From Clostridia bacterium (GTDB lineage Bacteria; Bacillota; Clostridia; UMGS1840), in assembly GCA_045631485.1 (NCBI GenBank), contig JAZQUU010000039.1, positions 41,194-105,193 on the forward strand: a stretch of DNA of 64,000 nucleotides, read 5' to 3'. This document shows, in pieces, positions 1 through 64,000 of this stretch. Positions within the stretch are counted from its first letter, which is position 1; the number at the start of each line of letters is the position of its first letter. The position numbers and the translations under genes were made by a program. Below the pieces are notes generated by a model. The model made no database searches. It saw only the letters and a program-made list of their open reading frames with translations, and was not told the origin of the DNA.

Positions 1-1557
1 GATATCTATAAAGGGGAATACGAAGGCTTATACTGTGTTCCATGCGAATCCTTCTTTACCGAAAGCCAGTTGGTTGACGGAAAATGTCCCGACTGCGGCA
101 GGGAAGTAAAACCCACCAAAGAAGAAGCATATTTCTTTAAAATGTCCAAGTATCAGGATAAACTGATGGAATATATTGAAACCCATCCTGATTTTATTCA
201 GCCCGAATCCCGTAAAAAAGAAATGGTAAACAATTTCTTAAAACCCGGTCTTCAGGATTTATGCGTTTCCAGAACTTCTTTCAAATGGGGTATTCCTGTT
301 GAGTTTGACCCCAATCACGTTATTTACGTTTGGATTGACGCTTTAACCAACTACATCACCGCATTAGGATATGACCAGGAAGATGATACCTTATACAACA
401 AATATTGGCCTTGCGATGTGCATGTGATCGGAAAAGATATTTTAAGATTCCACACCATTTACTGGCCCATTATGTTGATGGCGTTAGGTCAGCCCTTACC
501 CAAACAGATTTTCGGTCATCCCTGGCTGTTATCCGGTAATGATAAAATGTCCAAATCCAAGGGTAATGTGATGTACGCTGATGATTTGGTTCGTCATTTC
601 ACCGTGGATGGTATGAGATATTATCTGTTATCCGAAATGCCTTACGGTAATGATGGTACCATTACTTACGAAAATATTATTGCAAAATTCAACGCAGATT
701 TAGCGAACACTTTAGGAAACTTGGTAAATCGTACCATTGCTATGGTGAACAAATATTTCGGTGCTATTCCCACACCCGGTGAAGAAACTGAGCTGGATAA
801 AGATTTAAAATCCTGCATCGAAAATACCATTGTTGCATATCGTAAGAAAATGGACGAGTATAAAACTGCAGATGCATTGGATGCGATTTTTGAGTTGATT
901 CGCCGTTGCAACAAATATATTGACGAAACTACTCCCTGGGTGTTGGCAAAAGATGATGAAGGCAAAGAACGCTTAAAAACCGTTTTATATAATTTACTGG
1001 AAAGCATCCGTATTATTTCCGTAATTTTAACTCCCTTTATGCCTGATACCGCAAAAGAAATTCAGTGCCAGATTGCTTGCTCCGATGACTCTGTGGAATT
1101 TGGCAAAACCGTTTCTGAAATTACTTTGGAAAATCCCACTCCCATCTTTATGAGAATAGATGAAGAAAAGAAATTAAAAGAAATCGAAGAAGAAATTGCG
1201 GCAAATATTCCCGATGATACCATTCCGATGGCACCCGAAATTGAATTTGATGATTTCACCAAACTGGATTTAAGAATCGCAACCGTTTTAGAATGTGAAG
1301 AAGTAAAAAAATCCGATAAACTGTTACTGTTTAAATTAAAAGTCGGCTCTCAGATAAGAACCGTTGTTTCCGGCATTAAAAAACATTACAAGCCTGAAGA
1401 TTTAATCGGCAAACAAGTTGTTATGGTTTACAACTTAAAACCCGTAAAATTAAAAGGTATTCTTTCTGAAGGTATGATTTTATGTGCGGAAGACGGAGAT
1501 ATTCTGCAGTTATTAAAACCCTTTGAAGAAATTAAAGACGGCTCCAAAATTTACTAA
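1..1557 (+). CDS. metG: Methionine--tRNA ligase, 5'-truncated by the window edge
   Basis: Frame 1 is open from base 1 (DIYKGEYEGLYCVPCESFF...), so the ORF-track start at 70 is an internal TTG. It has a zinc knuckle (CPDCG), a KMSKS loop (DKMSKSKGN) and a C-terminal Trbp111/EMAP-type tRNA-binding domain (LDLRIATVLECEEVKKSDKLL). Confidence 0.95.
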   Translation, partial: DIYKGEYEGLYCVPCESFFTESQLVDGKCPDCGREVKPTKEEAYFFKMSKYQDKLMEYIETHPDFIQPESRKKEMVNNFLKPGLQDLCVSRTSFKWGIPVEFDPNHVIYVWIDALTNYITALGYDQEDDTLYNKYWPCDVHVIGKDILRFHTIYWPIMLMALGQPLPKQIFGHPWLLSGNDKMSKSKGNVMYADDLVRHFTVDGMRYYLLSEMPYGNDGTITYENIIAKFNADLANTLGNLVNRTIAMVNKYFGAIPTPGEETELDKDLKSCIENTIVAYRKKMDEYKTADALDAIFELIRRCNKYIDETTPWVLAKDDEGKERLKTVLYNLLESIRIISVILTPFMPDTAKEIQCQIACSDDSVEFGKTVSEITLENPTPIFMRIDEEKKLKEIEEEIAANIPDDTIPMAPEIEFDDFTKLDLRIATVLECEEVKKSDKLLLFKLKVGSQIRTVVSGIKKHYKPEDLIGKQVVMVYNLKPVKLKGILSEGMILCAEDGDILQLLKPFEEIKDGSKIY

Positions 1558-1570
1558 TTCTTTTGGCATC

Positions 1571-1604
1571 AAAAAAAGTGCAACCATCAGGTTGCACTTT
1601 TTTA
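1571..1604. terminator. Bidirectional rho-independent terminator between metG and a small convergent ORF
   Basis: The hairpin AGTGCAACC-atca-GGTTGCACT (1577-1598) is flanked by an A-run upstream and a T-run downstream. Confidence 0.8.
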
Positions 1605-1790
1605 CATTTTCTCTTTTTTATTTCTTACCTTTGGAACACCAAATTTAATAATCTCTTGATAAGATTCATATTCACTGTCACTGCAGGGCGGTGTTGGTGT
1701 GATACCTGTGCATTCGGTTGAGGAGGACGCATCTGTAAAATCGAAAGAATTAAAATCAAAAGATGCTTTTAGTTTGTTCTTTTTTTCCAT
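1602..1790 (-). CDS. Hypothetical small protein (62 aa) with a Ser/Thr/Cys/Pro-rich centre and a basic C-terminus
   Basis: The ATG at 1790 is preceded by AAGGA at 9-nt spacing. The longer ORF-track start at 1835 lies inside the loop of an upstream palindrome. The gene has its own terminator. I recognise no family. Confidence 0.4.
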   Translation of the reverse strand: MEKKNKLKASFDFNSFDFTDASSSTECTGITPTPPCSDSEYESYQEIIKFGVPKVRNKKEKM

Positions 1791-1822
1791 TTTTAAAATT
1801 CCTTTTTTTCTTTTTAGTATGT

Positions 1823-1845
1823 GTAATACAGCCATGCTGTATTAC
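1823..1845 (-). promoter_or_regulatory. Perfect 10-3-10 palindrome upstream of the small ORF (operator or 5'-UTR hairpin)
   Basis: GTAATACAGC-cat-GCTGTATTAC lies 33-55 nt upstream of the ATG at 1790. Confidence 0.4.
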
Positions 1846-1857
1846 TATATGTGTCAG

Positions 1858-1897
1858 AAAAAAAGAGTTGCCTTTTTTAGAGGCAACTCTTTTTTTG
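1858..1897. terminator. Bidirectional terminator after the DUF4234-like membrane protein gene
   Basis: The hairpin GAGTTGCC-N9-GGCAACTC is flanked by A7 and T8 runs. Confidence 0.8.
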
Positions 1898-1907
1898 GAA
1901 ATTTGTT

Positions 1908-3143
1908 TTATTCAGGTCTTCCAACGATCAAATTGATTTTATTTTGAATCACAATAGATGAAATAAACGGAGAAACTAAACCGAGCACCAGGCAAAGTAC
2001 GTCAATTTTGAATGTTTTACTGTTTTCAACACCATACAATTCAGTAATTTCTGCTGTTTTATATAACCAGAAGATAAAGTAGAGCGGTAAGAAAATACAC
2101 AACAGAAGTTCGCTTACAGGTGATCTTTTTTCGGCATTTTCAACCTTGTTGAGACTTGCGGTAAGTTTATAAATCCAGATTAGGTAGTAAATACCTAAGG
2201 TAATCAAGCTTAAGAAAATAAATTTAGCAATGCTTCGATATTCCTGATCAGAGAATTTAGCCGGAACAAGGATTAAAGCAAACATAATCATGGTAACGGA
2301 ATGGAGAACGGATAAAAATGGTGTGGAGACAAAGTTAATCAATCCGATAATTACTGCAATAACAATTGCAAAAACTCTGGCAGAAACTCTGTTTTGGGTT
2401 TTTTCAGCAATCAGCATGTAGAAAAGTCCATATAAAATAATATTACATAGATTTGCTAAAAATAATCCTAAGAACATAGCTAAGAAGGCTGCGCCTGCCA
2501 TCAGATAGCATGCTATAATACCTGTTTTTTTCTCTTCAGTATTCAGCACATACATAATTAGAAATACATAACCAGCAATTCTAGCAAGTTTTATAATTAA
2601 GCTAAAAATACCAGAAAAGATTGATTTTGTCTTTTCAGAAGACAATTCATCGATTTCTGTTTGAGCGGATTCGATATTTTCATTTGAAGATGAAATGGTG
2701 TAATTTGCAGATGAAATATTATCATTGCAATTTTTGATGTTTTTTTGGATTTTATTAAAATTGGAAGAAGCAGTTGCTACATTATCATGAAATTCTTTAC
2801 ATACTTCGGGAGTTTCACAATAATAAGCACTATATGAATTTCTCGGACAAATCGGTGCTAAAAGGTTCTGAGCGTTGGTTACTTCTGCTTTTGCGGCAGT
2901 TTTTTCTTTTTCGAGGGAAGGGAGCTTCTCTTCATTTTTCGCAATAGTAGCTTCAGCTTCTGTAATAGCTTCCTTATACGAGTCAATATCTTCTTTCAGA
3001 TTCTCAACCTGGCTTGAAATAAAGGATGCATTTTTAAACTGAGAGATTTTGAATAAGTTACCAAACACATTTAGCGCTAAAATTGCACAAAGTATTACTA
3101 CAATGATAGCTGACACGGAAATTTTGTTTTGTTGTTGTTCCAT
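1908..3143 (-). CDS. Multi-pass membrane protein with an N-terminal coiled-coil ectodomain and a DUF4234-like C-terminus
   Basis: An N-terminal TM helix is followed by a ~170-aa heptad-rich region and then more than 8 TM helices. The C-terminus carries two GIYYLIW/FIFWLYK-type motifs typical of DUF4234. The RBS is AGGAGGA. Confidence 0.6.
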   Translation of the reverse strand: MEQQQNKISVSAIIVVILCAILALNVFGNLFKISQFKNASFISSQVENLKEDIDSYKEAITEAEATIAKNEEKLPSLEKEKTAAKAEVTNAQNLLAPICPRNSYSAYYCETPEVCKEFHDNVATASSNFNKIQKNIKNCNDNISSANYTISSSNENIESAQTEIDELSSEKTKSIFSGIFSLIIKLARIAGYVFLIMYVLNTEEKKTGIIACYLMAGAAFLAMFLGLFLANLCNIILYGLFYMLIAEKTQNRVSARVFAIVIAVIIGLINFVSTPFLSVLHSVTMIMFALILVPAKFSDQEYRSIAKFIFLSLITLGIYYLIWIYKLTASLNKVENAEKRSPVSELLLCIFLPLYFIFWLYKTAEITELYGVENSKTFKIDVLCLVLGLVSPFISSIVIQNKINLIVGRPE

Positions 3144-3274
3144 AATTTTCCTCCTAAAAATTAAAGCTCACAGAGCCTTTTTTTTCTTAATTATAACATG
3201 TTGTTCTCGGTAAATCAACAAATAAAGCAAAAAAATGTCCAAAAAAATATGTTTTTTTATTTCTCGGTATTTAA

Positions 3275-3303
3275 TTGACTCGGTGAAGAGTTTGTGTTAC
3301 AAT
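3275..3303 (+). promoter_or_regulatory. Sigma-A type promoter for the purine permease gene
   Basis: TTGACT, a 17-nt spacer, then TACAAT, about 20 nt upstream of the RBS. Confidence 0.55.
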
Positions 3304-3325
3304 AAAAGCAAGGAGGATGATAAAC

Positions 3326-4681
3326 ATGGAAAAATTATTTAAACTAAAAGAACACGGCACTAATATCAAAACTGAAATTATTGCCGGGATTACCACTTTT
3401 TTGGCAATGTCGTACATATTGGCGGTAAATCCGGGGATGTTGGGAATTATTCCCGATGGTCCGGGTCCCGCAGCAATCTTTATGGCAACTGCAATCTCTG
3501 CGGCAATTGCAACAATTTGTATGGCGTTTTTTGCAAACTATCCCGTTGCATTGGCATCCGGTATGGGGTTGAATGCTTTTTTTGCCTATACGGTGTGCAT
3601 GGGGATGGGTTACTCCTATAAAGTGGCATTGACGGCGATATTGATTGAAGGATTTATCTTTATGATTCTCTCCATTTTTAAATTCAGGGAAGAATTAGTA
3701 AATAAAATTCCGAAGAATTTAAAACTCGGTATTACAGCAGGAATTGGCTTATTTATTACCATTATTGCATTAATTAATGCGGGAATTATTGTGAATAATG
3801 ATTCCACCTTAGTGGGATTAGGAAATTTAGGATCCCCTCAGGTTGTTTTAGCAGTTGTTGGCCTTTTGATTATCGGTGTGCTGCATCATTTTAAAGTGAA
3901 GGGCGACATTTTAATCGGTATCTTAGCAACTTGGATATTGGGAATAATTGCAGAATTAGTTGGCTGGTATGTGGTTAACATCGAAGCAGGAGTATATTCT
4001 TTAATTCCTTCTCTTACTTGGAAATCCATTAAAGCAAATTTTGCAGCTCCTGCAATGTTCCAATTTGATTTTGCATTTATTGCTAAGAATTTTATGTCCT
4101 TTGCAGTAGTGATGTTTACCTTTTTATACACGGATATTTTCGATACCGTCGGCACGTTAATCGGTGTTGCTCAAAAAGGAAATTTGTTGGCAAAGGACGG
4201 TTCTCTTCCCAAAGCAGGCGGTGCTTTGATGGCAGATGCTGTCGGCACTATTGCAGGTGCTTGCCTTGGAACTTCCACTGTTACCAGTTATGTAGAATCC
4301 ACTGCCGGTGTTGCAGCAGGCGGCAGAACAGGTTTAACTGCATTAACAACCGGTATTTTATTCTTATTAGCGATTCCTTTTGCTCCTATTTTCTTGGCAA
4401 TTCCGGGATTTGCTACTGCTCCTGCCATGATTTTTGTTGGTCTTCTGATGCTTTCCAGTGTAACTCAGATGGACTTTGACGGCGATATCGCAGATGCTAT
4501 CGGCGGATTTTTAGCAATCACTATGATGCCTTTTGCATATTCCATTGCAACCGGTATTATGTTTGCAGTTGTATCTTGGGTTGTGTTAAAAATCTTAACC
4601 GGCAAAGCAAAAGATATTTCTCCTGTAATGTGGGTATCTTTGGCTCTGTTTGCAATTTATATTTACACATCAATTGCATAA
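3326..4681 (+). CDS. NCS2-family (AzgA/PbuG-type) adenine/guanine/hypoxanthine permease
   Basis: The N-terminus MEKLFKLKEHGTNIKTEIIAGITTFLAMSYILAVNPGML is diagnostic of this family, and there are about 13 TM helices. I place the start at the second ATG, 9 nt after AAGGAGG. Confidence 0.9.
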   Translation: MEKLFKLKEHGTNIKTEIIAGITTFLAMSYILAVNPGMLGIIPDGPGPAAIFMATAISAAIATICMAFFANYPVALASGMGLNAFFAYTVCMGMGYSYKVALTAILIEGFIFMILSIFKFREELVNKIPKNLKLGITAGIGLFITIIALINAGIIVNNDSTLVGLGNLGSPQVVLAVVGLLIIGVLHHFKVKGDILIGILATWILGIIAELVGWYVVNIEAGVYSLIPSLTWKSIKANFAAPAMFQFDFAFIAKNFMSFAVVMFTFLYTDIFDTVGTLIGVAQKGNLLAKDGSLPKAGGALMADAVGTIAGACLGTSTVTSYVESTAGVAAGGRTGLTALTTGILFLLAIPFAPIFLAIPGFATAPAMIFVGLLMLSSVTQMDFDGDIADAIGGFLAITMMPFAYSIATGIMFAVVSWVVLKILTGKAKDISPVMWVSLALFAIYIYTSIA

Positions 4682-4702
4682 TGAAATTGAATATACTAAA
4701 AA

Positions 4703-4736
4703 ATACTCGTAATCTGTTTGGTTACGAGTATTTTTA
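4703..4736 (+). terminator. Rho-independent terminator of the permease gene
   Basis: ATACTCGTAA-N9-TTACGAGTAT followed by T5. Confidence 0.8.
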
Positions 4737-4759
4737 TGTAGAATTTTTGTATTTTATCA

Positions 4760-4788
4760 TTGATTTTTACGGATATCAATGTTATACT
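4760..4788 (+). promoter_or_regulatory. Sigma-A type promoter for the LUD-domain operon
   Basis: TTGATT, a 17-nt spacer, then TATACT. Confidence 0.5.
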
Positions 4789-4823
4789 GTATATGTAAAA
4801 ATATATGTAAGGAAAGTAAATTT

Positions 4824-5435
4824 ATGAAATACGATTTTTCAGCATTAAAAAGTAATTTAGAAGCAAAAGGCTATGTGGTATCTGTATTTGATACCAAAGA
4901 AGCTGCAAAAGATTATTTAAATACTCAAATTGACGGAAAAACCGTTGGGATTGGCGGTTCGGTAACGCTTCGTGAAATGGAGCTTTTGGAAGCGTTAGCT
5001 TCACACAACACCGTTTATTGCCACGATAAAAAGCCTGATAATCTGACCGTTATGGAAACAAGAACCATTGCAAGTCGGTCTGAAATCTATATTAGTTCCG
5101 TGAACGGAATTTCCGAACAAGGAGATATCATCAATATTGATGGAACAGGGAATCGTGTGGCGGCAACCACTTATGGTCCCGAAAAGATTTATCTGGTTAT
5201 CGGCTCCAATAAAGTTGCACCTAATTTTGAATCAGCCTTATTTCGTGCCAGAAATATTGCGGCACCTCTTAACGCTAAACGGTTAAACCGCAACACTCCT
5301 TGTGCAAAAAATGCGGATAAATGCTATAATTGCAATAGTCCCGAACGAATCTGCAGAGCACTTTCTGTTTTCTGGACAAAGCCATACGGCGCCGAATATG
5401 AAATTATTTTAATTGATGAAAAGTTGGGATATTGA
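4824..5435 (+). CDS. LUD-domain (YkgG/LutC-like, DUF162) protein
   Basis: The layout is typical of LUD_dom proteins (GIGGSVTLRE..., SSVNGISEQGDIINIDGTGNRVAA), with a C-terminal Cys cluster (CAKNADKCYNCNSPERIC). The start is the ATG at 4824 after AAGGAAAG. Confidence 0.7.
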   Translation: MKYDFSALKSNLEAKGYVVSVFDTKEAAKDYLNTQIDGKTVGIGGSVTLREMELLEALASHNTVYCHDKKPDNLTVMETRTIASRSEIYISSVNGISEQGDIINIDGTGNRVAATTYGPEKIYLVIGSNKVAPNFESALFRARNIAAPLNAKRLNRNTPCAKNADKCYNCNSPERICRALSVFWTKPYGAEYEIILIDEKLGY

Positions 5436-5436
5436 T

Positions 5437-5649
5437 ATGATAAAGCTTGGAAAATACAGACATTTTAAAGGAAACGAATATGAAGCGCTTTATATCGCAA
5501 AGCATAGTGAAACCATGGAAGAAATGGTGGTTTACCGTGCGTTATACGGTGAATTCGGCATTTGGGTACGCCCATTATCTATGTGGAATGAAACAGTTGT
5601 CCACGAGGGCAGGGAAGTGAAGCGTTTTACCTATATCGGAGAGGAGTAA
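5437..5649 (+). CDS. DUF1653-family small protein
   Basis: The signature YRHFKGNEYEALYIAKHSETMEEMVVYRALYG is the DUF1653 signature. Confidence 0.7.
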   Translation: MIKLGKYRHFKGNEYEALYIAKHSETMEEMVVYRALYGEFGIWVRPLSMWNETVVHEGREVKRFTYIGEE

Positions 5650-5657
5650 GGATAAAA

Positions 5658-5852
5658 ATGAATATTCAAAGAATTAACGAACTTGCAAAAAAATCCCGTG
5701 AAGTCGGTTTAACAGAAGAAGAAAAAGCAGAACAGAAAAAGCTGCGTGACGAATATATCGCAGCATTTCGCGGAAATTTAAAACAAACCTTAGACCAAAC
5801 TTATATTATGGATGAACAAGGCAATAAAACAAAATTAGGAAAGAAATCCTAA
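5658..5852 (+). CDS. UPF0291/DUF896 (YnzC-like) small protein
   Basis: RINELAKKSREVGLTEEEKAEQKKLRDEYI matches the DUF896 pattern. Confidence 0.75.
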   Translation: MNIQRINELAKKSREVGLTEEEKAEQKKLRDEYIAAFRGNLKQTLDQTYIMDEQGNKTKLGKKS

Positions 5853-5877
5853 TATATAGAAAGGATATATAATCGGT

Positions 5878-7434
5878 ATGATCAAAAAACAGCTTTGTTT
5901 TATTCTTACAATTATATATGTATTGATGCTGTTCACAACTCAGCAAATCTTTGCAGAAACGTCTTTGGATGCAATTACATATCATATTGATTTTGTGGAA
6001 ACTCCGCAAAACGGTGCCTTAAAAATTAATGTAATATTCCGAGGTGAAATCGGCAGCGAAACATCCTATGAATTTGATGCGTTCAAAGTAGTTTATGAGT
6101 TTGGAACACATAGGTTGTTAAAAGCAGAATACGAACCTGTTTCGTTGAAAACTCCTTTTCAATCTTCTGTAAATCATCGTATCTCTTTATTTACAGATAT
6201 TTCTGATTTAAATGTTAAAGCGTTTCAAACAAAAGTGTTTTTCTTTGATAAAAATCATGAACTGAAACCTGTTGCAATCACTCCCAACGGTAGCAATGAA
6301 TGGCCAATTATGCAAAATGTTCCTGATTATTATTATGAGGAAGCCGAGCGTGTTACCTCCAATATATATCAACTTTATGACGAAAAATCGGATCACGAAT
6401 TTTTCAGTTTCGGTGTGATAACAGACAGCCATGTGGGCATCAACATCCCCGAAGAAAAATTATTAAAAGAAAGTCTGTTCCACGGGATTTTTGCATTGAA
6501 TTCCGTGGGATTGGATGTTGGTTGTGATTTTATTGCACATCTTGGCGACACTACTTGGGAAAACAATATCGATTCCTACCCAAGCTACACGGGAAGTGTT
6601 TATACCACTGATATATTCCAAACCGCAGCCAACTATTATAATGAAAGTATGATATTAGTCGGAAATCACGATCAAACCAATGATCACAAAAGGCAATGGG
6701 AAGCAATGGGGCAATATAATCAGTTTGAAGAAACCGGTCTAAATGAAAAACGTTCCTATGGTTATACTGATTTTACCGATAAAAAAGTTCGTGTAATCGC
6801 TTTAAATACTTGTGATTATCTAGATGGAACGGGTAGCTATGGAATTTCTTACGAGCAACGAGATTTCTTAATGAAGTCCCTTGATTTGTCTCAAAAAGAA
6901 GATGCCGAAGAATGGAAAATCCTGATTTTATCTCATATCCCGCTTGATTTTTACTACAAAAGCGCTCAATGGAACGATTACGATGTCACCAAAGATATCA
7001 TTGGCATTTTAAAAGCTTATCAGGAAGGTGGTTCTTATACCATCAAAGTAAACAACTTGTGGAAAAAAATTCATAACGATACCATTTCCAAGAAAACTTT
7101 AACCTATAATTATGCAGGCAAAAACCAGGCAAAAATTATTGGAAACATTCACGGGCATTTACATAATGATTGCTATGGCACCTTAGCGTATACCGATATA
7201 GAAGGGGAGAGAACATCAACAGATATTGTGCGAATCTCCACCCCGAATACTGCATTTTACGGTGCTAAAGGAACATCATATCCCAATAACGGTGACTATG
7301 TTGCCGAAGAAATCAGAAAAGTGGCAAACACAGCTAAGGATACTTCAGTCACATTTTATGTCATTGATTTAACCGACGGCATAATTTATTCCTATGCATA
7401 CGGTGCAGGCAATGATAGAGTGATTCCGTATTAA
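5878..7434 (+). CDS. Secreted calcineurin-like metallophosphoesterase with an N-terminal beta-rich domain
   Basis: There is a signal peptide (LMLFTTQQIFA). The metallophosphatase motifs are GVITDSHVG, HLGDT, VGNHD, LSHIPL and GHLHND. Confidence 0.75.
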   Translation: MIKKQLCFILTIIYVLMLFTTQQIFAETSLDAITYHIDFVETPQNGALKINVIFRGEIGSETSYEFDAFKVVYEFGTHRLLKAEYEPVSLKTPFQSSVNHRISLFTDISDLNVKAFQTKVFFFDKNHELKPVAITPNGSNEWPIMQNVPDYYYEEAERVTSNIYQLYDEKSDHEFFSFGVITDSHVGINIPEEKLLKESLFHGIFALNSVGLDVGCDFIAHLGDTTWENNIDSYPSYTGSVYTTDIFQTAANYYNESMILVGNHDQTNDHKRQWEAMGQYNQFEETGLNEKRSYGYTDFTDKKVRVIALNTCDYLDGTGSYGISYEQRDFLMKSLDLSQKEDAEEWKILILSHIPLDFYYKSAQWNDYDVTKDIIGILKAYQEGGSYTIKVNNLWKKIHNDTISKKTLTYNYAGKNQAKIIGNIHGHLHNDCYGTLAYTDIEGERTSTDIVRISTPNTAFYGAKGTSYPNNGDYVAEEIRKVANTAKDTSVTFYVIDLTDGIIYSYAYGAGNDRVIPY

Positions 7435-7470
7435 AAAATAAAATATAATCAATAACAAGGAGGAGCAAAA

Positions 7471-10281
7471 ATGAAGAAATTTATTTTTTGCCTTCTGGCA
7501 CTTCTTCTAGCACTTCAGTTGTCTGCTTTTGCGGAAGAAACCGAAATTGTGCAAAAAGATTTGTTGCCGGAAGCAACCACCCAAGCACTGTCGGTCAATG
7601 ATTTTGTGACCGACACGGAATATCCGTACGAAACTGTGGGATATTTCTTAAATGACGTTGCATTTTTAGGAGAAGATGCGATGGAGGTGTCTATTACTTT
7701 TACCGGTAATTACGGCTCCAATGAGTATTTCTTCTCCAAGTGCTACATTCCTGTTTATAACTACGAAACAGGAAAACTGTTGGATATTTTCTATTCTGAT
7801 GTGGAACTGGTAAGACCCTTTGCCAATTCCAGCAGAACCACCATCAAACGAGTGATTTCCACCAAAAACATTGACACGGATATCTATAAAATTAAGGTAA
7901 TTATGCTGGAATCTCTCACCAGTCTGCGTCCCAATTGTCCGGTTCCTTACTTGGCAAATGAATTAGTAATTTCCAAAAATGATATCGGAAAAGACATTCC
8001 AACTGTAACATTCAAAGGAAAAATGAGGGACGTTCCATTATCCGATGAAGAGCTGTATGTTATTGTTGAAAATATCTACTCCATTAAGTTATCGGATGCA
8101 GCTTTTGCGATGGGATATTCTAACTACGACTTTGACGATAATATGTCATTTAAAAACAACTTAGATTTAAAGCCGTATTTAGGATTATATTGTGATTTTG
8201 TAGTAGATTTATCCGACGAATTAAATTGGGAAATTATATCAGTAACTCCCACAGAAGGTAAAAATATTGAAGTTGTGATTGATCCTGAATTATTAGTCAG
8301 CACCAATAACAGCGGTTATGTGGAATATTATAAATCCTACGACGATAAAAAAACAAGTAAATTAAAACTCGATTATGCTCTGATTGCATATTGTAATTTA
8401 GTATATGACTCTTACGATTATATTGTTGTTCCCGGAGGAAATGTAGGAGATATTGCTTACAGATTCGTAGATACCGATTACAACGGAATGTATGATACTG
8501 TATTTGTTAAAAATGAGCAAGTATTTGTTGCAGGTTATGTAAATACTGCTACCAACAAAATTTATAGAGATACTTATACTAATATTTCACCCACATTCTT
8601 AGCTACCTCTTTAGCTTTAGATCCGGAGGATGAATATATCAGTTGGTCTATTCATGATATCGAAGGTAACACAATGGAGCTTGGCGATATCAAAGCCGGT
8701 GATGTGATTGCAGTTGCAACATCTTGGTCTAACGGGTATGAATATTATGATATTACGGTATCCAACGAAGAAATTGAAGGATATGTTACTGAATTTTATT
8801 ATGAAGTTACTCCCAATGGATTAACTCTTAACAAAATCAGCATTGAAAAGGACTCTCAAAAAAACGGATATATGATGGCAGATAATTCTGTTCCGGTAGA
8901 TTTTGGTGACTATATTCGTGCAAAAATATATGACGGCAAAATCTGGTCCTATGAAGTTACAAATCTTTGCTACGGAGTAATTCTTGATTCTGCAGTTGAG
9001 GAAGGATTTTCTAACACATATCAGGTGAAACTTTTAAACCGTAACGGTGAATCAGAAGTTTTCACTTTGGCTGACAGAGTCAATCATAAGTCTCCGAATT
9101 ATTCGTCCAATGATGAAATAAGAGCTGATTTTCCTGTAGGCGATATCATTGCATACCAATTAAATTCCGATGGAAAAATCTATGCATATGATGTTCAGAC
9201 AGGATATGATTCGCTTGATGCCAATGCATTGCAAATAAATAATAAATTTGTTGAGACATCCTCCACCTATCGTGAAAGCTCTAACAAATTAGGCTCCTAT
9301 TATTTGACAGAAGATACCTTGGTATATATTAGTGAAGTATCCCGTGAAGAAATCACACAAGATGATATTATTTTAATGAATGACTATTCCTTTGTGGATG
9401 ATGCAAACTATCAGTATTCCGTTTTATATGATGACGATACAAGAGATGCTCTCGTTGTTTTTTTGTATGAAGTGAATTTGGATGATTCTACCGAAGAAGG
9501 TGACGATGAGAAAGAAGATGGGGAAGAGGACGAAGTATTTACTTATGAATATCCTTTGGTTGTTACCAAAACCGAAACTGTTACTGTAGACGGTGAACCC
9601 CGTACAAAAATCTGGGGATATATTAATAGCGAAGTAGTGGAATTTTTAGTAGCCTCCAATGCTGATGCTGTTGTATCAACACTTTCGAAGGGGGATGTAG
9701 CAAATATCACCTGTACGAACAATGGAACAAATACCCTTGACCAGATTGTTACTGCACAGTTGATTGCTGAAAAGAATGAAAATGGTTATATCGTAATTGA
9801 TAATGCTATGGCAGGAGCAGCTGATGATACCTACCAGAAAATTGATGGAAATTATGTCACATTAAACACATTCAATTGTTATAATCCGGAAGTAATGATG
9901 AGTATTGGTCAAATTGCTTCTTTAGAAGGCTTTGGTGCAGCAGGGAAGGGATATCGTGTTCAGGGAAACTTGTTACGGTTAATCAACGCCAACGATTATC
10001 CGCAAACATTTGGAAGTTACGAAAGAATTTATAGTGCTTCCTACGATGAAGACAGAATCCAAGATTATTATGTTGATACCTACAGCTTATCTACCTATTG
10101 CTACAACGCAAAATTAGATACCATCAGAGTCACTAGTATCTATGATTTGGAAACGGATAATAATACTATGGATTATAGATATGCAGATCAATTAGATAAT
10201 GATGATCTAATTTATGTTTATAACTATGATGGAGAAACAAAATTAATTCTAATCGTGGATGTTATGGGTGATAATCTGTAA
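7471..10281 (+). CDS. Large secreted protein of unknown function (936 aa)
   Basis: There is a signal peptide (MKKFIFCLLALLLALQLSAFA). The N-terminal ~110 aa resemble the N-terminal domain of the upstream phosphoesterase. An acidic linker (DDSTEEGDDEKEDGEEDE) is present, and the RBS AAGGAGG is strong. Confidence 0.6.
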   Translation: MKKFIFCLLALLLALQLSAFAEETEIVQKDLLPEATTQALSVNDFVTDTEYPYETVGYFLNDVAFLGEDAMEVSITFTGNYGSNEYFFSKCYIPVYNYETGKLLDIFYSDVELVRPFANSSRTTIKRVISTKNIDTDIYKIKVIMLESLTSLRPNCPVPYLANELVISKNDIGKDIPTVTFKGKMRDVPLSDEELYVIVENIYSIKLSDAAFAMGYSNYDFDDNMSFKNNLDLKPYLGLYCDFVVDLSDELNWEIISVTPTEGKNIEVVIDPELLVSTNNSGYVEYYKSYDDKKTSKLKLDYALIAYCNLVYDSYDYIVVPGGNVGDIAYRFVDTDYNGMYDTVFVKNEQVFVAGYVNTATNKIYRDTYTNISPTFLATSLALDPEDEYISWSIHDIEGNTMELGDIKAGDVIAVATSWSNGYEYYDITVSNEEIEGYVTEFYYEVTPNGLTLNKISIEKDSQKNGYMMADNSVPVDFGDYIRAKIYDGKIWSYEVTNLCYGVILDSAVEEGFSNTYQVKLLNRNGESEVFTLADRVNHKSPNYSSNDEIRADFPVGDIIAYQLNSDGKIYAYDVQTGYDSLDANALQINNKFVETSSTYRESSNKLGSYYLTEDTLVYISEVSREEITQDDIILMNDYSFVDDANYQYSVLYDDDTRDALVVFLYEVNLDDSTEEGDDEKEDGEEDEVFTYEYPLVVTKTETVTVDGEPRTKIWGYINSEVVEFLVASNADAVVSTLSKGDVANITCTNNGTNTLDQIVTAQLIAEKNENGYIVIDNAMAGAADDTYQKIDGNYVTLNTFNCYNPEVMMSIGQIASLEGFGAAGKGYRVQGNLLRLINANDYPQTFGSYERIYSASYDEDRIQDYYVDTYSLSTYCYNAKLDTIRVTSIYDLETDNNTMDYRYADQLDNDDLIYVYNYDGETKLILIVDVMGDNL

Positions 10282-10303
10282 TAACACAGAAACAACGCAA
10301 AAA

Positions 10304-10339
10304 ATACGCTACCTGAATTTAACAGGTAGCGTATTTTTT
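10304..10339 (+). terminator. Rho-independent terminator
   Basis: ATACGCTACCTG-N7-CAGGTAGCGTAT followed by T6. Confidence 0.85.
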
Positions 10340-10723
10340 ATGGATTGAATGATAGATTCTGAGAGGGAAGATATCATCATTAAAAAGAATTACTTAGATT
10401 TGAAAATACATTTTACTCAACAAAATAAAAATTTTGTTTAAACCAGGGTGGTGTTAGAAAAGAAAATATTTAAAACATTAATAAATACTAAATCGTAGTA
10501 TTTTCAATACTTTTAAGATTTTTTTATCGCATTTTGCTTGATTATCTTTTATAATATGATTAACTTATCAATAACTGTAATAAAAATTATTTTGTTTTTG
10601 CTATATTATATTTTTCTTGGAATTTTTGTGTTTTCACAATCATTTTACAGCTTCTTGGAATTTTTTGATAATATCTGATATCATCCCAAAAATTTGTGTG
10701 CGCCTGAATCGGATAGAATTTTT

Positions 10724-11482
10724 TTATATGATACCGAATAGGCGCTTTGTATTTTCATTGGTTTCTCTGACAACCTGTTCAACCGAAATATTTCGAAGTT
10801 CTGCAATATGTTTGGCTGTATAGTTTAAATTGGATGAATCATTACGAGTTCCGCGTACAGGTTCCGGTGACAGATACGGACAATCCGTTTCAATTAAATA
10901 TTTATCATGCGGAATCCATTTGGCAACTTCTTTTACATTTTTTGCGTTCTTATAAGTTACCGTTCCGGAAAATGAAATATAATATCCGATTTTTACCAAT
11001 TCTTTAGCAATTTCCAAACTTCCCGAATAACAATGAAACACACCGGGCGTTTGGTATTTTTTTACAATTTCTAGCGTATCTGCCATAGCATCTCTGGTAT
11101 GAATCGCAACCGGAATTTGTAATTTTTTGGCAATTTCCATTTGGCGAATAAACACAGCTTTTTGTTGTTCTTTATCAATATTATCATAATGATAATCCAA
11201 ACCGATTTCGCCCCAGCATACAACCTTAGGGTCTTTCGTTAATTCTATCAATTCATCGAGTGCATCTTCGGTACAATCCGCAGCATCACTTGGATGAAAA
11301 CCAACTGCAGCATAGCAGAAATCATAAGTATTTGCAAATTGTACCGCACGTTTACTGGATTTTAAATTGTATCCGACGTTGATAATTTTTTCTATATTTT
11401 TATTTTTTAAACCTAACAAAAGCTCTTCACGATCAATATCAAAACGCTCATCATCATAGTGGCTATGGCTATCAATAATCAT
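10724..11482 (-). CDS. tatD: TatD-family metal-dependent hydrolase/DNase
   Basis: The motifs IDSHSHYD, GEIGLDYHY, HTRDA and ETDCPYL are present. I place the start at the internal ATG (MIIDSH); the ORF-track start at 11530 would overlap the upstream gene. Confidence 0.85.
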   Translation of the reverse strand: MIIDSHSHYDDERFDIDREELLLGLKNKNIEKIINVGYNLKSSKRAVQFANTYDFCYAAVGFHPSDAADCTEDALDELIELTKDPKVVCWGEIGLDYHYDNIDKEQQKAVFIRQMEIAKKLQIPVAIHTRDAMADTLEIVKKYQTPGVFHCYSGSLEIAKELVKIGYYISFSGTVTYKNAKNVKEVAKWIPHDKYLIETDCPYLSPEPVRGTRNDSSNLNYTAKHIAELRNISVEQVVRETNENTKRLFGII

Positions 11483-11514
11483 AGGGTCAATCCCCTGCCC
11501 TTTCTTAGAAAAAT

Positions 11515-12078
11515 TTAATGATTGTGGCAAATCAAAGCCAAAATCGGCGGGTCATTTGGTTTATTGGAATAGGTGTGAATAATCACATTATATTGATGTT
11601 TGTCCAACATTTCCAGGTAGGAAAGCACATTATCACGCTCCGTATAACCACTATCACCGCCATGGTAGATACTTACTGCAATAATCCCCTCTTTTTTTAA
11701 ATACTTTAAAGCAGTCTGAATTGCTAAAATGGTGGTATCCGGCTTAGTATGAAGGGAATGGTCGCCTTTTGGCAGATATCCTAAATTGAACACAAAGGCA
11801 TCCGCCATACGCTCGTTCAAATAGGATTCCATATTTTCGTGCCCGTCTAAAAACAACTGAACTCTATCAGAAAATCCTGCATTTTCCAAGCGGATTTTCG
11901 TATTTTGGATGGCATCTTCCTGAATATCAAATCCATATACCAAACCGTTTTCTCCAACAAGTTCTGCCAAAAATAAAGTATCTCCGCCGTTTCCGCAAGT
12001 GGCATCTACCGCAAAGGCCCCTTCTTTGACAAATTGTTTTAAATAAAAATGAGATAATTCAACAGCATTTTTTAACAT
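11515..12078 (-). CDS. Class I SAM-dependent methyltransferase, YtqB/MnmM-like (tRNA mnm5s2U34 methyltransferase family)
   Basis: The SAM motif VDATCGNGGDTLFLA, GFDIQ and a size of about 187 aa fit the YtqB family. Confidence 0.7.
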   Translation of the reverse strand: MLKNAVELSHFYLKQFVKEGAFAVDATCGNGGDTLFLAELVGENGLVYGFDIQEDAIQNTKIRLENAGFSDRVQLFLDGHENMESYLNERMADAFVFNLGYLPKGDHSLHTKPDTTILAIQTALKYLKKEGIIAVSIYHGGDSGYTERDNVLSYLEMLDKHQYNVIIHTYSNKPNDPPILALICHNH

Positions 12079-12092
12079 TTTAACAACAATCC

Positions 12093-15000
12093 TTATTGAA
12101 AATCAAACAGACTTACCTGAGCGGAGTCGGGCAATCCTTTGGTGCATCCCATCTGATCCATCTGTTCTAAAATCGTTTTGGAAATTTTTGTACGGTTTAA
12201 CAAATCTTCTTTGGTGAAGAAATCACCTTGTTTTCTGGCTTCCACGATGGTTTCTGCCGCCGTTTCACCCAATCCTTTGATTGCCGTAAATGGTAAACGC
12301 AATGCATTTTCTTCAATTAAAAATTTAGAAGAGTCTGAACGGTACAAATCAACGGGTAAAAATTGGAAACCACGCTTCTGCATTTCATTACACATTTCCA
12401 AAATCGTGAGAATATTCTTTTCTTTCGCATTGGCATCAGGACCAATCATTTCATATTCCTTAATTTTTTGAGGTACTCTGTCACCAACCATAATATCGGC
12501 ATCAAAATCATCCGCACGAACGGTAAAATAGGTCGCATAGTACGCCAACGGATGATGCACTTTATAATAGGCGATTCTGAAAGCCATAGTTACATACGCA
12601 ACCGCATGGGCTTTCGGGAACATATATTTAATTTTTTTACAACTGTCAATGTACCATTCGGGAACATCGTGCTCGCGCATAATTGCTTCCCATTCATCAT
12701 TTAACCCTTTACCCTTACGAACACTTTCCATAATGGTAAACGCCGTTTTGGGAGGCAGATTTTTATAAATCAGATAGGTCATAATATCGTCACGGGTACA
12801 GATTGCTTCTTTTAAGGTTGTGGTGCCGGAGTTAATTAAATCCTGGGCATTGTTCAACCAAACGTCAGTACCATGAGACAGACCGGAAATTCGAACCAAC
12901 TCGGAGAATGTGGTAGGTTTGGTATCCACCAACATCTGACGAACAAACTTGGTGCCGAATTCAGGCACACCAAAAGTACCAACTGTGGAGTTGATATCTT
13001 CGGGCGTAACTCCTAATGCTTCTGTTGTTGTGAACAATGACATCGTGTCTTTATCTTCTAACGGGATTGTTTGTGGGTCTAAACCTGTTAAATCCTTCAA
13101 CATACGAATCATGGTAGGATCGTCGTGTCCTAACAGGTCAAGTTTTAATAAACAATCGTGCAGATAGGTATAAGCAAAGTGAGTGGTAACGATATCGCTG
13201 TTTGCATCATCTGCAGGATGAGCAATCGGGCAGAATTCAAACACTTCATTTTCTTTGGGCACAATCATAACACCGCCGGGATGCTGACCGGTGGTTTTTT
13301 TCACGCCTTCGCATCCGATTGCAAGACGTCTCATTTCGGCAGAATGAACGGAAAGATTGTTTTCTTCCACATATTTTCTCACATAACCCATGGCGTTCTT
13401 TTCCGCAATGGTAGAAATGGTTCCTGCACGAAATACGTGACCTTCACCGAAAATTTCTTCACAGTATTTGTGAATAATCGGCTGATAATCTCCCGAAAAG
13501 TTTAAGTCGATATCAGGCTCTTTATCCCCGTTAAAACCAAGGAAGGTTTCAAAAGGAATATCATGACCGTCTTGTTTTAATCTTCTTCCGCAATGAGGAC
13601 AGACTTTCTCGGGCATATCATACCCTGAATTATATTCTCCGTTGGTGAAAAATTCGGAATATTTACAATCGGGATTTTCGCAGATATAATGTGCACACAA
13701 GGCGTTTACTTCTGTAATTCCCGATAAAAATGCAACAAATGAAGAACCAACAGATCCTCGGGAACCAACCAAGTAACCGTCCTGCAAGGATTTTTTAACT
13801 AGTTTTTGCGCAATGATATACATTACGGAGAATCCGTTGGTAATAATGGAATTTAACTCCTTATCCATACGTTCTTTTACCAAATCGGGTAAATTTTCTC
13901 CGTAAATCTCTTTGGCTCTGTCATAGGTCATCTGGCGGAGTTCATCTTCAGCTCCGGGAATCACCGGAGGATGTTTTTCCTTGGGAATCGGAACAATATC
14001 ACTATCGCACCAGTCTGCAATCAGATTGGGATTGGTGATAACAATTTCTTTTCTTGTTTCTTCGTCTAAATACCAGAATTCTTCCAACATTTCTTCTGTG
14101 GTACGAAGATATAAGGGAGCTTGTTTATCTGCATCCTTAAAGCCGTGACCGTACATTAAAATTTTACGAAAAGCACTGTCTTCGGGATTTAAGAAGTGAA
14201 CATCTCCGGTTGCGGCAACAGGTTTCCCGAGCTTTTTGCCAAGTGCAATAATTTCCTTGTTAAAACGGATAATGTCTGCCTGAGTATGCTGACCGTTATC
14301 AATCATAAATTCATTATTTCCCAACGGCTGCACTTCTAAAAAGTCGTAAAAATTCGCAATTTTTTCAATCGCAGCTTTGGTTGCACCACCACGGATTGCC
14401 TGATACAGTTCTCCTGCTTCGCAGGCACTTCCGTAGATTAAGCCTTCGTGCATCATCTGCAATTCGCTTTTTAACATACGAGGTCTCTTTTTAAAGTGCA
14501 ACAAATTGGAGTTTGTTACTAACTTATACAGATTTAGTAACCCTGTTTTATTTTTTACTAAAATAATGCCGTGATAAGGACGAAGATTTTCTGTGTTTTT
14601 GGTCAGTTTGGTATTCATTCCCCAAAGGGTTTCAATTCCAACCTCTTTCACTTTTTCCAAAAGAACCAGGAAAATACCAAACAAAGCCTCCGCATCATTC
14701 ACCGCACGATGATGACCTTCTAAAGAAACATTGGTTTCTTTTGCTAAGGTATCTAACTTATGATTTTTTAAATCAGGGAACGCTCTTCTTGCAAGGTCTA
14801 ATGTATCTAAATATCCGTTTTTTACGGAAATATTCAAGCGTTCACAAGCTGCATATAAAAAGCTCATATCAAAGTTGGCGTTGTGAGCAACCAAAACCGC
14901 ATCTCCCACAAATTCCATAAATTTCGGAATCATTACGGTTTCATCTGGTTTATCGGAAAGCATATCATCGGTAATACCGGTTAATTGAGAAATTTCGGGA

Positions 15001-16334
15001 GTTAAAAGTTTTCCGGGATTCACAAATTCAGAGAATCGTTCCACCACTTCCCCGTTTTTCATTTTTACTGCACCGATTTCGGTAATGCGTTCAGTATCGG
15101 GAGATAATCCGGTGGTTTCAAAGTCGAAAATGACATATTCGGTATCTAGGGTTCTATCTTCTCCTTGATAAATCTCGCCTAAGTCATCCAACAAATAACA
15201 TTCCACACCAAATAACAATTTAATATCTAATTTTTTCTTTTTTACATGCAAATAAGCCTCAGGATATGCCTGAAGTACACCGTGGTCTGTAATCGCAATG
15301 GCTTTTTGCCCCCATTTTGCAGCGGTATCAATCAGTTTTTCCACATCAGAAACACCGTCCACTGCAGACATTTTGGTATGAAGATGAAGCTCTACTCGCT
15401 TTTCTTCAGCGTTATCCATACGGATTTCTTTTTCTTCTATCATAATATCATAGGGATTGATTACAAAATCACGAAGATATTTGTCGTAAACGGTTTCACC
15501 GCGAATTTTTAAGTAGGAACCAACCTTTACTTTATCGGAAAATCCTGCGTATTCTTCTTTGGTAAACAACTTTTTTACTGTAACAGAAGAAGTTCCGTCG
15601 GTCACATCCATATTAAGTGCCATATAGCCGTTTCTGGTTTCTCTTTCTTCCATGTGAAACACATCGGCCATAATAATAACTCTTCCGCTTTCAGAACTTA
15701 AAGAAGCAATTGAAACAACATTTCCTTTAATTTCTTTTCCCATTACAAGGGGGCTTTTTTTCTTTTCGGAAAGCTCTTTCAAAGTTTCTTCCATTTCAGT
15801 GGCAATGGTTTCACGAATATATTCCGCGCGTTTCTCCAAATAATCTTCCGGAGCAGGAGCAGGCACTTCAATCCCGTCGAAAAAAGCAACGTCGATATCC
15901 AAAGAAAACTCTTCTGAAATCATTTTTTTGATTTCATCACCGGTTCCGTTATGTTCCAGTAAATCTGCACCGCCGCCTGCAAGTTGAATTGATAATAAGT
16001 TATCCTGATACGAGGCGGTGGAATTCTCCATAAATTGTTTGATGCCGGGCATTTTAAAAGAAATGTATGTGAGAATTTCCGGATAATAGGCAGACGAAAA
16101 TAAAGCACTCGGATAACGGGCAAATAATTTAATCACAGAAAGCCCGTATGTTTCCCGAATACTTTTTGCAACGGTAAAAATCAATTGTTTGGAAATAATC
16201 TCAGGAAAAAGAACCACTGTCTCAATTTTCTTTTGTTCCTGATACACCGTAAAATCCTGAAGTTCTCCCTTGGATAATAATTCCTTATATTTGATTACTT
16301 CAGGTGCCTGACTGAAAATTTCTGCTAAGTTCAT
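12093..16334 (-). CDS. polC: DNA polymerase III alpha subunit, PolC type
   Basis: It has a PHP domain (HLHTKMSAVDG), an inserted DnaQ-like exonuclease (VIFDFETTGL...HRAVNDAEA), a Cys4 zinc module (CENPDC...CPHCG), a polymerase core and a C-terminal HhH. I place the start at the ATG 6 nt after GGAGA. Confidence 0.97.
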   Translation of the reverse strand: MNLAEIFSQAPEVIKYKELLSKGELQDFTVYQEQKKIETVVLFPEIISKQLIFTVAKSIRETYGLSVIKLFARYPSALFSSAYYPEILTYISFKMPGIKQFMENSTASYQDNLLSIQLAGGGADLLEHNGTGDEIKKMISEEFSLDIDVAFFDGIEVPAPAPEDYLEKRAEYIRETIATEMEETLKELSEKKKSPLVMGKEIKGNVVSIASLSSESGRVIIMADVFHMEERETRNGYMALNMDVTDGTSSVTVKKLFTKEEYAGFSDKVKVGSYLKIRGETVYDKYLRDFVINPYDIMIEEKEIRMDNAEEKRVELHLHTKMSAVDGVSDVEKLIDTAAKWGQKAIAITDHGVLQAYPEAYLHVKKKKLDIKLLFGVECYLLDDLGEIYQGEDRTLDTEYVIFDFETTGLSPDTERITEIGAVKMKNGEVVERFSEFVNPGKLLTPEISQLTGITDDMLSDKPDETVMIPKFMEFVGDAVLVAHNANFDMSFLYAACERLNISVKNGYLDTLDLARRAFPDLKNHKLDTLAKETNVSLEGHHRAVNDAEALFGIFLVLLEKVKEVGIETLWGMNTKLTKNTENLRPYHGIILVKNKTGLLNLYKLVTNSNLLHFKKRPRMLKSELQMMHEGLIYGSACEAGELYQAIRGGATKAAIEKIANFYDFLEVQPLGNNEFMIDNGQHTQADIIRFNKEIIALGKKLGKPVAATGDVHFLNPEDSAFRKILMYGHGFKDADKQAPLYLRTTEEMLEEFWYLDEETRKEIVITNPNLIADWCDSDIVPIPKEKHPPVIPGAEDELRQMTYDRAKEIYGENLPDLVKERMDKELNSIITNGFSVMYIIAQKLVKKSLQDGYLVGSRGSVGSSFVAFLSGITEVNALCAHYICENPDCKYSEFFTNGEYNSGYDMPEKVCPHCGRRLKQDGHDIPFETFLGFNGDKEPDIDLNFSGDYQPIIHKYCEEIFGEGHVFRAGTISTIAEKNAMGYVRKYVEENNLSVHSAEMRRLAIGCEGVKKTTGQHPGGVMIVPKENEVFEFCPIAHPADDANSDIVTTHFAYTYLHDCLLKLDLLGHDDPTMIRMLKDLTGLDPQTIPLEDKDTMSLFTTTEALGVTPEDINSTVGTFGVPEFGTKFVRQMLVDTKPTTFSELVRISGLSHGTDVWLNNAQDLINSGTTTLKEAICTRDDIMTYLIYKNLPPKTAFTIMESVRKGKGLNDEWEAIMREHDVPEWYIDSCKKIKYMFPKAHAVAYVTMAFRIAYYKVHHPLAYYATYFTVRADDFDADIMVGDRVPQKIKEYEMIGPDANAKEKNILTILEMCNEMQKRGFQFLPVDLYRSDSSKFLIEENALRLPFTAIKGLGETAAETIVEARKQGDFFTKEDLLNRTKISKTILEQMDQMGCTKGLPDSAQVSLFDFQ

Positions 16335-16445
16335 AATCATTCTCCAACTACATTTCATTGTCTTTTCAGTATATCATATTTTCCCGAAAAGTGCAACATA
16401 TTTTTCAAGGAAATTTGTAAAACAACGGTACGATTTTCAAATAAA

Positions 16446-16475
16446 AAAGCGGAGTATAAATCACTCCGCTTTTTA
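16446..16475. terminator. Bidirectional terminator downstream of rex
   Basis: GCGGAGT-N7-ACTCCGC flanked by A6 and T5. Confidence 0.8.
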
Positions 16476-16477
16476 AC

Positions 16478-17128
16478 CTATTTTGATTTTTCAAAATGTT
16501 CAATTTCGTTCAATTTATAAGCTAATGTCATCAAACTGTCGGATAAATGGACATTAACCAAAGCTACATTGGAAGGAACCGATACATCCAGGTATGAGAA
16601 ATTCCAGATGCCTTTCACCCCTGCTTCTACAATATCATCAATCAATTCTTTTACCGATGCAGCAGGCAGTGTCAACATAGCAATTTTGATTTCATTTTCT
16701 TTGATAAATGCAACCAGATTTTCAACAGATTCCACTAAAATTCCGTTAATTTCAGTCCCAATAACTGCTGGATTATTATCAAAAATTGCCTTAATCTTAA
16801 ATCCTCGACGTTCAAAATTGGTGTAGTTGGCAACGGCGTGACCTAAATTCCCGGCACCGACCAATACACAAGAAAGCTCTTGGCCTAATCCCAGGATGTT
16901 TCCAATTTCGGTATGTAACATTTTTACATTATAACCGTAACCTTGTTGACCGAAGCCGCCAAAATTATTTAAGTCCTGACGCACCTGAGACGCAGTAATG
17001 TGCATTCTTTGCGCCAATTCGTTAGATGAAATACGGTCGATATTCCCTTCCAAAAGTTGGGATAAATGTCTGTAATACCGAGGGAGCCGTTTGATAACTG
17101 CTTCAGATACCTTTTTTCTTTGTATCAT
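16478..17128 (-). CDS. rex: Redox-sensing transcriptional repressor Rex
   Basis: A winged helix (VIKRLPRYYRHL, SSNELA...ITASQVRQDL) is followed by a Rossmann fold (VGAGNLG). Confidence 0.93.
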   Translation of the reverse strand: MIQRKKVSEAVIKRLPRYYRHLSQLLEGNIDRISSNELAQRMHITASQVRQDLNNFGGFGQQGYGYNVKMLHTEIGNILGLGQELSCVLVGAGNLGHAVANYTNFERRGFKIKAIFDNNPAVIGTEINGILVESVENLVAFIKENEIKIAMLTLPAASVKELIDDIVEAGVKGIWNFSYLDVSVPSNVALVNVHLSDSLMTLAYKLNEIEHFEKSK

Positions 17129-17166
17129 TTTTTATAAATTCACTTTCTTTGAAAATAACGAATTAA

Positions 17167-18324
17167 CTACATTTTGGAAACGGTATCCATAACATACTGA
17201 GAAAATTCTGCACTGGTTGCACCGTCTGCACGTCCTGTAATTACCACTTTCTTTTCAGAATACATACAAATATCCAATGCTTTTTCCAGCTTGTTTGCAG
17301 CTTCGGTATAACCGATATGAGACAACAGCATTACGCATGCACGGAAAATAGAGCAAGGATCTGCATAAATATCTCTGCCTTCTTTCACCATTCTGGGAGC
17401 AGAACCGTGAATCGCTTCAAACATTGCATACTGTTTTCCTAAATTGGAGGAACCGGCAGTACCAACGCCGCCTTGGAATTCTGCAGCTTCATCTGTGATG
17501 ATATCTCCGTATAAATTCGGCAGAATCATAACCTGGAAGTCTTTTCTTCTTTTTTCGTCAACAAGCTTCGCAGTCATAATATCGATATACCAGTCATCTA
17601 CTTCGATTCCCGGATAATCTTTGGCAATCTCGTTACAAATTCTTAAGAATTTACCGTCGGTTGTTTTGATAACGTTCGCTTTGGTAACGATGGAAACTCT
17701 GGTTTTTCCGTTTGCTTTTGCATAGTCAAACGCAGCTTTTGCAATTCTTCTGGTACCTTCTGTTGTGGTAACGCAAAAATCAATTGCCAAATCGTCATCC
17801 ACTTCAATACCGTCGGAGCCTACTGCATAAGAGCCTTCGGTGTTTTCTCTAAAGAATGTCCAGTCAATTCCCTGCTCGGGAACTTTTACAGGTCTTACAT
17901 TTGCAAAAAGGTCCAGTTCTTTTCTCATTGCAACGTTTGCACTTTCCACATTCGGCCACGGATCGCCTTTTCTGGGAGTAGTGGTAGGACCTTTTAAAAT
18001 AACATCACAAGATTTTAATTCTGCCAAAGTGTCATCGGGGATTGCTTTGTTTAACTCTGCGCGACGTTCGATGGTTAAACCGTCAATCACTTTAAACTGA
18101 ACTTTTCCTTTTGCCACTTCATCTTTTAATAAAAATTCTAAGATTTTATGACCTTCACCGGTGATTCTGGGGCCAATACCGTCGCCACCGCAAACACCGA
18201 TAACAATTTTATCAAGCTTGGTAAAATCTTTAAAATCACCTGCGTTATTGATTCTTTCTACTCTAGCTAACTGTTTTTCTAAGATTTTTTCAAATCTTTC
18301 TTTTGCAATCTGAATTTTATCCAT
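17167..18324 (-). CDS. icd: Isocitrate/isopropylmalate dehydrogenase family enzyme, probably NAD(P)-isocitrate dehydrogenase
   Basis: The family motifs GDGIGP and NLYGDIITDEAA are present. It sits directly downstream of aconitase. Confidence 0.75.
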   Translation of the reverse strand: MDKIQIAKERFEKILEKQLARVERINNAGDFKDFTKLDKIVIGVCGGDGIGPRITGEGHKILEFLLKDEVAKGKVQFKVIDGLTIERRAELNKAIPDDTLAELKSCDVILKGPTTTPRKGDPWPNVESANVAMRKELDLFANVRPVKVPEQGIDWTFFRENTEGSYAVGSDGIEVDDDLAIDFCVTTTEGTRRIAKAAFDYAKANGKTRVSIVTKANVIKTTDGKFLRICNEIAKDYPGIEVDDWYIDIMTAKLVDEKRRKDFQVMILPNLYGDIITDEAAEFQGGVGTAGSSNLGKQYAMFEAIHGSAPRMVKEGRDIYADPCSIFRACVMLLSHIGYTEAANKLEKALDICMYSEKKVVITGRADGATSAEFSQYVMDTVSKM

Positions 18325-18342
18325 TTTTTTGCTCCTTTTAGA

Positions 18343-20274
18343 TTATGCACGATTTTTGGTAAAGTTTAAAAGTCCGCCGTCAATCAACATTTCGCGGTCT
18401 CTGTCAGAAAATTCCTGAACCAGCGGAATTTCTTTATTTTTGGTTTTATTAAATAATACAATGGGTTGATTATTTAAAATTGCAGTTTTAATATCTTTTA
18501 ATTCCAATTCATCAGCTAAATCAATGCCGTCGTAGTCTTCTTCGTTTTGGAAAGTCAGCGGAACAATGCCGGCGTTAATTAAGTTTGCTTTATGAATTCT
18601 TGCAAAGGATTTAGTAATAACTGCTTTTACACCTAAGTATAAAGGAGCTAAAGCAGCGTGTTCTCTAGAGGAACCCTGACCATAGTTTGCACCACCGATG
18701 ATGATGGATTTTTTCATTTCCAATGCTCTGTCGTGGAAGCTTTCATCACATACTGCAAAACAGAATTTTGAAATTGCAGGAATGTTGGAACGAAGAGGCA
18801 GAATTTTTGCACCTGCAGGCATAATGTGGTCGGTGGTGATATTATCGCCCACTTTTAAGCTTACTCCTGCAACAATGTCTTCTTCCATCGGTTCAGATGT
18901 AGGGAATGGTTTAATATTAGGACCTCTTAACACTTCAACAGAATCCATATCCGCTTCAGCCACGGGAGGAACAATCATATTATCGTTGATGGTAAATACT
19001 TCAGGTAATTTGAAATCAGGCATTTCGCCGATTTCTCTGGGATCAGTTAAATAGCCGTTGATAGCAGAAATTGCTGCCATCTCGGGAGAAACCAAGTAAA
19101 TCTGACCGTCTTTGGTGCCGGATCTACCTTCAAAGTTACGATTAAAGGTTCTTAAAGAAATCCCTTTGGAATTGGGAGACTGCCCCATACCGATACAAGG
19201 ACCGCAAGCACTTTCCAAAATTCTTGCACCTGCATCAATTAAGATAGACAATGCACCGTTTTCAGCCAACATATTCAATACCTGTTTGGAACCGGGAGCG
19301 ATTGCCAAAGACACATCGGGATGAACGGTTTTTCCTTTTAAAATGTGAGCCACCTTCATCATATCGAGTAATGAAGAGTTGGTGCAGGAACCGATACAAA
19401 CCTGATCAATTTTCATATTGCCGATTTCTTCCACAGATTTAATATTGTCGGGAGAATGAGGACAAGCAGCTAACGGTTTTAATTCGGATAAATTGATGGT
19501 AATTACTTTATCATAAACGGCATCTTCATCTGCTGCCAAGGGAGTGTAATCTTCTTCCCTTTTCTGTGCTTTTAAGAATGCTTCGGTAATTTCATCAGAC
19601 GGGAAAATAGATGTGGTTGCACCAAGCTCTGCACCCATATTGGTGATGGTTGCACGCTCGGGAACAGAAAGAGTTTTCACTCCTTCTCCTGCGTATTCAA
19701 TGATTTTACCAACGCCGCCTTTTACAGACAGAATTCTTAACACTTCTAAAATAACATCTTTGGCACTAACCCAGGGATTTAATTTCCCGGTCAATTCCAC
19801 TTTTACAATTTCGGGGCATACAATATGATAAGCGCCGCCGCCCATTGCAACCGCAACGTCCATACCACCTGCACCGATGGCAATCATACCGATACCGCCG
19901 CCTGTGGGAGTGTGCGAATCGGAACCGATTAAGGTTTTACCGGGAATCCCAAAACGTTCCAAATGAACCTGATGGCAAATCCCGTTACCGGGACGGGAAA
20001 AATAAATGCCGTGTTTTTTACAGATACTTCCGATAAAACGGTGGTCGTCTGCGTTTTCAAAACCGGACTGCAAGGTGTTGTGGTCAATATATGCAACTGA
20101 TTTTTCAGTTTTTACTCTTTTTACGCCCATTGCTTCAAATTCCAGATAAGCCATGGTGCCGGTTGCATCCTGGGTTAAGGTTTGGTCGATACGAATGGCA
20201 ATTGCACTGCCTCGTTTTAATTCACCCTCTACCAGATGCGCTTTTAATATTTTTTCTGCAAGTGTGTAACCCAT
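18343..20274 (-). CDS. acn: Aconitate hydratase
   Basis: The Fe-S ligand motifs are DSHT, IGSCTNS and ACGPCIGMG, and there is a C-terminal swivel domain (GANYGQGSSREHAA). I place the start at MGYTLAEKIL; the 29 upstream codons look non-coding. Confidence 0.9.
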   Translation of the reverse strand: MGYTLAEKILKAHLVEGELKRGSAIAIRIDQTLTQDATGTMAYLEFEAMGVKRVKTEKSVAYIDHNTLQSGFENADDHRFIGSICKKHGIYFSRPGNGICHQVHLERFGIPGKTLIGSDSHTPTGGGIGMIAIGAGGMDVAVAMGGGAYHIVCPEIVKVELTGKLNPWVSAKDVILEVLRILSVKGGVGKIIEYAGEGVKTLSVPERATITNMGAELGATTSIFPSDEITEAFLKAQKREEDYTPLAADEDAVYDKVITINLSELKPLAACPHSPDNIKSVEEIGNMKIDQVCIGSCTNSSLLDMMKVAHILKGKTVHPDVSLAIAPGSKQVLNMLAENGALSILIDAGARILESACGPCIGMGQSPNSKGISLRTFNRNFEGRSGTKDGQIYLVSPEMAAISAINGYLTDPREIGEMPDFKLPEVFTINDNMIVPPVAEADMDSVEVLRGPNIKPFPTSEPMEEDIVAGVSLKVGDNITTDHIMPAGAKILPLRSNIPAISKFCFAVCDESFHDRALEMKKSIIIGGANYGQGSSREHAALAPLYLGVKAVITKSFARIHKANLINAGIVPLTFQNEEDYDGIDLADELELKDIKTAILNNQPIVLFNKTKNKEIPLVQEFSDRDREMLIDGGLLNFTKNRA

Positions 20275-20384
20275 AATATTCACCGTAATAATCTGTTTAT
20301 GTAGTTCAGATGCCCTTTCTTGCTTTATCATTAATAAAAAAATCAAGTAATATTTTATCATATATCATTTAAAATTGCAAGTAG

Positions 20385-20403
20385 TTGGTTAAAAAAATAA
20401 CAA
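20385..20403 (-). promoter_or_regulatory. Candidate Rex operator upstream of acn-icd-rex
   Basis: TTGGTTAAAAAAATAACAA is an imperfect palindrome resembling the clostridial Rex box type TTGTTAA-N4-TTAACAA. It lies about 110 nt upstream of the acn start. Confidence 0.3.
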
Positions 20404-20440
20404 TTTTTAACTGAATATTTCACACAAATATTTTTTTGCA

Positions 20441-20474
20441 ACAAAAAAGACCCACTGCAATCATACAGTGAGTC
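20441..20474 (-). terminator. Rho-independent terminator of the P-loop ATPase gene
   Basis: On the minus strand, GACTCACTG-N8-CAGTGGGTC is followed by T6. Confidence 0.8.
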
Positions 20475-20495
20475 TTTTGAAACAAGAAAGAGGTT

Positions 20496-20909
20496 TTATT
20501 TCACAATATATTTTTTAGTAGCTTCTTCAGCTTCCGCTTCGTCACCGCTAATCATAATTGTAAATTTAATATTAAACTGTGCAGACAATTTTTCCAAATA
20601 AGGAATCACTGCATCCGCATCTTTAACAGAAGATTTCATAATGGTGGTTAAGCTATCAATAAAAATATGTGTAACATCAAAATTCATAGAAATCAAGCCG
20701 CATAAGAATCCGTATAATTCTCCTGCACCGTTAATTTCAAAATCAGATGCGTTAATCAATCTTGCATCACGGGAAATGCTTAAGTTGTAACGATCGTCTT
20801 TTACGATACAAACAACATTACCGTGTTCGTTTTCAACCGCTTCAGCTACCCAAGAAATTAAGGTTTTGGATTTGCCGGTTCCTTTGGGTCCAATCAACAC
20901 TTTAATCAT
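20496..20909 (-). CDS. Small P-loop NTPase (RecA/KaiC-like fold), function unknown
   Basis: Walker A GPKGTGKS is present, with a Walker-B-like THIFIDSL. The start lies 8 nt after GAGGA. Confidence 0.6.
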   Translation of the reverse strand: MIKVLIGPKGTGKSKTLISWVAEAVENEHGNVVCIVKDDRYNLSISRDARLINASDFEINGAGELYGFLCGLISMNFDVTHIFIDSLTTIMKSSVKDADAVIPYLEKLSAQFNIKFTIMISGDEAEAEEATKKYIVK

Positions 20910-21043
20910 AATGAAAATCCTCATCGTTTTAAGGTTTCCCTTAAAAACCCTTTCTTAAGTTATTTGTGCCCGATATTGCATTTTTTAGTTCAAAATACAA
21001 TATCCGAAAAGAAAAACAATATGTAATTCCTTTTCTTTAACTA

Positions 21044-21072
21044 AGTATAGCACAATTGTTACAAAAATGCAA
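21044..21072 (-). promoter_or_regulatory. Sigma-A type promoter for the P-loop NTPase gene (about 130-nt leader)
   Basis: On the minus strand, TTGCAT, a 17-nt spacer, then TATACT. Confidence 0.5.
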
Positions 21073-21110
21073 GTATTTTTGTAATATTTTTGGTTACTTT
21101 TTTGTTACAC

Positions 21111-22457
21111 TTACAAAGCATTCATTCTTTCTTCCAGTTCGGCTTTCATATCCTGATAACCGTCTTTGCCCAAAAGTGCAAACATATTCTTTTTATACAC
21201 TTCTACGCCGGGCTGGTCAAAGGGATTTACACCCAGCATATAGCCGGAAATTGCACACGCTTTTTCGAAGAAATAGAATAAATAACCAAGATTGTATTCG
21301 TCTTTTTTCTCCATGGAAATCACGATATTGGGAACACCGCCGTCGTAATGCGCCATCAAGGTTCCTAAGAACGCTTTTTTGTTTACAAAATCAACAGTTT
21401 TTCCTGCTAAGAAATTCAAACCGTCCACATTATCGGGGTCTTTTGCAATGGTGATATCGGTAGTGGGATTTTCCACGGTGATGATAGTTTCAAATAAATT
21501 TCTTAAACCTTCCTGTACATACTGACCCAAGGAATGTAAATCGGTGGAGAAATTCATGGAAGTGGGCAGAATGCCTTTTTGTTCTTTGCCTTCACTTTCG
21601 CCGAATAATTGTTTGTACCATTCGGAGAACATTACCATTGCAGGCTCATAAGAAACTAAAGTTTCCACATTTTTGCCTTTTCTGTATAACAGATTACGGG
21701 TTACTGCATATTTTAAGCAGTCATTTTCGTTAATATCGGTGCTCATATAATCGTTCATCGCATCATAAGCACCCTGCATTAATGCATCCAAATCTGCACC
21801 TGCACATGCAATGGGCAACAAACCTACTGCAGTCAAAACGGAAAATCTTCCGCCAACCACATCAGGAACCACGAAAGTTTCGTAGCCTTCTTCTCTTGCT
21901 AAGTTAAGCAAGGTACCTTTGTTGGCATCGGTGGTAACGTAAATACGTTCTTTAGCACCTTCTTTGCCGTATTTTTTCTCCATCAAATCTTTAAACAGAC
22001 GAAATGCCAAAGCGGGTTCGGTGGTAGTACCTGATTTTGAAATAACGTTAATGGAGAAATCTTTTTCTTCCATCAACTGCAGTAAATCGCTGTGATATTC
22101 GGAACTAATGGTATTTCCTGCAAAGAAAATCTGGGGAAACTCTTTGGTTCTTACATTGTATAAAGGACCATTTAAAAATTCAATAGCAGCTCTTGCACCA
22201 AGATAGGAACCGCCGATACCGATGGTAATTAACGCATCAGACTGTTCTTTGATTTTTTTTGCTGCTGCTTTAATGCGGGCAAATTCTTCTTTATCATAAT
22301 TTTGGGGTAAATCCAGCCAACCTAAAAAGTCATTACCGGGACCTTTTTTATCGTGCAATAAATCAATTGCCGCTTTTGCCTGATAAGAAATCTTATCAAA
22401 CTCGGTAGCATCAACAAAACCTTTTGTTTTGGAAAAATCTACTGTTAATTTTCTCAT
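21111..22457 (-). CDS. pgi: Glucose-6-phosphate isomerase
   Basis: This is a Bacillus/Clostridium-type PGI (VDFSKTKGF..., [24 protein letters not shown], the active-site region FGESEGK). The alternative start at 22478 would add 7 aa. Confidence 0.93.
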
Positions 22458-22515
22458 TGTGTTAAAAATTCCTTCCATTTGCTTTTTTATAAATAAACAG
22501 TATGTACTGTTAATT

Positions 22516-23001
22516 TTAATAAGAACCGCTTCCTAAGGTATCATCGTTATAAATCCAGTCTCTCACATGAACGGTGGTGAATTCATCTTTGGTATTTCTC
22601 ACGATTACCCACTCAATCCCCGCATTGATGATAAGGCGTTTACACATCGCACAAGGATTGGCGTTTTCTACATAACTGCCGTCAGACATTTCTTTACCTA
22701 CCAAATAAAGCGTAGCGCCGATCATATCCGAGCGTTTTGCGCTGATGATGCAGTTTGCCTCCGCGTGAACCGATCTGCAAAGCTCATAACGTTGTCCTCT
22801 GGGAACATTCAAATTTTCTCTGACGCAACTTCCCAAATCCGCACAGTTTCTTCTGCCTCTAGGAGCGCCGGTATATCCCGTGGAAATAATTTCATCATTT
22901 TTTACGATAATTGCACCGAAATTTCGTCTTAAACAAGTCCCTCTTGTTACAACTGCTTCTGCAATATCAAGATAGTAATTCTGTTTGTCTTTTCTTTCCA
23001 T
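22516..23001 (-). CDS. comEB: dCMP deaminase (ComEB family)
   Basis: The zinc motifs are VHAEANCI and PCAMCKRLI. Confidence 0.88.
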
Positions 23002-23080
23002 GAATTTACCTCCCCGGAATTTAATTAGAATATATTATACTATAAAATAGTTTCTTTGGCAAGATATAACTACAAATTTT

Positions 23081-24412
23081 TCAGATTTTTTTATACTCTT
23101 TTTCCGCATAGGATAAAATAATGTCTTTATCGTTGGGAATTTCATCGTCAATGACCAAATCCAATATTTTTTTCAGGGTTTTACCAATCTCTTTTCCTTT
23201 TGGAATCCCAAGAGAAATTAAATCATTCCCCGATACTGCCAAATCTTTTAGCGAAAAACAAGCATCCTCTTCTATCACTTTTTGATATATCGTTCTGATT
23301 TCTTGAATTTTTTCAAGTTTTTTATCAGAATGAACGGTAGTTTTCGCATCTGCTTCTTTTATAAAAAGCAATCGTTCAAATTGTTCTCTGCCAATTTTAT
23401 TGAGCCACCGTTTTACTGTTTTTTCGGTTGCTTCAATCTGTGCATCGTGATATTTTACCAATTCGGTAACAACGCGAATGGTATCACCATCAAATTTCAT
23501 CCGCTTTAAAACGGTATTGGTAATTTCCGAACCAACCGAAGCGTGGGAGAAAAAGTGCCCTACCCCGTTTTCATCTTGTGAAAATGTATCAGGCTTTCCG
23601 ATATCGTGAAACAAAACCGCCAACCGAACTAAAATGTCTGTTTCGGATTCTGCTGTACTTTTTACCGAATGTGTCCACACATCGTATAAATGATGGGGAT
23701 TTTTTTGAGAAAAATCAAACATAAGTGCAAGTTCTGGGATAATGATTCCGAAAATATCACGATATGTTATCAGAATCTTTTCGGCAAAGTCTCCCAACAA
23801 TAACTTTTTAAATTCTTCAATGATTCGTTCCGATGCAATTTTTTTAAGCAAATGCTTGGTTTCAAACATTGCTTTCTTGGTTTCTTCTTCTATTTTAAAA
23901 CCATAAGTTGCGGCAAATCGGAGGCCTCTCATAATCCGAAGAGCATCCTCGGAAAACCGTGTTTTGGCATCTCCTACGCAACGAATTATTTTGTTATGTA
24001 AATCTGTTTTTCCTCCATAACAATCAATTAACCCCTCATCCGGATGATATGCCATTGCATTCACCGTAAAATCACGACGGGCAAGGTCTTCTTTAATATC
24101 CGATACAAATGTAACCGTTTCGGGATGACGGCAATCTATATAGTCCCCCTCTGTTCGAAAAGTGGTGATTTCATAGGATTGATGATTGAGGCGAACGGTA
24201 AGGGTTCCATGCTTTAACCCTGTTTCAATGATGTGATAGGAGGAAAAACATTCCTTCATTTGCTCGGGCAACGCTGAAGTGCAAATATCCCAATCTCCCG
24301 GAGTTTTTCCTAAAAGACAATCACGAACACAACCACCTACCACATAGGCAGAATACCCTGCTTGATTTAATTGTTCCAATAAAGTAATAACCTCGTTTGG
24401 AATTTGTATCAT
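23081..24412 (-). CDS. cca: CCA-adding tRNA nucleotidyltransferase with a C-terminal HD domain
   Basis: It has the Pol-beta head (VGGCVRDCLLG..DWD), RRDFTVNA and an HD motif (LFHDIGK). Confidence 0.88.
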   Translation of the reverse strand: MIQIPNEVITLLEQLNQAGYSAYVVGGCVRDCLLGKTPGDWDICTSALPEQMKECFSSYHIIETGLKHGTLTVRLNHQSYEITTFRTEGDYIDCRHPETVTFVSDIKEDLARRDFTVNAMAYHPDEGLIDCYGGKTDLHNKIIRCVGDAKTRFSEDALRIMRGLRFAATYGFKIEEETKKAMFETKHLLKKIASERIIEEFKKLLLGDFAEKILITYRDIFGIIIPELALMFDFSQKNPHHLYDVWTHSVKSTAESETDILVRLAVLFHDIGKPDTFSQDENGVGHFFSHASVGSEITNTVLKRMKFDGDTIRVVTELVKYHDAQIEATEKTVKRWLNKIGREQFERLLFIKEADAKTTVHSDKKLEKIQEIRTIYQKVIEEDACFSLKDLAVSGNDLISLGIPKGKEIGKTLKKILDLVIDDEIPNDKDIILSYAEKEYKKI

Positions 24413-24420
24413 AAATGCTC

Positions 24421-25542
24421 CTACAAAATATTATTGTCTTTTAAGGCACGATAAAGTGTATCTGCCCAGATTTTGCACCCTTCCTCATTGGGATGTCCGC
24501 CGTATTTTGCATTTTGGGGAACGTTTTCATCTCCCAGTAAAGTTGCTGCATCAAATAAAAAATCTGCTTTATTTTTCAGGTCACTTTTTATAAAAGAATT
24601 GATTTGTTGCCATGTTTTAATCAGTTCCCCTTGATAATCAAACGGGGGTAATGTCTGCAAAATTACCTTTTTGCCTGCTTTTTTAAGTTCGTCAACGATA
24701 TAAGTTAAATCCGATTTGATTTGTTCTTCCGATTGACCTTGTAAAACATCGTTAACACCAAAGCAAACAAAAATAATATCATTCTGCTTGGCTTTCTCTA
24801 TCCAAATACCATCGGATGCGGCGTCATTGGCTCTGCCGTAACCAAGACCTAAATTCCAATAGGAATATTGATTGCCGATTTTTTCGGATAACAGCGCATT
24901 CCAATGGGAATAAGAATTTTCTTTGGTACCGATTCCCTGAGTAATGGAATCCCCGAAATAACCGATTTTTTTGGTAATTGCTCTGTCACACCCAATCATA
25001 CTTGCAAAAGGCATTTCTTTGCCATAGCTCCACCCTTTTTCCCCTTTTGTATAAACGGGCAAAAGTGTTTCCTCGTGGTACGGAATCTGTGCTCCCGAAA
25101 AGGTGATTTCCAAACACAGATACTCCCCTTTTTGAAAGGTAAGCTCCATCGGGTCGGAGGCAAATAAACCGCCATCCGTTACTTCTTTTGACGGTTTTCC
25201 GTCAAAAGAGATTCCAAAAAATTCGGAAACGATGATATCTTGATCCATGATTAGTTTGGATAATTCTTTGTCATCGGGAATATTTTTGCATTTTCCCATT
25301 TTCGCACGATGAATTTTCCAAGAGGGGCAAATCATATTTTTTCGGCTGATGTTTCCGTTTTCAAAGGTACTGTCTATGATATTGGAAAATAAGATGGAAT
25401 AGCGATAGGTTCCACCCTCTGTGATTTTATAAAAAATACGTCCGCATCGCACCTCATTTTCAGGCATGGTGAAAAAATACTGATTTCCGCTTCCTGCATA
25501 AGCATTGGAGGAAAATTCGGAAAAATAATTCGAAATATCCAT
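24421..25542 (-). CDS. SGNH/GDSL hydrolase with an N-terminal beta-rich domain
   Basis: Block I is GYFGDSITQG, block III FGVNDV and block V GGHPNEEG. I place the start at MDISNYF. Confidence 0.75.
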   Translation of the reverse strand: MDISNYFSEFSSNAYAGSGNQYFFTMPENEVRCGRIFYKITEGGTYRYSILFSNIIDSTFENGNISRKNMICPSWKIHRAKMGKCKNIPDDKELSKLIMDQDIIVSEFFGISFDGKPSKEVTDGGLFASDPMELTFQKGEYLCLEITFSGAQIPYHEETLLPVYTKGEKGWSYGKEMPFASMIGCDRAITKKIGYFGDSITQGIGTKENSYSHWNALLSEKIGNQYSYWNLGLGYGRANDAASDGIWIEKAKQNDIIFVCFGVNDVLQGQSEEQIKSDLTYIVDELKKAGKKVILQTLPPFDYQGELIKTWQQINSFIKSDLKNKADFLFDAATLLGDENVPQNAKYGGHPNEEGCKIWADTLYRALKDNNIL

Positions 25543-25568
25543 AAAGCCCTCGTTATCAATCAAAAATA

Positions 25569-26483
25569 TTACGGGAGCATATGTCCTGCCGCACGGTAAA
25601 TTTGATACCATTGGTCACGGGATAATACTACATCCGCACCTTTGCAGATTTCAGTTAGACGAGCGGGGTTCATAGTGCCTGCAATCAACTGCATATTGGC
25701 AGGATGACGAAGAATCCAGGCAGCTGCGACACCGGTTTTGGTGATGCCATATTCTTCTGCAAGTTCGTCTAACTTTTTATTTAATTCAGGAAAATCTTCA
25801 TTGTCGATATAACTTCCTCCGAAAAATCCGTGCTGGAAGGGTGACCACGCCTGAATGGTAATATTTTTGATACGGCTATATTCTAAAAATGAACCGTCGT
25901 GCATCACCGATTCTGCATTTTTCATATTCACATTCATTCCCGAAGTTATCAAACCTGCTTCGGTGACCGAAAACTGCAGCTGATTAATGATAAGCGGCTG
26001 TTTTACCGCTGTTTTCAATAGTTCCATTTGCATCATATTCTGGTTGGAAACACCAAAATATTTTACTTTGCCGGATGTTTCCAGCTGATTAAACGCTTCG
26101 GCTACCTCTTCCGGTTCCATTAAGGTATCGGGACGATGCAAAAGCAACACATCTAAATAATCCACACCCAGACGAGATAAACTTCCGTCAACCGCCTTTA
26201 GGATATGTTCTTTCGAAAAATCAAACTGACCGTCATGAATGGAACATTTGCTCTGAATCCAGATTTTGTCACGAACACCGGGATTTCTTTTTAAATAGTC
26301 CCCGAAAAAGCGTTCCGAATTACCCACGCCGTAAATGTCTGCATGGTCAAAGAAATTGATACCATGCTCCAACGCCGTGTTCATAATGTCATCCACACGC
26401 TTTTCGTCTAAGTCACTCATTCTCATGCAACCAAGCGATACCGCAGATGCATTGATTTTATTAGCTATGCTAATGTATTTCAT
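25569..26483 (-). CDS. Aldo/keto reductase
   Basis: The AKR motifs are FDHADIYG, LLHRPD and GVSN. The start lies 7 nt after GGAGA. Confidence 0.88.
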   Translation of the reverse strand: MKYISIANKINASAVSLGCMRMSDLDEKRVDDIMNTALEHGINFFDHADIYGVGNSERFFGDYLKRNPGVRDKIWIQSKCSIHDGQFDFSKEHILKAVDGSLSRLGVDYLDVLLLHRPDTLMEPEEVAEAFNQLETSGKVKYFGVSNQNMMQMELLKTAVKQPLIINQLQFSVTEAGLITSGMNVNMKNAESVMHDGSFLEYSRIKNITIQAWSPFQHGFFGGSYIDNEDFPELNKKLDELAEEYGITKTGVAAAWILRHPANMQLIAGTMNPARLTEICKGADVVLSRDQWYQIYRAAGHMLP

Positions 26484-26601
26484 AAGGTTTCTCCTTTTCG
26501 CCAAATTTATACAATTCTTATATGCTCATGTGATATAAGAGATATTTTTTTAAAGGTTGCCCCTCAAGGGGAAGGTTCTCACATTTATTAAATCAAGATA
26601 A

Positions 26602-27585
26602 TCAATTCTGCCACATAATATTTTGTTTCTTCTCTAACGGATAGCTTATTAATTTACAGCCGTCCAAATTTTCTTTATGCATATCCACGGCACAAATTTG
26701 GGAATTATCATAGGTGGTGTAATAATAGATGCCGCGGTCAATGTTACAGCAAGAACTGTATTGGGTGATTTCGTACACGTCTTTGGTAAGCTCCACCCAA
26801 CCTCGTTGCATTTCCACAGATTTTAAAATATGAAAAAACTGACTGACGCTTTCGTCCTCGGAATCTCCCGAAACAGAATTTAATTTCACAAAAGCTGCTT
26901 TTACAAATCGGGACATAGAGGACGCATCCCCGGGCAATCCCAAGGCGCCCATTCCACGGGAATATTCTTTTAGTTGCAAGTTGCCGTTTTCTCCTGCGAA
27001 GAATTTTTTTGGTGTTCCTTTGGTTAGCTGCATATAGTTATTTAAGTTAAACAAATGATAATCAAAGGTGGGACTGTTGGTCAGTACACCGACGGGATTT
27101 TCATAAATTTTGATACCTGACTTTAACGATTCTGCCGTAATAGAACGCTCTCTATCTGCAATCATCCAATGAAGCGGAGTTAAGGGCAACTCATCACTAA
27201 AATTTTCATTCAGAAGAGTCATATTTTGGATGAGTTTTTCCGCATCTGTCACCGTTGCACATTGTCCCAACAACCAAGGAATCAGTTCAAAGGGAGTGAT
27301 ATTGTCTTTGCCATCGCAGTAAGGTTTATATTCCGCATAGTCGGGAAAATTTAGTCCTGCAATGCAGAGTCCTTTTTCATTTACCGCATCGTAGTATAAC
27401 GGATAATCCCCCGAAACATACGCCATTCCGATGATGGCATAATGGCTTTGCAAATTCCCCGTTTTCCGAAAACGAAACACATAATTTCGGGGAGTAACAG
27501 TCACGGTTTCGTGATAAGTATATTCCAGATCTAAATTTCTGCCAAAATACCGGTCTTTGGTTTTATAGGTAACGGCTGTGCACAT
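26602..27585 (-). CDS. bsh: Choloylglycine hydrolase family Ntn-hydrolase (probable bile-salt hydrolase)
   Basis: The nucleophile Cys follows the initiator Met directly (MCTAVTYKT), then FGRNLD. It is about 327 aa. The start is the ATG after GGAG. Confidence 0.88.
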   Translation of the reverse strand: MCTAVTYKTKDRYFGRNLDLEYTYHETVTVTPRNYVFRFRKTGNLQSHYAIIGMAYVSGDYPLYYDAVNEKGLCIAGLNFPDYAEYKPYCDGKDNITPFELIPWLLGQCATVTDAEKLIQNMTLLNENFSDELPLTPLHWMIADRERSITAESLKSGIKIYENPVGVLTNSPTFDYHLFNLNNYMQLTKGTPKKFFAGENGNLQLKEYSRGMGALGLPGDASSMSRFVKAAFVKLNSVSGDSEDESVSQFFHILKSVEMQRGWVELTKDVYEITQYSSCCNIDRGIYYYTTYDNSQICAVDMHKENLDGCKLISYPLEKKQNIMWQN

Positions 27586-27678
27586 GGTCCGACACTCCTT
27601 TTTTATTAGTATCGGCAAACAACCGTTTTTCTACTACTATTTTAGCATAATTATTTTCCGTTGTCAAACATAGATACC

Positions 27679-27723
27679 AAAAAACACAGACTCTTCTTTT
27701 CTAGGAAGAATCTGTGTTTTTTT
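27679..27723. terminator. Bidirectional terminator between the MFS gene and bsh
   Basis: CACAGACTCTTC-N8-GAAGAATCTGTG flanked by A6 and T7. Confidence 0.8.
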
Positions 27724-27724
27724 A

Positions 27725-28957
27725 TTACGGTTTACGAATCGATAAATTTAAAATGAGTGCCACAAATGTTAAAGCGAGAAGCATAATAAACGGCAGAATA
27801 TATGCACCTGATGCTTCCAAAACGGAGTTTGCTGCCGTGGCAATAAAAGAACCAATCATTACGGTAAAGGTCATAATTGCCATATTGTTGGGAAAATATT
27901 TCATTCCGTAGAAAGAGGATGTGTATGCCGCAGTAATGGTGGGACAAGCACCGTAAGACAAGCCTGTTAAACATAATCCTGCAATGCAAAGCCACAGATT
28001 GCCGGAAGAAACCGCAAACAAGGTAACTGCTGCTGCTCCAATGGTTAAAATATTGGCACAAATCATGGTTTTTCTTCGACCGATTATATCAAAGATGGCA
28101 CCGGTTAAGATTCGTCCGATTCCGTTACAAACAGACAGCACTCCAACCAAAGAAACCGCCAGAGATTCAGGTGCCTGAACGGATAATGCCAAATCTTTTG
28201 CAAAACTAATCACCGAGCTTCCCACCGCAGCCAAAAAGGAAATTGCTAAAAATGCCATCCAAAAAGACGGTCTTTTTAACATTTGTACGGAAGTAAAATC
28301 TTGTTTTTCAAATGTTTCAGTTTGCGTATTTTTAATTACTTTCGGAGACGGCAACACTGTATTTGCAGTTGGTTTCTTTAACAAAATACCTGCAAGTGCC
28401 AAAACAATAAAAATTGCGAAACCCAATACAATATAAGTAGCACGCCAACCAACCGAACTTTTAAACATAGCATCTGCCACATTTCCCAATACTAACGCAG
28501 AAGCTCCAAATCCCATCATCAGGCAACCGGAACAGAGCCCTTTTTTATCGGGGAACCAGGCGCTTACCGTGGAAATTGTCACATTATATGCAATTCCGAT
28601 ACCAAGTCCTGCAAGCACGCCGTAAGTAAGATATAAAACAAAAACGGGAACATTAGATAGTATTGCGGTTAATGAAAATCCGGCAGCAGATAGCACTCCT
28701 GCCAAAATCAGCGCAACCCGATGCCCTGCTTTTTTGGATAATCGTGCCCCCAACAATCCGCCCACACAGAAAAAGGTCATAGCGATTGTAAAACAAAGAG
28801 CAAGCTCGGATGCTCCCCAACCAAAGTCTTTACCTAAAGGGGATTTTAAAATTGACCAGGCATATAACACTCCTGCAAAAAGCATAGCGATTACACCAAT
28901 GGCCATATACAGCCAACGGATAGAAAGTTTCTGTTCTTTTTTATTTGTTTGATTCAT
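27725..28957 (-). CDS. MFS transporter (oxalate/formate antiporter-like subfamily)
   Basis: It has 12 predicted TM helices in a 6+6 arrangement with a central loop, and the N-terminus RWLYMAIGVIAMLFAGVLYAWSILKSPL is typical of OFA-type MFS. Confidence 0.85.
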   Translation of the reverse strand: MNQTNKKEQKLSIRWLYMAIGVIAMLFAGVLYAWSILKSPLGKDFGWGASELALCFTIAMTFFCVGGLLGARLSKKAGHRVALILAGVLSAAGFSLTAILSNVPVFVLYLTYGVLAGLGIGIAYNVTISTVSAWFPDKKGLCSGCLMMGFGASALVLGNVADAMFKSSVGWRATYIVLGFAIFIVLALAGILLKKPTANTVLPSPKVIKNTQTETFEKQDFTSVQMLKRPSFWMAFLAISFLAAVGSSVISFAKDLALSVQAPESLAVSLVGVLSVCNGIGRILTGAIFDIIGRRKTMICANILTIGAAAVTLFAVSSGNLWLCIAGLCLTGLSYGACPTITAAYTSSFYGMKYFPNNMAIMTFTVMIGSFIATAANSVLEASGAYILPFIMLLALTFVALILNLSIRKP

Positions 28958-29041
28958 AATGTATAATTCCTTTAACGTTATATAAACTTAGGGAAATATT
29001 ATAATATACTTTCCCCAAAAAAGCAAGAAAAACTACAAATT

Positions 29042-29371
29042 TTACCTTATTTTTTTAATGAATACCTTGATAATACTGCCAATAACCAATCCCAGAGTTG
29101 ATACCACAAAATACCAGGAAGAATGTATCAAAGCAGATGTGTTATAGTAAATAAAAACCGATGGAATAAATAATATTGCCGTTAGAAAAGGATAGCAGAA
29201 TTTTATCCGTTTAACAGATATTACCCCAAACAGAAACGACAACAAAAATGTTGCCAGAATAATAAGAACTACCATTCCGATTATATCGGTAGGCCCTGCA
29301 AATAACGGAAAAATATAAAACATAAACAATTGAACGCTTAATATTATCAGTTCAGATAGATATTGTTTCAT
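29042..29371 (-). CDS. Small integral membrane protein (3-4 TM), unknown function
   Basis: The sequence is hydrophobic throughout. It lies 15 nt downstream of the CPBP protease gene on the same strand. Confidence 0.55.
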   Translation of the reverse strand: MKQYLSELIILSVQLFMFYIFPLFAGPTDIIGMVVLIILATFLLSFLFGVISVKRIKFCYPFLTAILFIPSVFIYYNTSALIHSSWYFVVSTLGLVIGSIIKVFIKKIR

Positions 29372-29386
29372 AACTCATCTCCCCTT

Positions 29387-30070
29387 TTATCGGATGATTC
29401 CAAACAAGATAAACCCGATGGTATTGATTGCAAAATTAGCAAACATGTGTACCAACCAGGAGGGATACACTGTTTCACTTTTTTCATTGAGATAATTAAA
29501 AATCATACCACCTGCAAAAAGCCCCGCCATCACAATAAAAAAGAGTCCGACTGAAAACCATCCGATCATCATGGCAATATGATAAACGGAAAATACTGCT
29601 GCACTGAATATGTAAGCAAATGTTCTTCCGGTAATTCGTTTTAAAGTTAAAAATGCAAAACCTCGAAAGAAAAATTCTTCCAGCAAGGAATTGATAAAAG
29701 AAATATATAATGACACAAAAATAAAATTTTTCCCTGTCACACCGATATTATTGGTCAAAGACTTTGTGATGGATGAATAATCAAAGAAATTCTTTGTAAG
29801 AAAATATCCGCCCAAAATAACTCCGTACACCGATACACATAGAATTAATGCAGTTTTCATTCCACTCTTTTTCGCTTTAAATATTTTCCTGATTTCAATG
29901 CTCTTGTCATAACGGGAATAAATCAAAGGAAACAGCAAAAACAAAATAAGTTTTATGAAGGATTTTAAAAAATAATTCGCCTGATAAACGCCGTCCACAA
30001 TCGCCATCACGACACAGAAAACGATAATCAATGCAACCATCAATATTGATTTTTTTGTATTGTTTTCCAT
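29387..30070 (-). CDS. CPBP-family (CAAX/Abi) intramembrane metalloprotease
   Basis: The motifs are EEFFFRGF, FSVYH and HMFANF. Confidence 0.85.
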   Translation of the reverse strand: MENNTKKSILMVALIIVFCVVMAIVDGVYQANYFLKSFIKLILFLLFPLIYSRYDKSIEIRKIFKAKKSGMKTALILCVSVYGVILGGYFLTKNFFDYSSITKSLTNNIGVTGKNFIFVSLYISFINSLLEEFFFRGFAFLTLKRITGRTFAYIFSAAVFSVYHIAMMIGWFSVGLFFIVMAGLFAGGMIFNYLNEKSETVYPSWLVHMFANFAINTIGFILFGIIR

Positions 30071-30328
30071 AACTTCTCCTAATTAAATCAGTTGAGCTGA
30101 ATCAACAAATTTCTTAATTTTCTTCCAATCATTTAATTGCCCTTCTTTCACCTTATGCTCTCCTTTCAACAGAGTCTTAACAGAACGAAAAACTCTGTCA
30201 CAGATAACAGTGATATTGTAGGGTTCGGCGATTTCCGACGAACCGAATATTTTTTTAAAACATCCTAAAGGCTGTTCCCTACAAATCCAACTGATTCAAA
30301 ACGTATCGCATCCTATTTACTTGTTTTT

Positions 30329-30591
30329 ACGAAGTTCGTGTCAAGTCAGGAGAACAGTGAATAATAAGAACCATCACGAAATATAACGAAATCAAAGATT
30401 TCTATATTTCGGAGAACCTTGATACTCGCAGGCTCGTATTAGGACCTACTATTTTTATCCTTATTTTTCACTGCTTTTCCCTCGAACAATTTCCTTAGAA
30501 CCCGCGAGAATAATGGATTTTCTCGCACCCGATGATATATGTAAATATCAAAATCGGCAAACTATTCTTTTAAATTGTATGGACTTGACAC
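30329..30591 (-). repeat. Copy A of a ~260-nt conserved structured non-coding element (candidate ncRNA or ssDNA-structured element), immediately 3' of ORF 30605..31129
   Basis: It is homologous to 52462-52738, with long identical blocks. It has a covarying hairpin at 30378-30410 and the hairpin GCGAGAA-N9-TTCTCGC at 30504-30526. A 10-bp terminal helix pairs 30338-30347 with 30582-30591. There is no credible ORF. Confidence 0.75.
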
Positions 30592-30604
30592 AAATCTTAA
30601 TTTG

Positions 30605-31129
30605 TTAGATTTGCAATCTTAATTTTGGTACAAACAATGAAAGAATAGCCTTTGCTTTTCCACCAAAACTCAAATCACCAAACCTCATGTCATCAAATCC
30701 GTCATTTTCATAATAAAAATCAGTTATAACAATTTCTTTCACCTTAAGAACACCAACATCTTCATCATCCACTTTTGTTTGAGTAATATTCTTATCAATA
30801 ACTACAACATATTTTGCCATATAGTCAAGGTCAAATTCTTTATTGATTTTTAATAATCTCGGGTTACAAATTGTATTAAGACACACATATTCATTCTCTA
30901 TATCTTTGTTCGTAGATTTCTCTACTCCCCAACTTGCACCTGTTACATAATCATAATCCAAAATACACACATCAACATTTTCTGTTTTATATTTATCTTG
31001 AATTAACTCATAAACATAATCAGCCTCATGAGGATTTATAGAGCAGATTTTTATGTTATTAACAACAAAGAACAAAACTACAATAACCAATAAGATTAAT
31101 GCTACATAAACTTTCTTATATTTTTTCAT
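30605..31129 (-). CDS. Hypothetical membrane-anchored protein (174 aa), cargo gene of repeat unit A
   Basis: The ATG at 31129 lies 7 nt after GGAG. A single N-terminal TM helix (VYVALILLVIVVLFFVV) is followed by a soluble domain. I recognise no family. Confidence 0.6.
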   Translation of the reverse strand: MKKYKKVYVALILLVIVVLFFVVNNIKICSINPHEADYVYELIQDKYKTENVDVCILDYDYVTGASWGVEKSTNKDIENEYVCLNTICNPRLLKINKEFDLDYMAKYVVVIDKNITQTKVDDEDVGVLKVKEIVITDFYYENDGFDDMRFGDLSFGGKAKAILSLFVPKLRLQI

Positions 31130-31164
31130 AAAATTACTCCTTTCTACATCATTCCCCACAATCC

Positions 31165-31199
31165 GACACGATTCTTACTCGTGTCAAGTCAGGATAAAA
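31165..31199 (-). repeat. 5' hairpin site of unit A (LE-A)
   Basis: The minus strand reads TTTTATCCTGACTTGACACGA-gtaagaa-TCGTGTC. The 21-nt core TCCTGACTTGACACGAGTAAG is identical to the distal end of element copy B. Confidence 0.7.
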
Positions 31200-31209
31200 A
31201 TATACTATC

Positions 31210-31238
31210 ATTCTATCACACAAATGCTATAATGTCAA
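31210..31238 (-). promoter_or_regulatory. Sigma-A type promoter firing into LE-A and cargo gene A
   Basis: On the minus strand, TTGACA, a 17-nt spacer, then TAGAAT preceded by an extended -10 TGa. The predicted start site falls a few nt before the conserved TTTTATCC. Confidence 0.6.
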
Positions 31239-31273
31239 ATTCTGTTTAATTAAAACATTCTGTCGGTAATTTC

Positions 31274-31302
31274 TTGACAATGTAGGGAAAATCGGGTAAA
31301 AT
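31274..31302 (+). promoter_or_regulatory. Sigma-A type promoter for tex
   Basis: TTGACA, a 17-nt spacer, then TAAAAT. Confidence 0.55.
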
Positions 31303-31336
31303 AAAAGATAAGTTTTTAAAATAAGGAGCGAATATC

Positions 31337-33484
31337 ATGAATATCATCCAAATGTTATCCCAGGAATTTTCCATTGGGGAAAAATACATACAGAATATCG
31401 TCAATTTAATTGACGAAAAAAACACCATTCCTTTTATTGCCCGTTACCGTAAGGAATTAACCAATTCCTGCGACGACCAGGTGTTGCGAGAAATTTTTGA
31501 CAGACTGACCTATCTTCGCAATTTAGAAGAAAGAAAACAGGAAATTATCAATTCCATTTCTGAGCAGGAAAAAATGACCGACGAAATCTTAAAGGATATT
31601 GAAGCGGCAACCACCTTGGCAAGACTGGAAGATATTTACCGTCCTTACAAACAGAAAAAGAAAACCCGTGCCTCCATGGCAAAAGAAAAAGGCCTTACTC
31701 CTTTATACGAACGAATGATTGCACAAGAAGATAAAATCGGTGATGTTTTGGAAATTGCCAAAGAATTTTTATCCGAAGCAGTTGAAACCCCGGAAGACGC
31801 TTTGCAGGGTGCCATGGATATTTTGGCAGAAGACGTCAGCGATAATCCTGCTTGTCGTGACAAAATCCGTAAACTTTATAATAAATCGGGTCTAATCAGC
31901 ACCACAGCAAAAGAGGAAGATGCCGAATCGGTTTATCAGATGTATTATGAATATTCCGAACCGGTACATAAAATCCCATCTCACAGAATCCTTGCCATTA
32001 ACCGTGGTGAAAAAGAAGATCTGTTAAAAGTTTCTGTGGTGATTGATGAAGAAAGTTGCCTGAGGGTGTTGGAAGACGAATATTTAAAACACGATTGCAT
32101 CTGGACAAGCTATGTGAAAGATGCGATTTCAGATGCCTATAAACGTCTGATTCACCCCTCTTTGGAGCGTGAAGTTCGTTCGTTATTAACCGATATGGCA
32201 TCGGAGCAGGCAATCAAAATTTTCGGTTTGAATTTAAAAGCATTGTTAATGCAACCTCCTATCAAAGGAAAAGTGGTATTAGCTGTTGACCCTGCATACC
32301 GTACCGGCTGCAAAATCGCTGTCTGCGACCAAACGGGAAAGGTGTTGGATACCACCGTTATCTACCCTACTCCTCCGCAGAACAAAATTGCAGAAGCTAA
32401 AATTACACTAAAAAAACTGATTGAAAAATATCAGGTTGAAATTATTTCTATCGGAAACGGGACCGCATCCAAAGAATCTGAATTATTTATCGCAGAACTG
32501 ATTGGTGAAATTGAGCGTCCCTTATCTTATATGGTGGTATCCGAAGCAGGAGCTTCGGTTTATTCCGCATCTAAATTAGGGGCTCAGGAATTCCCTGAAT
32601 TTGATGTTTCCTTACGTAGTGCGGTTTCTATCGGCAGACGTTTGCAGGATCCCTTATCCGAATTGGTTAAAATTGACCCCAAAGCAATCGGTGTTGGTCA
32701 ATATCAACACGATATGCCCCAAAAACGGTTGTCGGAAGCATTGCTTGGCGTTGTGGAAGATTGTGTTAACAAGGTTGGGGTTGACTTAAATACTGCATCC
32801 CCCTCTTTATTGGAATATGTGGCAGGACTCAGCGCATCCGTTGCAGGTAATATTGTGAAATATCGTGAAGAAAACGGTGCCTTTAAATCCCGTTCACAAC
32901 TTTTAAAAGTGCCGAAGCTTGGTCCGAAAGCGTATACTCAATGTGCAGGTTTCTTACGAATCCCCGACGGAAAAAATGTGTTGGATAATACCGGCGTTCA
33001 TCCTGAAACATACGATGCCTGCAAAGAAATTTTAAATCGTTTTTCTTATGATTTAGCCGATGTATCAAAAGGCAATATGGGAGAACTCGCCGTAAAAATT
33101 GATGGTTACGGTGCGAAAACCTTGGCAGAAGAATTAAACATCGGTCTTCCTACCTTGCAAGATATTGTGAAAGAACTTGCAAAACCCGGTCGTGATATTC
33201 GTGATGAATTGCCGCCTCCCCTTCTTCGCAAAGATATTTTGGATATCAAAGATTTAAAAGAAGGGATGGAAGTAACCGGAACCGTTCGAAATGTGGTTGA
33301 TTTCGGTGCATTTATTGACCTAGGGGTTCACCACGACGGGTTGGTGCATATTTCTCAGATTTCCGATAAATTTATCCGTCACCCCTCTGAAATCTTATCC
33401 GTTGGTCAGGTAGTTACCGCAACGGTGTTGTCTGTGGATTTATCCAAAAACAGAATTGCGCTCACCATGAAAAAGAAACCTTAA
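31337..33484 (+). CDS. tex: Tex-family transcription accessory protein (S1 RNA-binding)
   Basis: It has the Tex N-terminal domain (IPFIARYRKE), a YqgF-like domain, HhH motifs and a C-terminal S1 domain (GTVRNVVDFGAFIDLGVHHDGLVHISQ). Confidence 0.93.
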   Translation: MNIIQMLSQEFSIGEKYIQNIVNLIDEKNTIPFIARYRKELTNSCDDQVLREIFDRLTYLRNLEERKQEIINSISEQEKMTDEILKDIEAATTLARLEDIYRPYKQKKKTRASMAKEKGLTPLYERMIAQEDKIGDVLEIAKEFLSEAVETPEDALQGAMDILAEDVSDNPACRDKIRKLYNKSGLISTTAKEEDAESVYQMYYEYSEPVHKIPSHRILAINRGEKEDLLKVSVVIDEESCLRVLEDEYLKHDCIWTSYVKDAISDAYKRLIHPSLEREVRSLLTDMASEQAIKIFGLNLKALLMQPPIKGKVVLAVDPAYRTGCKIAVCDQTGKVLDTTVIYPTPPQNKIAEAKITLKKLIEKYQVEIISIGNGTASKESELFIAELIGEIERPLSYMVVSEAGASVYSASKLGAQEFPEFDVSLRSAVSIGRRLQDPLSELVKIDPKAIGVGQYQHDMPQKRLSEALLGVVEDCVNKVGVDLNTASPSLLEYVAGLSASVAGNIVKYREENGAFKSRSQLLKVPKLGPKAYTQCAGFLRIPDGKNVLDNTGVHPETYDACKEILNRFSYDLADVSKGNMGELAVKIDGYGAKTLAEELNIGLPTLQDIVKELAKPGRDIRDELPPPLLRKDILDIKDLKEGMEVTGTVRNVVDFGAFIDLGVHHDGLVHISQISDKFIRHPSEILSVGQVVTATVLSVDLSKNRIALTMKKKP

Positions 33485-33504
33485 CGGAAAGGAACCTTAT
33501 TTTT

Positions 33505-33903
33505 ATGAATCCTTATCAATCCTATTCTTCCTTAACTCTTGCCTATGTGGGAGATGCAATCTATGAGGTGTTTATTCGCACAAAATTAACCGAAAACGGG
33601 GATAAAAAAGTAAATCGTTTACATAAAGAAGCAAAAAAATTCGTCAGCGCAAAAGCTCAAAGCCAGATTGTGGAAGCTTTACTGGACACCCTTTCTCCCG
33701 ATGAAATTGATATTTTCAAACGAGGACGTAACACCAAAGTAAATACCAAAGCCAAAAATGCGGATTTTAAAGAATATCATAACGCTACGGGCTTAGAAGC
33801 ATTATTCGGTTATTTGTACCTTTGTAAGAATCAGGAGCGTTTAAAAGAACTGATGGAAAAATCTTATCAGATTGCAAGAGAACTGATGGGAGAAGCCTTA
33901 TGA
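33505..33903 (+). CDS. mrnC: Mini-ribonuclease 3
   Basis: LAYVGDAIYEVFIR and ATGLEALFGYLYL are the Mini-III signatures. Confidence 0.88.
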   Translation: MNPYQSYSSLTLAYVGDAIYEVFIRTKLTENGDKKVNRLHKEAKKFVSAKAQSQIVEALLDTLSPDEIDIFKRGRNTKVNTKAKNADFKEYHNATGLEALFGYLYLCKNQERLKELMEKSYQIARELMGEAL

Positions 33904-34889
33904 GAAAAGATTATACCCTGATGGTATTCAGTAACGGTACATTGGTTCACACAGAAAGTCCGACTCAATGTTTGTTTAACACGCCTCTTTCTTCGTTACC
34001 CGGCAAACGGATTGAGGAACTTTTCATCAGAGATTCCATTGAACAAATCACCAAGTTGGAACCAAATAAAAAGTCTTCCCTGAATATCTGCACCAAACAA
34101 ACAACATCCATCTTTCCTGCACGAGTGGCAAGAATAAAATTTCAAAAGACAGAAACTATTTTGATTTATACCAACGAAAATCTAAATCACACGAATTCGG
34201 ATGTTTCTCCAATTCGGAAGCAATCTGTATTGGAATCAATGCTTTCCCAAGAAAATAAAATTATTTATCAAATGATTGATGAAATGAAAACCACCAGAAA
34301 TCTTGCACAGATTAAGCATCTGAAGAAAGCGTTCTCTGATTTATATCAGAAAATTGATGATTGTGTGGCAAAAATTCTTATGACAAATCCTCTGGAGAAA
34401 TATCACCGGGAATCATTTAACTTTTCTCTCGCGATAAAAAATTATCTGGAAACCTACGAAGCAAATCATCCTGATAATGTCTGGGTTACTTATCGTGAAT
34501 TCAAGTCTGCTTTTGTGCTGGGAAGCCGTGAAAAACTATTTGATTTGATGGACTCATTCTTTTGCACTTTCCAAAACAATGCGGATACAAAAATTATTGT
34601 CCGTTTAATCTCGGAAAATGATGTTGCCACTGCGGACTTTACCGTATTATCCAATGATGTAAGAGCAGAATTTTCCAAAGAACTTACAGATTTTGCTTTA
34701 GATGAAAAGAAGCTTCTTGCAAAGCATGCGGGTTGCGAAGTGAAAACCTATTATCTTCCGAAGCAAGGTTATAAAATGACCATCTCATACGATAGCTATT
34801 CCGGTTATAAACTATACGAACCGGACGAAGAAACAGAAAGGATTGCACCTTATGAGAAAGATGCTCAGCTACTTACGACGAGCGATTGA
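33900..34889 (+). CDS. Hypothetical protein (329 aa) with a PAS-like N-terminus and a degenerate GHKL-like C-terminus
   Basis: The start overlaps the mrnC stop in an ATGA overlap. I recognise no catalytic motifs, so the domain guesses are weak. Confidence 0.45.
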   Translation: MRKDYTLMVFSNGTLVHTESPTQCLFNTPLSSLPGKRIEELFIRDSIEQITKLEPNKKSSLNICTKQTTSIFPARVARIKFQKTETILIYTNENLNHTNSDVSPIRKQSVLESMLSQENKIIYQMIDEMKTTRNLAQIKHLKKAFSDLYQKIDDCVAKILMTNPLEKYHRESFNFSLAIKNYLETYEANHPDNVWVTYREFKSAFVLGSREKLFDLMDSFFCTFQNNADTKIIVRLISENDVATADFTVLSNDVRAEFSKELTDFALDEKKLLAKHAGCEVKTYYLPKQGYKMTISYDSYSGYKLYEPDEETERIAPYEKDAQLLTTSD

Positions 34890-35592
34890 CGATTATCATA
34901 TGATTGCAGAAAATGACGTGATTGCCGTTGGAATATCAGGCGGTAAGGATTCTATCGTTTTATTTCAGGCGATGATTCAACTGAAGCGATTTTACCCAAT
35001 TCCGTTTGAACTGATAGGTATTACGGTTGATTTGGGATTTGAGACACCGCTTAAAACCGATGAAATCCAAAAACTTGCAGAAGAAAATAATATTTCCTAT
35101 CACGTCATCAAAACACAAATTAAGGAAATTGTATTTGATATCCGAAAAGAGGAAAATCCTTGTTCTTTATGTGCCAAACTGAGAAAAGGCGCCTTGATGG
35201 ATTATGCGAAACAATTAGGTTGTAACAAAGTGGCATTAGGGCATCACTATGATGATGTGGTAGAAACCTTTTTTATGAAGTTATTTTATGAAGGAAATGT
35301 CGGATGCTTCTCCCCTGTTACCTATTTAAGCAGGAGAGACATCACCCAGATAAGACCGCTCATCTTTGCTCCCGAAGCAGAAATTAAATCCACTGCCGAA
35401 CGGTTGGAATTGCCCGTATTTAAAAATCCATGTCCCAATGACGGAGAAAGTAAACGGCAGGAAATTAAAGATTTAATTTTTAATTTGCGAAAAGATTATC
35501 CCGATTTAAAAGAAAAAGTGTTTGGCGGATTATGTCGGGCAAAATTATCCGGTTTTACGGATGAAAGAACACCCCGCAAAAAATCCGAGTAA
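34852..35592 (+). CDS. PP-loop ATPase, TtcA-like tRNA thiolation enzyme
   Basis: The PP-loop SGGKDS is present, with CSLCAKLRKG and CPNDG Cys motifs. The ATG lies 9 nt after GAAAGGA. Confidence 0.8.
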   Translation: MRKMLSYLRRAIDDYHMIAENDVIAVGISGGKDSIVLFQAMIQLKRFYPIPFELIGITVDLGFETPLKTDEIQKLAEENNISYHVIKTQIKEIVFDIRKEENPCSLCAKLRKGALMDYAKQLGCNKVALGHHYDDVVETFFMKLFYEGNVGCFSPVTYLSRRDITQIRPLIFAPEAEIKSTAERLELPVFKNPCPNDGESKRQEIKDLIFNLRKDYPDLKEKVFGGLCRAKLSGFTDERTPRKKSE

Positions 35593-35689
35593 CACCATAA
35601 AGTCATATCAAAAATCCCTCTCACCATTTTTTTTAGCAAACATAAAATGGTTAGGGGGATTTTATATTGATTATAAAGAAGGTATCAAA

Positions 35690-35956
35690 ATGAAAACTTC
35701 TCAATATATTGCGGTGTTTCATTCATTATCCTATGCGGGACAAATTCGCAATCAATTTTGGTCAACACATCGTCCCGAGATTATTAAAACTCCCAAAAGC
35801 ATCCACGGCGGATGTTCCTATTCACTCGTCTTTCGGGAGGAACAATTAAATGACATGCTTCGTCTTTTAAAGAAACAAAACAAGGGCTTTCTGGGGATTT
35901 ATTATCAGAAGCCTAATGGTCGTTACGAGGAATTAACCAATGATTTACCTGGATAA
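35690..35956 (+). CDS. DUF3343-like small protein (putative Se/S carrier-like)
   Basis: MKTSQYIAVFHSLSYAGQIRNQF and a size of about 88 aa fit DUF3343. The 56 upstream codons in the ORF track lack coding character. Confidence 0.5.
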   Translation: MKTSQYIAVFHSLSYAGQIRNQFWSTHRPEIIKTPKSIHGGCSYSLVFREEQLNDMLRLLKKQNKGFLGIYYQKPNGRYEELTNDLPG

Positions 35957-37082
35957 TGCAGCAACAAGTAATCCGAAACCTTTTGCCGTAAAAAAAGCAA
36001 TGTGGGATGCGGTGTCAAATGCAGTGAATGTTGGCAGAAATTCCTCGCGACAAGCATTTTATTATGCAGACAAAATTCTGTCTGTACGGGAAAATATCGG
36101 AAAATTGATTGGTGTTTCTAATTATGAAAACATCATTTTCACCATGAATGCAAGTCACGGACTGAATTTTGCCATCAAAGGATTCTTGCCGAATGGCGGA
36201 ACTGTTGTGACCACAGAAACAGAACACAATTCTGTTTTAAGGCAGTTGCTCTCAAATGAAAAATTTTCTGTGACGATTCTGCCGTCAAAAAAAGACAATA
36301 CCCCGGATTTTTCCAAGTTGACCAAATGCGAGTATCCTTATCGGAATTTATTGGTTGTGAATGTTGTTTCCAATGTAACGGGTCTGGCACTTCCCTATCA
36401 ATCAATCTATCAAAAAGCTAATCAACTTGGTTGGACGATTCTGTTTGATTTTTCGCAAGCTATCGGAAATATTGATGTTGATTTATCCAAAATGAATCAT
36501 GTTATGGCGGTATTCAGCGGTCATAAATCATTGTTGGGACCGCAAGGGACAGGAGTTTTGTATGTTTCCAAAGATATTAAGCTTTCCTCGGTTTTAGAAG
36601 GCGGCACAGGAAGTTTGTCCAATGATTTTCATCAACCTGATTTTCTCCCCGACCAATTTGAGGTGGGAACCTTGAACACACCGGGAATTTTAGGCTTGGG
36701 AGAAGGCGTAAAATTTGTTTTAAAAAACTCTCCCAAAGCTCTTTTGGAACACAAACGGGAATTGTGCAAACTTGCATATAGTAATCTGAAAGAAATGAAA
36801 AATATCAAGCTGTACCACAATGGTGATTTTAGTCATCATGTTGGGATTTTATCGTTTAATATTTCTGATTTGCACTCAGAAGAAGCGGCAAATATTCTTT
36901 CAAAAAAATATCATATCAGCATGCGTGGCGGATTTCACTGCGCACCATTAATGCATCGGCAATTGGGAACGAATAACCAAGGAACTGTAAGAATCAGTCC
37001 CGGATATCGCACCACAAAAAACGAAATCCAAAAATTGATTGATGCAATTTATAACATTACAAAAACAGACGGGTTAAGTTAA
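35940..37082 (+). CDS. Class V aminotransferase / cysteine desulfurase family protein
   Basis: The features are IYLDNAATS, a PLP-lysine region SGHKSLLGPQGTG, and a C-terminal GGFHCAP. Confidence 0.85.
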   Translation: MIYLDNAATSNPKPFAVKKAMWDAVSNAVNVGRNSSRQAFYYADKILSVRENIGKLIGVSNYENIIFTMNASHGLNFAIKGFLPNGGTVVTTETEHNSVLRQLLSNEKFSVTILPSKKDNTPDFSKLTKCEYPYRNLLVVNVVSNVTGLALPYQSIYQKANQLGWTILFDFSQAIGNIDVDLSKMNHVMAVFSGHKSLLGPQGTGVLYVSKDIKLSSVLEGGTGSLSNDFHQPDFLPDQFEVGTLNTPGILGLGEGVKFVLKNSPKALLEHKRELCKLAYSNLKEMKNIKLYHNGDFSHHVGILSFNISDLHSEEAANILSKKYHISMRGGFHCAPLMHRQLGTNNQGTVRISPGYRTTKNEIQKLIDAIYNITKTDGLS

Positions 37083-37095
37083 CCCGTCTGTTTTT
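37065..37095 (+). terminator. Rho-independent terminator (overlaps the stop codon of the desulfurase gene)
   Basis: ACAGACGGGTTAA-g-TTAACCCGTCTGT followed by T4. Confidence 0.8.
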
Positions 37096-37127
37096 GTATG
37101 CATCTGATGATAGTATTTTTAATGAGA

Positions 37128-37325
37128 TTACTTTTTCCTTTCGGCAAGTTCTTCCTCATAGCATTTTGGGCATCTTGTGAGGGATGATGTGCGGCTTTTT
37201 AATTGAGTCTCCCATGTGTGGTTCTTTTTGCATTTCCACCATACCTTCACATAGGAACTATGTTTCACCGTTTCTGGAGTATTGGGGAAATTCTTTTCAC
37301 GATCCCATTCCTCCAACAGATACAT
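37128..37325 (-). CDS. Small zinc-ribbon protein (DUF4379-like treble clef)
   Basis: EWDREKN...VWWKCKKNHTWE...RCPKC. The start is the ATG 7 nt after AAGGA. Confidence 0.65.
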   Translation of the reverse strand: MYLLEEWDREKNFPNTPETVKHSSYVKVWWKCKKNHTWETQLKSRTSSLTRCPKCYEEELAERKK

Positions 37326-37379
37326 TTTATTTTCCTTGATGCAGAAATCTTTTAAATACACGCGCATCAACCTCCATAA

Positions 37380-38006
37380 TTATGCAAAGGATTTTTTCAC
37401 AACAATCTCAACGTTTTTTCCGCGAACGCCCACAATAATATCGTCGGCAAGTTTTGCAACGATAGAACGTTCCAACTCTGCATATTCGTCTTCTTTTTCT
37501 TCTACTGCTGTTTTATAGCTGAACAAAGACCAGGAACATACATAGCCCGTTTCGTATGCGATTGCAGGATCAATGTAGCCAAAGCCCATATTATAGCCGT
37601 GATAATCATAAAATTCTCCTGCAGGAAGTGTCTGCAGAGTGGAATCGGATGCTGCTAAAAGCATGGTTTCCGCAACTGCTCTGATTTTTCCCATAATACC
37701 TTTTGCTGCGGCATTTTTACCGGATTTTGAAACAGAAATCAGCTCGTCACTTACATCCATGCTCATATCGTCTGCCTTATGCTCTACGTGAAGCTCATAG
37801 TGTGCTCCTTCGTTTTCTGCCCAGAAGCAACCACTGAAATTTTCGATAAGTCCAGGAAGCATTCCGCAAAGTTCTTCTGCCAACAAACGAAGTCTTAATG
37901 CCTTTTTATTCTCCAAAGCGTTGTACGCAGTTACCTTTTCCACCTCAGAAAGTACCGCTTCCAAGCAAGTTAAATCTTCATTTAAGTTACAAATATTTGA
38001 TTTCAA
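37380..38006 (-). CDS. Hypothetical protein (208 aa), last-but-one gene of the signalling operon
   Basis: A TTG start lies 6 nt after AGGAGGAG, 12 nt downstream of the PP2C/HATPase gene. I recognise no family. Confidence 0.55.
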   Translation of the reverse strand: MKSNICNLNEDLTCLEAVLSEVEKVTAYNALENKKALRLRLLAEELCGMLPGLIENFSGCFWAENEGAHYELHVEHKADDMSMDVSDELISVSKSGKNAAAKGIMGKIRAVAETMLLAASDSTLQTLPAGEFYDYHGYNMGFGYIDPAIAYETGYVCSWSLFSYKTAVEEKEDEYAELERSIVAKLADDIIVGVRGKNVEIVVKKSFA

Positions 38007-38018
38007 TTAAATCTCCTC

Positions 38019-40826
38019 CTAACTGAGTGCGATGACAAGAGTCAACACATTTTTTTCATCTTTGTATTCATATTCCATACTCTCCGTCATTTTACGAACC
38101 ATAAATATTCCGAGTCCTCCGATTGCTCTTTCGTCCGCAGAAAGAGTTGTATCAGGTTCCGTTGCATGGAGAGGATTATATGAAATACCGTTATCGGTAA
38201 ATGAAATACGAAGTTTTCCGTTTTCAATACTGTACGAAACAGTTGCTAGAGTTGCCTTACTGTAATTTACGATGTTTGCATAGATTTCATCAAACACAAT
38301 ATTGATTTTGTTTGCGATTTTTGGCATAATTTCGAGCTTTTTGGAAAGCGAATCTGCAAACTCACCAACCGTTGTGTGCGAATCACGATTCGGCACAACC
38401 GAAATACTTTCGTCTCCCAATATTGCGTCAAAATCAAGTGCAAGCATTGTGATATCATCAAACTGCGGAGCAGTACCCACGAATTCATCCACATCTTCCT
38501 TGATAAGCTTACAAAGGCTATCAGGCTTTGTTGATTCAAGTGAATTCACAAAATCAAGAAGCCGCTGTTCTCCGTAAAGCTCGGTGTTGTTATTCGTTGC
38601 TTCAGTAACACCGTCTGTGTAGAGAAAAAGTTTGTCTCCCGGCATAAGCTGCAGTTCGTTTTTACGGTATTTGATACCTTCCATTCCGGCAAGAAGCATT
38701 CCGCTTCTTGCTTTCATATACGAAAATGCTTCGCCGTTTCGTTTGAAAAGTGGTGGATTATGCCCTGCATTGGCAAACTTCATCAGTCCTGTTTTGGTGT
38801 CTAAAATACCAAGCCATGCCGTTACGAACATTCCTGCATCATTATTTTCGCAGAGTTTGTCATTTGCAATGGTAAATATTTCGTCGGGTTCCAATCCTCT
38901 CTCCGCCAAATCTCTGATAACAGTTTTTGCTCTCATCATACACATGGCACCAGGAATCCCTTTCCCGGATACATCCGCAACTAAGAAAGCGATGGTGGAA
39001 TCATTTAACATATAAAAGTCATAGAAATCGCCGCCAACTTCCTTTGCTGTGATCATTTCGGCATAAAGCTTGAACGAATTGCTTTTCGGGAATGTTGCAG
39101 GAAGCGATGAATACTGAATCTGTTTTGCAAATTCAAGTTCCTTGTCGATTCTTGCAGCAGCCTCTTTGATATACCGTTTCAGCGTGCCAACTGTCTGATT
39201 GATGTCATCGGAAAGGGATGCAAACTCCTCATTAGAACGAACATCCACGGTCACATTTAAGTTTCCGTTTGTAATTTCGGCAAGCCCTTTGTTGATTTTT
39301 CTTAAATTATCAATGATAATTCTCTTTATCAAGAAATAAATAAGAACAAACAAAGCTGCAAAAATGAGAATTTCCATAAAGGTGTTCACATACACCGAAG
39401 CTTCTTTCATAAACATAGCTTCCACCTTCGGCATAGCACCAACGATATAATAGCCTTCTACGAAACGATAGGAACAAAGATATTTTTCGTTGTACACTGT
39501 TGATTCAAAAATTTCGCCCTCTTTGATTGTTTCGGGGTCAAAGGTGATACCGATTTTTTGAAGCTCCGCTCCCTCAAAATCACTTCTGTATGTTACAAGA
39601 TTGAAGTTTTCATCGCAGATTGCAACAAATCCATCATTTCCCACATGGCGATTTTTCGATACTGTTTTGACATACTTGTCAATATCGGCACGAAACTGCG
39701 TGCTGTCGTATCCAACTTGAATGAAACCACCATCGGATAATGCAATTGCGCCATATTTTCTGTAAGTAACATCATCATAGGAGGTGGGTCTGTAATCCTG
39801 GATATACTGATCTTTTTTCTCTTCTAAAAGAGCCATCACAAATTCATTTGACTGAGAACCGCTCGCCATTTCATAGCCGATATACTCTTTGTTGTTGGAA
39901 TCTGCAATGTAACCTTTTTCATCGATGATATTGACCTCAATCACATTGTATTTCATAGCCAAAGACGAAAGAGTTGCACCATTTAAGTATTCATCTTTGA
40001 TGCTTTCGGTTTTTTTCAATAGATTGTCATTGGACTCATCCAGGATATCCTGAAACACATCGGTAAGGCTCATTTTTATGGATTTATTTGTTTGAGCCTC
40101 ACTCATACCTGTCTGAATCACCGAAGAAAATGAACTTGTGGCAACAAAGGCAATCACAATACAGATTAAAAGCCAGCTCTGGAATGTCTGTGAGATCTGT
40201 TTTTGTTCTTTTTTGAAATAAAGCCTTTCTCTGCCGATTACAGATACTGCAAAAACGGCAATTCCAACAGCAAAACCGTTACCGATGACCATAGGAAGTG
40301 TGCATATCTTTACAAAATCGAATGCAACCGCCGCATCATCCATATTGGTAAAGAATATCATCAACATATGGAAAACTTCTGTAACCATACCGATACCCAA
40401 CCCATAGAGCCAGGTTGGCTTCTTGTTATCAAACATATACGTTCTGAGTACTGCCGCAATCAAACCGGCAAGAATTGTAGATACCGAGCAGGCAAGTTGC
40501 GTATATGTTCCGGCAAGGCCGAAATAAACTGCTACAAAACGATAAATACCACCAATAAGTCCTGCAATAATTCCTGCAGGAGCACCAAAGATAAGCCCTG
40601 CACACAAAGGTGCGGCGTCTCTCACATTCATGATGGTACCGTCGCCTATATCAAAGCCGCCGAATATTGTGGTTGCGAAAATCGCCATAAGGCCAAAAAG
40701 AACGCCGATGATTATTTGTTTTATTTTATAAGGCGTTTTGAAAAATGCTGTTTTTTTGTCAAGTATGTAGAGAAAAATGGCAAGAAGCGCATTATAGGAT
40801 GCAGACATTATTAAATGTAGTGCCAT
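38019..40826 (-). CDS. Membrane sensor: 5TM-Lyt-type domain + Cache-like ectodomain + HAMP + PP2C (SpoIIE/RsbU-type) phosphatase + C-terminal RsbW/SpoIIAB-like HATPase
   Basis: The N-terminus has multiple TM helices and there is a ~250-aa periplasmic-type segment. A HAMP follows (IIDNLRKINKGLAEITNGNLNV). The PP2C motifs are GGDFYDF, VADVSGKG, LYTDGVTEA and DDITMLAL. The tail is a GHKL domain (TDNGISYNP...GGLGIFMVRK). Confidence 0.85.
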   Translation of the reverse strand: MALHLIMSASYNALLAIFLYILDKKTAFFKTPYKIKQIIIGVLFGLMAIFATTIFGGFDIGDGTIMNVRDAAPLCAGLIFGAPAGIIAGLIGGIYRFVAVYFGLAGTYTQLACSVSTILAGLIAAVLRTYMFDNKKPTWLYGLGIGMVTEVFHMLMIFFTNMDDAAVAFDFVKICTLPMVIGNGFAVGIAVFAVSVIGRERLYFKKEQKQISQTFQSWLLICIVIAFVATSSFSSVIQTGMSEAQTNKSIKMSLTDVFQDILDESNDNLLKKTESIKDEYLNGATLSSLAMKYNVIEVNIIDEKGYIADSNNKEYIGYEMASGSQSNEFVMALLEEKKDQYIQDYRPTSYDDVTYRKYGAIALSDGGFIQVGYDSTQFRADIDKYVKTVSKNRHVGNDGFVAICDENFNLVTYRSDFEGAELQKIGITFDPETIKEGEIFESTVYNEKYLCSYRFVEGYYIVGAMPKVEAMFMKEASVYVNTFMEILIFAALFVLIYFLIKRIIIDNLRKINKGLAEITNGNLNVTVDVRSNEEFASLSDDINQTVGTLKRYIKEAAARIDKELEFAKQIQYSSLPATFPKSNSFKLYAEMITAKEVGGDFYDFYMLNDSTIAFLVADVSGKGIPGAMCMMRAKTVIRDLAERGLEPDEIFTIANDKLCENNDAGMFVTAWLGILDTKTGLMKFANAGHNPPLFKRNGEAFSYMKARSGMLLAGMEGIKYRKNELQLMPGDKLFLYTDGVTEATNNNTELYGEQRLLDFVNSLESTKPDSLCKLIKEDVDEFVGTAPQFDDITMLALDFDAILGDESISVVPNRDSHTTVGEFADSLSKKLEIMPKIANKINIVFDEIYANIVNYSKATLATVSYSIENGKLRISFTDNGISYNPLHATEPDTTLSADERAIGGLGIFMVRKMTESMEYEYKDEKNVLTLVIALS

Positions 40827-40859
40827 ATTTTCATCTCCTTATCAAAATTATCTTCGTTC

Positions 40860-41156
40860 TTATTCGATGGTAAGAATATCTAAAAATCCGGTAATATCAA
40901 ACACTTCCATAATGCTGTCGTTCACTCCGGTAAGCTTCATGGAACCCTGCTGATTCATTGTTTTTTGTGCTTTTAAAATCACTCGAAGTCCTGCGGAAGA
41001 AACATATTCCAAATTGGTAAAATCAAAAGTAAGTTCCTTAAGATTCGCAAGAACTGCATCCAGTTCGTTTTCCAATTCCGGTGCGGTTTGTGTATCAAGT
41101 CTTCCTGATACGATGAGGGTCGCTGTGTCGTTTCCGATTTTCTTTTCAATAGTCAT
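40860..41156 (-). CDS. STAS-domain anti-sigma-factor antagonist-like protein
   Basis: VSGRLDTQTAPELE...LEYVSSAGLRVIL carries the conserved phosphorylatable Ser context. Confidence 0.88.
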   Translation of the reverse strand: MTIEKKIGNDTATLIVSGRLDTQTAPELENELDAVLANLKELTFDFTNLEYVSSAGLRVILKAQKTMNQQGSMKLTGVNDSIMEVFDITGFLDILTIE

Positions 41157-41190
41157 TTTTAAAATCTCCTTTTTTATGATAATGTTATGA

Positions 41191-41715
41191 TTACTGTTTC
41201 CACGATTCGATTGGCTCGTAGAGAAATGATAGCTCTGCCATGGGAGTTTTTAAACTCTCGGCAAGTTTTTTAACAGCCTTTCGGATATCGGGCGAAAAAT
41301 CCAGATACCAATCAATGGTTTCCAGGATGTATTTTCGCTTAAATTCCTCATCTGTTACGATTGCACACTGTAAATTATGCAATCTGTCTGCCGCTTTTAC
41401 TACATAAGCAATGGGATTTTGACGGATGGCATTGACATATTCTGCCATAATATATCCCTTTTTCTTGGTCAGCAATTTCACCGCCGTAAGGATTTCATTG
41501 TTTCCGTATTGCAAAATTTCTTCTTCGGTTGCATCGGTATCCTCCAATAAATCGTGAAAAAGTGCTGCTATCTGATAATGTTCGCTGAGCCCCGCATCCT
41601 TCACAATTTCCGAAACCGCTATCGGATGGGTGATATAATCATCTCCGCCGATACGCTTTTGACCTTTATGCTTTTTCGTTGCAAATTTTAGAGCAAGCTC
41701 ATAGCTTTCACTCAT
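41191..41715 (-). CDS. HD-domain small alarmone hydrolase (Mesh1/SpoT-hydrolase-like)
   Basis: The motifs are KHKGQKR..GDDYITHPIAV and LFHDLLEDT. The ATG overlaps the upstream stop (TAATG). Confidence 0.8.
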   Translation of the reverse strand: MSESYELALKFATKKHKGQKRIGGDDYITHPIAVSEIVKDAGLSEHYQIAALFHDLLEDTDATEEEILQYGNNEILTAVKLLTKKKGYIMAEYVNAIRQNPIAYVVKAADRLHNLQCAIVTDEEFKRKYILETIDWYLDFSPDIRKAVKKLAESLKTPMAELSFLYEPIESWKQ

Positions 41716-42773
41716 TAGCACTCCTCCTTCTGACTAAGAAGGTATTTTGCCTGTCTTTCCGCTTTTTCCTTGGTTCCCAAAGAAATTTTTAAGAATGCTG
41801 TCATTTTATCAAAATTATAGTTTTTTCTAAGAAGCTCTGCACGGCACAAGAAACGAAGTGCAACACTTGATGAAACGATATCCAGGTCTGCTGCAGACAA
41901 AGCTTTCTTTGCAAGTTTCATTGCAAGGTCATGATTTTCTTTGATCATCACTTCAATATCGCCAAGTTTGGTGATACCTAAAAATGCAAGCTGCGGAATA
42001 TAGCTTTCGGGGTCAATCTCTCTGATTTCTGCACCTGAAATGGCGGCAATTTCCTTAATTAAGCCCTGCATTTTTCGGTTGTTTAAGACATATTCGTTTA
42101 ACGAAATCATATTGATTGAAACATCGTCTGCATCATCTGTGATAATTCGTTGTCTGATATCTTCGGTATATCCCACCATATTGTCACGTGCACGCACAAA
42201 TTCATCATCTGCAAGCTCGAGTAATCCTGCAAGACGGGCAAACTGTCGATTAATTTCTCTGGGAACACCAAAATCACTCTTATATCCGATATCGTGGTGA
42301 ATTGCCGACCAGGCGTGCTGAAGAATGGTTCTTATCTGCACCTCAAATTTCTTTCCGCAGATTTCATCGGGCCACTTATCTCCAAACGGTAGTGAACAGA
42401 TGTAATGAAGAGACAGATATCCAAACGAATCTTCCTTGATAAGAGCTCTTTTATCGGAAGAATTTTCCCGGTCAATCACAAAATTCTCTTCCACCTTTTG
42501 ACCGATTTTATCAATTTCATCGGCTAAAAAGCAAACCACACGGCAACCGAGAATATCGGTGATATCTTCCAGGGTGTTGTATCCATCACCCTTTCTTTCA
42601 AGCTTTCCGGCAAGACTTTTTTCTTCTTTTACACGGTGTTCAACAGCTAAAACCGTAAGTCCAAGCTCCATTACAATATCCGAAAGCATGGTATGTACCG
42701 TGTCACCCAAGGTTACAAAGTCATTCCTTTGCTTCCTGTAATCCTCTAAAATTAATCTGCATTTTAAGTTCAT
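41715..42773 (-). CDS. RelA/SpoT-synthetase-domain protein (small alarmone synthetase) with a ~150-aa C-terminal extension
   Basis: The synthetase motifs are KEEKSLAGKLERK, DILGCRVV, GYLSLHYI and EVQIRTILQHAW. There is no HD, TGS or ACT domain. Confidence 0.85.
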   Translation of the reverse strand: MNLKCRLILEDYRKQRNDFVTLGDTVHTMLSDIVMELGLTVLAVEHRVKEEKSLAGKLERKGDGYNTLEDITDILGCRVVCFLADEIDKIGQKVEENFVIDRENSSDKRALIKEDSFGYLSLHYICSLPFGDKWPDEICGKKFEVQIRTILQHAWSAIHHDIGYKSDFGVPREINRQFARLAGLLELADDEFVRARDNMVGYTEDIRQRIITDDADDVSINMISLNEYVLNNRKMQGLIKEIAAISGAEIREIDPESYIPQLAFLGITKLGDIEVMIKENHDLAMKLAKKALSAADLDIVSSSVALRFLCRAELLRKNYNFDKMTAFLKISLGTKEKAERQAKYLLSQKEEC

Positions 42774-42785
42774 AATTCCTCCTCC

Positions 42786-43742
42786 TTATAACAAACCTAA
42801 CATCAGCCGGAACAAATCATAAATTGCGCCGCCCAATGCTCCGATTAAAAGTACCATAAACAAATATAAAAACATACTGGTTTTACTGATTTTATTATGT
42901 TCAATCGTGAAGTAAAAATTGTAATGTGCTTTCATATTGGCGTCACGTTCTTCCACCCACTGATAGGTGATGGCATCCGAACAGTTATACCCTTTCGGTG
43001 CATAATTTCGGTTTAGCTCCGCTTCCAGGCGCCTGATACGGTAACAGGTTGAATCGTTCATTTCATACTCATCGCCGAGAGAAATGGTAACCAATGCCTT
43101 TCTGATGCGTTGCTCCTGCAAATCTTCAATTTCATTGATTTCAGGCGGCAGAAGACGTGCTTCATTGATTCTGATGGAATATCCGTATTTTTCAGAAATG
43201 ATGGGACTTTGAATCAAAGAATTGATTTTATCAAACATACCGCCCACATCAATCACCGGAGCAAACACCACGTCCAGGGTTTTATGGGGTATTCTGAATA
43301 TAAGATACGCTTCATCGGATGTTATACATTCCTTAATAAATTCAAAATCAAAGGTAATCACCGTTCCGTATGAAACTGTTTCTGCTTTAATAAATTCATC
43401 GGCAAGATTGATAAGACTTACGGTTCTACCGTCATATCGAAGCTCCGAAGTGTATTTGGTTTTCTCAGAATCCACTTTTCCGTTAGTGTTAAACAACGCT
43501 CGAAGTGCCGAACTGTCGGAGAGCATATAAGATAAATCGGTGATTTCCGTTTCCTCTATCATAAAAGGAACAAAAATGTTAACTGCTTTCGTTTCTTTTG
43601 CTCCATACACACGCACGCTGATATCCACAAAGCTTTGGCCCTTTGGATTAATCCATTCATTTAAGTAAATTGTGCTTCTGTCGTCACCATCTATCCATAG
43701 CGCCCAACCATCATCGGCAAAGCGTTTTTTTTTATTTCCCAA
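42786..43742 (-). CDS. Hypothetical protein (318 aa) with a single C-terminal TM anchor
   Basis: A TTG start lies 9 nt after GGAGG and overlaps the GGDEF gene end by 11 nt. The C-terminus is MFLYLFMVLLIGALGGAIYDLF. I recognise no family. Confidence 0.6.
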   Translation of the reverse strand: MGNKKKRFADDGWALWIDGDDRSTIYLNEWINPKGQSFVDISVRVYGAKETKAVNIFVPFMIEETEITDLSYMLSDSSALRALFNTNGKVDSEKTKYTSELRYDGRTVSLINLADEFIKAETVSYGTVITFDFEFIKECITSDEAYLIFRIPHKTLDVVFAPVIDVGGMFDKINSLIQSPIISEKYGYSIRINEARLLPPEINEIEDLQEQRIRKALVTISLGDEYEMNDSTCYRIRRLEAELNRNYAPKGYNCSDAITYQWVEERDANMKAHYNFYFTIEHNKISKTSMFLYLFMVLLIGALGGAIYDLFRLMLGLL

Positions 43743-45315
43743 GCTTGGTTGCCTCCTTCATTTTCCGTTTGTTTTCATACATCGCATCGTCGGCTTTGTT
43801 AAATACATCTATAAAGTTTTTATCTTTTTTAGAATCGTATCTTGCAAAACCTTTTGCAATGTTTACGGGAATAGCTTCCTTCTCTGTATCTACAATCCTA
43901 TTTCCGCATTCTTCATCAAATTTTTTAAGAAGTAACTCTACTTCATCAAGGTCTCTGTTTTGTAAAATTGCCAAAAACTCGTCACCGCCGATTCTGAAAA
44001 CCGGACTTCTTTTAAACACATCCGATATCACGCTTGCCGCACCTACAATCAACTTGTTACCTACATCGTGACCATATCTGTCGTTGGTTTCCTTGAGATA
44101 ATTAAGGTCAAAAACCATAACGCCGAAGGCAATTTCTTTGGTTTCGATTTCTTTATCAAAATCTGTGATCCACGCCCAATATGAATTGGTGTTTCTAAGC
44201 CCTGTGAGAGTGTCGCGATATGCCATGAGATGTTGCAGTTTTTCGTGCTCCTTAAGCTGCAAAGTCATATTTTCAAACGCAGTACTTAAAAGCTTTATTT
44301 CATATGTATTGCTATGCACAATATCAACATCATAATCTCTGTTTGAAAGTTTTACCGATGCATCGGTCAGCTTTTTTAAGGGATACACAATTTTTTTCAC
44401 AATAATGATTGCTATCAAAGAAAACATCACCGCAAGAATCAGCACAACAAAAAGGATTTTTAATGCGATATCATAACGAATCTGTCTGATATCTTTATAG
44501 CTTGCAGACAGGATAAGAGTCATTCCGTTGGTTAATTCTTCAGATACACTTAAGTACTCCTCCGGATGCTCATGAAGTTTTGTATCTTCGGCATGCTCCA
44601 AATTATACACATCGGCACCTTCAAACTCCAAATGAGCAAATCCGTTTTCATAAATTTTGATATTATGAACCTTATCGGTCAAAATGCTATAGTCAAAGTC
44701 CATACCAACAATGCCAACAAACTCATTATCGTAATATAACGGTACTACATAAGAAATCATCAGGATGTTGTTGTTTTTATTGTAATAAGGCAACATCCAA
44801 ACGGGTTTTCCTGCTTCAAGCGGCTGCCAGTACCATCCCACATGCTCGGTATCAGATTTATCATAACGCGAAATATCAGTAGGTTCAAAGCGCATAAATC
44901 CGTCTTCCCTTTTTACTCTACTGTAAAACAACCCGAATGTGTTGTGCGAAAGTTCAGGTGCAAATCTGAAATAATACGCCACCGCACCATCAGTATTATT
45001 TGCTACATCAATAAACATTTCATCGGAACGCTCTAAAATATCGGCCTGTCTTTTCTCATCCTCAATATCGGCTTTACTGTTTATAAAATCGAGCACATAG
45101 CTTTCCATAATATGCACTGATTTTTCCATATCACCAAAAATATCATTGATTTGAGAAGCATCTTTTTCGCAGGTGACATTTATATAATCTTCTGTCTGAT
45201 GCTGCACAAACTGATCGACCTCATATATGCTTAATCCACCTATGAACACCGTAATAGCCAACATTGCGGATATAACGGTCATTAAAACTTTAAATTGCAT
45301 TGATTGTATTTTCAC
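43732..45315 (-). CDS. Membrane diguanylate cyclase (Cache-like sensor + HAMP + GGDEF)
   Basis: Two TM helices flank a ~260-aa ectodomain. The C-terminal GGDEF domain has RIGGDEF. It has a GTG start. Confidence 0.85.
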   Translation of the reverse strand: MKIQSMQFKVLMTVISAMLAITVFIGGLSIYEVDQFVQHQTEDYINVTCEKDASQINDIFGDMEKSVHIMESYVLDFINSKADIEDEKRQADILERSDEMFIDVANNTDGAVAYYFRFAPELSHNTFGLFYSRVKREDGFMRFEPTDISRYDKSDTEHVGWYWQPLEAGKPVWMLPYYNKNNNILMISYVVPLYYDNEFVGIVGMDFDYSILTDKVHNIKIYENGFAHLEFEGADVYNLEHAEDTKLHEHPEEYLSVSEELTNGMTLILSASYKDIRQIRYDIALKILFVVLILAVMFSLIAIIIVKKIVYPLKKLTDASVKLSNRDYDVDIVHSNTYEIKLLSTAFENMTLQLKEHEKLQHLMAYRDTLTGLRNTNSYWAWITDFDKEIETKEIAFGVMVFDLNYLKETNDRYGHDVGNKLIVGAASVISDVFKRSPVFRIGGDEFLAILQNRDLDEVELLLKKFDEECGNRIVDTEKEAIPVNIAKGFARYDSKKDKNFIDVFNKADDAMYENKRKMKEATKLGK

Positions 45316-45352
45316 TTGTGATTAACCTTTCCGCTCATCGTATAAACCCGCT

Positions 45353-45372
45353 ATGACAAACCTATAATAAAT
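45353..45372 (-). promoter_or_regulatory. Direct-repeat motif copy 1 (degenerate second unit), upstream of the GGDEF gene
   Basis: The plus strand reads ATGACAAACCTATAATAAAT. The flank AAACCCGYTATGACAAACCTAT is shared with copy 3. Confidence 0.45.
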
Positions 45373-45919
45373 TTGAGATGCGTTTTTTTGCGTTATCCAT
45401 AATTTCTTGCACATTTGCGCCGAAGATATCAAGCCCTTCTGCCGAGTAAAAGCTGATATCCGAAATACCGAAAAAGTTTTCCGAAAGTGCTTTTACATAG
45501 TCAAAACCGAAATTGTTGTTGCCGATATACCCACCCGAGGTAGTGATATAATATAACTTTTTAGCTTTGCATTTACTTACGGGGCGACCTTCTTCGGAAT
45601 ATTCGAAAGTGATTCCCGAAACTGTGATATTTTCCAAATAAATTTTTAAAATAGCAGGAAACGACAAATCCCAATACGGTGCCGCAATCACAATCATATC
45701 CACATTTGCAAACTGCTTTGCATATTTCATTTCCTCCTCGGAAACCGTATGCAATGCTCTTTTATCGATGTCTTGATTACAAAGGGGTAAAATCTTCTCT
45801 TGATACAAATGAACTTCGATGACTTCCCCGTTCAAGCCATTAAGTAAATGCCTTGAAAGTTCATCGGTTCTTGAATTTGGCCTTGCACAAGCATTGATAA
45901 ACAAGATTTTATTCTTCAT
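45362..45919 (-). CDS. Flavodoxin-like fold NAD(P)H-dependent FMN oxidoreductase
   Basis: Its ~185 aa, with the N-terminus ILFINACARPNSRT and ITTSGG, fit the NAD(P)H dehydrogenase (quinone)/azoreductase-like family. Confidence 0.7.
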   Translation of the reverse strand: MKNKILFINACARPNSRTDELSRHLLNGLNGEVIEVHLYQEKILPLCNQDIDKRALHTVSEEEMKYAKQFANVDMIVIAAPYWDLSFPAILKIYLENITVSGITFEYSEEGRPVSKCKAKKLYYITTSGGYIGNNNFGFDYVKALSENFFGISDISFYSAEGLDIFGANVQEIMDNAKKRISNLL

Positions 45920-45928
45920 GTAGTTCTC

Positions 45929-46222
45929 CTATTTCAGCATTTCTAAAAGGCCTGTCATTTCAAAAATCTCGCAAACGAGGTCGTTTGCTTTTTCAATCCG
46001 CATTGTCCCTTGATTGAAATTCATTTTTTTATAGGCAGCCAGCAGAACTCGAATTCCTGAGGAGGATATATATTCCAACTCGGACATATCAAAAACAAGC
46101 TCTTTTGTGTTATCGGAAAGTTCATCTACTATCGATTGAAGATTCGGTGCAGTTGTTGTGTCGAGTCTTCCTGCGATTGACAAAGTAACAAGTTCAAAAT
46201 CTCGTTCCACATTGATTGTCAT
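45929..46222 (-). CDS. STAS-domain anti-sigma-factor antagonist-like protein (second copy)
   Basis: IAGRLDTTTAPNLQ...LEYISSSGIRVLL. The start lies 6 nt after GGAGA. Confidence 0.85.
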   Translation of the reverse strand: MTINVERDFELVTLSIAGRLDTTTAPNLQSIVDELSDNTKELVFDMSELEYISSSGIRVLLAAYKKMNFNQGTMRIEKANDLVCEIFEMTGLLEMLK

Positions 46223-46274
46223 AAAAATTCTCCTTTCAAAGAACATAACATAAATATAAAATAGCATATCCGAT

Positions 46275-46294
46275 ATGACAAACCTATGACAAAT
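46275..46294 (-). promoter_or_regulatory. Direct-repeat motif copy 2 with an embedded -35, upstream of the STAS/flavoprotein genes
   Basis: The plus strand reads ATGACAAACCTATGACAAAT. On the minus strand this is TTTGTCATAGG-TTTGTCATATC, then 17 nt to TATATT. Confidence 0.55.
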
Positions 46295-46348
46295 TCAAAT
46301 TTATATACAAAAAATACGGCCGGATGATTCCGACCGTAAACATATTTA

Positions 46349-47128
46349 TTAATTTGTTCCAAGAAGCAGCGAGAGGGTATCTTCTGCCCAGGAATACTGT
46401 GTCATATACTCACCATGAAACTGAGGCATTCCTGTCTTTAAATACCTATGATAATCGCAGTTGATTCTGGAAGGGTCAATTCGGTAATGATAGCCGTCCT
46501 GACAAAAGACATTTTGGGCACCTACATTGGCAAGTGCTTTTTTTAAGTCTCCCACAAGATGTCTTAAATAATCCATATTTTTCACATCATCGGTGTTCTC
46601 AGGCCACATCACGGCACAGATTTGTTTTCCCGTCATCCCGGCACCGTTTCTGTCCACAAGAACAGCAAAAAGTTCTTTTGCTTTGGTGCGCTTAAAGGTA
46701 AGTGCCTCTCCGTTTTTTAAAACTTCGAAATTGCCGAAGCATTTCACGTCTAAAAGCGAAGCATTAGGTTTTTTGCTTTTAATATGGTCAATTTCTTTTT
46801 GAACCGCCTCCGGCGTGATTGGTTTCATAAGATATCCGCTGCAGCGAAGCTGTATGGCATCCAGGGCGTACTCCTCATAACCTGTGCAAAAAACAATTTT
46901 ACATTCGGGATGTAACTCAGTAATCTTTTCTGCCAAAGCAAGACCACCCATCCCGCGCATATTGATATCTAAAAAAGCAACATCTGCACAATTATGAGAA
47001 ATCCACTCCAAAGCGGCGGAGCAGACAGAAAAATCATAAACCTCTTTGATATCGGTCGATGCCTTCACAATATCCGTAAGAGCGTTGAGCATTGGTCTTT
47101 CATCATCTACTGTGATTGCTATCATCAT
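46349..47128 (-). CDS. Response regulator: REC domain + OmpR/SARP-like winged-helix DNA-binding domain
   Basis: The REC domain has DDERPML...FLDINMRGMGG...KP. The C-terminus FGNFEVLKNGEALTFKRTKAKELFAVLV resembles SARP/BTAD-type wHTH domains. The start lies 6 nt after AGGAGG. Confidence 0.8.
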   Translation of the reverse strand: MMIAITVDDERPMLNALTDIVKASTDIKEVYDFSVCSAALEWISHNCADVAFLDINMRGMGGLALAEKITELHPECKIVFCTGYEEYALDAIQLRCSGYLMKPITPEAVQKEIDHIKSKKPNASLLDVKCFGNFEVLKNGEALTFKRTKAKELFAVLVDRNGAGMTGKQICAVMWPENTDDVKNMDYLRHLVGDLKKALANVGAQNVFCQDGYHYRIDPSRINCDYHRYLKTGMPQFHGEYMTQYSWAEDTLSLLLGTN

Positions 47129-48965
47129 CGGTCCCCTCCTTTGGTATTTGTATCGTTGCCTTTGTGCCTTTTCCGATTTCACTTTCTATGGTAAGTGTTC
47201 CGTCGCACATTGCTTCAATTCGACCTCGGATATTTTTGATCCCCACATGCTTTAATTCATCATAGCCTGCATTCATATCAAAACCAACGCCATCATCGGT
47301 CACTTCAACAACATACGAGCTATCTGTCTCAAAAGCGGAGATTGTAACAATTCCGCCCTCTTCCAATCCCATAAGACCGTGCTTGATTGCATTTTCCACA
47401 AGAGGCTGAACCGAAAGTGCGGGCAAGAGAAATTCCACCGAACGAAGGTCATATTGTATGGTCATATCAGGGAAACGCACCTGCTCTATGTCGGTATAAT
47501 GCTTTACGTGATTCATTTCCTGCGAGAATCTGATAGGTTTCGCATTATCGAGTTCGCTGAAGTTCCCTCTTAAATACAAACTGAAATTACGAACAAGTTT
47601 GGAAGCTTCTTTTGGCTCCGTGATACAAAGTTGCTCAATGGTTCCCAATGTGTTATAAATAAAATGAGGCTGAATCTGACTTATCATAGTGGCGATACGG
47701 CTTTCAGTAAGTTCTGCTTTTAAAATCAGTTTTTCCGCTTCCAGTTCTCTTGCTCTGATTGCCGCGTTTAAGTTTTGCGGAACAACCTTTAAAAGCACAA
47801 TTACCGATGCCACAAAAACAAGGATAAATACAATTTCTGAAACAATTCCGCCCTGCCATAAGCCAAAACCGATTCCTGCTACATCAATGAGAAAGGAAAC
47901 CACTGGCATCGCGGCAAAAACGGAAAGTATTTTTTCATTCTTCTCCCCTTTTGCAAAACGAATTGCAAAAAGAATTATCATCACAATGCAAATCAAGCTC
48001 TGCATCGTTGCCCATATCGGTAATGCATCATAAAACTTAACATCGCAAGCTATTGGAGCAACCATACACCCAAGGGTTAAAAGCAATGAAAAAGAAGTCA
48101 AAATATTTCCGATGGTTTTAGATTTTCCCTCAAACCATCCGCCAACAACAGCCGTGATTGCAAGCATATAAAGCATAACAGAGCCCGTTACCATACGAGT
48201 GTTGAATTTAATAATTTCACTAAAGAACATCACTCCGTGGCCCTTAAATATGAAGTAGATCCCTGCCGAGAAAATACCAAAGCCCACAAGCCACAGATTT
48301 TTGCTGCCTTCAATATGAATCAGTATCGAGAATATCGCAGTCCCCAAAAGCATAAAGGCAAACAAAATCAGAGCAATGCCGAAGATTCTGTGAAAACTTC
48401 CTCGGTTTAATGTATCTCTCTCAAAAACAGTTCCGCCATAGGTGCTTAAATTATTTAAAAAATCATCAACAGCTCCGGAGTTTCCGAATTTATGAGGATT
48501 TTTCAATCTGATTGTGATTTCATCCGACCCCTGACATTCATAGCCGATATACATTTTACCGCAAAGATCCTCACCAATCAGATCGCTCTCGGCATCAAAA
48601 GGACGAAAGATTTCTCCGTCTTCTGAAATTTCGCCGCCAATGTGGTTAAAATAAAATGCCAAAATGGTACCTTGAGATGCATTGCCCACAACCTCTCCCG
48701 AAGCAGGAACAAAAAGCTTAAAATTTCCTTTCAGCGTCACATCTCCCTTGTCGGCAGGAATATGCTCTCCTTTGACATAAGGCTTAAAATCTCCGTCAGC
48801 AACTTGATACTCACCCTGAAATTGGGCAGAAAGATATATGGCATTCATCGCCTGATTCCCAAAATTTCTTCCGGTACATACAAATGTACAAAGAACAACG
48901 GCAAACAGAGCGATACAAACACCAATCACGATTTTATTTTTCAAGTTGTTTTTATTAGATTTCAT
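47103..48965 (-). CDS. Sensor histidine kinase, LytS/YesM-type (His_kinase PF06580-like + HATPase) with an ectodomain and a 7-TM module
   Basis: The H-box region is QIQPHFIYNTL, the N-box ENAIKHG and the G-box DDGVGF...GIKNIRGR. The N-terminus has a signal-anchor plus a ~180-aa ectodomain and 7 TM helices. The gene overlaps the regulator gene. Confidence 0.85.
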   Translation of the reverse strand: MKSNKNNLKNKIVIGVCIALFAVVLCTFVCTGRNFGNQAMNAIYLSAQFQGEYQVADGDFKPYVKGEHIPADKGDVTLKGNFKLFVPASGEVVGNASQGTILAFYFNHIGGEISEDGEIFRPFDAESDLIGEDLCGKMYIGYECQGSDEITIRLKNPHKFGNSGAVDDFLNNLSTYGGTVFERDTLNRGSFHRIFGIALILFAFMLLGTAIFSILIHIEGSKNLWLVGFGIFSAGIYFIFKGHGVMFFSEIIKFNTRMVTGSVMLYMLAITAVVGGWFEGKSKTIGNILTSFSLLLTLGCMVAPIACDVKFYDALPIWATMQSLICIVMIILFAIRFAKGEKNEKILSVFAAMPVVSFLIDVAGIGFGLWQGGIVSEIVFILVFVASVIVLLKVVPQNLNAAIRARELEAEKLILKAELTESRIATMISQIQPHFIYNTLGTIEQLCITEPKEASKLVRNFSLYLRGNFSELDNAKPIRFSQEMNHVKHYTDIEQVRFPDMTIQYDLRSVEFLLPALSVQPLVENAIKHGLMGLEEGGIVTISAFETDSSYVVEVTDDGVGFDMNAGYDELKHVGIKNIRGRIEAMCDGTLTIESEIGKGTKATIQIPKEGTDDDSNHSR

Positions 48966-49002
48966 AGCAATCATTCTCCGAACCGGTATTTCTATTCGTG
49001 GA

Positions 49003-49266
49003 TTACAAACTCAACAATATGATAAGCGCTGCCAAAAAAACCGCTCCTGCAATCGCAACATAAGACAATGCGCGTTTTACTTTCCAGTAGGAAAACGCCT
49101 CGCATACACACACAACGATTATGGCAATACAGGTAATCAAATCTGCTGAACCTACTTTTCCTGCTCTTTCCAACGCTTGAAAAATCAGATACACCAATAA
49201 TGCAATTCCCGCAATAATGTCCATAACTTTTTGAAATGCAGTTTTTTCACTCCATTTTTGATTCAT
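49003..49266 (-). CDS. Small membrane protein (3 TM)
   Basis: The sequence is hydrophobic and lies upstream of the kinase gene on the same strand. I place the start at the ATG (MNQKW). Confidence 0.5.
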   Translation of the reverse strand: MNQKWSEKTAFQKVMDIIAGIALLVYLIFQALERAGKVGSADLITCIAIIVVCVCEAFSYWKVKRALSYVAIAGAVFLAALIILLSL

Positions 49267-49298
49267 GGTGAACACCTCTTTCGTATATTTTATCAGAT

Positions 49299-51209
49299 TT
49301 ATTTCGTTTTTTCAATAAATCTGTGAAGAATTACCGCAAATTCTGCTCTTGTGGCGTAATCCTTGGGATTTACCGTGCTGATTGTTTTCCCGTTTATCAA
49401 TCCTTCGCCGATCACATACTGCATGGCAGGAATTGCATATTCTGTGATATCAAAAGCATCATCGTAGGAAAGTATATTGGTTTCCTCACCCACACTGATA
49501 TCATATTCCTTAAACTGTGCATACAGATATAAAACGGATGAAAGTTGTTCACGGGTAATCGTTGATTGGGGATGAAAATCCTTATCATTTTCATAAATCA
49601 AACCGTTATCTTTCGCCCAACAAACTGCCTCGGCATACCAAGGGGCATCCTCCGTGGATTCATATTCCGACTTTATTTCTTCCAGATTGTATAAAATTTG
49701 AAAAAGCTCTGCCCAAGTGATATCTTTTTGAGGATGAAAGAATTTGTTTTCATCACCCTGCATCAGTTTATTTTTCAAACAATATGCCACGCCATCGTGA
49801 TACCAATCGTATTCGGGCAAATCATTTCCGTCAATGCTAAAGTAAGGAACAATTGCTGTGGTAAGTTCCTCAAACCAGGTTTTCCCGTTGGTTCTTTGGG
49901 TATCAAGCGTATTGATAATATAGGAACGGATACGTTGACGAACCGCCGGATTTTCGGGTTGTGCTATACTTCCCACTGCACTGATCACGTAATAATTCCC
50001 GTCTCTTTCACCAAGGTACATCATTTCGTGACCACTAAAATAGAGAATGGTTCCAAACGGAAGAGCGTCAAAAAATTTGATTTTTTCTTCCTTTGCCATA
50101 TACTGCATATCCACCTTTACCATAGGCATAGCGGTCTGCCAGGTGGTATTTCGTGCAAGCTCCAATCCAAAACACTTATACACATTTCTCATATAACCCG
50201 AACAATCATCGGAATTAAGGCTTCCGCCCCAACCATAGGTATTGCCGAGTGCCGAAAATGCTACTTTTGAAATATTCTCTTTTGTAAGAGGCATATATCC
50301 CGCCGATACATTTTCGTGCTCTGAAATAAGCGTTAATTTTTCGGAATATGTGCCATTTTCCTTTCTTGCAGGCACCCGCACAACATAATTATTGTACGCT
50401 GCGCGGTTATCGATAAGCTCGTTAGGGTCAACATCTTTCGCAAGTTTCAAAACCGTTCCCATCGTGAGCATAAGGTCTGATCGGTCTGCACCTACTATTG
50501 AAGTTTCGGTAAACACCTTATCGCCCCATACAACAAGAACATCTTCGCTTTTAATATCCCAGGCAGAAAGCCACTCATCCTTATCTTTGCAAATGGCAAC
50601 TGAGTCAGCAGGAATCCATCCTGAACAACAAATGCTTTTCGCAAGATAGAATTTGCCATCTTTTGACTTTGATGTGATAACAACCGGTTCATTCACTCGG
50701 ACGGCAACCAGATACTGATAGTCAAAATCGGAGTCTGACGGGTCGTCCCAAATAGCAATCGGAGACGGAAATGTACGAAGCTCGGTTCTTTTGGTTGCGA
50801 TACCATAAAGCACCTTTTGCTCTTTTTTAGCATCGGAATTTTGAGTGTTTGCAATGATTTTATCATAATCCTTTTGTGTGGCTTTCTCAGTACTTTCCAA
50901 ATATGTCCAACCAAAATAATAATTGGCATCCGCCTGAGAAGATTGTAAAATTGCTCTATTTAATGCAATTCCGTCGACCACTTCAGGTTGATTTTTCAGG
51001 TCGTACATATTCGTACCCTTTGCCGCAATTGTTTCCCGATTCAGTTTCTCTATTTCGGCATAAGTCATTAACACATCCGATTCATCTGTCCAATAGGACG
51101 GAGCGGTCATTTCACTCGTTACATCAGGAAGATAATAGCCCCCTGCCGCCAAACAGTTTACCGTCGTGCATAAAATCAACGGAATTAAAAATAACAATTT
51201 CTTTTTCAT
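49299..51209 (-). CDS. Secreted NlpC/P60 cell-wall hydrolase with an SH3-like domain and three C-terminal SLH repeats
   Basis: There is a signal peptide. The NlpC/P60 catalytic region is DCSGYMRNVY...GHEMMYLG. The three SLH-like repeats are WYHDGVAYCLKN.., PWYAEAVCWAKDNGL.. and AIPAMQYVIGEGLING... Confidence 0.8.
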   Translation of the reverse strand: MKKKLLFLIPLILCTTVNCLAAGGYYLPDVTSEMTAPSYWTDESDVLMTYAEIEKLNRETIAAKGTNMYDLKNQPEVVDGIALNRAILQSSQADANYYFGWTYLESTEKATQKDYDKIIANTQNSDAKKEQKVLYGIATKRTELRTFPSPIAIWDDPSDSDFDYQYLVAVRVNEPVVITSKSKDGKFYLAKSICCSGWIPADSVAICKDKDEWLSAWDIKSEDVLVVWGDKVFTETSIVGADRSDLMLTMGTVLKLAKDVDPNELIDNRAAYNNYVVRVPARKENGTYSEKLTLISEHENVSAGYMPLTKENISKVAFSALGNTYGWGGSLNSDDCSGYMRNVYKCFGLELARNTTWQTAMPMVKVDMQYMAKEEKIKFFDALPFGTILYFSGHEMMYLGERDGNYYVISAVGSIAQPENPAVRQRIRSYIINTLDTQRTNGKTWFEELTTAIVPYFSIDGNDLPEYDWYHDGVAYCLKNKLMQGDENKFFHPQKDITWAELFQILYNLEEIKSEYESTEDAPWYAEAVCWAKDNGLIYENDKDFHPQSTITREQLSSVLYLYAQFKEYDISVGEETNILSYDDAFDITEYAIPAMQYVIGEGLINGKTISTVNPKDYATRAEFAVILHRFIEKTK

Positions 51210-51261
51210 AACTGCTTGCCCCTTTTTTATTGTTCAATTAAATACATTGCATCTTAATTTT

Positions 51262-52272
51262 TTAGTTTTCAGCTCTGTTATGGATTCCTCCAAGAGCATC
51301 CATTTCAGCATCAATTTGAGCACCGTGATTTACTATTGCTCCGCTACAGAAAATATCAGCATCTTTTTTCTCGGAAACAGCATAAACATTAGCGCCGTTA
51401 TTTGCCTCTAAAGAACCGAAGCACTCAATAGCATAAGTGTTCTTTGATGCTGCTTTCACAGTTGAACCGTTACCAATCTCCATAAGACCGGATACCCGTA
51501 CACATTCGCCCAAATCTGTAGCATCATCATCAACAAAAACTTCAAGAGAGGTGTCTTTGCCAAGGAACAAATCTCCGCTGACACCAAGTCCTTTGCAACT
51601 TTCACTAGCACCTTGTTTTACTGAAACATTGAGCGAAGTGCCTTCCTCAAAAAGAGCGTTGCCACGAACGCGAACACCTACACAGTTCTTTGCAGCACCA
51701 TTGTTCACAGTAACTGCCGCTTTTTCTGCAACCAACAAAGAGGAATCACAGACGATTCCGTTCAACTTGTTTTCACAATCCGAGGTTTTAAGCGTAACGT
51801 CACTCATAACTTTAAGATCGGATGCATAAATTCCGACTGCTTCCGCACTTTTACTTGGGAATTCGATTGTTAAAGAACCATCTCCCAAAAATGTAAGATC
51901 CTTACTGAGATAGTAGTCACTTACGTAAATGCCGGCGCTGTATTCTTCGTTAGTGCAGACAAGTTTATTTTCGCCGATAAGTTCAATATTCAAATCTATT
52001 TTTGAATAAACACCCCAATCATTTGATTCAATTGTGGCATTATCAAATGTCAGGATATTATTCCGGGCATTATAGTACACCGTACCGTCACCTAAAATAT
52101 CGCTTGCATTCGTTTTTTTCACGGATACACCTGCAACCTGAATTTTCCCCGATGTGAGGTCCATAGATCTGTTACCAAACATCAGAGCAACACCCCAAAA
52201 TGTACTCCAGATTAAAGCAAGCACAAGGAGTACACCAATGACGATTTTAAAACCTTTTTTGACCTTTGCCAT
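51262..52272 (-). CDS. Membrane-anchored protein with repetitive beta-solenoid-like ectodomain
   Basis: An N-terminal TM anchor is followed by repeated G/N/V-rich ~25-aa segments. I do not name a family with confidence. Confidence 0.55.
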   Translation of the reverse strand: MAKVKKGFKIVIGVLLVLALIWSTFWGVALMFGNRSMDLTSGKIQVAGVSVKKTNASDILGDGTVYYNARNNILTFDNATIESNDWGVYSKIDLNIELIGENKLVCTNEEYSAGIYVSDYYLSKDLTFLGDGSLTIEFPSKSAEAVGIYASDLKVMSDVTLKTSDCENKLNGIVCDSSLLVAEKAAVTVNNGAAKNCVGVRVRGNALFEEGTSLNVSVKQGASESCKGLGVSGDLFLGKDTSLEVFVDDDATDLGECVRVSGLMEIGNGSTVKAASKNTYAIECFGSLEANNGANVYAVSEKKDADIFCSGAIVNHGAQIDAEMDALGGIHNRAEN

Positions 52273-52347
52273 AGTAATTCTCCTTAGTTCATTTATTTCT
52301 TCTTACCAAATTAAATACCAATTATTTTTTATATTATCAAACCCGTT

Positions 52348-52367
52348 ATGACAAACCTATGACAAAT
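52348..52367 (-). promoter_or_regulatory. Direct-repeat motif copy 3, upstream of gene 51262..52272
   Basis: The plus strand reads ATGACAAACCTATGACAAAT. On the minus strand this is TTTGTCATAGG-TTTGTCATAAC, then 15-17 nt to TATAAA/TAAAAA. Confidence 0.55.
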
Positions 52368-52375
52368 TATTTTAT

Positions 52376-52428
52376 AAAAAAACAAAATGCAATACTCGTA
52401 TGTATCTGACAAACAAGTATTGCATTTT
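52376..52428 (-). terminator. Rho-independent terminator ending the cargo-B plus element-B transcript
   Basis: A 13-bp stem, AAAATGCAATACT/AGTATTGCATTTT, is followed on the minus strand by T7. Confidence 0.8.
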
Positions 52429-52461
52429 AGTTTAACATTGAGATTTATTATAAAATCATTT

Positions 52462-52738
52462 GACACAACGCTTACTCGTGTCAAGTCAGGAGAACAGTGA
52501 ATAATAAGAACCATCACCCAACACGAAATCACAGATTTCTGTTGGGTACCCGAGAGCCTTGATACTCGCAAGCTCGTATTAGGACCTACTAACTTTTCCC
52601 TATTTTTTCACTATAGTTTTTCCGAACAAAATTCTTTAGAACCCGCGAGAATACTGAATTTTCTCGCTCCTGCTTTTTATGTAAATATCATAAATCGGCA
52701 AACTAATATTTTAAATTTTATAGACTTGACACGAGTAA
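52462..52738 (-). repeat. Copy B of the ~260-nt conserved structured non-coding element, immediately 3' of ORF 52747..53484
   Basis: It is homologous to 30329-30591. A perfect 16-bp terminal helix pairs 52472-52487 with 52723-52738. It has a covarying hairpin at 52517-52546, the hairpin GCGAGAA-N9-TTCTCGC at 52645-52667, and a distal hairpin GACACGA-N7-TTGTGTC (minus sense). Confidence 0.8.
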
Positions 52739-52746
52739 AACAAAAA

Positions 52747-53484
52747 TCATCTTATATCAAATGCACACTCGTCGGTTGTGTTAGTTAATTCAGCCCACCT
52801 AGCTGAAAGCAATTTGGCATAGTCCAAATAAAACAAACCATAGCACCCTAACGCATATCCGTCATTTACTTCAATCATCAATGTCCTACCATCATCAGTT
52901 ACACCAAAGTCTATTGCATATCCTTTGGGTGCAGTAGAGAAAGCTTTCACAGCATCCTCAATGACCGATGGGTTATAGTGAATTTTCCAATCACCTTTGT
53001 ATGGTCTTACATCCAGTATTTTGTCATATCTAACAAAACATCTCCACTCTGCTGTAAAATTTACAATTTCAGAGCACATCGCGTCGGGATCTTCCCCACA
53101 TGTTCCACACCCTATTAAATCTTTAGGAGACCGAACAACAACACCAGTAAATTTTTTATCTTCAACTGGCTTCACAAAAACTGGCCACATGTCTGGATTA
53201 TTGGTTACTTGACTCATTTTTACCGGCCAGATTTTTCTTCCTAAAAATCTTGACAACTCATTAGGGTAATCCATTTCAGGTGTTATAATATTAAAATCAA
53301 ACAATCTTTCTCTTACTGTACCAACATATCCAACAACCACATCTTCAATGTTACTTTTTCTTAATTCTTCGGGAGTTTGGAACATAATCGTTTCAAATCC
53401 CATTTCCTTAAATCCCTGATAAGCATTAAAAAAATTATAATTGTGTGGCATATAATCATTTTTAGATTGTATATACACTTTCAT
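52747..53484 (-). CDS. ATP-grasp-like protein (DUF4343-type), cargo gene of repeat unit B
   Basis: FVKPVEDKKFTGVVV, EWRCFVRYDKILDVRPY and YAIDFGVTDDGRTLMIEVNDGYALG resemble the ATP-grasp DUF4343 family. Confidence 0.65.
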   Translation of the reverse strand: MKVYIQSKNDYMPHNYNFFNAYQGFKEMGFETIMFQTPEELRKSNIEDVVVGYVGTVRERLFDFNIITPEMDYPNELSRFLGRKIWPVKMSQVTNNPDMWPVFVKPVEDKKFTGVVVRSPKDLIGCGTCGEDPDAMCSEIVNFTAEWRCFVRYDKILDVRPYKGDWKIHYNPSVIEDAVKAFSTAPKGYAIDFGVTDDGRTLMIEVNDGYALGCYGLFYLDYAKLLSARWAELTNTTDECAFDIR

Positions 53485-53526
53485 TAAGTATTCACCACCA
53501 TATTTCCTTGTTTTTCAATCTTATTC

Positions 53527-53561
53527 GACACAATTCGAGTTCGTGTCAAGACAGGATAAAA
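53527..53561 (-). repeat. 5' hairpin site of unit B (LE-B)
   Basis: The minus strand reads TTTTATCCTGTCTTGACACGA-actcgaa-TTGTGTC, which has the same architecture as LE-A. Confidence 0.7.
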
Positions 53562-53700
53562 CAATTGTTTTAATATCGATTAACCAAGCTTAAAATTTGA
53601 AAATTTAAATATTTCTTTTATTAGTCACAGTATAGCACTATCCCCGGTTTGTGTCAAGGAATCTTCCCGGAAAAAAATATTGATTTTTTTATAAAAATGC

Positions 53701-53729
53701 TTGACAATTATTGGAAGTTATGGTAGACT
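53701..53729 (+). promoter_or_regulatory. Sigma-A type promoter for feoAB
   Basis: TTGACA, a 17-nt spacer, then TAGACT. Confidence 0.55.
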
Positions 53730-53753
53730 AACTAACGGTTAGTTATGACTAAC
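53728..53753 (+). promoter_or_regulatory. Palindromic operator (three half-sites) overlapping the feoA -10 and start site
   Basis: CTAACTAAC-GGTTAGTTA-TGACTAAC. The core TAACTAAC-g-GTTAGTTA is a perfect 8-1-8 palindrome. Confidence 0.5.
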
Positions 53754-53786
53754 TCGAAAAAATCCACACAATGATCAGGTGAAGAT

Positions 53787-54002
53787 ATGAATTTAAAAGA
53801 TGCTTTAGAAGGAAAAGAATATACCGTTTCGGAAATTTGCACGGATGATGAAGAATTGGAAGCTTTTTTATTCTCTCTCGGTTGCTATGCAGGTGAAAAA
53901 ATCACTGTAATTTCTCAGAAGAAAAAAGGCTGCACCGTTGCAATTAAGGACAGTCGTTATCATCTTGACCAATTATTGGCACAAGCAATTCTGATAGTTT
54001 GA
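53787..54002 (+). CDS. feoA: FeoA-family iron transport protein
   Basis: It is a 71-aa SH3-like FeoA protein directly upstream of feoB. Confidence 0.85.
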   Translation: MNLKDALEGKEYTVSEICTDDEELEAFLFSLGCYAGEKITVISQKKKGCTVAIKDSRYHLDQLLAQAILIV

Positions 54003-54018
54003 TATTTTTTTGAATATT

Positions 54019-54036
54019 GGTTAGTTATAACTAACC
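54019..54036 (+). promoter_or_regulatory. Second copy of the operator, between feoA and feoB
   Basis: GGTTAGTTATAACTAACC is a perfect 18-bp palindrome. It matches GGTTAGTTATGACTAAC in the upstream site except at one base. Confidence 0.5.
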
Positions 54037-54084
54037 GTTCAACGACTTTTGTTTTAAAACATTACATATATAAGGAGTTTCATT

Positions 54085-56103
54085 ATGAAAATTGCATTTG
54101 CCGGAAATCCGAATTCCGGAAAAACGACAATGTATAATGCACTGACCGGTCAAAATGAAAAAGTGGGAAACTGGGCAGGTGTTACGGTTGATAAAAAAGA
54201 ACATCGAATCAAAAAAACATATTGTCCCAACGGAATGGATATCATTGCAGTCGATTTACCCGGTGCATACTCCATGTCCCCTTTTACATCCGAGGAATCC
54301 ATCACCAGAGATTATGTGCAACAAGAAAATCCCGATGTTTTAATCAATATTGTGGATGCAACAAACTTGGGACGCAGTTTGTTTTTTACCACACAAATTT
54401 TAGAACTGGGAATTCCCGTTGTAATTGCTTTAAATAAAAGTGATATCAACGAAAAAAAGCAAACCGTTATCAATGTGACGGAATTAGCCAAGCAGTTGGG
54501 ATGCCCTGTTGTGGAAACGATTTCCACATCCTCGGAAGGACTTGGAGATTTAATTGCGGCAGCAGTAAGACAAATCGGAGAACAACAAAGTGCTCCCTTT
54601 ATTCAGAATAATATCGATTTTACCGATAAGAAAGCCGTAAGAGATGCCGACAAAAAACGCTTTCAATTCGTTAATTTAATTGTTTCTGCGGTGGAAAGCA
54701 GAAAAATCAAATCCAAAGATCACACCATCAGTGATAAAATTGATGATATTATCACCAACAAATGGGTTGGGCTTCCGATTTTTGCCGTGGTGATGTGGTT
54801 TGTATTCTTTGTATCTCAGGCTTGGTTAGGGCCTTGGTTGGCAGATGAAATCCTCTGTCCTGCAATTGATAGTTTCGGAGAATTGGTTGCGGCTTGGATG
54901 GAAGGAACAGAACCGATTTTACAAACCATTGTTGTGGATGGAATCGTGGGCGGTTTTAGTGCAGTGGTTGGATTTTTGCCCCTTGTAATGGTGATGTATT
55001 TTCTGATTGCAATGTTGGAAGATTGCGGTTATATGGCAAGAGCTACCGTTGTGTTGGATCCTATTTTCAAAAAAGTAGGGTTATCCGGAAAATCCGTGAT
55101 TCCCTTTGTCATCGGGACAGGTTGTGCCATCCCCGGCGTTATGGCGTGTCGTACCATTCGTGATGAGAGAGAAAGAAGAGCGGCAGCTATGCTTACTCCC
55201 TTTATGCCCTGCGGTGCAAAATTACCTGTGATTGCCTTGTTTGCAGGCGTATTCTTCGGAGACAACCCCTGGGTTGGAACCGTTATGTATTTTGTGGGGA
55301 TTCTTCTGATATTTATCGGAGCATTATTAGTGAATGCCATTGTTGGTTGTAAACGAAAAAATTCTTATTTTATTATTGAGTTACCCGAATATAAAGCACC
55401 ATCTGTGAAACGGGCATTCTTCTCTATGTGTTCCCGTGGTTGGGCGTACATTGTAAAAGCGGGAACCATTATTCTGGTTTGTAATGCTCTGGTTACCATT
55501 ATGCAGGGATACGGTTGGGATTTTCGTCCTACTGAAAATGTAGATTCATCCATTTTAGCTTCCATCTCTGCACCGATTGCCTTTTTACTGATTCCCCTTG
55601 GATTCGGTGTGTGGCAAATGGCGGCAGCTTCCGTTACCGGTTTTATTGCTAAAGAAAACGTTGTGGGAACTCTTGCATCTGTTTACGGAATTTCCAATTT
55701 TATTAATGCAGAAGAACTTGCTATGGTGGAAGGTTCGGCAGCCAATATTGAAAGTGTGCTTGGAATTTCAGCAGCAGCCGGACTTGCTTGCCTGGTATTT
55801 AATTTGTTTACTCCCCCCTGCTTCGCTGCAATCGGTGCAATGAATGCAGAATTAAAAAGTAAAAAATGGTTATTAGGCGGATTATCTTTACAACTCGGTA
55901 TCGGATATATGATGGCATTTTTCGTATATCAGTTTGGAACTCTGTTTACAGAAGGTACCTTTGGTGTTGGATTTATTCCCGGATTGTTGGCAATTTTAGT
56001 TATGGTTGCGATTATAATCGGCTTAATTATCCACGGTAAACAACGGTTAGAGCAAGAACAACAAAGCAAAAATCGAGCAAAACAAACAAAACAAGCAATC
56101 TAA
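54085..56103 (+). CDS. feoB: Ferrous iron transporter FeoB
   Basis: The N-terminal G-domain has GNPNSGKTT, DLPG and NKSD, followed by the polytopic gate domains. Confidence 0.95.
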   Translation: MKIAFAGNPNSGKTTMYNALTGQNEKVGNWAGVTVDKKEHRIKKTYCPNGMDIIAVDLPGAYSMSPFTSEESITRDYVQQENPDVLINIVDATNLGRSLFFTTQILELGIPVVIALNKSDINEKKQTVINVTELAKQLGCPVVETISTSSEGLGDLIAAAVRQIGEQQSAPFIQNNIDFTDKKAVRDADKKRFQFVNLIVSAVESRKIKSKDHTISDKIDDIITNKWVGLPIFAVVMWFVFFVSQAWLGPWLADEILCPAIDSFGELVAAWMEGTEPILQTIVVDGIVGGFSAVVGFLPLVMVMYFLIAMLEDCGYMARATVVLDPIFKKVGLSGKSVIPFVIGTGCAIPGVMACRTIRDERERRAAAMLTPFMPCGAKLPVIALFAGVFFGDNPWVGTVMYFVGILLIFIGALLVNAIVGCKRKNSYFIIELPEYKAPSVKRAFFSMCSRGWAYIVKAGTIILVCNALVTIMQGYGWDFRPTENVDSSILASISAPIAFLLIPLGFGVWQMAAASVTGFIAKENVVGTLASVYGISNFINAEELAMVEGSAANIESVLGISAAAGLACLVFNLFTPPCFAAIGAMNAELKSKKWLLGGLSLQLGIGYMMAFFVYQFGTLFTEGTFGVGFIPGLLAILVMVAIIIGLIIHGKQRLEQEQQSKNRAKQTKQAI

Positions 56104-56121
56104 ATAAGGAGTGATTCTTTT

Positions 56122-56280
56122 ATGAGAAATCTTCTTGCAATTGGGATTATTGTGATTGTGCTGGGGAATGCTGTTTGGTACATTATCAAAAAACGAAAAA
56201 AAGGAATTGCCTGCATCGGTTGTCCAAACGGAAACTGCAAGGCATGCAAAGAGGAACATCGTTGTAATAATCCTTATTAA
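56122..56280 (+). CDS. FeoB-associated Cys-rich small membrane protein (52 aa; below the ORF-track size cutoff)
   Basis: My own translation gives MRNLLAIGIIVIVLGNAVWYIIKKRKKGIACIGCPNGNCKACKEEHRCNNPY. It has one TM helix and a CxxC-rich tail. The RBS is AAGGAG, and the ORF starts 18 nt after the feoB stop. Confidence 0.7.
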   Translation: MRNLLAIGIIVIVLGNAVWYIIKKRKKGIACIGCPNGNCKACKEEHRCNNPY

Positions 56281-56291
56281 AACTAATAAAA

Positions 56292-56323
56292 AACCGTTTA
56301 CAATTGTGTAAACGGTTTTTTTA
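56292..56323. terminator. Bidirectional terminator between the feo operon and the FGGY kinase gene
   Basis: AACCGTTTACA-attg-TGTAAACGGTT flanked by A6 and T7. Confidence 0.85.
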
Positions 56324-56340
56324 TTGAGATTACATAAATT

Positions 56341-57810
56341 TTACTGAACATTCAGTTTTAAAAATTCCTGATATGCTTTTTCCCAAGCTTCAACATCCTG
56401 AGGTTTATAGGTAATGGTGTTTTCGGAATTTTTGATAATCTGACGAGCTTCTTTTAAGTCCTTGATATCGCCGCCTGCAATCAACTGAGCCGCAACATTG
56501 CCGAGTGCAGTTGCTTCGATAGGTCCTGCAACCACATCAACGCCGCAGGAATTTGCAGTCATCTGGCACAGAAGATTATCTTTGGTACCGCCGCCCACAA
56601 TATGAATCACTTCATATTTTTTGCCGGTAACATCCTGAATATTTTCAAAAGCGAAGCGGTATTTCAATGCTAAGCTTTCATAGATACATCTCATTACTTC
56701 CCCACGTCTTTCAGGAACATACTGATTAGTATCTTTGCAGTAATCCTTGATATACTGAGGCAAGTTTCCGGGTTTACCGAATTTGGGGAAATCAGAATCA
56801 ATAAAGCATTTGAAGGCTTCTTCTGCCAATGCTTCTTTTTCCAAATCCCCGTAGGTTACGGCAAATCCTTCACGAATCCACTGACGTCTGGATTCCTGAA
56901 TGAGCCACAGACCCATAATGTTCTTTAAGAAACGAATGGTATCGTTGTATCCGCCTTCGTTGGTCAGATTATATTTTTGGGATTTTTCATTGATATAGGG
57001 CTGTTTTGCTTCGGTGCCGAATAAAGACCAGGTTCCGCAGCTGATATAGATGAAATCTTCTTTTTCGGAAGGAACTGCCATAACTGCAGAGGCAGTATCG
57101 TGAGAACCAACTGCACAAACGGGAACAGATGCAACACCAAGTTCATCGCAAATTTCTTTGGAAAGCATACCTTTTTTGGTACCGGGTTTCACAATTTTCG
57201 GGAATAAACGTCTGGGAATTCCCAATTTATCAATCAAATCAAAATCCCATTCTCTGGTTTCTGCATTGACTAACTGAGTGGTGGAAGCGTGGGTATATTC
57301 CACAGTTTTTTCGCCGGTTAAGAAATATGCCAATAAATCGGGGAACAGTAAGAAACAGTCTGCACGATCCAGTAAATCTTTTCTGTATTTTGCTAAATAA
57401 TACAGCTGGAAGATGGTGTTGAAGTTCATAAACTGAGTTCCGGTTTTCTGATAAATTTCTTCTTTGGGAACAATTTGGAATACTTCTTCCATAATGTTAT
57501 CGGTTCTACAGTCACGGTAGTGAACGGGATTTTCCAAAAGTCTTCCGTCTTTATCCAGTAAACCAAAATCCACACCCCAGGTGTCGATACCGATACTGTC
57601 GAAACCGCCGTTATGATGTGCGGCTAAAATCCCCTGCTTAATTTCAAACAATAAACGCAGCACATCCCAATATAAAGTACCGTTTACATAAACGGGGTCG
57701 TTGGGAAAACGATGCACTTCTTTTAATGAAATTTTATTATCATCATAGCTTCCGATAATGGCTCTTCCGCTGGAAGCACCGAAATCGAACGCTAACACAT
57801 TTTTACTCAT
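56341..57810 (-). CDS. FGGY-family sugar kinase, rhamnulokinase-like
   Basis: FDFGASSGR and IDTWGVDFGLLD are present, and the overall length is typical of RhaB-type kinases. The start lies 7 nt after GGAGGA. Confidence 0.8.
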   Translation of the reverse strand: MSKNVLAFDFGASSGRAIIGSYDDNKISLKEVHRFPNDPVYVNGTLYWDVLRLLFEIKQGILAAHHNGGFDSIGIDTWGVDFGLLDKDGRLLENPVHYRDCRTDNIMEEVFQIVPKEEIYQKTGTQFMNFNTIFQLYYLAKYRKDLLDRADCFLLFPDLLAYFLTGEKTVEYTHASTTQLVNAETREWDFDLIDKLGIPRRLFPKIVKPGTKKGMLSKEICDELGVASVPVCAVGSHDTASAVMAVPSEKEDFIYISCGTWSLFGTEAKQPYINEKSQKYNLTNEGGYNDTIRFLKNIMGLWLIQESRRQWIREGFAVTYGDLEKEALAEEAFKCFIDSDFPKFGKPGNLPQYIKDYCKDTNQYVPERRGEVMRCIYESLALKYRFAFENIQDVTGKKYEVIHIVGGGTKDNLLCQMTANSCGVDVVAGPIEATALGNVAAQLIAGGDIKDLKEARQIIKNSENTITYKPQDVEAWEKAYQEFLKLNVQ

Positions 57811-57834
57811 TGTTGATTCCTCCATTGTTTTATA

Positions 57835-58593
57835 TTATTCTACGGTTACTTTATGTTTTTTAAATACTTTTTTCCAATCATCGGATAATTCTTCATCAGT
57901 AAACAACATATCAATCTCAGAAAAATTACTGAGCTTAATAAAACCGACTTTCTCAAATTTGGATTTATCCAACAGTAAGAACTTATTCATCGCATTATTA
58001 AGCATTGCACGCTTAATCTGGAATTCCACATCATTGGATTCTAAAACCCCCTGCTCCATGGTCATCCCTTTACTACTGAAAAACATTTTGTTGGCACAAA
58101 AGTTTTTATTGATATTATCCACGGCAACCTCGCCCACAAAGGACTGGTTATTTACATCCAACACGCCACCGGTCGAAATTACTTTGATTTTTTCGCAGTT
58201 GGATAATTCTTCTAAAATCTGAAGGTTATTGGTGATTACTGTGATATTTTTCATATCTTTTAACTGTTTGGATAAGTAATAGGAAGTGGTAGAACCATCT
58301 AAAAAGATGGTATCACCGGGACGAATATGATTCACTGCTTTTTTTGCAATTGCAATTTTTCCTTCAATATTCAGACCTCGACGTTTTTCCAACGACAAAT
58401 CCAAGGTAGCTTCTTCATAAGGAACTGCGCCACCGTGAGTACGGGTCAATTGTTCCATCTGCTCCAGCTTTTCCAGGTCACGTCGGATTGTTTCTACCGT
58501 AACCTCTAAATCACGAGCCAGGTCGTTTACCAGAACACTGCCGTTTTGATTTAAAAGTTCTAAGATGTGTTTTCTTCGTTCTAATGCAAACAA
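57835..58593 (-). CDS. DeoR-family transcriptional regulator
   Basis: An N-terminal HTH (RRKHILELLNQNGSVLVNDLARDLEVTVETIRRDL) is followed by a DeoR C-terminal sugar-phosphate sensor domain. Confidence 0.9.
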   Translation of the reverse strand: MFALERRKHILELLNQNGSVLVNDLARDLEVTVETIRRDLEKLEQMEQLTRTHGGAVPYEEATLDLSLEKRRGLNIEGKIAIAKKAVNHIRPGDTIFLDGSTTSYYLSKQLKDMKNITVITNNLQILEELSNCEKIKVISTGGVLDVNNQSFVGEVAVDNINKNFCANKMFFSSKGMTMEQGVLESNDVEFQIKRAMLNNAMNKFLLLDKSKFEKVGFIKLSNFSEIDMLFTDEELSDDWKKVFKKHKVTVE

Positions 58594-58682
58594 AAGAACA
58601 CCTCCGTATCCTATAAATTGTTTATGATAAGGAAATAGGCTTTAAAGTGGAATAATCATTTTAAAGCCTAAAATTTCAAAAA

Positions 58683-59231
58683 TTATTGCAAATACTGCCA
58701 TAAATCCTCGTGAGGAGATGCAATCACAACAGTATCATTTAAAATGCCGTTATCCGCTGCGGTTTTTCCACCTGCTTCTACCCCTGCGGTTACCGCCGCA
58801 ACGCTACCGGATAATGCCACATAGGATTTGCCGCCCATACCTCTGGCAACTCGCAGTTCACAAATTTCCACAGCAGCTGCCTTTAAGGCAGCATCCGCAG
58901 ATAAAATGCAGGACGCTGCGGAAAATGTTTCGATAATGCCGAGCGCACCGTTGGTTTCACCGCTTGCGGCACCGTTTAAGGCATCAAAGACACGCACATC
59001 AATGTTACCAAATTCGGAAATATCCAGAATTTTATCGGCGAAATTTTCCTGTGCATATTCACATGCAAGATGCACGGAAGACACACTTCCACCAAAAATC
59101 ATCACAAATTTCCCTGGGCAAATGGGTTGCGCCATCACCATAGAAACTTGAGTTTTCTTTAAAATATTGTCACAAATGAGATAACCTTTTGCAATGTTAC
59201 TCACTTCAATAATTCCAATGGATACCATCAT
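58683..59231 (-). CDS. Tandem-BMC-domain shell protein, PduT-like (BMC-T)
   Basis: It has two BMC domains in about 182 aa. The Cys in QPICPGKF sits at the position of the PduT Fe-S ligand. Confidence 0.8.
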   Translation of the reverse strand: MMVSIGIIEVSNIAKGYLICDNILKKTQVSMVMAQPICPGKFVMIFGGSVSSVHLACEYAQENFADKILDISEFGNIDVRVFDALNGAASGETNGALGIIETFSAASCILSADAALKAAAVEICELRVARGMGGKSYVALSGSVAAVTAGVEAGGKTAADNGILNDTVVIASPHEDLWQYLQ

Positions 59232-59262
59232 TATTTTTTACCGCCTTATTACTTAAAAACCG

Positions 59263-60576
59263 TTAGGAAACGGTAATCACAATACCGGATTCGCTTACAG
59301 AAAAGACTGTGCCGTTCACGGAACTGTGAATATTGGCACCCAGTGCATTTTCTTTGGGCTTAATAATCAACTGACCAACTGATACACTATCCCCCGTTTT
59401 TACAACTGCTTCTCCGGGAGCACCAATGTGCATCTTCATGGGAATGGTTACACGGTTTGGTTCGGGAATGGTGACAAATTCATATTCATCACGATAATAT
59501 TTTCTTACACCCAATCTGTTTACCAAACGTTTAGAGGGAACTCTGCGATAAACTCGTTCTGCAACCGGTTTGGATTCGTCCGCCATCACAGCTTTCACGC
59601 CATTCTTTAACAATTCCGCTTTCACACGGGCAAATAAACGGTTGGGGCTGATATTCTGCGGACAAGCAATGGTCTGACAAACACCGCAGTTGGAGCAGTA
59701 AAACGCACCCATAAAGGTTTTGGTGTCGGTTGCTTTTGCAGATAATCTCTGCACGATTTTATGAGGTTCAATGGGATAACCCATTAAATAACGGGGACAC
59801 ATATCGGTACACATTCTGCAACCGCAACAGTTTCCGGAAGAGCGATGCAATGCATCTGCAAGACTTCTGGTTTTTAAACGGATACAAAGAGTATTATCCT
59901 CGATAATAAGCAAACTTTTTGTTGTTTTTGTTACAATTGCCGTGTTCGGATTGATAATGTTTCCCATCATGGGACCGCCGTCCAACACAGTGCAATTTTG
60001 GGGAACTTCAATTTGTAAGCTCTCAAAAATATGAGAAACAGGTGTTCCAACGGGAACCTTCATCACATAAGTTTTGTCTGTTTTTCCGCCAACGGTTAAA
60101 TACTTATGGGTAACCGGGATATCTTCCAAAGCATTGGCAACATTATAAAGTGTTTCCACATTCATAACCACAACACCAACGGAAATCGGAAGACGACCTG
60201 CAGGTACAGCTTTCCCCAAAGTTTCCTGAATTAAAACAATTTCATCACCGGAAGGATAAATATCTCCGGTAAAGCGATAAGAAATATTACCTTTGGTAAT
60301 TTCTTCTTTCATACCAAGGAGCTCTGCTGTGTGTTTTTTGATACCGATTACACCATTTTTCGCACCGGTTTTTTCAACCACGGTAGCCAAAGCGGATTCT
60401 AAACGCTCTCGTTCTTCACAAAGCAGATAAAAGTCAGTTTTTAAAAGTGGCTCACATTCGGTACCGTTAATTAAAATGGTTTCGATATTGTCAGCCAATT
60501 TTACATGAGTGGGAAATCCCGCTCCGCCGGCACCAACCACGCCGGCTTGTTGTATCAATTTTTTTAAGGTTTGCAT
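59263..60576 (-). CDS. PduS/RnfC-like flavo-iron-sulfur oxidoreductase of the microcompartment
   Basis: It has the NADH-binding GAGGAGFPTHVK, an SLBB region and two 4Fe-4S motifs (CCGCRMCTDMCP, CSNCGVCQTIACP). Confidence 0.8.
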   Translation of the reverse strand: MQTLKKLIQQAGVVGAGGAGFPTHVKLADNIETILINGTECEPLLKTDFYLLCEERERLESALATVVEKTGAKNGVIGIKKHTAELLGMKEEITKGNISYRFTGDIYPSGDEIVLIQETLGKAVPAGRLPISVGVVVMNVETLYNVANALEDIPVTHKYLTVGGKTDKTYVMKVPVGTPVSHIFESLQIEVPQNCTVLDGGPMMGNIINPNTAIVTKTTKSLLIIEDNTLCIRLKTRSLADALHRSSGNCCGCRMCTDMCPRYLMGYPIEPHKIVQRLSAKATDTKTFMGAFYCSNCGVCQTIACPQNISPNRLFARVKAELLKNGVKAVMADESKPVAERVYRRVPSKRLVNRLGVRKYYRDEYEFVTIPEPNRVTIPMKMHIGAPGEAVVKTGDSVSVGQLIIKPKENALGANIHSSVNGTVFSVSESGIVITVS

Positions 60577-60629
60577 CTTAAATTCAATTCCTTTTTATGA
60601 AGCGCAAATCAACGCTCTTTTCAAACGAA

Positions 60630-60887
60630 TTACAGATTATAATTAGACTGGTCAACAATTCCCACAATCACTGCATCAATGGGAGTTTTTTCATTCTGAC
60701 AAGCAAATCTTGCACTGTCACCCAAGGTAACTAAAACAATATCGCCGATGCCGGCACCTAAAGTATCCATGGCAACAACAAAATCATCCTTACCTTTGCC
60801 AATGTTAACCACCATCAATTTAAAGCCGGTTAAGCTATCCAGCTTACGGGTGGAAAAAATAGAACCTGTAACTTTTCCTACTACCAT
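60630..60887 (-). CDS. BMC vertex pentamer protein (EutN/PduN/CcmL family, BMC-P)
   Basis: An 85-aa protein: VVGKVTGSIFSTRKLDSLTGFKLMVV...AVIVGIVD. Confidence 0.88.
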   Translation of the reverse strand: MVVGKVTGSIFSTRKLDSLTGFKLMVVNIGKGKDDFVVAMDTLGAGIGDIVLVTLGDSARFACQNEKTPIDAVIVGIVDQSNYNL

Positions 60888-60929
60888 AACAATACATTCC
60901 CTTTTCTTTTACTAAATTTTTGGTGTATG

Positions 60930-61601
60930 CTATTTTGAAATAATTCTTACGTTGTCTCCGTTCTTTAAGCCTGCGGAGTTTGCATCATCGGTATCGATAT
61001 GCATTTCGGTATTGAAATCATCACGCACACGAACCTGCACATCAAAGAATCTGGTGGGTTTTACACCGTCGATTTCCACATCAACCAAAGAATTATCGGT
61101 CACACCGAATTTGCTTGCAGTTTCGGGAGTCATATGAATATGACGGTTTGCAATAATAACGCCTTCATCCAGGTAGATGGCTCCCTTCGGCCCTACCACA
61201 ACCAGACGTTCAGAACCCTTGATTTCGCCGGAAGGACGAACCGGAGGGCTCACCTTTAACACAAAGGTGTCAGTTCTGGAAATTTCAACCTGAGTATTTT
61301 TTCTAACAGGCCCCAAAACACGAACATTTTCGATGGATTTTAAGGATTTACCAACTAAAGTAACAACCTCTTTTGCGGCAAATTCTTTTCCCATCAAAGG
61401 CTTTAACATGGTTAATTCATAACCTTTGCCAAACAGCTTTTCCAAATCATCCTGGGATAAATGAATATGACGCTGAGACACCCCAACTTTAATTTCGGAA
61501 TCATCTGCAGTTTTTGCAGGTTTACTGTCGTTTTGTTTATACATTGCCAATACTTGTTTTACAACTTCACTCACGATTTTTTCCTGTTCCAAAATGTTCA
61601 C
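60930..61601 (-). CDS. pduL: Phosphate propanoyl/acyl-transferase PduL with an N-terminal amphipathic (encapsulation-type) helix
   Basis: It has duplicated PduL motifs (VGVSQRHIHLS, IANRHIHMTPE). It has a GTG start. Confidence 0.88.
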   Translation of the reverse strand: MNILEQEKIVSEVVKQVLAMYKQNDSKPAKTADDSEIKVGVSQRHIHLSQDDLEKLFGKGYELTMLKPLMGKEFAAKEVVTLVGKSLKSIENVRVLGPVRKNTQVEISRTDTFVLKVSPPVRPSGEIKGSERLVVVGPKGAIYLDEGVIIANRHIHMTPETASKFGVTDNSLVDVEIDGVKPTRFFDVQVRVRDDFNTEMHIDTDDANSAGLKNGDNVRIISK

Positions 61602-61762
61602 AACCTTTCTTTTTGAAACTTCGTTCCTTCAGTCCATTCTTTCAGATTCAAGGGTGCAATCTGAAAGAACAAACTGAATTTCTTCTTTTGCTTTCTTTTT
61701 CTGCATTTGCGGTACACGGTAAAAACCGTGCACCGCCTGCATCCATGTTTTAAAAAATGCAA

Positions 61763-62041
61763 TTATTTAATCTGGGGCAGAATTTTTTCTACATCACCGT
61801 GCGGTCTCGGAATAACGTGAACAGCAACGATTTCGCCCAGTCTTGCAGCAGCTTCAGCGCCTGCTTCGGTAGCAGATTTAACTGCACCAACGTCGCCTCT
61901 AACCATAACGCTTACTAAACCGGAACCGATTTTTTCAGTACCGATTAAGGTAACGTTAGCTGCTTTTACCATTGCATCAGCTGCTTCAATTGCAGCTACT
62001 AAACCTCTGGTTTCAACCATTCCTAAAGCTTCAAAGTTCAT
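61763..62041 (-). CDS. BMC-H hexamer shell protein (PduA/EutM-like)
   Basis: [27 protein letters not shown]. The start lies 8 nt after GGAGG. Confidence 0.92.
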
Positions 62042-62087
62042 TACGAATACCTCCATAATTTATTTTTTGTTTTTTACGAAATTGGAT

Positions 62088-62360
62088 TTAGAAATCTGTG
62101 AGGAATTTGGTAACCTCTTCATGAGGTCTTGCAATTACTTCACAACATTTCACATTGCCGATTCGTGCGGCAGCCACACGTCCGGCTTCCACTGCAGAAG
62201 TTACAGCGGATACAGTGCCTGCAACAACCATAGTCACCAATCGACCGCCGAGACGACGTTCAATATGAACCAGTCTTACATTTGCGGCCTTTAACATAGC
62301 GTCTAAACCTTCAATGGCTGCGGCTAATGCCTGCACTTCCAATAAGCCGATTGCTTCCAT
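62088..62360 (-). CDS. BMC-H hexamer shell protein (divergent paralog)
   Basis: EAIGLLEVQALAAAIEGLDAMLKAANV. Confidence 0.88.
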   Translation of the reverse strand: MEAIGLLEVQALAAAIEGLDAMLKAANVRLVHIERRLGGRLVTMVVAGTVSAVTSAVEAGRVAAARIGNVKCCEVIARPHEEVTKFLTDF

Positions 62361-62444
62361 TTGTTCGTTCTCCTTTCACTACGGGATTATCTCTCACTCC
62401 AAACGGAGCGAGAGACATCCGTTCGATAGAGTCAAGGATTTATC

Positions 62445-62723
62445 TTACTTTAATTCGGGTAAGATTTTTTCCACATCGCCGTGGGGTCTGGGAATTACGT
62501 GTACAGCAACGATTTCGCCTAATCTTGCAGCAGCCTGAGAGCCTGCTTCGGTAGCAGCTTTTACTGCACCAACATCGCCTCTAACCATAACACTTACTAA
62601 ACCGGAACCGATTTTTTCGGTACCAACTAAAGTAACGTTAGCTGCTTTTACCATTGCATCAGCTGCTTCGATTGCAGCTACTAAACCTCTGGTTTCAACC
62701 ATACCTAATGCTTCAAAATTCAT
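62445..62723 (-). CDS. BMC-H hexamer shell protein (near-duplicate of 61763..62041)
   Basis: The 92-aa protein differs from the 61763 paralog at only a handful of residues. Confidence 0.92.
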
Positions 62724-62775
62724 TTTTAAATCCTCCTGGCCTTTGGCCTTTTATAATAATTTTTATTAACGATTG

Positions 62776-63258
62776 TTATTCCCCGATTTTTTGCTGTTCG
62801 GGTTCATCAGCATTTTTTGCTTTTGCAGGACGCCCTCTTTTTTTCGGAGCGTTCGCAACAACTTCTTCTGTTGCTATCACTTCTTCCGTAACCGGTTTGG
62901 TTACTTCCGGAGTTTTTTCTACTTTTTTCACGGATTTTTTTCCGATGGGTTCATTCCCAACCTTACACAGATATGCTAACTTTTCAATATCCGGTCCGGG
63001 ACGGGAAATGATGTGGGATACGATGTAAAGCCCTCTTTGTTCTGCCTGCGCTCTTGCAGCAGCAACACCTGCAGTTACTGCAGAAACGGAACCTTCCATC
63101 TTCACAATCATTACCAAGGGAACTTCCGCGCTATCGCCGTTGGCAGGTTTTGTGGTATCCAATGCAATGATTTTTACCGCAGCTGCTTTTGCAGCGGCAT
63201 CGGCACAAACAATTGCGGTGGTGAAACCGAAAACCTCAACCATTCCCAATGCATTCAT
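62776..63258 (-). CDS. BMC-H shell protein with a ~65-aa low-complexity C-terminal tail containing an AT-hook-like motif
   Basis: The BMC domain is NALGMVEVFGFTTAIVCADAAAKAAAV. The tail is KKSVKKVEKTPEVTKPVTEE...PKKRGRPAKAKNADEPEQ. Confidence 0.85.
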   Translation of the reverse strand: MNALGMVEVFGFTTAIVCADAAAKAAAVKIIALDTTKPANGDSAEVPLVMIVKMEGSVSAVTAGVAAARAQAEQRGLYIVSHIISRPGPDIEKLAYLCKVGNEPIGKKSVKKVEKTPEVTKPVTEEVIATEEVVANAPKKRGRPAKAKNADEPEQQKIGE

Positions 63259-63291
63259 TGTAAATCCTCCTTATATTCAGATTCACTCTGA

Positions 63292-64000
63292 TTATTCATT
63301 GATGATGGCGATTTTTAAGCCTTCCATCTTCAGATTGGTCTGATGAGCTTCATTGATCTGGGAAAGCGGATATTTGTGAGTAATCAGCTTTTTAATCGGT
63401 AAACCGATACCCTGAGCTCTCTTTAAGAAATCGAAGGTAGTTGCATAATCGCGTAAGGTATATACCCAGGAACCAACAACGGTCAGTTCTTTTGCGCAAA
63501 TATCAAAGTGGGGGTTAATGGTAGCATCTCCACCATTGATGAAGAAGCCGAGTTCGCAAAGTCCGCCGCCTTTTCTAACGAATTTATAAACGTTGGAATG
63601 AGCGATGGGAGAACCGGTACACTGGAATGCAAAGTCAGCAAAGTAACCGCCGAATGCATCTTTCACAGCATTTGTTAACTCGTCAATACCTTTGTGGTTT
63701 TTAAAGTTAACAGATTTAGTTGCGCCCATTTCTTTTGCAAACTGTAATCTCTTTTCTTCACCATCTACTGCAACGATGTTTTCAACACCCATAGTGCGTA
63801 AGATTGCGATACATAACAAACCGATGGGTCCGCAACCCTGAACAACCACGCGGCTGTTGAATCTTAAGATACCAACAGTTTTCGCACGTTCTACTGCATG
63901 GATTAAAACAGCAGCAGGCTCAATTAAAATTCTGCTTTCTAAATCTAAGTCAGACACATTGAATACGGTGGAACCGCCTCTGATTACCATATAGTCAGCA
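63292..64000 (-). CDS. Zinc-type medium-chain alcohol/polyol dehydrogenase, N-terminus beyond the window
   Basis: The Rossmann motif VQGCGPIGL is present, and the C-terminal half is typical of the MDR family. The frame stays open to base 64000. Confidence 0.8.
   Translation of the reverse strand, partial: ADYMVIRGGSTVFNVSDLDLESRILIEPAAVLIHAVERAKTVGILRFNSRVVVQGCGPIGLLCIAILRTMGVENIVAVDGEEKRLQFAKEMGATKSVNFKNHKGIDELTNAVKDAFGGYFADFAFQCTGSPIAHSNVYKFVRKGGGLCELGFFINGGDATINPHFDICAKELTVVGSWVYTLRDYATTFDFLKRAQGIGLPIKKLITHKYPLSQINEAHQTNLKMEGLKIAIINE

Follow-up and report, generated by a model that had tools for sequence, protein, structure and literature searches.

The 64,000-nt stretch of DNA analysed here (the window) holds two cassette units, A and B, and it is well supported that each is one copy of a widespread, undescribed mobile gene cassette of uncultured gut Clostridia. 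An unusual gene-cassette recombination site had been among the alternatives offered by the original prediction for unit A, and the occurrence of the same cargo in many contexts and species supports that alternative well. A literature search with the core sequences and keywords found no description of the element with which the cassettes end.

Anatomy of the two units in the window

The promoter, 5' site, ORF, structured element and site copies that had been predicted for unit A were all found where they had been placed, on the minus strand. Upstream of the unit is a sigma-70-type promoter (31210..31238, minus strand; TTGACA-17-TAGAAT, 11/12 positions, with a TG extension), followed by the 5' site, TTTTATCCTGACTTGACACGA-gtaagaa-TCGTGTC (31199-31165, minus strand). 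The T-run and TCCTGACTTGACACGA of this site make up resident S-left (31179..31199, minus strand), the left half of an insertion site that we call S. Cassette A (30336..31178, minus strand; 843 bp) then runs through S-right (GTAAGAATCGTGTCGGAT), an RBS, ORF A, an inverted copy of S, the folded element and a further S-left; these boundaries recur in other contexts. Cargo ORF A (30605..31129, minus strand), with the RBS upstream, encodes 174 aa with an N-terminal hydrophobic segment, a putative membrane anchor, and the protein matched no Pfam family. Element A is a long variant of ~261 nt (30336..30596, minus strand) that starts ~10 nt 3' of the ORF A stop codon. From folding, family alignments and pair counts, it comprises the S' inverted repeat, helices P2-P6 and S-left at 30336-30351. 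Inside the P6 loop lies an optional two-hairpin domain (30365..30441, minus strand), which is missing from short variants and whose hairpins carry many compensatory variants. The sequence TCCTGACTTGACACGA recurs at the distal end of the element (30351-30336), and the inverted copy of the core expected right after the stop codon is present there as TTTGTGTCAAGTCC.

Unit B is also preceded by a host-context promoter (53629..53657, minus strand; TTGACA-17-TATACT, 11/12 positions, with a TG extension) and by a resident S-left (TTGTTTTA + TCCTGTCTTGACACGA; 53541..53564, minus strand). Cassette B (52476..53540, minus strand; 1065 bp, with an S-to-S spacing of 1065 nt) consists of S-right, an R2K ATP-grasp ORF, an inverted S copy, the folded element and S-left. 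Its cargo, ORF B (52747..53484, minus strand), encodes a 245-aa R2K-clade ATP-grasp protein (PF14243/PF18299). Element B, again a long variant (52476..52740, minus strand; ~265 nt), has its left inverted repeat, TTTTACTCGTGTCAAGTC, at 52740-52723 and S-left at 52491-52476. Next comes the resident S-right of the site that cassette B occupies (GTAAGCGTTGTGTCAAATGAT; 52455..52475, minus strand), which completes a hairpin with S-left. A terminator-like hairpin, AAAATGCAATACTTG...CGAGTATTGCATTTT, and the T run behind it (52374..52427, minus strand) were read by eye from the sequence and would close the unit B transcript; the terminator scanner missed this hairpin because its loop exceeds 8 nt. Elements A and B are 84% identical, and their ORFs are unrelated. 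A hairpin-containing site had been predicted at both ends of the unit, which is true of unit B, whereas the 3' copy in unit A lacks the right hairpin arm.

The comparison of copies also places the promoter of unit A in the host context, outside the mobile unit, because homology to the other copies starts inside S; copies of cassette A elsewhere have no common sequence upstream of S. The description of unit A as a self-contained module with its own promoter was wrong in this respect. A transcription start just before the site had been predicted as well. The promoter is indeed present in unit A, but the fixed spacing is not general, as the unit B promoter lies ~75 nt upstream of its site. We also rejected the idea that promoter and site are a set distance apart, the T-run serving as discriminator: among 54 solo sites, strong promoters were either 10-90 nt away or absent, and many solo sites stand right after a stop codon.

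S is a short palindromic insertion site

S is a short resident insertion site that consists of a T-run, CCTGACTTGACACGA joined to GTAAGAAT, and TGTGTCGAAT. It is an imperfect palindrome of ~17-35 nt, with a left arm ending in CCTGACTTGACACGA, a 7-nt centre (GTAAGAA) and a right arm TYGTGTCGAAT, and its symmetry is 7-7-7, extending up to 11-7-11. The consensus of solo S sites is a.TTTTT..tCCTGACTTGACACGA. The 16-mer core occurs four times in the window against 0.03 copies expected, and none of 100 shuffles reached four. Folding of the elements was likewise compared with shuffled sequence (z = -6.2 for element A and -5.2 for element B), and both the recurrence of the S core and the folding of the element are beyond chance. 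The S hairpin was enriched as well, at 57% and 47% against ~20-26% in shuffled sequence. S is present at many junctions that have no element, and 21 of 54 solo sites stand 10-40 nt past a stop codon. The element is thus not obligatory, which counts against the cassette reading. Two further ideas about the site were rejected. Solo and element-linked sites are alike in their right hairpin arm, contrary to a requirement for this arm only when S' is missing; and in a proposed helix between T-run/CC and RBS/A-run, the sites' own partners paired no better than permuted ones.

The folded element is conserved and shows compensatory changes in its interior

The conserved element is 190-280 nt long, or 175-285 nt at the widest, with a mean column identity of 86% in its core, and because of this sequence conservation nhmmer was sufficient for the family search. 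Its ends form a ~20-nt inverted repeat, ATTTTAC-TCGTGTCAAGTC ... GACTTGACACGA-GTAAGAAT, that takes in GTAA/TTAC past the exchange point. We found compensatory changes in the interior helices (P3 and the long-domain hairpins), and the loops and junctions are nearly invariant. The pairs of P3 were counted on a hand-drawn structure, as RNAalifold on a 71-sequence MAFFT alignment collapsed because of indels. On the sense strand, helices P4-P6 contained 98 G·U against 21 A·C pairs. This sense-strand bias points to RNA or to folding of the top strand; like the high sequence conservation of the interior, which is unlike attC, it counts against the integron-like reading. Only the wobble counts discriminate between strands, since single-sequence folding was equally good for both. 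The closing stem, P1, showed no covariation and had many outer-pair mismatches, and the left repeat is wholly missing from two elements; these features too count against the integron-like reading. A protein-coding element was rejected, because indels are not multiples of three and ATG is confined to long variants. Neither the 64-kb window nor 112 kb of arrays contained a match to Rfam 15 at the gathering threshold, only chance-level matches (E above 1) were obtained in the 1.1-kb region around unit A, and a tRNA/tmRNA search found none. The G·U bias and the compensatory changes suggest that the element interior may have a role at the RNA level.

The cassettes form a large family with heterogeneous cargo

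A scan of species-representative Clostridia genomes, with MAGs among them, detected the element in at least 119 stretches and supplied most of the loci examined. In the collected loci and the window, the nhmmer element profile gave 195 matches. About 125 of 136 elements begin no more than 70 nt after a co-oriented ORF, almost always within 0-30 nt, and arrays follow the order S-ORF-element-ORF-element with at most four elements each. The cargo is accessory and heterogeneous: 89 Pfam families were represented in 127 proteins, including Bro-N, RhuM, KilA-N, Fic, HNH and surface proteins. The exact cargo A protein is encoded on nine other contigs. At 90% identity, the cargo proteins belong to clusters of 17 (A) and 11 (B) members, whereas core proteins of this genome are singletons. 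Equivalents of cassette B, recognised by a protein in cargo B's cluster, lie within longer arrays at three loci (L135-L137). A phage or plasmid origin was rejected, given that pattern scans of IMG/VR yielded chance matches or none and blastn against plasmids and phages was empty.

Cassette boundaries fall inside S, and site occupancy differs among relatives

Genes for an identical protein A were found in at least nine upstream contexts, six with unrelated solo S sites and three with full elements, and the homology begins inside S. The protein A cassette has five downstream contexts, which diverge exactly after CTTGACACGA. A scan over all site pairs confined the exchange point to positions 0 to +16 of CTTGACACGAGTAAGAA, and when the flanks of unit A are joined a canonical solo S is restored.

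Polymorphism with precise boundaries, on which the original prediction had staked the mobility of the unit, is present and sharp, with orthologous sites either empty or occupied by other cassettes. Upstream of a CPBP protease gene (CAAX protease/bacteriocin-processing family), the site is occupied by cassette A in the window and by another cassette in L086, and in L089 there is nothing more than a degenerate S. Comparison of L135 with L136 revealed a 2.1-kb insertion inside S; its right end is not at a canonical S-left, which counts against the cassette reading. Loci L030 and L049 are 95.5% identical downstream, and their cassettes differ leftwards from the last S. Cassettes were 95-99.6% identical across the genomes of different species, with the identity ending at an element or at S.

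Elements are as similar between genomes as within a genome (identity of 0.835 and 0.838, respectively), and are ~85% identical across species whose core proteins are just 55-75% identical. These identities point to spreading DNA rather than to an anciently conserved RNA. A stretch of ~17-35 nt is too short to serve as a RecA substrate; because the exchanges nevertheless fall in S, homologous recombination alone would be insufficient. We saw no inversions, although sites in inverted orientation should permit them, and this too counts against the cassette reading.

No recombinase gene recurs beside the cassettes

Pfam annotation covered the 127 cargo proteins together with 295 neighbouring proteins encoded no more than 3 kb away. 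It revealed no recurrent integrase, transposase or reverse transcriptase, which counts against the integron-like reading, and the Phage_integrase family did not recur in this set. Clustering of 802 ORFs identified no enzyme in cis, and the only recurrent neighbours were AraC regulators and transporters. Y1_Tnp, OrfB/TnpB and IscB showed no recurrence in ~1 Mb of related loci. A large serine recombinase was present in five loci. An Xer-like integrase occurs after the last element in L135 and L136 only, and the window has no tblastn match to it. The observation that the window encodes no recombinase agrees with our scan of 10 window ORFs, in none of which such a domain was detected.

An integron-like model for cassette movement

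Our best reading, to which we give about an even chance of being correct, is a system resembling an integron: the folded element would correspond to attC and solo S to attI, and the enzyme would be encoded elsewhere. Units A and B would each be one mobile cassette placed in S by site-specific recombination. Such a cassette would start with S-right, carry one or a few promoterless accessory ORFs, and end with the conserved element. In single-stranded form, the element ends would pair into a stem holding the exchange point between GACACGA and GTAAGAAT, ~8 bp from the base, a geometry like that of an integron attC or a folded CTX-phage attP, with double-stranded solo S acting as attI or attB. A recombinase from elsewhere in the genome would then exchange strands between GACACGA and GTAAGAAT. 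A tyrosine recombinase with single strand exchange would be the best fit, because the central regions of the partner sites differ. Through this exchange, cassettes would be inserted, excised and reshuffled, both inside arrays and from one species to another.

The parallels with integrons, above all sedentary chromosomal integrons and CALINs (attC clusters without an integron integrase) are several. In both cases co-oriented arrays carry mostly promoterless, heterogeneous accessory ORFs, each followed within a few nt by a palindromic, foldable site. The boundary lies within that site, with the result that a cassette runs from the right part of the site to the left part, and one and the same cassette turns up in several arrays and at several positions. 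The first cassette is driven by a host promoter lying upstream, and orthologous arrays vary in content among close relatives. There are also differences. In an integron, the gene for the tyrosine recombinase IntI adjoins the array, together with attI and the cassette promoter Pc; the arrays described here have no adjoining IntI. In place of a single attI, ordinary operons contain many short, scattered solo sites, and the wobble bias of the interior helices is towards the sense strand, in contrast to the bottom strand on which integrons rely. By inspection, the GTTRRRY / RYYYAAC core is absent, the cores here being CTTGACACGA and GTAAGAAT on the two sides of the exchange point. By inspection and against published values (PMC9024848), attC sites, with their R''/L''/L'/R' boxes, are 57-141 nt long compared with 190-280 nt for the element. 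Further, attC is conserved in structure only and not in sequence (PMC9024848), whereas the element is highly conserved in sequence.

A second precedent is provided by CTX phage and IMEX, which integrate at dif through XerCD. There, single-stranded DNA with two inverted site copies ~100-250 nt apart adopts a forked hairpin, which creates the recombination site, the host recombinase is encoded elsewhere, and single strand exchange tolerates non-identical central regions. Here, by contrast, the mobile units are chromosomal cassettes rather than phage genomes, and each genome has many target sites instead of one; S bears no evident similarity to what we take to be the Firmicute dif sequence. The pdif modules of Acinetobacter plasmids likewise have no recombinase of their own, and are bounded by short sites that alternate in orientation (here S, ORF, S', element, S); neighbouring modules share sites, and the same module is found in different contexts. 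They differ in that our sites have no evident likeness to 28-bp XerC/XerD 11-6-11 dif sequences, our elements are chromosomal, and every second "module" here is a conserved non-coding structured element.

A broader proposal, which we hold tentatively and consider possible though not probable, is that Clostridia of gut and rumen have a hitherto unrecognised, integron-independent cassette platform in which the recombination site is a folded element doubling as a functional RNA, and a host or unrecognised recombinase acts in trans. The RNA might then be a processing signal, a ribozyme or even a recombination guide, and the platform would represent a Gram-positive equivalent of the integron that arose by convergence.

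Alternative explanations for the units

The element could instead be primarily an RNA, namely an intercistronic or 3'-UTR module that acts as a nuclease-processing or stabilising structure or as a new self-cleaving ribozyme. S would then be an RNA hairpin that forms the mature 5' terminus of the cistron downstream, and the mosaic would be secondary, arising through horizontal transfer and recombination between repeats. The element is always co-oriented with its flanking ORFs within apparent polycistronic units, and its compensatory changes, G·U bias and nearly invariant loops and junctions are what such a role would leave, as is the enrichment of the S hairpin over shuffled sequence. Solo S is, in addition, an exact repeat of the element 3' end, which means that primary and processed transcripts could share one 5' end. 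What this explanation leaves unaccounted for are the sharp exchange points in a 17-nt core beside unrelated flanks in which RecA would find no homology, and the L135 insertion into S. The pattern of element identity is the signature of spreading DNA, no Rfam family matched, and the test of the T-run/RBS helix was negative. A role as an RNA-only UTR element, which had been raised at the outset, would suit the interior of the element but does not explain the exchange points in S. We regard it as rather unlikely as the primary explanation; the RNA and cassette readings are not mutually exclusive.

It is improbable that the element is a MITE-like non-autonomous transposon with ~20-nt terminal inverted repeats, the ORF segments being mobile insertion cassettes moved by a DDE transposase in trans. 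The element does have a ~20-nt inverted repeat (ATTTTACTCGTGTCAAGTC ... GACTTGACACGAGTAAGAAT), is non-coding, multicopy and highly similar between species, and has an outward-facing TTGACA at its right end, as do many IS ends. REP/BIME, ERIC, Correia and MITE sequences are also intergenic repeats that occur in many copies, are transcribed and foldable, have inverted termini and lie just after stop codons, and mobile insertion cassettes such as MIC231 have passenger genes framed by IS ends and are moved in trans. However, 20 aligned left flanks and the right flanks show no sign of a target-site duplication, and simple insertion or excision would not leave solo S-left half-sites with their own conserved T-run. 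Compared with those repeats the element is much larger, its orientation relative to genes is fixed, and its multi-helix interior is under selection for pairing. We saw no cognate RAYT or DDE gene, and in ~1 Mb of loci there was neither a complete IS with such ends nor a DDE transposase.

The units had originally been likened to substrates of an HUH/Y1 single-strand transposase (IS200/IS605, REP/RAYT), with direct hairpin ends and an RNA-encoding right end. Unit B does have hairpin-containing S copies in direct orientation at its two ends, the structured non-coding element occupies the 3' place of an omega-RNA-encoding right end, and the S core ACTTGAC(A) resembles what we take to be the nick motif of pC194/phiX174 HUH Rep proteins, CTTG/ATA. 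In IS200/IS605 elements and the palindrome-associated transposable elements (PATEs) derived from them, every element has its own sub-terminal hairpin at the left and at the right end. Against this, each array junction here has one shared site rather than a right-end followed by a left-end hairpin, the exchange point is at least 11 nt 3' of CTTG, and the unit A 3' site has no hairpin. A ~20-nt inverted repeat flanks the element, IS605-type and HEARO RNA families gave no match, and no TnpA (Y1_Tnp), TnpB or IscB recurs in the loci. The analogy is not supported, and we consider this origin very unlikely. Equally remote is a purely regulatory repeat in which S is a promoter or operator, with TTGACA as the -35 box and an UP element in the T-run. 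No part of S is better conserved than TTGACA, the unit B 3' S scores TTGACA-18-AATGAT and one subtype reads TTGACA-16-TATATA, yet a hexamer with A2 and T6 at 16-18 nt was found in just 34 of 53 solo and 30 of 90 element-linked sites, few of these match at 4/6, the short-loop subtype has no room for a -10 box because the RBS follows S immediately, and the cassette boundaries stay unexplained. As the -10-like hexamers are mostly weak matches, we rejected promoter activity as a general property of S.

Significance for gut and rumen Clostridia

Integrons are the textbook device for gene capture and shuffling, yet are almost absent from Bacillota, the phylum of the host (PMC9024848). Integron-like logic, if true, would explain the exchange of accessory genes in dominant uncultured Clostridia of the gut and rumen, by cassette exchange with parts unrelated to integrons and with no neighbouring integrase. 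The genes exchanged include those for surface proteins, Fic, RhuM, Bro-N/KilA-N, nucleases and ATP-grasp enzymes, with up to 99.6% identity between species. The system would also add a new family of ~200-nt structured nucleic acids and a recombinase with a compact 30-nt target, both of which would be of interest to mobile-element biology and to genome engineering.

Two cassettes of the same anatomy

Unit A was originally predicted to comprise a promoter, a 5' site, an ORF, an inverted core copy and a structured element, and we found all of these on the minus strand. A strong promoter (TTGACA-17-TAGAAT with a TG extension, 31238-31210) is followed by the 5' site TTTTATCCTGACTTGACACGA-gtaagaa-TCGTGTC (31199-31165), an RBS and a 174-aa ORF (31129-30605), the inverted core copy TTTGTGTCAAGTCC beginning ~10 nt past the stop codon, and an element of ~261 nt whose distal end is TCCTGACTTGACACGA (30351-30336). 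The encoded protein A has a hydrophobic anchor at its N-terminus and matched no Pfam family. Unit B, also on the minus strand, has the same anatomy, with a 5' site (53564-53541), an unrelated ORF for an R2K ATP-grasp protein (53484-52747) and an element (52740-52476) followed by a terminator-like hairpin. The window contains four copies of the 16-nt core, compared with 0.03 expected, the two elements are 84% identical, and each has a much more stable fold than its shuffled versions (z = -6.2 for A and -5.2 for B).

Other features of the window were recorded alongside. A second strong promoter (TTGACA-17-TAAAAT, 31274-31302, plus strand) diverges from that of unit A at a distance of ~40 nt and faces the Tex gene. 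The 30-nt motif AAACCCGNTATGACAAACCTATRAYAAATT, which holds a direct repeat of ATGACAAA-like units, is present in three copies, all in gene-upstream regions (45344-45373, 46266-46295 and 52339-52368), one of them just 3' of unit B. Judging tentatively by sequence, the 259-aa ORF at 46349-47128 may encode a LytTR-type response regulator; if so, the three copies would be candidate binding sites for it. A 292-nt direct repeat (61763-62054 and 62445-62736, 88% identical, spacing 682 nt) overlaps two ORFs with similar N-termini among the short ORFs clustered at 60.6-63.3 kb; by sequence, the two may encode paralogous shell proteins of a microcompartment.

The element is a large family in Clostridia

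No Rfam family matched in the window or in 112 kb of related arrays, and the core sequences were not found in the literature searched. A pattern scan of species-representative genomes identified at least 119 stretches carrying the element, and a nhmmer profile gave 195 matches within the loci listed. The matches listed all come from Clostridia MAGs, chiefly of animal and human gut origin, labelled among others Oscillospiraceae, Acutalibacteraceae, Congzhengia, Ructibacterium, Aphodoplasma and Lachnospiraceae. The element was not found in IMG/VR or in the plasmids and phages searched. We conclude that it is a large family rather than a local oddity. Among 136 elements with an intact 5' end, ~125 start within 70 nt (mostly 0-30) of the stop codon of a co-oriented ORF, and ~70% have the next co-oriented ORF within 80 nt. 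The resulting arrays (site S-ORF-element-ORF-element) hold up to four elements spaced ~0.7-1.3 kb apart. Two variants occur, a short one of ~190 nt and a long one of ~260-285 nt, the latter with an additional two-hairpin domain inside one loop.

A six-helix model (P1-P6) counted on 41 short cores paired 91.6% of cells, compared with 35-50% in slid controls, with eight pairs changed on both sides. The clearest compensatory case is P3, where GCGAGAA/TTCTCGC becomes GCAGGAA/TTCCTGC in 14 of 71 sequences. Both long-domain hairpins also exist in many compensatory versions (UUAUGC/GCAUAA, UUGUGC/GCACAA, UACGAG..CGAGUA, CCCAACA/UGUUGGG, CGAAAUAU/AUAUUUCG, CGAAACAU/AUGUUUCG, CCGGAAUAU/AUAUUCCG, and GAAAUC/GAUUUC vs GCAAUC/GAUUGC), and the two main forms of each hairpin were found in all four combinations. 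Single-sequence folding did not discriminate between strands. In P4-P6, however, 98 G·U vs 21 A·C pairs indicate that the sense strand is the folding strand. The closing stem P1 (9 G·U, 13 A·C, 24 other) has neither wobble bias nor covariation, so its two strands seem to be kept for their sequence. The left inverted repeat is missing from two elements that are otherwise intact (L007, 49-274; L115, 2126-2337), and thus the remainder of the element can be kept without the closing stem.

The junction site S

The palindromic site S at the junctions has three parts. Its left part reads (T-run or CACTGTTCT)CC-TGAC-TTGACACGA, its 7-nt centre is usually GTAAGAA, and its right arm is TYGTGTC followed by GAAT; subtypes with a shorter loop occur too. 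At its left end the element carries S-left and the first centre nucleotides in inverted form (consensus cATTTTAC-TYGTGTCAAGTC vs GACTTGACACGA-GTAAGAAT), and a ~20-nt inverted repeat therefore bounds the element. We found 65 stand-alone (solo) S sites at the heads of arrays. Of 54 analysed, 21 lie 10-40 nt past the stop codon of a co-oriented ORF and thus form ORF-ORF junctions without any element, showing that some junctions can do without it.

A run of 4-7 T, 3-4 nt 5' of CCTGAC, is kept only in solo S (54 sites in the related loci; 31195-31199 and 53557-53564 in the window), and elements carry CACTGTTCT in its place. Roles for the T-run as a terminator tail or promoter discriminator were ruled out, and a test for its pairing with the RBS/A-run was negative. 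Some S sites are followed by a conserved TTGCATCTAGATTATRCAGTCTTTATA motif. The motif TTG(G)CATCTAGATTATRCAGTCTTTATA trails a subset of S-left copies by 12-40 nt (L135, 8035-8062; L089, ~860-890; also L016, L025 and L130); by its sequence it might be a promoter, TTGGCA-18-TATATA.

Cassettes are exchanged within S

Nine further metagenome contigs encode the exact protein A. On six of these, as in the window, it stands behind a solo S, and the sequences upstream are mutually unrelated except for one duplicate pair; on the other three it directly follows a full element. In all copies, homology to the window starts inside S, and cassette A inside arrays has no promoter of its own. The promoter thus lies outside the unit, contrary to the promoter-containing module first proposed. 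The five copies with sequence past the element part company exactly after ...CTTGACACGA|, and the elements behind the same ORF measure 269, 196, 196, 175 and 195 nt. An all-pairs scan of S sites located the switch within positions 0 to +16 of CTTGACACGAGTAAGAA. One cassette A copy has the GACAAAA variant of the left arm, but its GTAAGAAT... is specific to cassette A; together with the L135/L136 junction described below, this narrows the exchange point to about GACACGA|GTAAGAA. With the exchange point inside S, the cassette is [S-right ... ORF ... S'-element-S-left], where S' is the inverted S copy, and cassettes A and B span 31178-30336 and 53540-52476 (minus strand). When the flanks of unit A are joined, the resulting sequence, TTTTTATCCTGACTTGACACGA|ACTTCGTAAAAAC, aligns as a canonical solo S.

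Orthologous sites proved polymorphic at these boundaries, as the mobile interpretation had anticipated, holding cassette A, another cassette or a degenerate S. At the site preceding the gene for the CPBP protease (CAAX protease/bacteriocin-processing family), the window has cassette A, L086 has a cassette encoding a 300-aa lipoprotein, and L089 has only a degenerate S. The lipoprotein cassette has a 98.5% identical counterpart in L061, which follows a full element rather than a solo S. L135 and L136 represent one locus, in which L135 has a strain-specific 2.1-kb insertion inside S (6034-8006): the empty site reads ...AAAATCATA|TAAAGAGTGTCGAAT and the occupied left junction ...AAAATCATA|GTAAGATTGTCGAAT. 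The right end of this insertion is non-canonical and is formed by the TTG(G)CATCTAGATTATRCAGTCTTTATA motif. Its cargo, a 326-aa HNH endonuclease adjoining a 291-aa ORF without known family, raises the possibility that some modules may move by homing. L030 and L049 are 95.5% identical 3' of the last S and carry different cassettes 5' of it. No inversions were seen in the loci, despite sites in inverted orientation.

Cassettes bounded by the element or S are common to representative genomes of different species. Those of L026 and L132 are 99.6% identical over 1623 bp, those of L058 and L127 98.7%, and several further pairs 92-95%, whereas core proteins of the carrier genomes are just 55-75% identical. 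In the window genome, the Tex and CPBP proteins had no relative at ≥90% identity among ~15 billion proteins, and the protein clusters of cargo A and B have 17 and 11 members. Elements are no closer within a genome (identity 0.838) than between genomes (0.835).

Cargo and candidate enzymes

The 127 cargo proteins matched 89 Pfam families, including Bro-N (6), Cu_amine_oxidN1 (5), SLH (5), LOG (4), R2K (3) and beta-lactamase-like (3), as well as RhuM, KilA-N, Fic, YhcG nuclease, HNH and one large serine recombinase. N-terminal hydrophobic segments are modestly enriched (38% vs 25%, p = 0.004). Within 3 kb, the 295 neighbours that are not cargo have ordinary housekeeping and transport functions, and no integrase, transposase, TnpB or reverse transcriptase recurs among them. 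The window ORFs checked likewise included none of these.

Large serine recombinase genes or fragments lie within ~1 kb of an element or S in 4 of the 119 loci listed (L105, 2961-4541, directly 5' of an element; L077, 4411-7018; L087, 941-1375; L099, 7387-7764), and L081 has a fragment ~6.6 kb from its element. This proximity could be fortuitous, could stem from a mobile element whose attB is S, or could point to a candidate enzyme. A gene for a 352-aa Xer-like tyrosine recombinase is co-oriented ~60 nt past the last array element in L135 (11364-12422) and L136 (12889-13947), 5' of AraC, rpsO and pnp, and was found in no other locus among those listed.

Interpretation

We favour site-specific cassette recombination by an enzyme acting in trans, and put its chances at about even. 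Exchanges within a 17-35-nt core beside unrelated flanks speak against RecA-dependent recombination as the chief mechanism. Integrons and CTX-phage/Xer recombination use a single strand exchange that replication resolves. The same route would fit here, because the partner sites differ in their central regions. The system follows the logic of integron cassettes in every point of its anatomy. The accessory ORFs lack promoters and share one orientation in arrays that a host promoter precedes; every 3' end has a palindromic site able to fold; the cassette boundary lies within that site, ~8 bp from the stem base; and the first cassette has a short double-stranded site. It is not an integron by definition, having no IntI and no attC-type sequence or size; attC is conserved in structure only, whereas the element is conserved in sequence (PMC9024848).

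The element interior may work as RNA, in addition to or instead of serving as a recombination site, a rival reading that we rate as clearly less likely. Such a role is suggested by its sequence conservation, compensatory changes and sense-strand wobble bias, and is compatible with cassette recombination. MITE, promoter and HUH/IS200-IS605 readings each fail at least one test; the last, originally preferred, lacks a recurrent transposase or TnpB among the 295 neighbours.

Follow-up and report, generated by a model that had tools for sequence, protein, structure and literature searches.

A small alarmone synthetase–hydrolase gene pair as the candidate output of a sigma-less partner-switching system in gut Clostridia and Bacteroidales

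Small alarmone synthetases (SASs) receive their inputs through transcription, through allostery by pppGpp or RNA as in RelQ, and through antitoxins or phage proteins in the toxic SASs (toxSASs). To our knowledge, the post-translational control of these enzymes and the signals that feed it are largely open. Among the closest described enzymes, RelP and RelQ (YwaC/YjbM of Bacillus subtilis and RelP of Staphylococcus aureus) are single-domain proteins of ~210-240 aa, and the bifunctional long Rel/SpoT proteins combine an opposing synthetase and HD hydrolase in fixed proportion with TGS/ACT ribosome-sensing domains. The toxSASs form stand-alone modules of two or three genes, patchily distributed and horizontally moved, in which the SAS has an adjacent or overlapping partner; this partner is a small alarmone hydrolase (SAH), the antitoxin ATfaRel, in the case of FaRel, while in the fused CapRel SJ46 an N-terminal synthetase is followed by an additional C-terminal domain (PMC7229694).

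A separate but potentially related class of systems comprises the partner switches. In RsbU/RsbV/RsbW-sigmaB and SpoIIE/SpoIIAA/SpoIIAB-sigmaF of Bacillus, a PP2C phosphatase, a phospho-serine STAS protein and a GHKL kinase act on a sigma factor, and the output is transcriptional. Partner switches that control second-messenger synthases have precedents in SiaABCD and HptB-HsbR-HsbA-HsbD of Pseudomonas aeruginosa, where a PP2C/kinase/STAS-like switch acts through protein contact on a diguanylate cyclase, with c-di-GMP as the product (PMC7647112, PMC8457831). A literature search for a link between SASs and partner switching found no paper. Here we describe an overlapping SAS-SAH gene pair that is rather likely to serve a sigma-less partner-switching system as its output and not to be an autonomous toxin-antitoxin module. 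The pair was found in a 64,000-nucleotide stretch of Clostridia bacterium contig JAZQUU010000039.1, which is called the window below. Its relevant features are the following.

45929..46267, minus strand: second STAS paralogue, 112 aa (PF01740, 59.6 bits)
43732..45315, minus strand: dCache-HAMP-GGDEF diguanylate cyclase (PF00990, 84 bits; PF22673; HAMP)
42786..43742, minus strand: 318-aa protein, membrane-anchored at its C terminus (nothing matched in Pfam or the PDB)
41715..42773, minus strand: SAS (PF04607; AlphaFold2 model with pLDDT 89; Foldseek TM 0.81 to B. subtilis RelP, 6fgk)
41191..41715, minus strand: SAH, its ATG overlapping the SAS stop (PF13328 HD_4; TIGR00691, N-terminal region)
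40860..41156, minus strand: single-domain, RsbV/SpoIIAA-like STAS protein, 98 aa (PF01740, 55.3 bits)
38019..40826, minus strand: membrane sensor, 935 aa (PF07228, 177 bits; PF07694, 91 bits; PF13581, 49 bits)
37380..38006, minus strand: 208-aa companion protein of the module (nothing matched in Pfam or the PDB)
37128..37370, minus strand: 80-aa treble-clef zinc-finger protein (DUF4379; PF14311, 58.7 bits), the last gene of the string
37130..51250, no strand: the accessory signalling island as a whole, ~14 kb (nucleotide comparison of genomes)

As read in the window, the SAS gene is the minus-strand ORF from 42773 to 41715 (352 aa), with AGGAGGAGG 5' of its opening ATG, and the SAH gene is the minus-strand ORF from 41715 to 41191, encoding an HD hydrolase of 174 aa. 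The two meet in a TAATG junction, where the TAA stop of SAS (41717-41715) and the ATG of SAH (41715-41713) have one base in common. An in-frame GTG at 41721, the choice of the ORF listing, is an alternative start; we take the ATG, which is preceded by GGAGGAG, because it is the better match to the ribosome-binding site. The SAH ORF abuts or overlaps the SAS stop in 32 of the 36 related loci that have at least 600 nt downstream of SAS, and in a further three it lies within ~1 kb. Since this adjacency is accompanied by 70-93% cross-species identity for both proteins, the overlapping genes are a genuine pair and not chance ORFs.

The sole Pfam match of SAS is PF04607 RelA_SpoT (68.4 bits against a cut-off of 27 bits, E 8e-19, residues 46-166), inside a RelP/RelQ-like synthetase domain of approximately residues 1-211. 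The motifs RxKxxxSxxxK, DxxGxR, GYxSxH, EVQIRT and HxxYK are invariant among 31 relatives, and the RelA_SpoT domain with this full catalytic set places the protein in the RSH synthetase superfamily. The remainder is a family-specific C-terminal domain of ~140 aa (residues ~215-352, window positions 41718-42131) that has no match in Pfam at E<=10. The original prediction, made from the sequence alone, of an overlapping SAS-SAH pair whose synthetase carries a C-terminal extension is thus borne out by the junction, the intact motifs and the recurrence of the pair.

SAS has the synthetase fold and catalytic motifs in common with RelP and RelQ, and these are its nearest characterised relatives: a family profile compared with the PDB retrieves RelP at 5.8e-21 and RelQ at 1e-18, and RelP/RelQ structures take the top Foldseek ranks for the AlphaFold2 model (TM 0.7-0.8), flanking helices included. 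Membership in that group was nevertheless rejected. Identity to every characterised SAS, RelP and RelQ included, is 20-26%, the housekeeping equivalog NF053588 (YjbM) is matched at 50.5 bits against a cut-off of 320 bits, and the layout differs as well, with 352 aa, the additional 140-aa domain and an SAH and switch genes as company. No NCBIfam equivalog was found for either SAS or SAH. In the tree, long branches set SAS apart from the RelP/Q-type SAS of its own genome, which also encodes a long Rel, so the SAS of the window is an extra, specialised enzyme. A Firmicutes SAS subgroup was named 'cloRel', without description, by Atkinson 2011, and the cluster names of distant relatives are uninformative ('putative GTP pyrophosphokinase').

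Modelled alone, the C-terminal domain reaches a pLDDT of 91 and a pTM of 0.85, and its placement relative to the synthetase domain is uncertain (pTM 0.63 for the inter-domain geometry). A fold search of this model against the PDB and BFVD gave no match (best PDB E 0.69, TM 0.38). CapRel is absent from the hits, and when the whole chain is compared with 7ztb and 9erv the synthetase part alone superposes (TM ~0.4, rmsd 14-22). Because a confident model finds no match in either database, we reject a CapRel-type pseudo-zinc-finger sensor for this domain.

SAH matches PF13328 HD_4 (54.8 bits, E 1e-14) and the N-terminal region of TIGR00691 (E 1e-24), and its HP, HD, ED and DRLHN motifs align with the hydrolase sites of Rel and MESH1. 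The HD_4 domain, with H, HD and D as metal ligands and ED as the catalytic pair, is that of a SpoT/Mesh1-type hydrolase. Like long Rel/SpoT, the pair sets a synthetase against an HD hydrolase in fixed proportion; unlike it, the pair consists of two polypeptides, synthetase then hydrolase, lacks TGS/ACT domains and is presumably controlled by a phospho-switch, not by the ribosome.

The pair is embedded in a string of eight minus-strand genes, from 45315 to 37128, separated by at most 34 nt or overlapping, which judging by this spacing are probably one transcript; in a promoter and terminator scan, promoter predictions were no better than in shuffled sequence. The first gene, in whose translation the GGDEF motif is visible, overlaps the next by 11 nt. 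That next gene encodes the 318-aa protein and lies immediately upstream of SAS with a 12-nt gap, and in most Clostridia loci the module comes with a copy of it that is 44-89% identical. The STAS gene begins 34 nt past SAH, a succession found in most Clostridia loci, and the Ser-Ser phosphorylation motif of its product (S53, S54) is invariant in nine orthologues from two phyla. The second STAS paralogue, upstream of a flavodoxin-like gene on the same island, is 47% identical to the first and keeps the motif. The 935-aa sensor is composed of 5TMR-LYT, HAMP, a SpoIIE-type PP2C phosphatase whose match spans the full profile, and a C-terminal RsbW-like HATPase_c_2 serine kinase domain in which the N, G1 and G2 boxes are invariant (E45, N49, D76, G78 and the GGLG box). 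The gene of the 208-aa protein sits between a STAS gene and SAS in other Clostridia; its product shows no similarity to the RsbW-like HATPase domain in a profile comparison, and for neither this protein nor the 318-aa one did Pfam at E<=10 or a PDB sequence search return anything worth naming.

The predicted components of a partner switch, a STAS protein with a conserved serine, a GHKL serine kinase with its boxes and a PP2C phosphatase, are therefore all encoded beside the pair, as in the RsbU/V/W and SpoIIE systems. The window set differs from these in fusing phosphatase and kinase in one membrane sensor, in having SAS in the neighbouring slot, and in the absence of a sigma factor gene from the operon. 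Its proposed output is an enzyme activity that makes a nucleotide second messenger, where theirs is transcriptional. SiaABCD and the Hsb system likewise direct a partner switch at a second-messenger synthase; their components are not orthologous to the window set, and their output is a diguanylate cyclase, where the candidate here is an alarmone synthetase that comes with its own hydrolase.

From gut Clostridia to Bacteroidales, genes for SAS, SAH, STAS, PP2C and kinase are found together, though their order varies. In Clostridia the order SAS, SAH, STAS is held even in loci whose SAS is as little as 56% identical, and the PP2C-kinase sensor lies to one side or the other. Bacteroidales relatives, at 36-40% SAS identity, combine SAS and SAH with an APH-like kinase, a dCache-PP2C(-HATPase_c_2) sensor orthologous to that of the window and STAS in at least four gene orders; some of these loci encode the RsbW-like kinase on its own, as a protein of 136 aa, and in some SAH and the APH-like kinase are fused. 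One of the orders, seen in L104/L105, is kinase, PP2C, STAS, SAS, which puts SAS immediately after the switch genes, the position that sigB has behind rsbV-rsbW. The switch-linked SASs form a single clade (SH-aLRT 98, and 86 once more sequences were added), and within it P0151 (521 aa), a single representative, fuses an HATPase_c_2 domain to a full-length SAS. This fusion, observed like the gene anatomy, the intact motifs and the cross-phylum linkage, is a Rosetta-stone hint of contact between kinase and SAS, and SAS, being co-conserved with the switch and fused to its kinase domain in P0151, is the candidate output; the GGDEF protein of the same string could be an alternative target in the window. 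In another relative, P0122, synthetase and hydrolase are fused in one protein. The kit is incomplete in some places: in L106 and L108 no switch gene accompanies SAS-SAH within the available sequence, L109/L044 has STAS with no kinase or PP2C nearby, and L057 has PP2C with neither kinase nor STAS, so that the core may not need the full switch, or the missing genes may be encoded elsewhere.

For the sigma-less partner switch we infer the following product, binding partners and direction of control. SAS would synthesise a (p)ppGpp-type 3'-pyrophosphorylated nucleotide, as its RelP/RelQ-like fold and complete catalytic motif set suggest. Translation of SAH would be coupled to the SAS stop and SAH would degrade the SAS product, so little net alarmone would be expected at basal expression. 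The sensor would perceive a signal through its 5TMR-LYT/HAMP input, and its PP2C phosphatase and RsbW-like kinase domains would set the phosphorylation state of STAS. By analogy with RsbV/RsbW/sigma-B, the kinase domain would keep SAS inactive, probably by way of the family-specific C-terminal domain, until dephosphorylated STAS displaces SAS and the outside signal becomes an alarmone pulse, which SAH would then end. The chances seem to us about even that SAS occupies the sigma factor's place in this full sense, with an extracellular or envelope signal turned into a ribosome-independent (p)ppGpp-type pulse, the C-terminal domain docking the kinase and a co-translated SAH serving as the off-switch.

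The same components could be wired otherwise, with unphosphorylated STAS activating SAS directly or inhibiting SAH, and with the kinase acting on STAS alone. In nearly all arrangements STAS stands right after SAH or before SAS, L109/L044 has it without a kinase or PP2C nearby, the island carries two STAS paralogues, and in P. aeruginosa SiaC activates the cyclase SiaD and HsbA activates HsbD (PMC7647112, PMC8457831). However, the P0151 fusion suggests the kinase domain as the partner of SAS, and operons of the L057 type are devoid of any STAS; we regard this wiring as somewhat unlikely.

A second question is whether the product is a (p)ppGpp at all, as the switch might instead govern (pp)pApp or another 3'-pyrophosphorylated nucleotide, with accessory kinases shaping a different nucleotide pool. 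The APH-like kinase fused or adjacent to SAH in Bacteroidales would fit such a product, as would a cytidylate-kinase-like gene between SAS and SAH in one operon, the low identity of SAS to any characterised enzyme, and the similarity of SAH to the (p)ppApp hydrolase 7smg (E 2e-11), which is about equal to that to MESH1. We consider it unlikely, given that the best structure and profile matches are the GTP/GDP-using RelP and RelQ, that every motif is preserved, the G-loop tyrosine included, and that the Clostridia version has no extra kinases.

The original prediction had likened the pair to a toxSAS module. In such a toxin-antitoxin or abortive-infection system a growth-toxic SAS would act by a burst of alarmone or (pp)pApp or by tRNA pyrophosphorylation, SAH would be a type IV antitoxin, the C-terminal domain would be an auto-inhibitory sensor as in fused CapRel, and the signalling neighbours would be bystanders. 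The overlapping, conserved two-gene core agrees with this architecture, and ATfaRel is a precedent for an SAH antitoxin (PMC7229694). The distribution also resembles that of toxSASs, SAS being present in 2 of 10 other genomes of the genus, 10 of 401 of the phylum and 6 of 301 Bacteroidales. The island has counterparts of 75-81% nucleotide identity in two genomes of the genus and in one from another family, and its left flank (33000-37064) occurs in same-genus genomes without the island and on other contigs where the island is present; by these comparisons the island is accessory and horizontally moved, including between families. A sister clade of SASs with the same two-domain architecture is stand-alone and found on 26 IMG/VR contigs; on one of these it lies in a P2-like prophage as a moron-like insert, flanked by baseplate and tail-completion genes. 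The SAS-SAH-STAS trio of L044 adjoins a phage lysis cassette. The two-domain scaffold may have come from such prophage-borne enzymes or been passed on to them.

Several observations nonetheless make a toxSAS-type module quite unlikely. The synthetase domain is far nearer to RelP/RelQ, which PMC7229694 reported as non-toxic, than to CapRel (1.3e-4) or FaRel2 (0.15), the two toxSASs covered by the profile comparison. A PADLOC match of SAS to PDC-S33 (59.5 bits) is confined to profile positions 41-175 of 349, the synthetase domain, and is likewise partial in eight relatives, the prophage-borne ones among them, so membership was rejected; SAH and the 318-aa protein have no PADLOC match. The neighbours of the window copy are signalling genes, with no defence or phage gene among them, and the Bacteroidales operons lie among housekeeping genes. 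The conserved unit, moreover, is a signalling operon larger than a stand-alone module of two or three genes, since STAS, PP2C and the RsbW-like kinase co-vary with the pair in two phyla as bystanders would not. Of the original comparison, then, the overlapping core with SAH stands, while the toxSAS family assignment finds no support and the CapRel-type sensor is rejected; the pair does not travel as a free two-gene unit. RelP/RelQ clustering, which that prediction had set against its own reading, applies by profile and Foldseek and fails at the equivalog cut-off and the long branches. Its fallback of a regulated, non-toxic alarmone node is what the evidence favours. A toxin-antitoxin-like or defence element is possible because of the patchy, horizontally moved distribution and the prophage-borne sister clade, and a latent toxicity or defence role of SAS is possible since that clade is stand-alone and some copies reside in prophages.

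That SAS and SAH are a self-buffered alarmone node under transcriptional control only, sharing an island with assorted signalling genes, is very unlikely: unrelated signalling genes (GGDEF, LytS-type kinase) are plentiful on the window island and some relatives have a DUF975 protein gene, with or without an M13 peptidase, between SAH and STAS, but the linkage outlasts order shuffling, domain fission and fusion and a phylum jump. The GGDEF and LytS-type genes, by contrast, are not retained, the GGDEF gene being limited to window-type arrangements and absent from Christensenellaceae-type and Bacteroidales loci. The ~270-nt cassette junction element of the window is absent from related loci and from the island interior, and was rejected as the source of the SAH-STAS inserts on account of its absence there.

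Partner-switch control of alarmone enzymes looks like an undescribed mode of regulation. An overlapping SAS-SAH pair, our findings caution, need not be a toxin-antitoxin system. If the proposed mechanism is correct, a phospho-switch acting on SAS and SAH would add a direct route from sensor to alarmone, a new class of partner-switch output and a function for a widespread SAS C-terminal domain, in a compact module carried by anaerobes of two phyla that abound in the rumen and gut.

The small alarmone synthetase (SAS) and small alarmone hydrolase (SAH) genes stand in the middle of a string of eight minus-strand genes, separated by intergenic gaps of no more than 34 nt or overlapping, in the following order:

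45315..43732, minus strand: dCache-HAMP-GGDEF protein, first gene of the string
after the GGDEF gene and before SAS, minus strand: unk318, a membrane-anchored 318-aa protein
42773..41715, minus strand: SAS, 352 aa
41715..41191, minus strand: SAH, 174 aa
41156..40860, minus strand: STAS protein, 98 aa
40826..38019, minus strand: sensor, a 935-aa 5TMR-LYT-HAMP-PP2C(SpoIIE)-HATPase_c_2 protein
after the sensor, minus strand: unk208, a 208-aa protein
last gene of the string, minus strand: 80-aa treble-clef zinc-finger protein

The SAS reading frame opens with an ATG at 42773, with AGGAGGAGG 5' of the start, and closes with the TAA at 41717-41715, whose final A doubles as the first base of the SAH ATG (41715-41713); GGAGGAG precedes this second start codon, and the SAH frame ends at 41191. 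PF04607 RelA_SpoT is the sole match of SAS (68.4 bits, residues 46-166), and the C-terminal ~140 residues have no Pfam hit at a limit of E<=10. SAH matches PF13328 HD_4 (54.8 bits) as well as the hydrolase region at the N terminus of TIGR00691. The original prediction of an overlapping synthetase/hydrolase pair is accurate. The synthetase motifs RxKxxxSxxxK, DxxGxR, G-loop GYxSxH, ExQIRT and HxxYK are invariant in an alignment of 31 SAS relatives (36-91% identity), SAH keeps the HP, HD, ED and DRLHN motifs in alignment with the Rel/MESH1 hydrolase site, and both enzymes look active. The host genome, a 1.85-Mb MAG that is 95% complete, has genes for a long Rel (725 aa) and a RelP/Q-type SAS (230 aa) as well, which makes the SAS studied here a third, specialised synthetase and SAH a second hydrolase.

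The STAS protein, PP2C phosphatase and RsbW-like kinase domain of the string make up a complete partner-switching set, with no sigma factor present beside it. The phospho-serine motif of STAS and boxes N, G1 and G2 of the kinase do not vary among orthologues from two phyla. At the head of the string, the GGDEF protein (43732-45315) has an intact GGDEF motif and lacks an RxxD I-site five residues upstream, so the operon could raise alarmone and c-di-GMP together.

Relatives of SAS were found at 43 loci in ruminant and gut Clostridia MAGs. When co-occurrence is counted on these loci, which were retrieved via SAS itself, SAH abuts or overlaps SAS in 32 of the 36 with sequence available, and in three others (L017, L034 and L047) the two are no more than about 1 kb apart; no SAH was found in the available sequence of L048. 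A STAS gene follows SAH on its 3' side in most Clostridia loci, with the PP2C-kinase sensor either downstream, as in the window, or upstream, as in the Christensenellaceae-type order unk318-sensor-STAS-unk208-SAS-SAH-STAS. The same kit recurs in Bacteroidales relatives at 36-40% identity, where APH denotes an aminoglycoside/choline-kinase-like phosphotransferase, in other orders:

Bacteroidales order 1: SAS-SAH-APH-(dCache-PP2C-kinase)-STAS
Bacteroidales order 2: (PP2C-kinase)-STAS-SAS-APH-SAH
Bacteroidales order 3: kinase (136 aa, separate)-(dCache-HAMP-PP2C)-STAS-SAS-(SAH-APH fusion)
reduced forms: SAS-SAH-APH-PP2C; SAS-SAH alone

Every SAS with a linked SAH or switch gene falls into a single clade of the maximum-likelihood tree (SH-aLRT 98, and 86 after further representatives were added), and stand-alone genes form a separate clade. 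Within the Bacteroidales switch-linked clade, the 521-aa protein P0151 is a fusion of HATPase_c_2 with a full-length SAS. A second protein, P0122 (528 aa, from a single 3.3-kb Logan contig), carries the synthetase, then the C-terminal domain, then HD_4; because the SAS and SAH genes overlap, this fusion may be genuine or may stem from a one-base frameshift in the assembly. The linkage has outlasted changes of gene order, the splitting and fusing of domains, and a jump between phyla, while the window's GGDEF and LytS-type genes were not kept. The case that the switch and the alarmone enzymes act together rests mainly on this pattern.

Several loci show further variation. SAH is fused to the APH-family protein in two Bacteroidales loci (L104:6573-7982 and L105:9086-10495, 469 aa), and the two are adjacent genes in other Bacteroidales. 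A cytidylate-kinase-like gene lies between SAS and SAH in L047. In L009:9608-12991 and L013:6155-6841, SAH and STAS are separated by the inserted gene of a 228-aa DUF975 membrane protein, either by itself or accompanied by that of an 888-aa M13 peptidase with an SLH domain. In a 56%-identical relative (L044:5755-7690), a phage lysis cassette of SPP1-type holin, CHAP amidase and GH25 lysozyme is directly upstream of the SAS-SAH-STAS trio, with no PP2C or kinase within 8 kb of the trio. In one Bacteroidales genome, a 907-aa open frame, apparently another multi-domain fusion, contains a second SAS-like match, a distant one (G482:C158:3117-3824).

We favour, with moderate confidence, the general reading that the SAS/SAH pair is the output of the partner switch. 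SAS would make a (p)ppGpp-type nucleotide, which the translationally coupled SAH would remove; the membrane sensor would set the phospho-state of STAS; and the RsbW-like kinase domain would hold SAS, probably via its C-terminal domain, to be displaced by dephosphorylated STAS, copying the logic of RsbV/RsbW/sigma-B. This specific wiring is more tentative, and we hold it about half as probable as the general reading. As a variant, STAS might instead activate SAS or inhibit SAH, and SiaC-SiaD wiring is a precedent for STAS-type activation (PMC7647112, PMC8457831). SiaABCD and HsbR/HsbA/HsbD likewise place a partner switch over a second-messenger synthase, and SAS/SAH, with a synthetase opposed to a hydrolase, resembles a split Rel. 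A full-text literature search found no paper tying small alarmone synthetases to partner switching, STAS, PP2C or RsbW.

Compared as a single sequence, SAS reaches E about 1e-11 against RelP/RelQ structures and 7e-3 against CapRel; its family profile gives RelP 5.8e-21, RelQ about 1e-18, CapRel 1.3e-4, FaRel2 0.15 and long Rel 0.42. Over residues ~1-200, an AlphaFold2 model (pLDDT 89) fits B. subtilis RelP with TM 0.81; its alignment with CapRel is confined to the synthetase core. SAS is nevertheless not a RelP/RelQ orthologue, sharing 20-26% identity and scoring 50 bits against a 320-bit NCBIfam cut-off, and long branches part it from the genome's own RelP/Q-type gene in the tree. The C-terminal domain modelled alone (pLDDT 91, pTM 0.85) is compact and helical, a small sheet included, and neither the PDB (best E 0.69) nor BFVD yielded a significant match; the comparison with the CapRel pseudo-zinc-finger sensor proposed in the original prediction was therefore negative. 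The PADLOC candidate PDC-S33 matched within the synthetase domain only, and on testable features of membership the system falls outside the toxSAS subfamilies, fused CapRel, PDC-S33 and RelP/RelQ.

Sister-clade proteins (350-375 aa, 33-45% identity) share the two-domain architecture and occur in other Bacillota as well as on 26 IMG/VR contigs. Their genes stand alone, with no SAH, STAS or PP2C nearby in any, showing that the enzyme can occur with no neutraliser next to it. One, of 366 aa, lies on the opposite strand of a P2-like prophage (IMG/VR contig L084:5992-7092) between baseplate(-assembly) and tail-completion genes, a typical moron position, with no SAH or antitoxin-like neighbour detected. 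Given this stand-alone and prophage-borne clade, conflict-system ancestry or latent toxicity of the SAS scaffold stays plausible; that the pair itself is an autonomous toxSAS toxin-antitoxin or defence module is improbable. Two more distant Bacillota relatives (L075:6174-8768 and L076:6048-8690; 864-880 aa) are fusions of the synthetase with RyR and SLOG (LSDAT_prok) domains. The former has a short HD-like ORF upstream, and the latter neighbours a further RyR-domain protein of 846 aa.

Nearly all genes on the island of about 14 kb (37100-51250) that holds the string are signalling genes; besides GGDEF, SAS/SAH and the PP2C-kinase sensor, it carries a LytS-type kinase, two STAS genes, a REC regulator and a flavodoxin-like protein. 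The part examined showed no integrase. A strong terminator-like hairpin (46315-46338, 10 pairs and a T-run) 3' of the response-regulator gene, together with the region's best promoter-like sites (46253-46292) immediately 5' of the second STAS gene, suggests separate transcription units. The stretch ~37,130-51,250 has 75-81% nucleotide identity to two same-genus genomes and one genome of another family, and the left flank (33,000-37,064) is present in same-genus genomes without the island and lies on different contigs in carriers. SAS was found in 2 of 10 further genomes of the genus, in 10 of the 401 genomes sampled from the phylum and in 6 of the 301 Bacteroidales sampled. The system is an accessory trait, infrequent and horizontally exchanged.

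Follow-up and report, generated by a model that had tools for sequence, protein, structure and literature searches.

Intergenic repeats of ~100-300 bp with terminal inverted repeats, which supply promoters and can fold into long transcript stems, are known in Neisseria as Correia elements. Bacteroides Mpi-type systems are characterised by one conserved repeat that recurs at many loci, and abrB-type Spo0A leaders contain tandem 0A boxes at 10-bp spacing. The consensus of the Spo0A 0A box is TGTCGAA (PMC3485338). The dif modules of Acinetobacter (pdif, XerC/XerD) represent modules without a recombinase of their own (PMC6449649, PMC13141974), while complete integrons have not been found in Firmicutes (PMC4889954), the group to which the hosts considered here belong. 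Here we describe, starting from a window of 64,000 nucleotides (the whole stretch analysed) from a member of the Clostridia, an undescribed architecture in which unrelated accessory genes lie between the same short sequences, including a 16-nt core, at differing genomic places. No Rfam, plasmid, phage or literature counterpart was found for it. Neither the window nor 17 loci gave a gathering-score match to Rfam; with E relaxed to 10, chance-level matches alone appeared. A phage or plasmid origin was rejected, with no BLAST match in PLSDB or INPHARED and one chance match in IMG/VR, and a literature search on the core strings returned unrelated human shRNA and primer matches only.

The window holds two units, A and B (Table 1), in a neighbourhood flanked by tex, feoAB and cell-wall genes; the exact FeoA protein, which could have led to sister strains whose site is empty, is not on record. 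The core (TCCTGNCTTGACACGA) occurs in the window in exactly four copies versus 0.09 expected by chance, and both units contain a third, inverted copy directly after the ORF (IR-L), which an earlier note on this DNA had overlooked. In unit B, the minus strand from 53561 to 53527 reads TTTTATCCTGTCTTGACACGA-ACTCGAA-TTGTGTC, as that note had reported, and the leader includes a TGTCGAA box (0A-box-like) at 53530-53524. The assignment of the ORF as a DUF4343-type ATP-grasp protein is borne out by domain matches to PF18299 (4e-55) and PF14243 (formerly DUF4343; 4e-41). The conserved non-coding element does begin shortly after the stop codon (~10 nt downstream), and the strong terminator proposed behind the unit is likewise present. 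Within the P-element of unit B, the order is a TTGCCG promoter-like segment (degenerate in B), a GCGAGAA/TTCTCGC hairpin, an A-rich region, a TAGTAGG/CCTATTA hairpin with a 75-nt insert, and a TTCACTGTTC tail. IR-L and the 3' site of this unit form a perfect inverted repeat of 16 bp, and the bases that follow the 3' core are the beginning of a cassette leader without an ORF behind it.

Table 1. Coordinates of the features of units A and B in the window
Feature	Position	Strand	Basis
Unit A promoter, TTGACA-17-TAGAAT with extended TG	31210..31238	-	
Unit A 5' site, T-run plus core	31179..31200	-	
Cargo A, 174-aa protein with N-terminal membrane segment, without Pfam match	30605..31129	-	
Unit A IR-L, GATTTGTGTCAAGTCC	30581..30597	-	
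Unit A P-element interior, long type; stem variant unlike B	30352..30580	-	
Unit A 3' core, then ACTTCG, without hairpin arm	30336..30351	-	
Unit B promoter, TTGACA-17-TATACT with extended TG	53629..53657	-	11/12 sigma-70 consensus positions
Unit B 5' site, T-run plus 16-nt core TCCTGTCTTGACACGA	53541..53561	-	Sequence, core count
Unit B leader: ACTCGAA loop, TTGTGTC arm, 10-nt-phased A-rich repeats, ribosome-binding site	53485..53540	-	
Cargo B, R2K-clade ATP-grasp protein, 245 aa	52747..53484	-	Pfam match
Unit B IR-L, inverted core copy TTTTACTCGTGTCAAGTC	52723..52740	-	
Unit B P-element interior, long type	52492..52722	-	
Unit B 3' core TCCTGACTTGACACGA	52476..52491	-	
Unit B post-core GTAAGCG plus TTGTGTCAA arm	52460..52475	-	
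Unit B terminator, 20-bp stem then T-run	52376..52428	-	

The elements of A and B are ~82-83% identical, with 100% identity over the final 42 nt. The stem and core had been considered the same in all four sites of the two units; this holds for the core and fails for the stem, since the A-3' site is devoid of the TYGTGTC arm and reads ACTTCGTAAAAACAAG from 30335 downward. Three sites of the window form 9-7-9 palindromes. The TATTAA at 53575-53570, taken as the -10 of unit B in a geometry mirroring unit A, has to be abandoned in favour of the better promoter upstream of it (Table 1); unit A has a match of the same type at 31238-31210. The core itself was tried as a -35 box and rejected: an acceptable -10 lies at 16-18 nt in 20% of 194 sites, and shifted controls give 9-26%.

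The core is not confined to these four sites, as its 16-nt pattern was retrieved in 116 or more loci, nearly all from metagenome-assembled genomes (MAGs) of uncultured Clostridia, in a host group related to Oscillospiraceae, with Congzhengia and Ructibacterium as examples. From genus to genus the core hardly varies, and this extends to solo sites whose upstream DNA is unrelated; the apparent invariance is inflated because the loci were gathered by the exact core pattern. The comparison DNA consists of metagenome assemblies throughout; chimeric joins are possible inside the 184-258-nt element, and core/leader joins should be reliable because their 16-45 nt are shorter than typical assembly k-mers. 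At least two cores are present in 48 of the 112 loci, often in same-strand arrays with the repeating order core, ORF, IR-L, element, core. In this arrangement the ORFs lie between the arms of a 20-bp inverted repeat, GACTTGACACGAGTAA(G/A)AAT; the inverse core copy is TCGTGTCAAGTC, and IR-L is decayed or missing in about one third of the elements. Some 80 stand-alone sites, with the consensus T5-6-N-TCCTGA-CTTGACACGA, consist of a core without any element. Downstream of most cores an ORF starts within 25-75 nt. The cargo is highly diverse (97 Pfam families among 89 proteins) and small (median 235 aa), with an N-terminal signal or membrane segment in ~40%, and includes surface proteins, transporters, glycosidases, abortive-infection proteins, nucleases, a chloramphenicol-type acetyltransferase and the R2K ATP-grasp protein. 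No recurrent recombinase was found near the sites (112 loci, 8-kb blocks around the sites), including among the large cargo ORFs. The neighbour clusters of greatest size comprise AraC-type regulators, at 10 loci, and large serine recombinases, at 5.

An nhmmer search with the element returned 223 matches in two size classes (184 and 258 nt), arranged in same-strand arrays and always oriented as the flanking ORFs. Its promoter-like segment is kept in two versions, TTGCCG-16-TATACT and TTGCAA-17-TGATATAAT, and shortened elements join other leaders directly after the -10 or directly after hairpin 1. In the alignment, 98.8% of the cells are paired according to the structure, and seven pairs have changed on both sides versus 2.7 in shuffles, a number reached in none of 500 shuffles. 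The constant G.U pairs lie on the sense strand and the covarying hairpins fit that strand only; the 75-nt insert of the long type is located in a hairpin loop. The P-element, which ends in the next core, is predicted to supply a sigma-70-type promoter and a structured 5'-leader RNA. In the leaders, TGNCGAA boxes, which match the 0A-box consensus, number 71 versus 3.3 expected, with a single orientation and spacings of only 10, 20 or 30 nt, suggesting an operator-like array. Mismatches between IR-L and the core (43 G.U versus 11 A.C) also show a sense-strand bias, which is suggestive only, one common polymorphism dominating the count. Whether pairing of IR-L extends further into the 5' site of its own unit or into the 3' site that follows was examined and discarded (mean extension of 1.57 and 1.48, respectively, versus 1.70 for random partners); therefore, the 16-bp repeat of unit B just reflects two consensus forms.

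Evidence that cargo changes its surroundings comes from identical proteins in different contexts. Cargo A recurs as the exact protein in 10 contexts, the window and nine further contigs, the latter with at least seven distinct upstream contexts and four distinct downstream neighbours. In every context the homology begins at CTTGACACGA. Core positions 1-6 go with the upstream context, and CTTGACACGA and the leader go with the cargo; the element after cargo A differs from context to context. For cargo B, found in three contexts (the exact protein in L118 and a 97% homologue in L143, in addition to the window), the homology also begins at the core each time. Core-starting blocks of high identity are shared by further pairs of MAG loci (L047/L090, L006/L057, L099/L104, L017/L038 and L002/L087), and a syntenic island differs in cassette content between L016 and L069. 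On the left, the position of the join shifts over the 10-15 nt that follow the core, and right-hand breakpoints fall at IR-L, 32-40 nt into the element, in mid-element or at the 3' core, a scatter that homologous recombination would give. No empty element-to-element junctions and no circular forms were found.

The earlier note had also pointed to a criss-cross of the variants that follow the core, which is indeed present: GTAAG stands at A-5' and B-3', and ACT(T)CG at B-5' and A-3'. Its proposal that the two loci have recombined or were assembled from a common pool stands as regards a pool joined at the core and falls as regards a specific reciprocal exchange of A by B, of which the criss-cross is no evidence because GTAA and ACT are the two commonest of at least five post-core variants in the family. 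Which variant follows a core does not depend on position (chi-square 4.06, df 6, p=0.67), and several species have element variants in common, which do not follow the genome. The criss-cross would arise because post-core bases belong to the downstream cassette or its remnant, with two variants dominating the pool. Concerted evolution within the genome was ruled out: the A and B elements of the window are ~0.82 identical to each other, and each is 0.88-0.90 identical to elements in other MAGs (0.89-0.90 for the A element and those of other species).

The most likely mechanism, to which we give about an even chance, is that cassettes are swapped when recombination occurs in their conserved flanks of expression signals, and unit B is plausibly one cassette of a clade-wide modular architecture of uncultured gut Clostridia. 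A cassette would comprise the core, a short leader of 10-nt-phased TGNCGAA-type boxes, a ribosome-binding site, the cargo ORF and usually IR-L; between or after cassettes there would be a P-element of 184/258 nt that ends in the next core, or else no more than a "T-run plus core" junction. The conserved segments (promoter, leader RNA and operator-like box array) would be retained as expression signals, and these dispersed repeats would double as portable homology arms, with core and leader on the left and IR-L and P-element on the right. Through such arms, cargo ORFs might be copied or swapped between loci and genomes by homologous or short-homology recombination (gene conversion), and an element-encoded recombinase would not be needed. 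Against swapping through expression signals, a sharply bounded, near-invariant core is more typical of a recombination or specific binding site, the left arm of solo sites (~25-45 nt) is short for RecA-type recombination, and IR-L, which decays in so many elements, is given no demonstrated role. The first of these points would favour dedicated site-specific recombination, integron- or dif-like, a possible though rather unlikely alternative in which a trans-encoded recombinase would recognise a 16-20-bp core, used as direct copies or as a core/IR-L inverted pair around the ORF, and cassettes would be inserted, excised and exchanged at "T-run plus core" sites behind promoters. The division of the core between upstream context and cargo, the inverted repeat that brackets the ORFs, the co-oriented arrays of small, diverse ORFs, the palindromes at three window sites and the alternating site orientation, like that of dif-module arrays (PMC6449649), are also consistent with it. 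Nevertheless, such a recombinase does not recur within the 8-kb blocks around the sites, the breakpoints are scattered instead of fixed, the palindrome geometry is unconserved (spacer of 7 or 13 nt), neither empty junctions nor circles were found, IR-L shows no covariation with the post-core sequence of its own unit or with the one that comes next, and the element behind cargo A varies by context. It is conceivable, if doubtful, that these Clostridia possess an unrecognised recombinase-driven cassette-capture system, a functional integron analogue in a phylum without integrons, with "T-run plus core" landing pads behind promoters and a promoter-bearing structured spacer as its attC.

Other explanations place the mobility in the element or in the hairpin. 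It is improbable that the 184/258-nt element, from IR-L to core, is a MITE-like non-autonomous transposon, promoter-bearing and intergenic, with the ORFs as passive neighbours: ~20-bp terminal inverted repeats, a size of 200-280 bp, many intergenic copies, an internal promoter and possible long RNA stems would fit, yet the ORFs are what moves from context to context, joined at the repeats, target-site duplications are not visible, ~80 cores stand without an element, about one third of the elements have no intact IR-L, and constant co-orientation with the flanking ORFs is unexpected for random insertion. The same repeats could be read as an inverton, in which a phase-variable switch would have IR-L and core as its inverted repeats, and a global invertase would use it to turn surface and accessory genes on and off. 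An invertible promoter finds no support, as none of ~123 elements is flipped in the MAG loci and the flipped junction has no match versus 15 normal copies in metagenome contigs; in addition, the core has its TCCT on the interior side, and solo sites conserve these bases also. Inversion is thus very improbable, even though 12-20-bp inverted repeats surround 170-245 bp that contain a promoter and precede many genes of surface type, the cargo frequently has an N-terminal signal or membrane segment, and a single conserved repeat at many loci is reminiscent of Mpi-type systems. Lowest in probability, and hardly credible, is the earlier note's idea of single-strand HUH (IS200/IS605-like) transposition, in which the core hairpin would be recognised as a subterminal structure. 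At three of the four sites in the window the hairpin adjoins the left join, and it is very stable at A-5' (z -3.3), but stability is restricted to unit A in the window, the family z is about 0, the loop measures 7 or 13 nt, and A-3' has no hairpin. Moreover, no TnpA/HUH gene is found among recurrent neighbours or cargo, and the HUH or recombinase candidate that the note envisaged does not recur beside the sites (8-kb blocks); the Rfam search returned no HEARO/omega-type RNA, and inverted repeats, present in the units, are absent from IS200/IS605 elements.

If real in living cells, this organisation would show how a large group of uncultured Clostridia of gut and rumen can shuffle accessory genes with no need of integrons, insertion sequences or phages. 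The 16-nt core offers a simple sequence tag with which to find a variable gene pool in metagenomes, and the predicted structured leader RNA and promoter define a new candidate regulatory part. The question raised is whether Firmicutes have a cassette system of their own or expression signals alone serve as recombination handles.

Among known systems, Correia elements and promoter MITEs share with the P-element an intergenic length of ~100-300 bp, terminal inverted repeats and a promoter; they differ in that here no target duplication is visible, co-orientation with genes is strict, the genes between the repeats move, and the core also occurs alone. The leaders resemble those of Spo0A in their TGTCGAA/TGNCGAA boxes (PMC3485338), set head-to-tail with 10-bp spacing downstream of a promoter, a likeness of sequence; unlike there, the boxes here also constitute the 3' arm of the core hairpin. 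The arrays resemble integron cassettes, with no integrase in sight around the sites examined (8-kb blocks). The resemblance extends to arrays in which small accessory ORFs of unrelated function share one orientation, an imperfect inverted-repeat element after the ORF that begins with an inverse core right behind the stop codon and closes with a core, a join between neighbours within the core, a first cassette behind a promoter, and repeats as highly similar as in sedentary chromosomal integrons. On the other hand, no intI tyrosine recombinase is adjacent to the arrays (8-kb blocks, 112 loci), the core TCCTGACTTGACACGA matches neither GTTRRRY nor RYYYAAC, the element measures 184-258 nt versus 57-141 for attC, is branched, has its own promoter and forms pairs that fit a sense-strand RNA, and many separate small loci replace one platform. 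With dif modules, the architecture has in common discrete accessory-gene modules that lie between short sites in alternating inverted orientation and are shuffled among contexts. A Xer site is 28 bp long, its 6-bp spacer separating an 11-bp arm for XerC from one for XerD; the sites here depart from this 11-6-11 design, with arms of 6-9 bp and a spacing that is not fixed (7 or 13 nt). In contrast to dif modules on plasmids, the loci described here are chromosomal, keep one ORF orientation throughout, and alternate a promoter/leader element with the ORF modules.

Unit B, one of two cassette units on the minus strand of the window, is laid out as the earlier note had described: a 5′ site is followed by an ATP-grasp ORF, a conserved non-coding element that begins about 10 nt beyond the stop codon, and a hairpin with a T-run. 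The ORF belongs to the R2K clade of ATP-grasp proteins (PF18299, 4e-55; PF14243, formerly DUF4343, 4e-41). The window has four copies of the 16-nt core, TCCTGNCTTGACACGA, every one on the minus strand (0.09 expected), at the ends of unit B and of unit A, whose cargo is a 174-aa protein. The post-core variants are distributed over these sites as first described; the stem, on the other hand, is not common to all four, because the 3′ site of unit A lacks the closing arm, and TATTAA was wrongly taken for the unit B promoter, for which the sigma-70 match in the table is proposed. A third, inverted core copy (IR-L), previously overlooked, lies directly 3′ of the ORF in both units. Their non-coding elements, both of the long type, are 83% identical, the final 42 nt being the same.

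Features of units A and B (window positions)
Feature	Position	Strand	Remark
Unit B 5′ site, TTTTATCCTGTCTTGACACGA-ACTCGAA-TTGTGTC	53561-53527	minus	
Unit B ORF	53484-52747	minus	245 aa
Unit B IR-L	52740-52723	minus	16-bp perfect inverted repeat with 3′ site
Unit B terminal hairpin	52428-52376	minus	20 bp + T-run
Unit B promoter match	53657-53629	minus	11/12 sigma-70, extended TG
Unit A promoter, counterpart of that of unit B	31238-31210	minus	

The window is ordinary chromosome; its genes include those for PolC, aconitase, Pgi, CCA-adding enzyme, Tex, FeoAB and SLH/NlpC-P60 proteins. It also holds three copies of a direct repeat, TGTCATA-N4-TGTCATA (minus strand TTTGTCATAGGTTTGTCATAAC; 52339-52368, 45344-45373 and 46266-46295), upstream of a 336-aa gene and of the SLH/NlpC-P60 gene cluster, which we take to resemble a WalR-like response-regulator site, and a 292-nt direct repeat (61763-62054 and 62445-62736; 88% identical, spacing 682 nt).

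The observation is genuine and much more general than these four sites could reveal. When TNTTNTCCTGNCTTGACACGA was scanned against genomes, one for each species, at least 116 stretches matched the core pattern; among the matches listed, all save four or five chance ones come from MAGs of uncultured Clostridia from the guts of ruminants and other animals (Congzhengia, Ructibacterium, Acutalibacteraceae and Oscillospiraceae among them). IMG/VR gave a single chance match, and PLSDB and INPHARED none. A profile built from the A and B elements matched 223 times in the collected loci, in size classes of about 184 and 258 nt. Elements often stand in same-strand arrays, 0.6-2 kb apart, and 48 of 112 loci contain two or more cores in an 8-kb stretch. 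The comparison DNA, read as 8-kb blocks, comes from metagenome assemblies throughout; chimeric joins are possible within the 184-258-nt repeat but not expected at the core and leader, which measure 16-45 nt. In several arrays, the last core is followed by a hairpin-rich conserved "anchor" of about 230 nt (AAAAAGCCTTCCCCTTGAGGGGAAGGTG...CCTTATGTGTCGCAAT; L008 3640-3870, also L034, L053, L062, L084, L109 and partly window 30170-30290) that has no Rfam match and ends, on the opposite strand, in a terminator-like hairpin with a T-run; the flank 3′ of the last unit A site has part of the L109 variant.

The core is found in two settings. It either ends an element (...TAGTAGGTCC...TATTATTCACTGTTC-core) or stands solo, without an element, after a T-run (consensus T5-6-N-TCCTGA-CTTGACACGA) with no conservation further upstream, 3′ of an unrelated promoter or immediately past the stop codon of a preceding ORF. 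Some solo cores are preceded, at a distance of about 45 nt and just before the T-run, by a recurrent motif (AAAATATCGRGC-small hairpin-ATATCGAC; L029, L034, L037, L052, L143) that contains reverse 0A-like boxes. At one solo core (L048, 4600-4900), a block with a large serine recombinase starts directly after the site; at the homologous place in L022 (7000-7300) the core has decayed to TTATAACTTAATATGA, mainly by GC-to-AT changes. The core is followed by one of a few leader types (GTAAGAATTNTGTCGAATGATG..., ACTTTGTCGAATTTTGCGAAAGGAG..., AAAGTCGAAT... and others), and the ORF starts 25-75 nt from it in about 100 of 134 cases. The first 70 nt hold 71 TGNCGAA boxes (3.3 expected), in a single orientation, neighbours being 10, 20 or 30 nt apart; TGTCGAA is the core of the Spo0A 0A box (PMC3485338). 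The TTGACA of the core was rejected as a −35 box, a usable −10 occurring at only 20% of sites, not above shifted controls.

Judged from its sequence, the element is a predicted promoter plus structured leader. Its 5′ half carries a promoter-like segment in two versions (TTGCCG-16-TATACT and TTGCAA-17-TGATATAAT), and in truncated copies an unrelated leader and ORF take over precisely past the −10 or past the first hairpin. Downstream lies a multi-hairpin structure supported by 28 long elements, in which 98.8% of cells are paired (slid controls, 36-48%) and seven pairs show changes in both partners (shuffles, 2.7, with 0 of 500 as high); its invariant G.U pairs are compatible with the sense strand only. 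In the long type, the 75-nt insert lies in the loop of a TAGTAGG/CCTATTA hairpin, whose stem exists in at least four compensated versions. No Rfam family matches, and the core strings are absent from the bacterial literature searched. Some elements have a further insert of about 110 nt directly after the −10 (TATAATATATGCAACAAGCCTTGCG...; L033 5360-5469, L078 835-960), and thus tolerate insertions at module boundaries. A ZMP/ZTP riboswitch in L027 (1718-1798; 42.7 bits, above the gathering score) is unconnected with the cassettes.

The cargo is the mobile part. The 89 post-core ORFs match 97 Pfam families, each in at most three of them (Abi_alpha, CAT, methyltransferases, GDSL lipases, GH2, GH35, BspA repeats, SLH proteins, transporters and DUF4379 nucleases, among others); their median length is 235 aa, and a crude rule assigns an N-terminal signal or membrane segment to about 40%. 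The exact cargo A protein is encoded on nine more contigs, which come from different samples. Upstream of it stand solo sites of six kinds or one of three elements, and downstream at least four different neighbours; a short, long-v1 or long-v2 element follows it depending on context. It carries along CTTGACACGA and the leader on its left and a peculiar IR-L, GGTTTGTGTCAAGTCC, on its right, while core positions 1-6 follow the upstream context (TCCTGA, GCCTGA, CCCGGA, TCCCGA, GCCTGG, TCCAGT). Cargo B recurs unchanged in L118, where another ORF precedes it, and at 97% identity in L143, where an SLH gene that has its own promoter does; both copies have a T-run and core upstream and IR-L and element start downstream. 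More distant R2K homologues (at most 84% identity) are found elsewhere and have neither core nor IR-L beside them; those of L144 (1-7707) and L145-L147, at 78-84%, lie either in a defence-like island (AAA_21/DUF4435, ResIII, T5orf172, HEPN_AbiU2) or in a conserved three-gene operon with a 362-aa protein and a radical SAM enzyme. High-identity blocks between MAGs begin at the core and end variably, at IR-L, 32-40 nt inside the element, mid-element or at the next core. In a syntenic island, the variable genes number two in L069 and four in L016.

The criss-crossed variants had been read as recombination between units A and B or assembly from a common pool. When variant assortment was tested, as the earlier note had suggested, post-core variants proved independent of whether the core is solo or ends a short or a long element (chi-square 4.06, df 6, p=0.67), and elements do not follow the genome: the unit A element has an identity of 0.89-0.90 with elements from other MAGs and of 0.82 with that of unit B (mean of all pairs, 0.81). 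The units therefore come from a shared pool, joined at the core, and this general interpretation holds. Direct exchange between A and B is not borne out: no other variants are as common as GTAA and ACT, which leaves the criss-cross uninformative on that point. Nor is there support for the specific mechanism, an HUH-type enzyme acting on the hairpin, because the hairpin is not conserved across the family (z -3.3 at the unit A 5′ site, about 0 elsewhere).

Recombination within dispersed conserved flanks, by gene conversion or homology-facilitated exchange, fits better than one precise crossover, because breakpoints are scattered, no recombinase recurs in the 8-kb blocks around the sites, no empty element-to-element junctions were found and IR-L does not covary with any particular partner; the flanks would be kept because they are expression signals. 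The same four observations oppose a dedicated recombinase acting in trans at the core, which we regard as the less likely of the two. It stays a serious rival because the core is sharply bounded at solo sites and near-invariant (an invariance overstated by gathering loci through exact core matches) and the left arm is short (25-45 nt), points that count against flank recombination. An invertible promoter fares worse and is unsupported, since none of about 123 elements is flipped and a metagenome scan gave 0 flipped against 15 normal copies, as does a MITE, which leaves unexplained that ORFs change context. Flank recombination is the preferred reading, at moderate confidence.

We could not find an earlier description of this cassette architecture. 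Within the 8-kb blocks read, it lacks the sequence and enzyme features that define integron cassettes, and likewise those that define dif modules, but in its logic it is like both.
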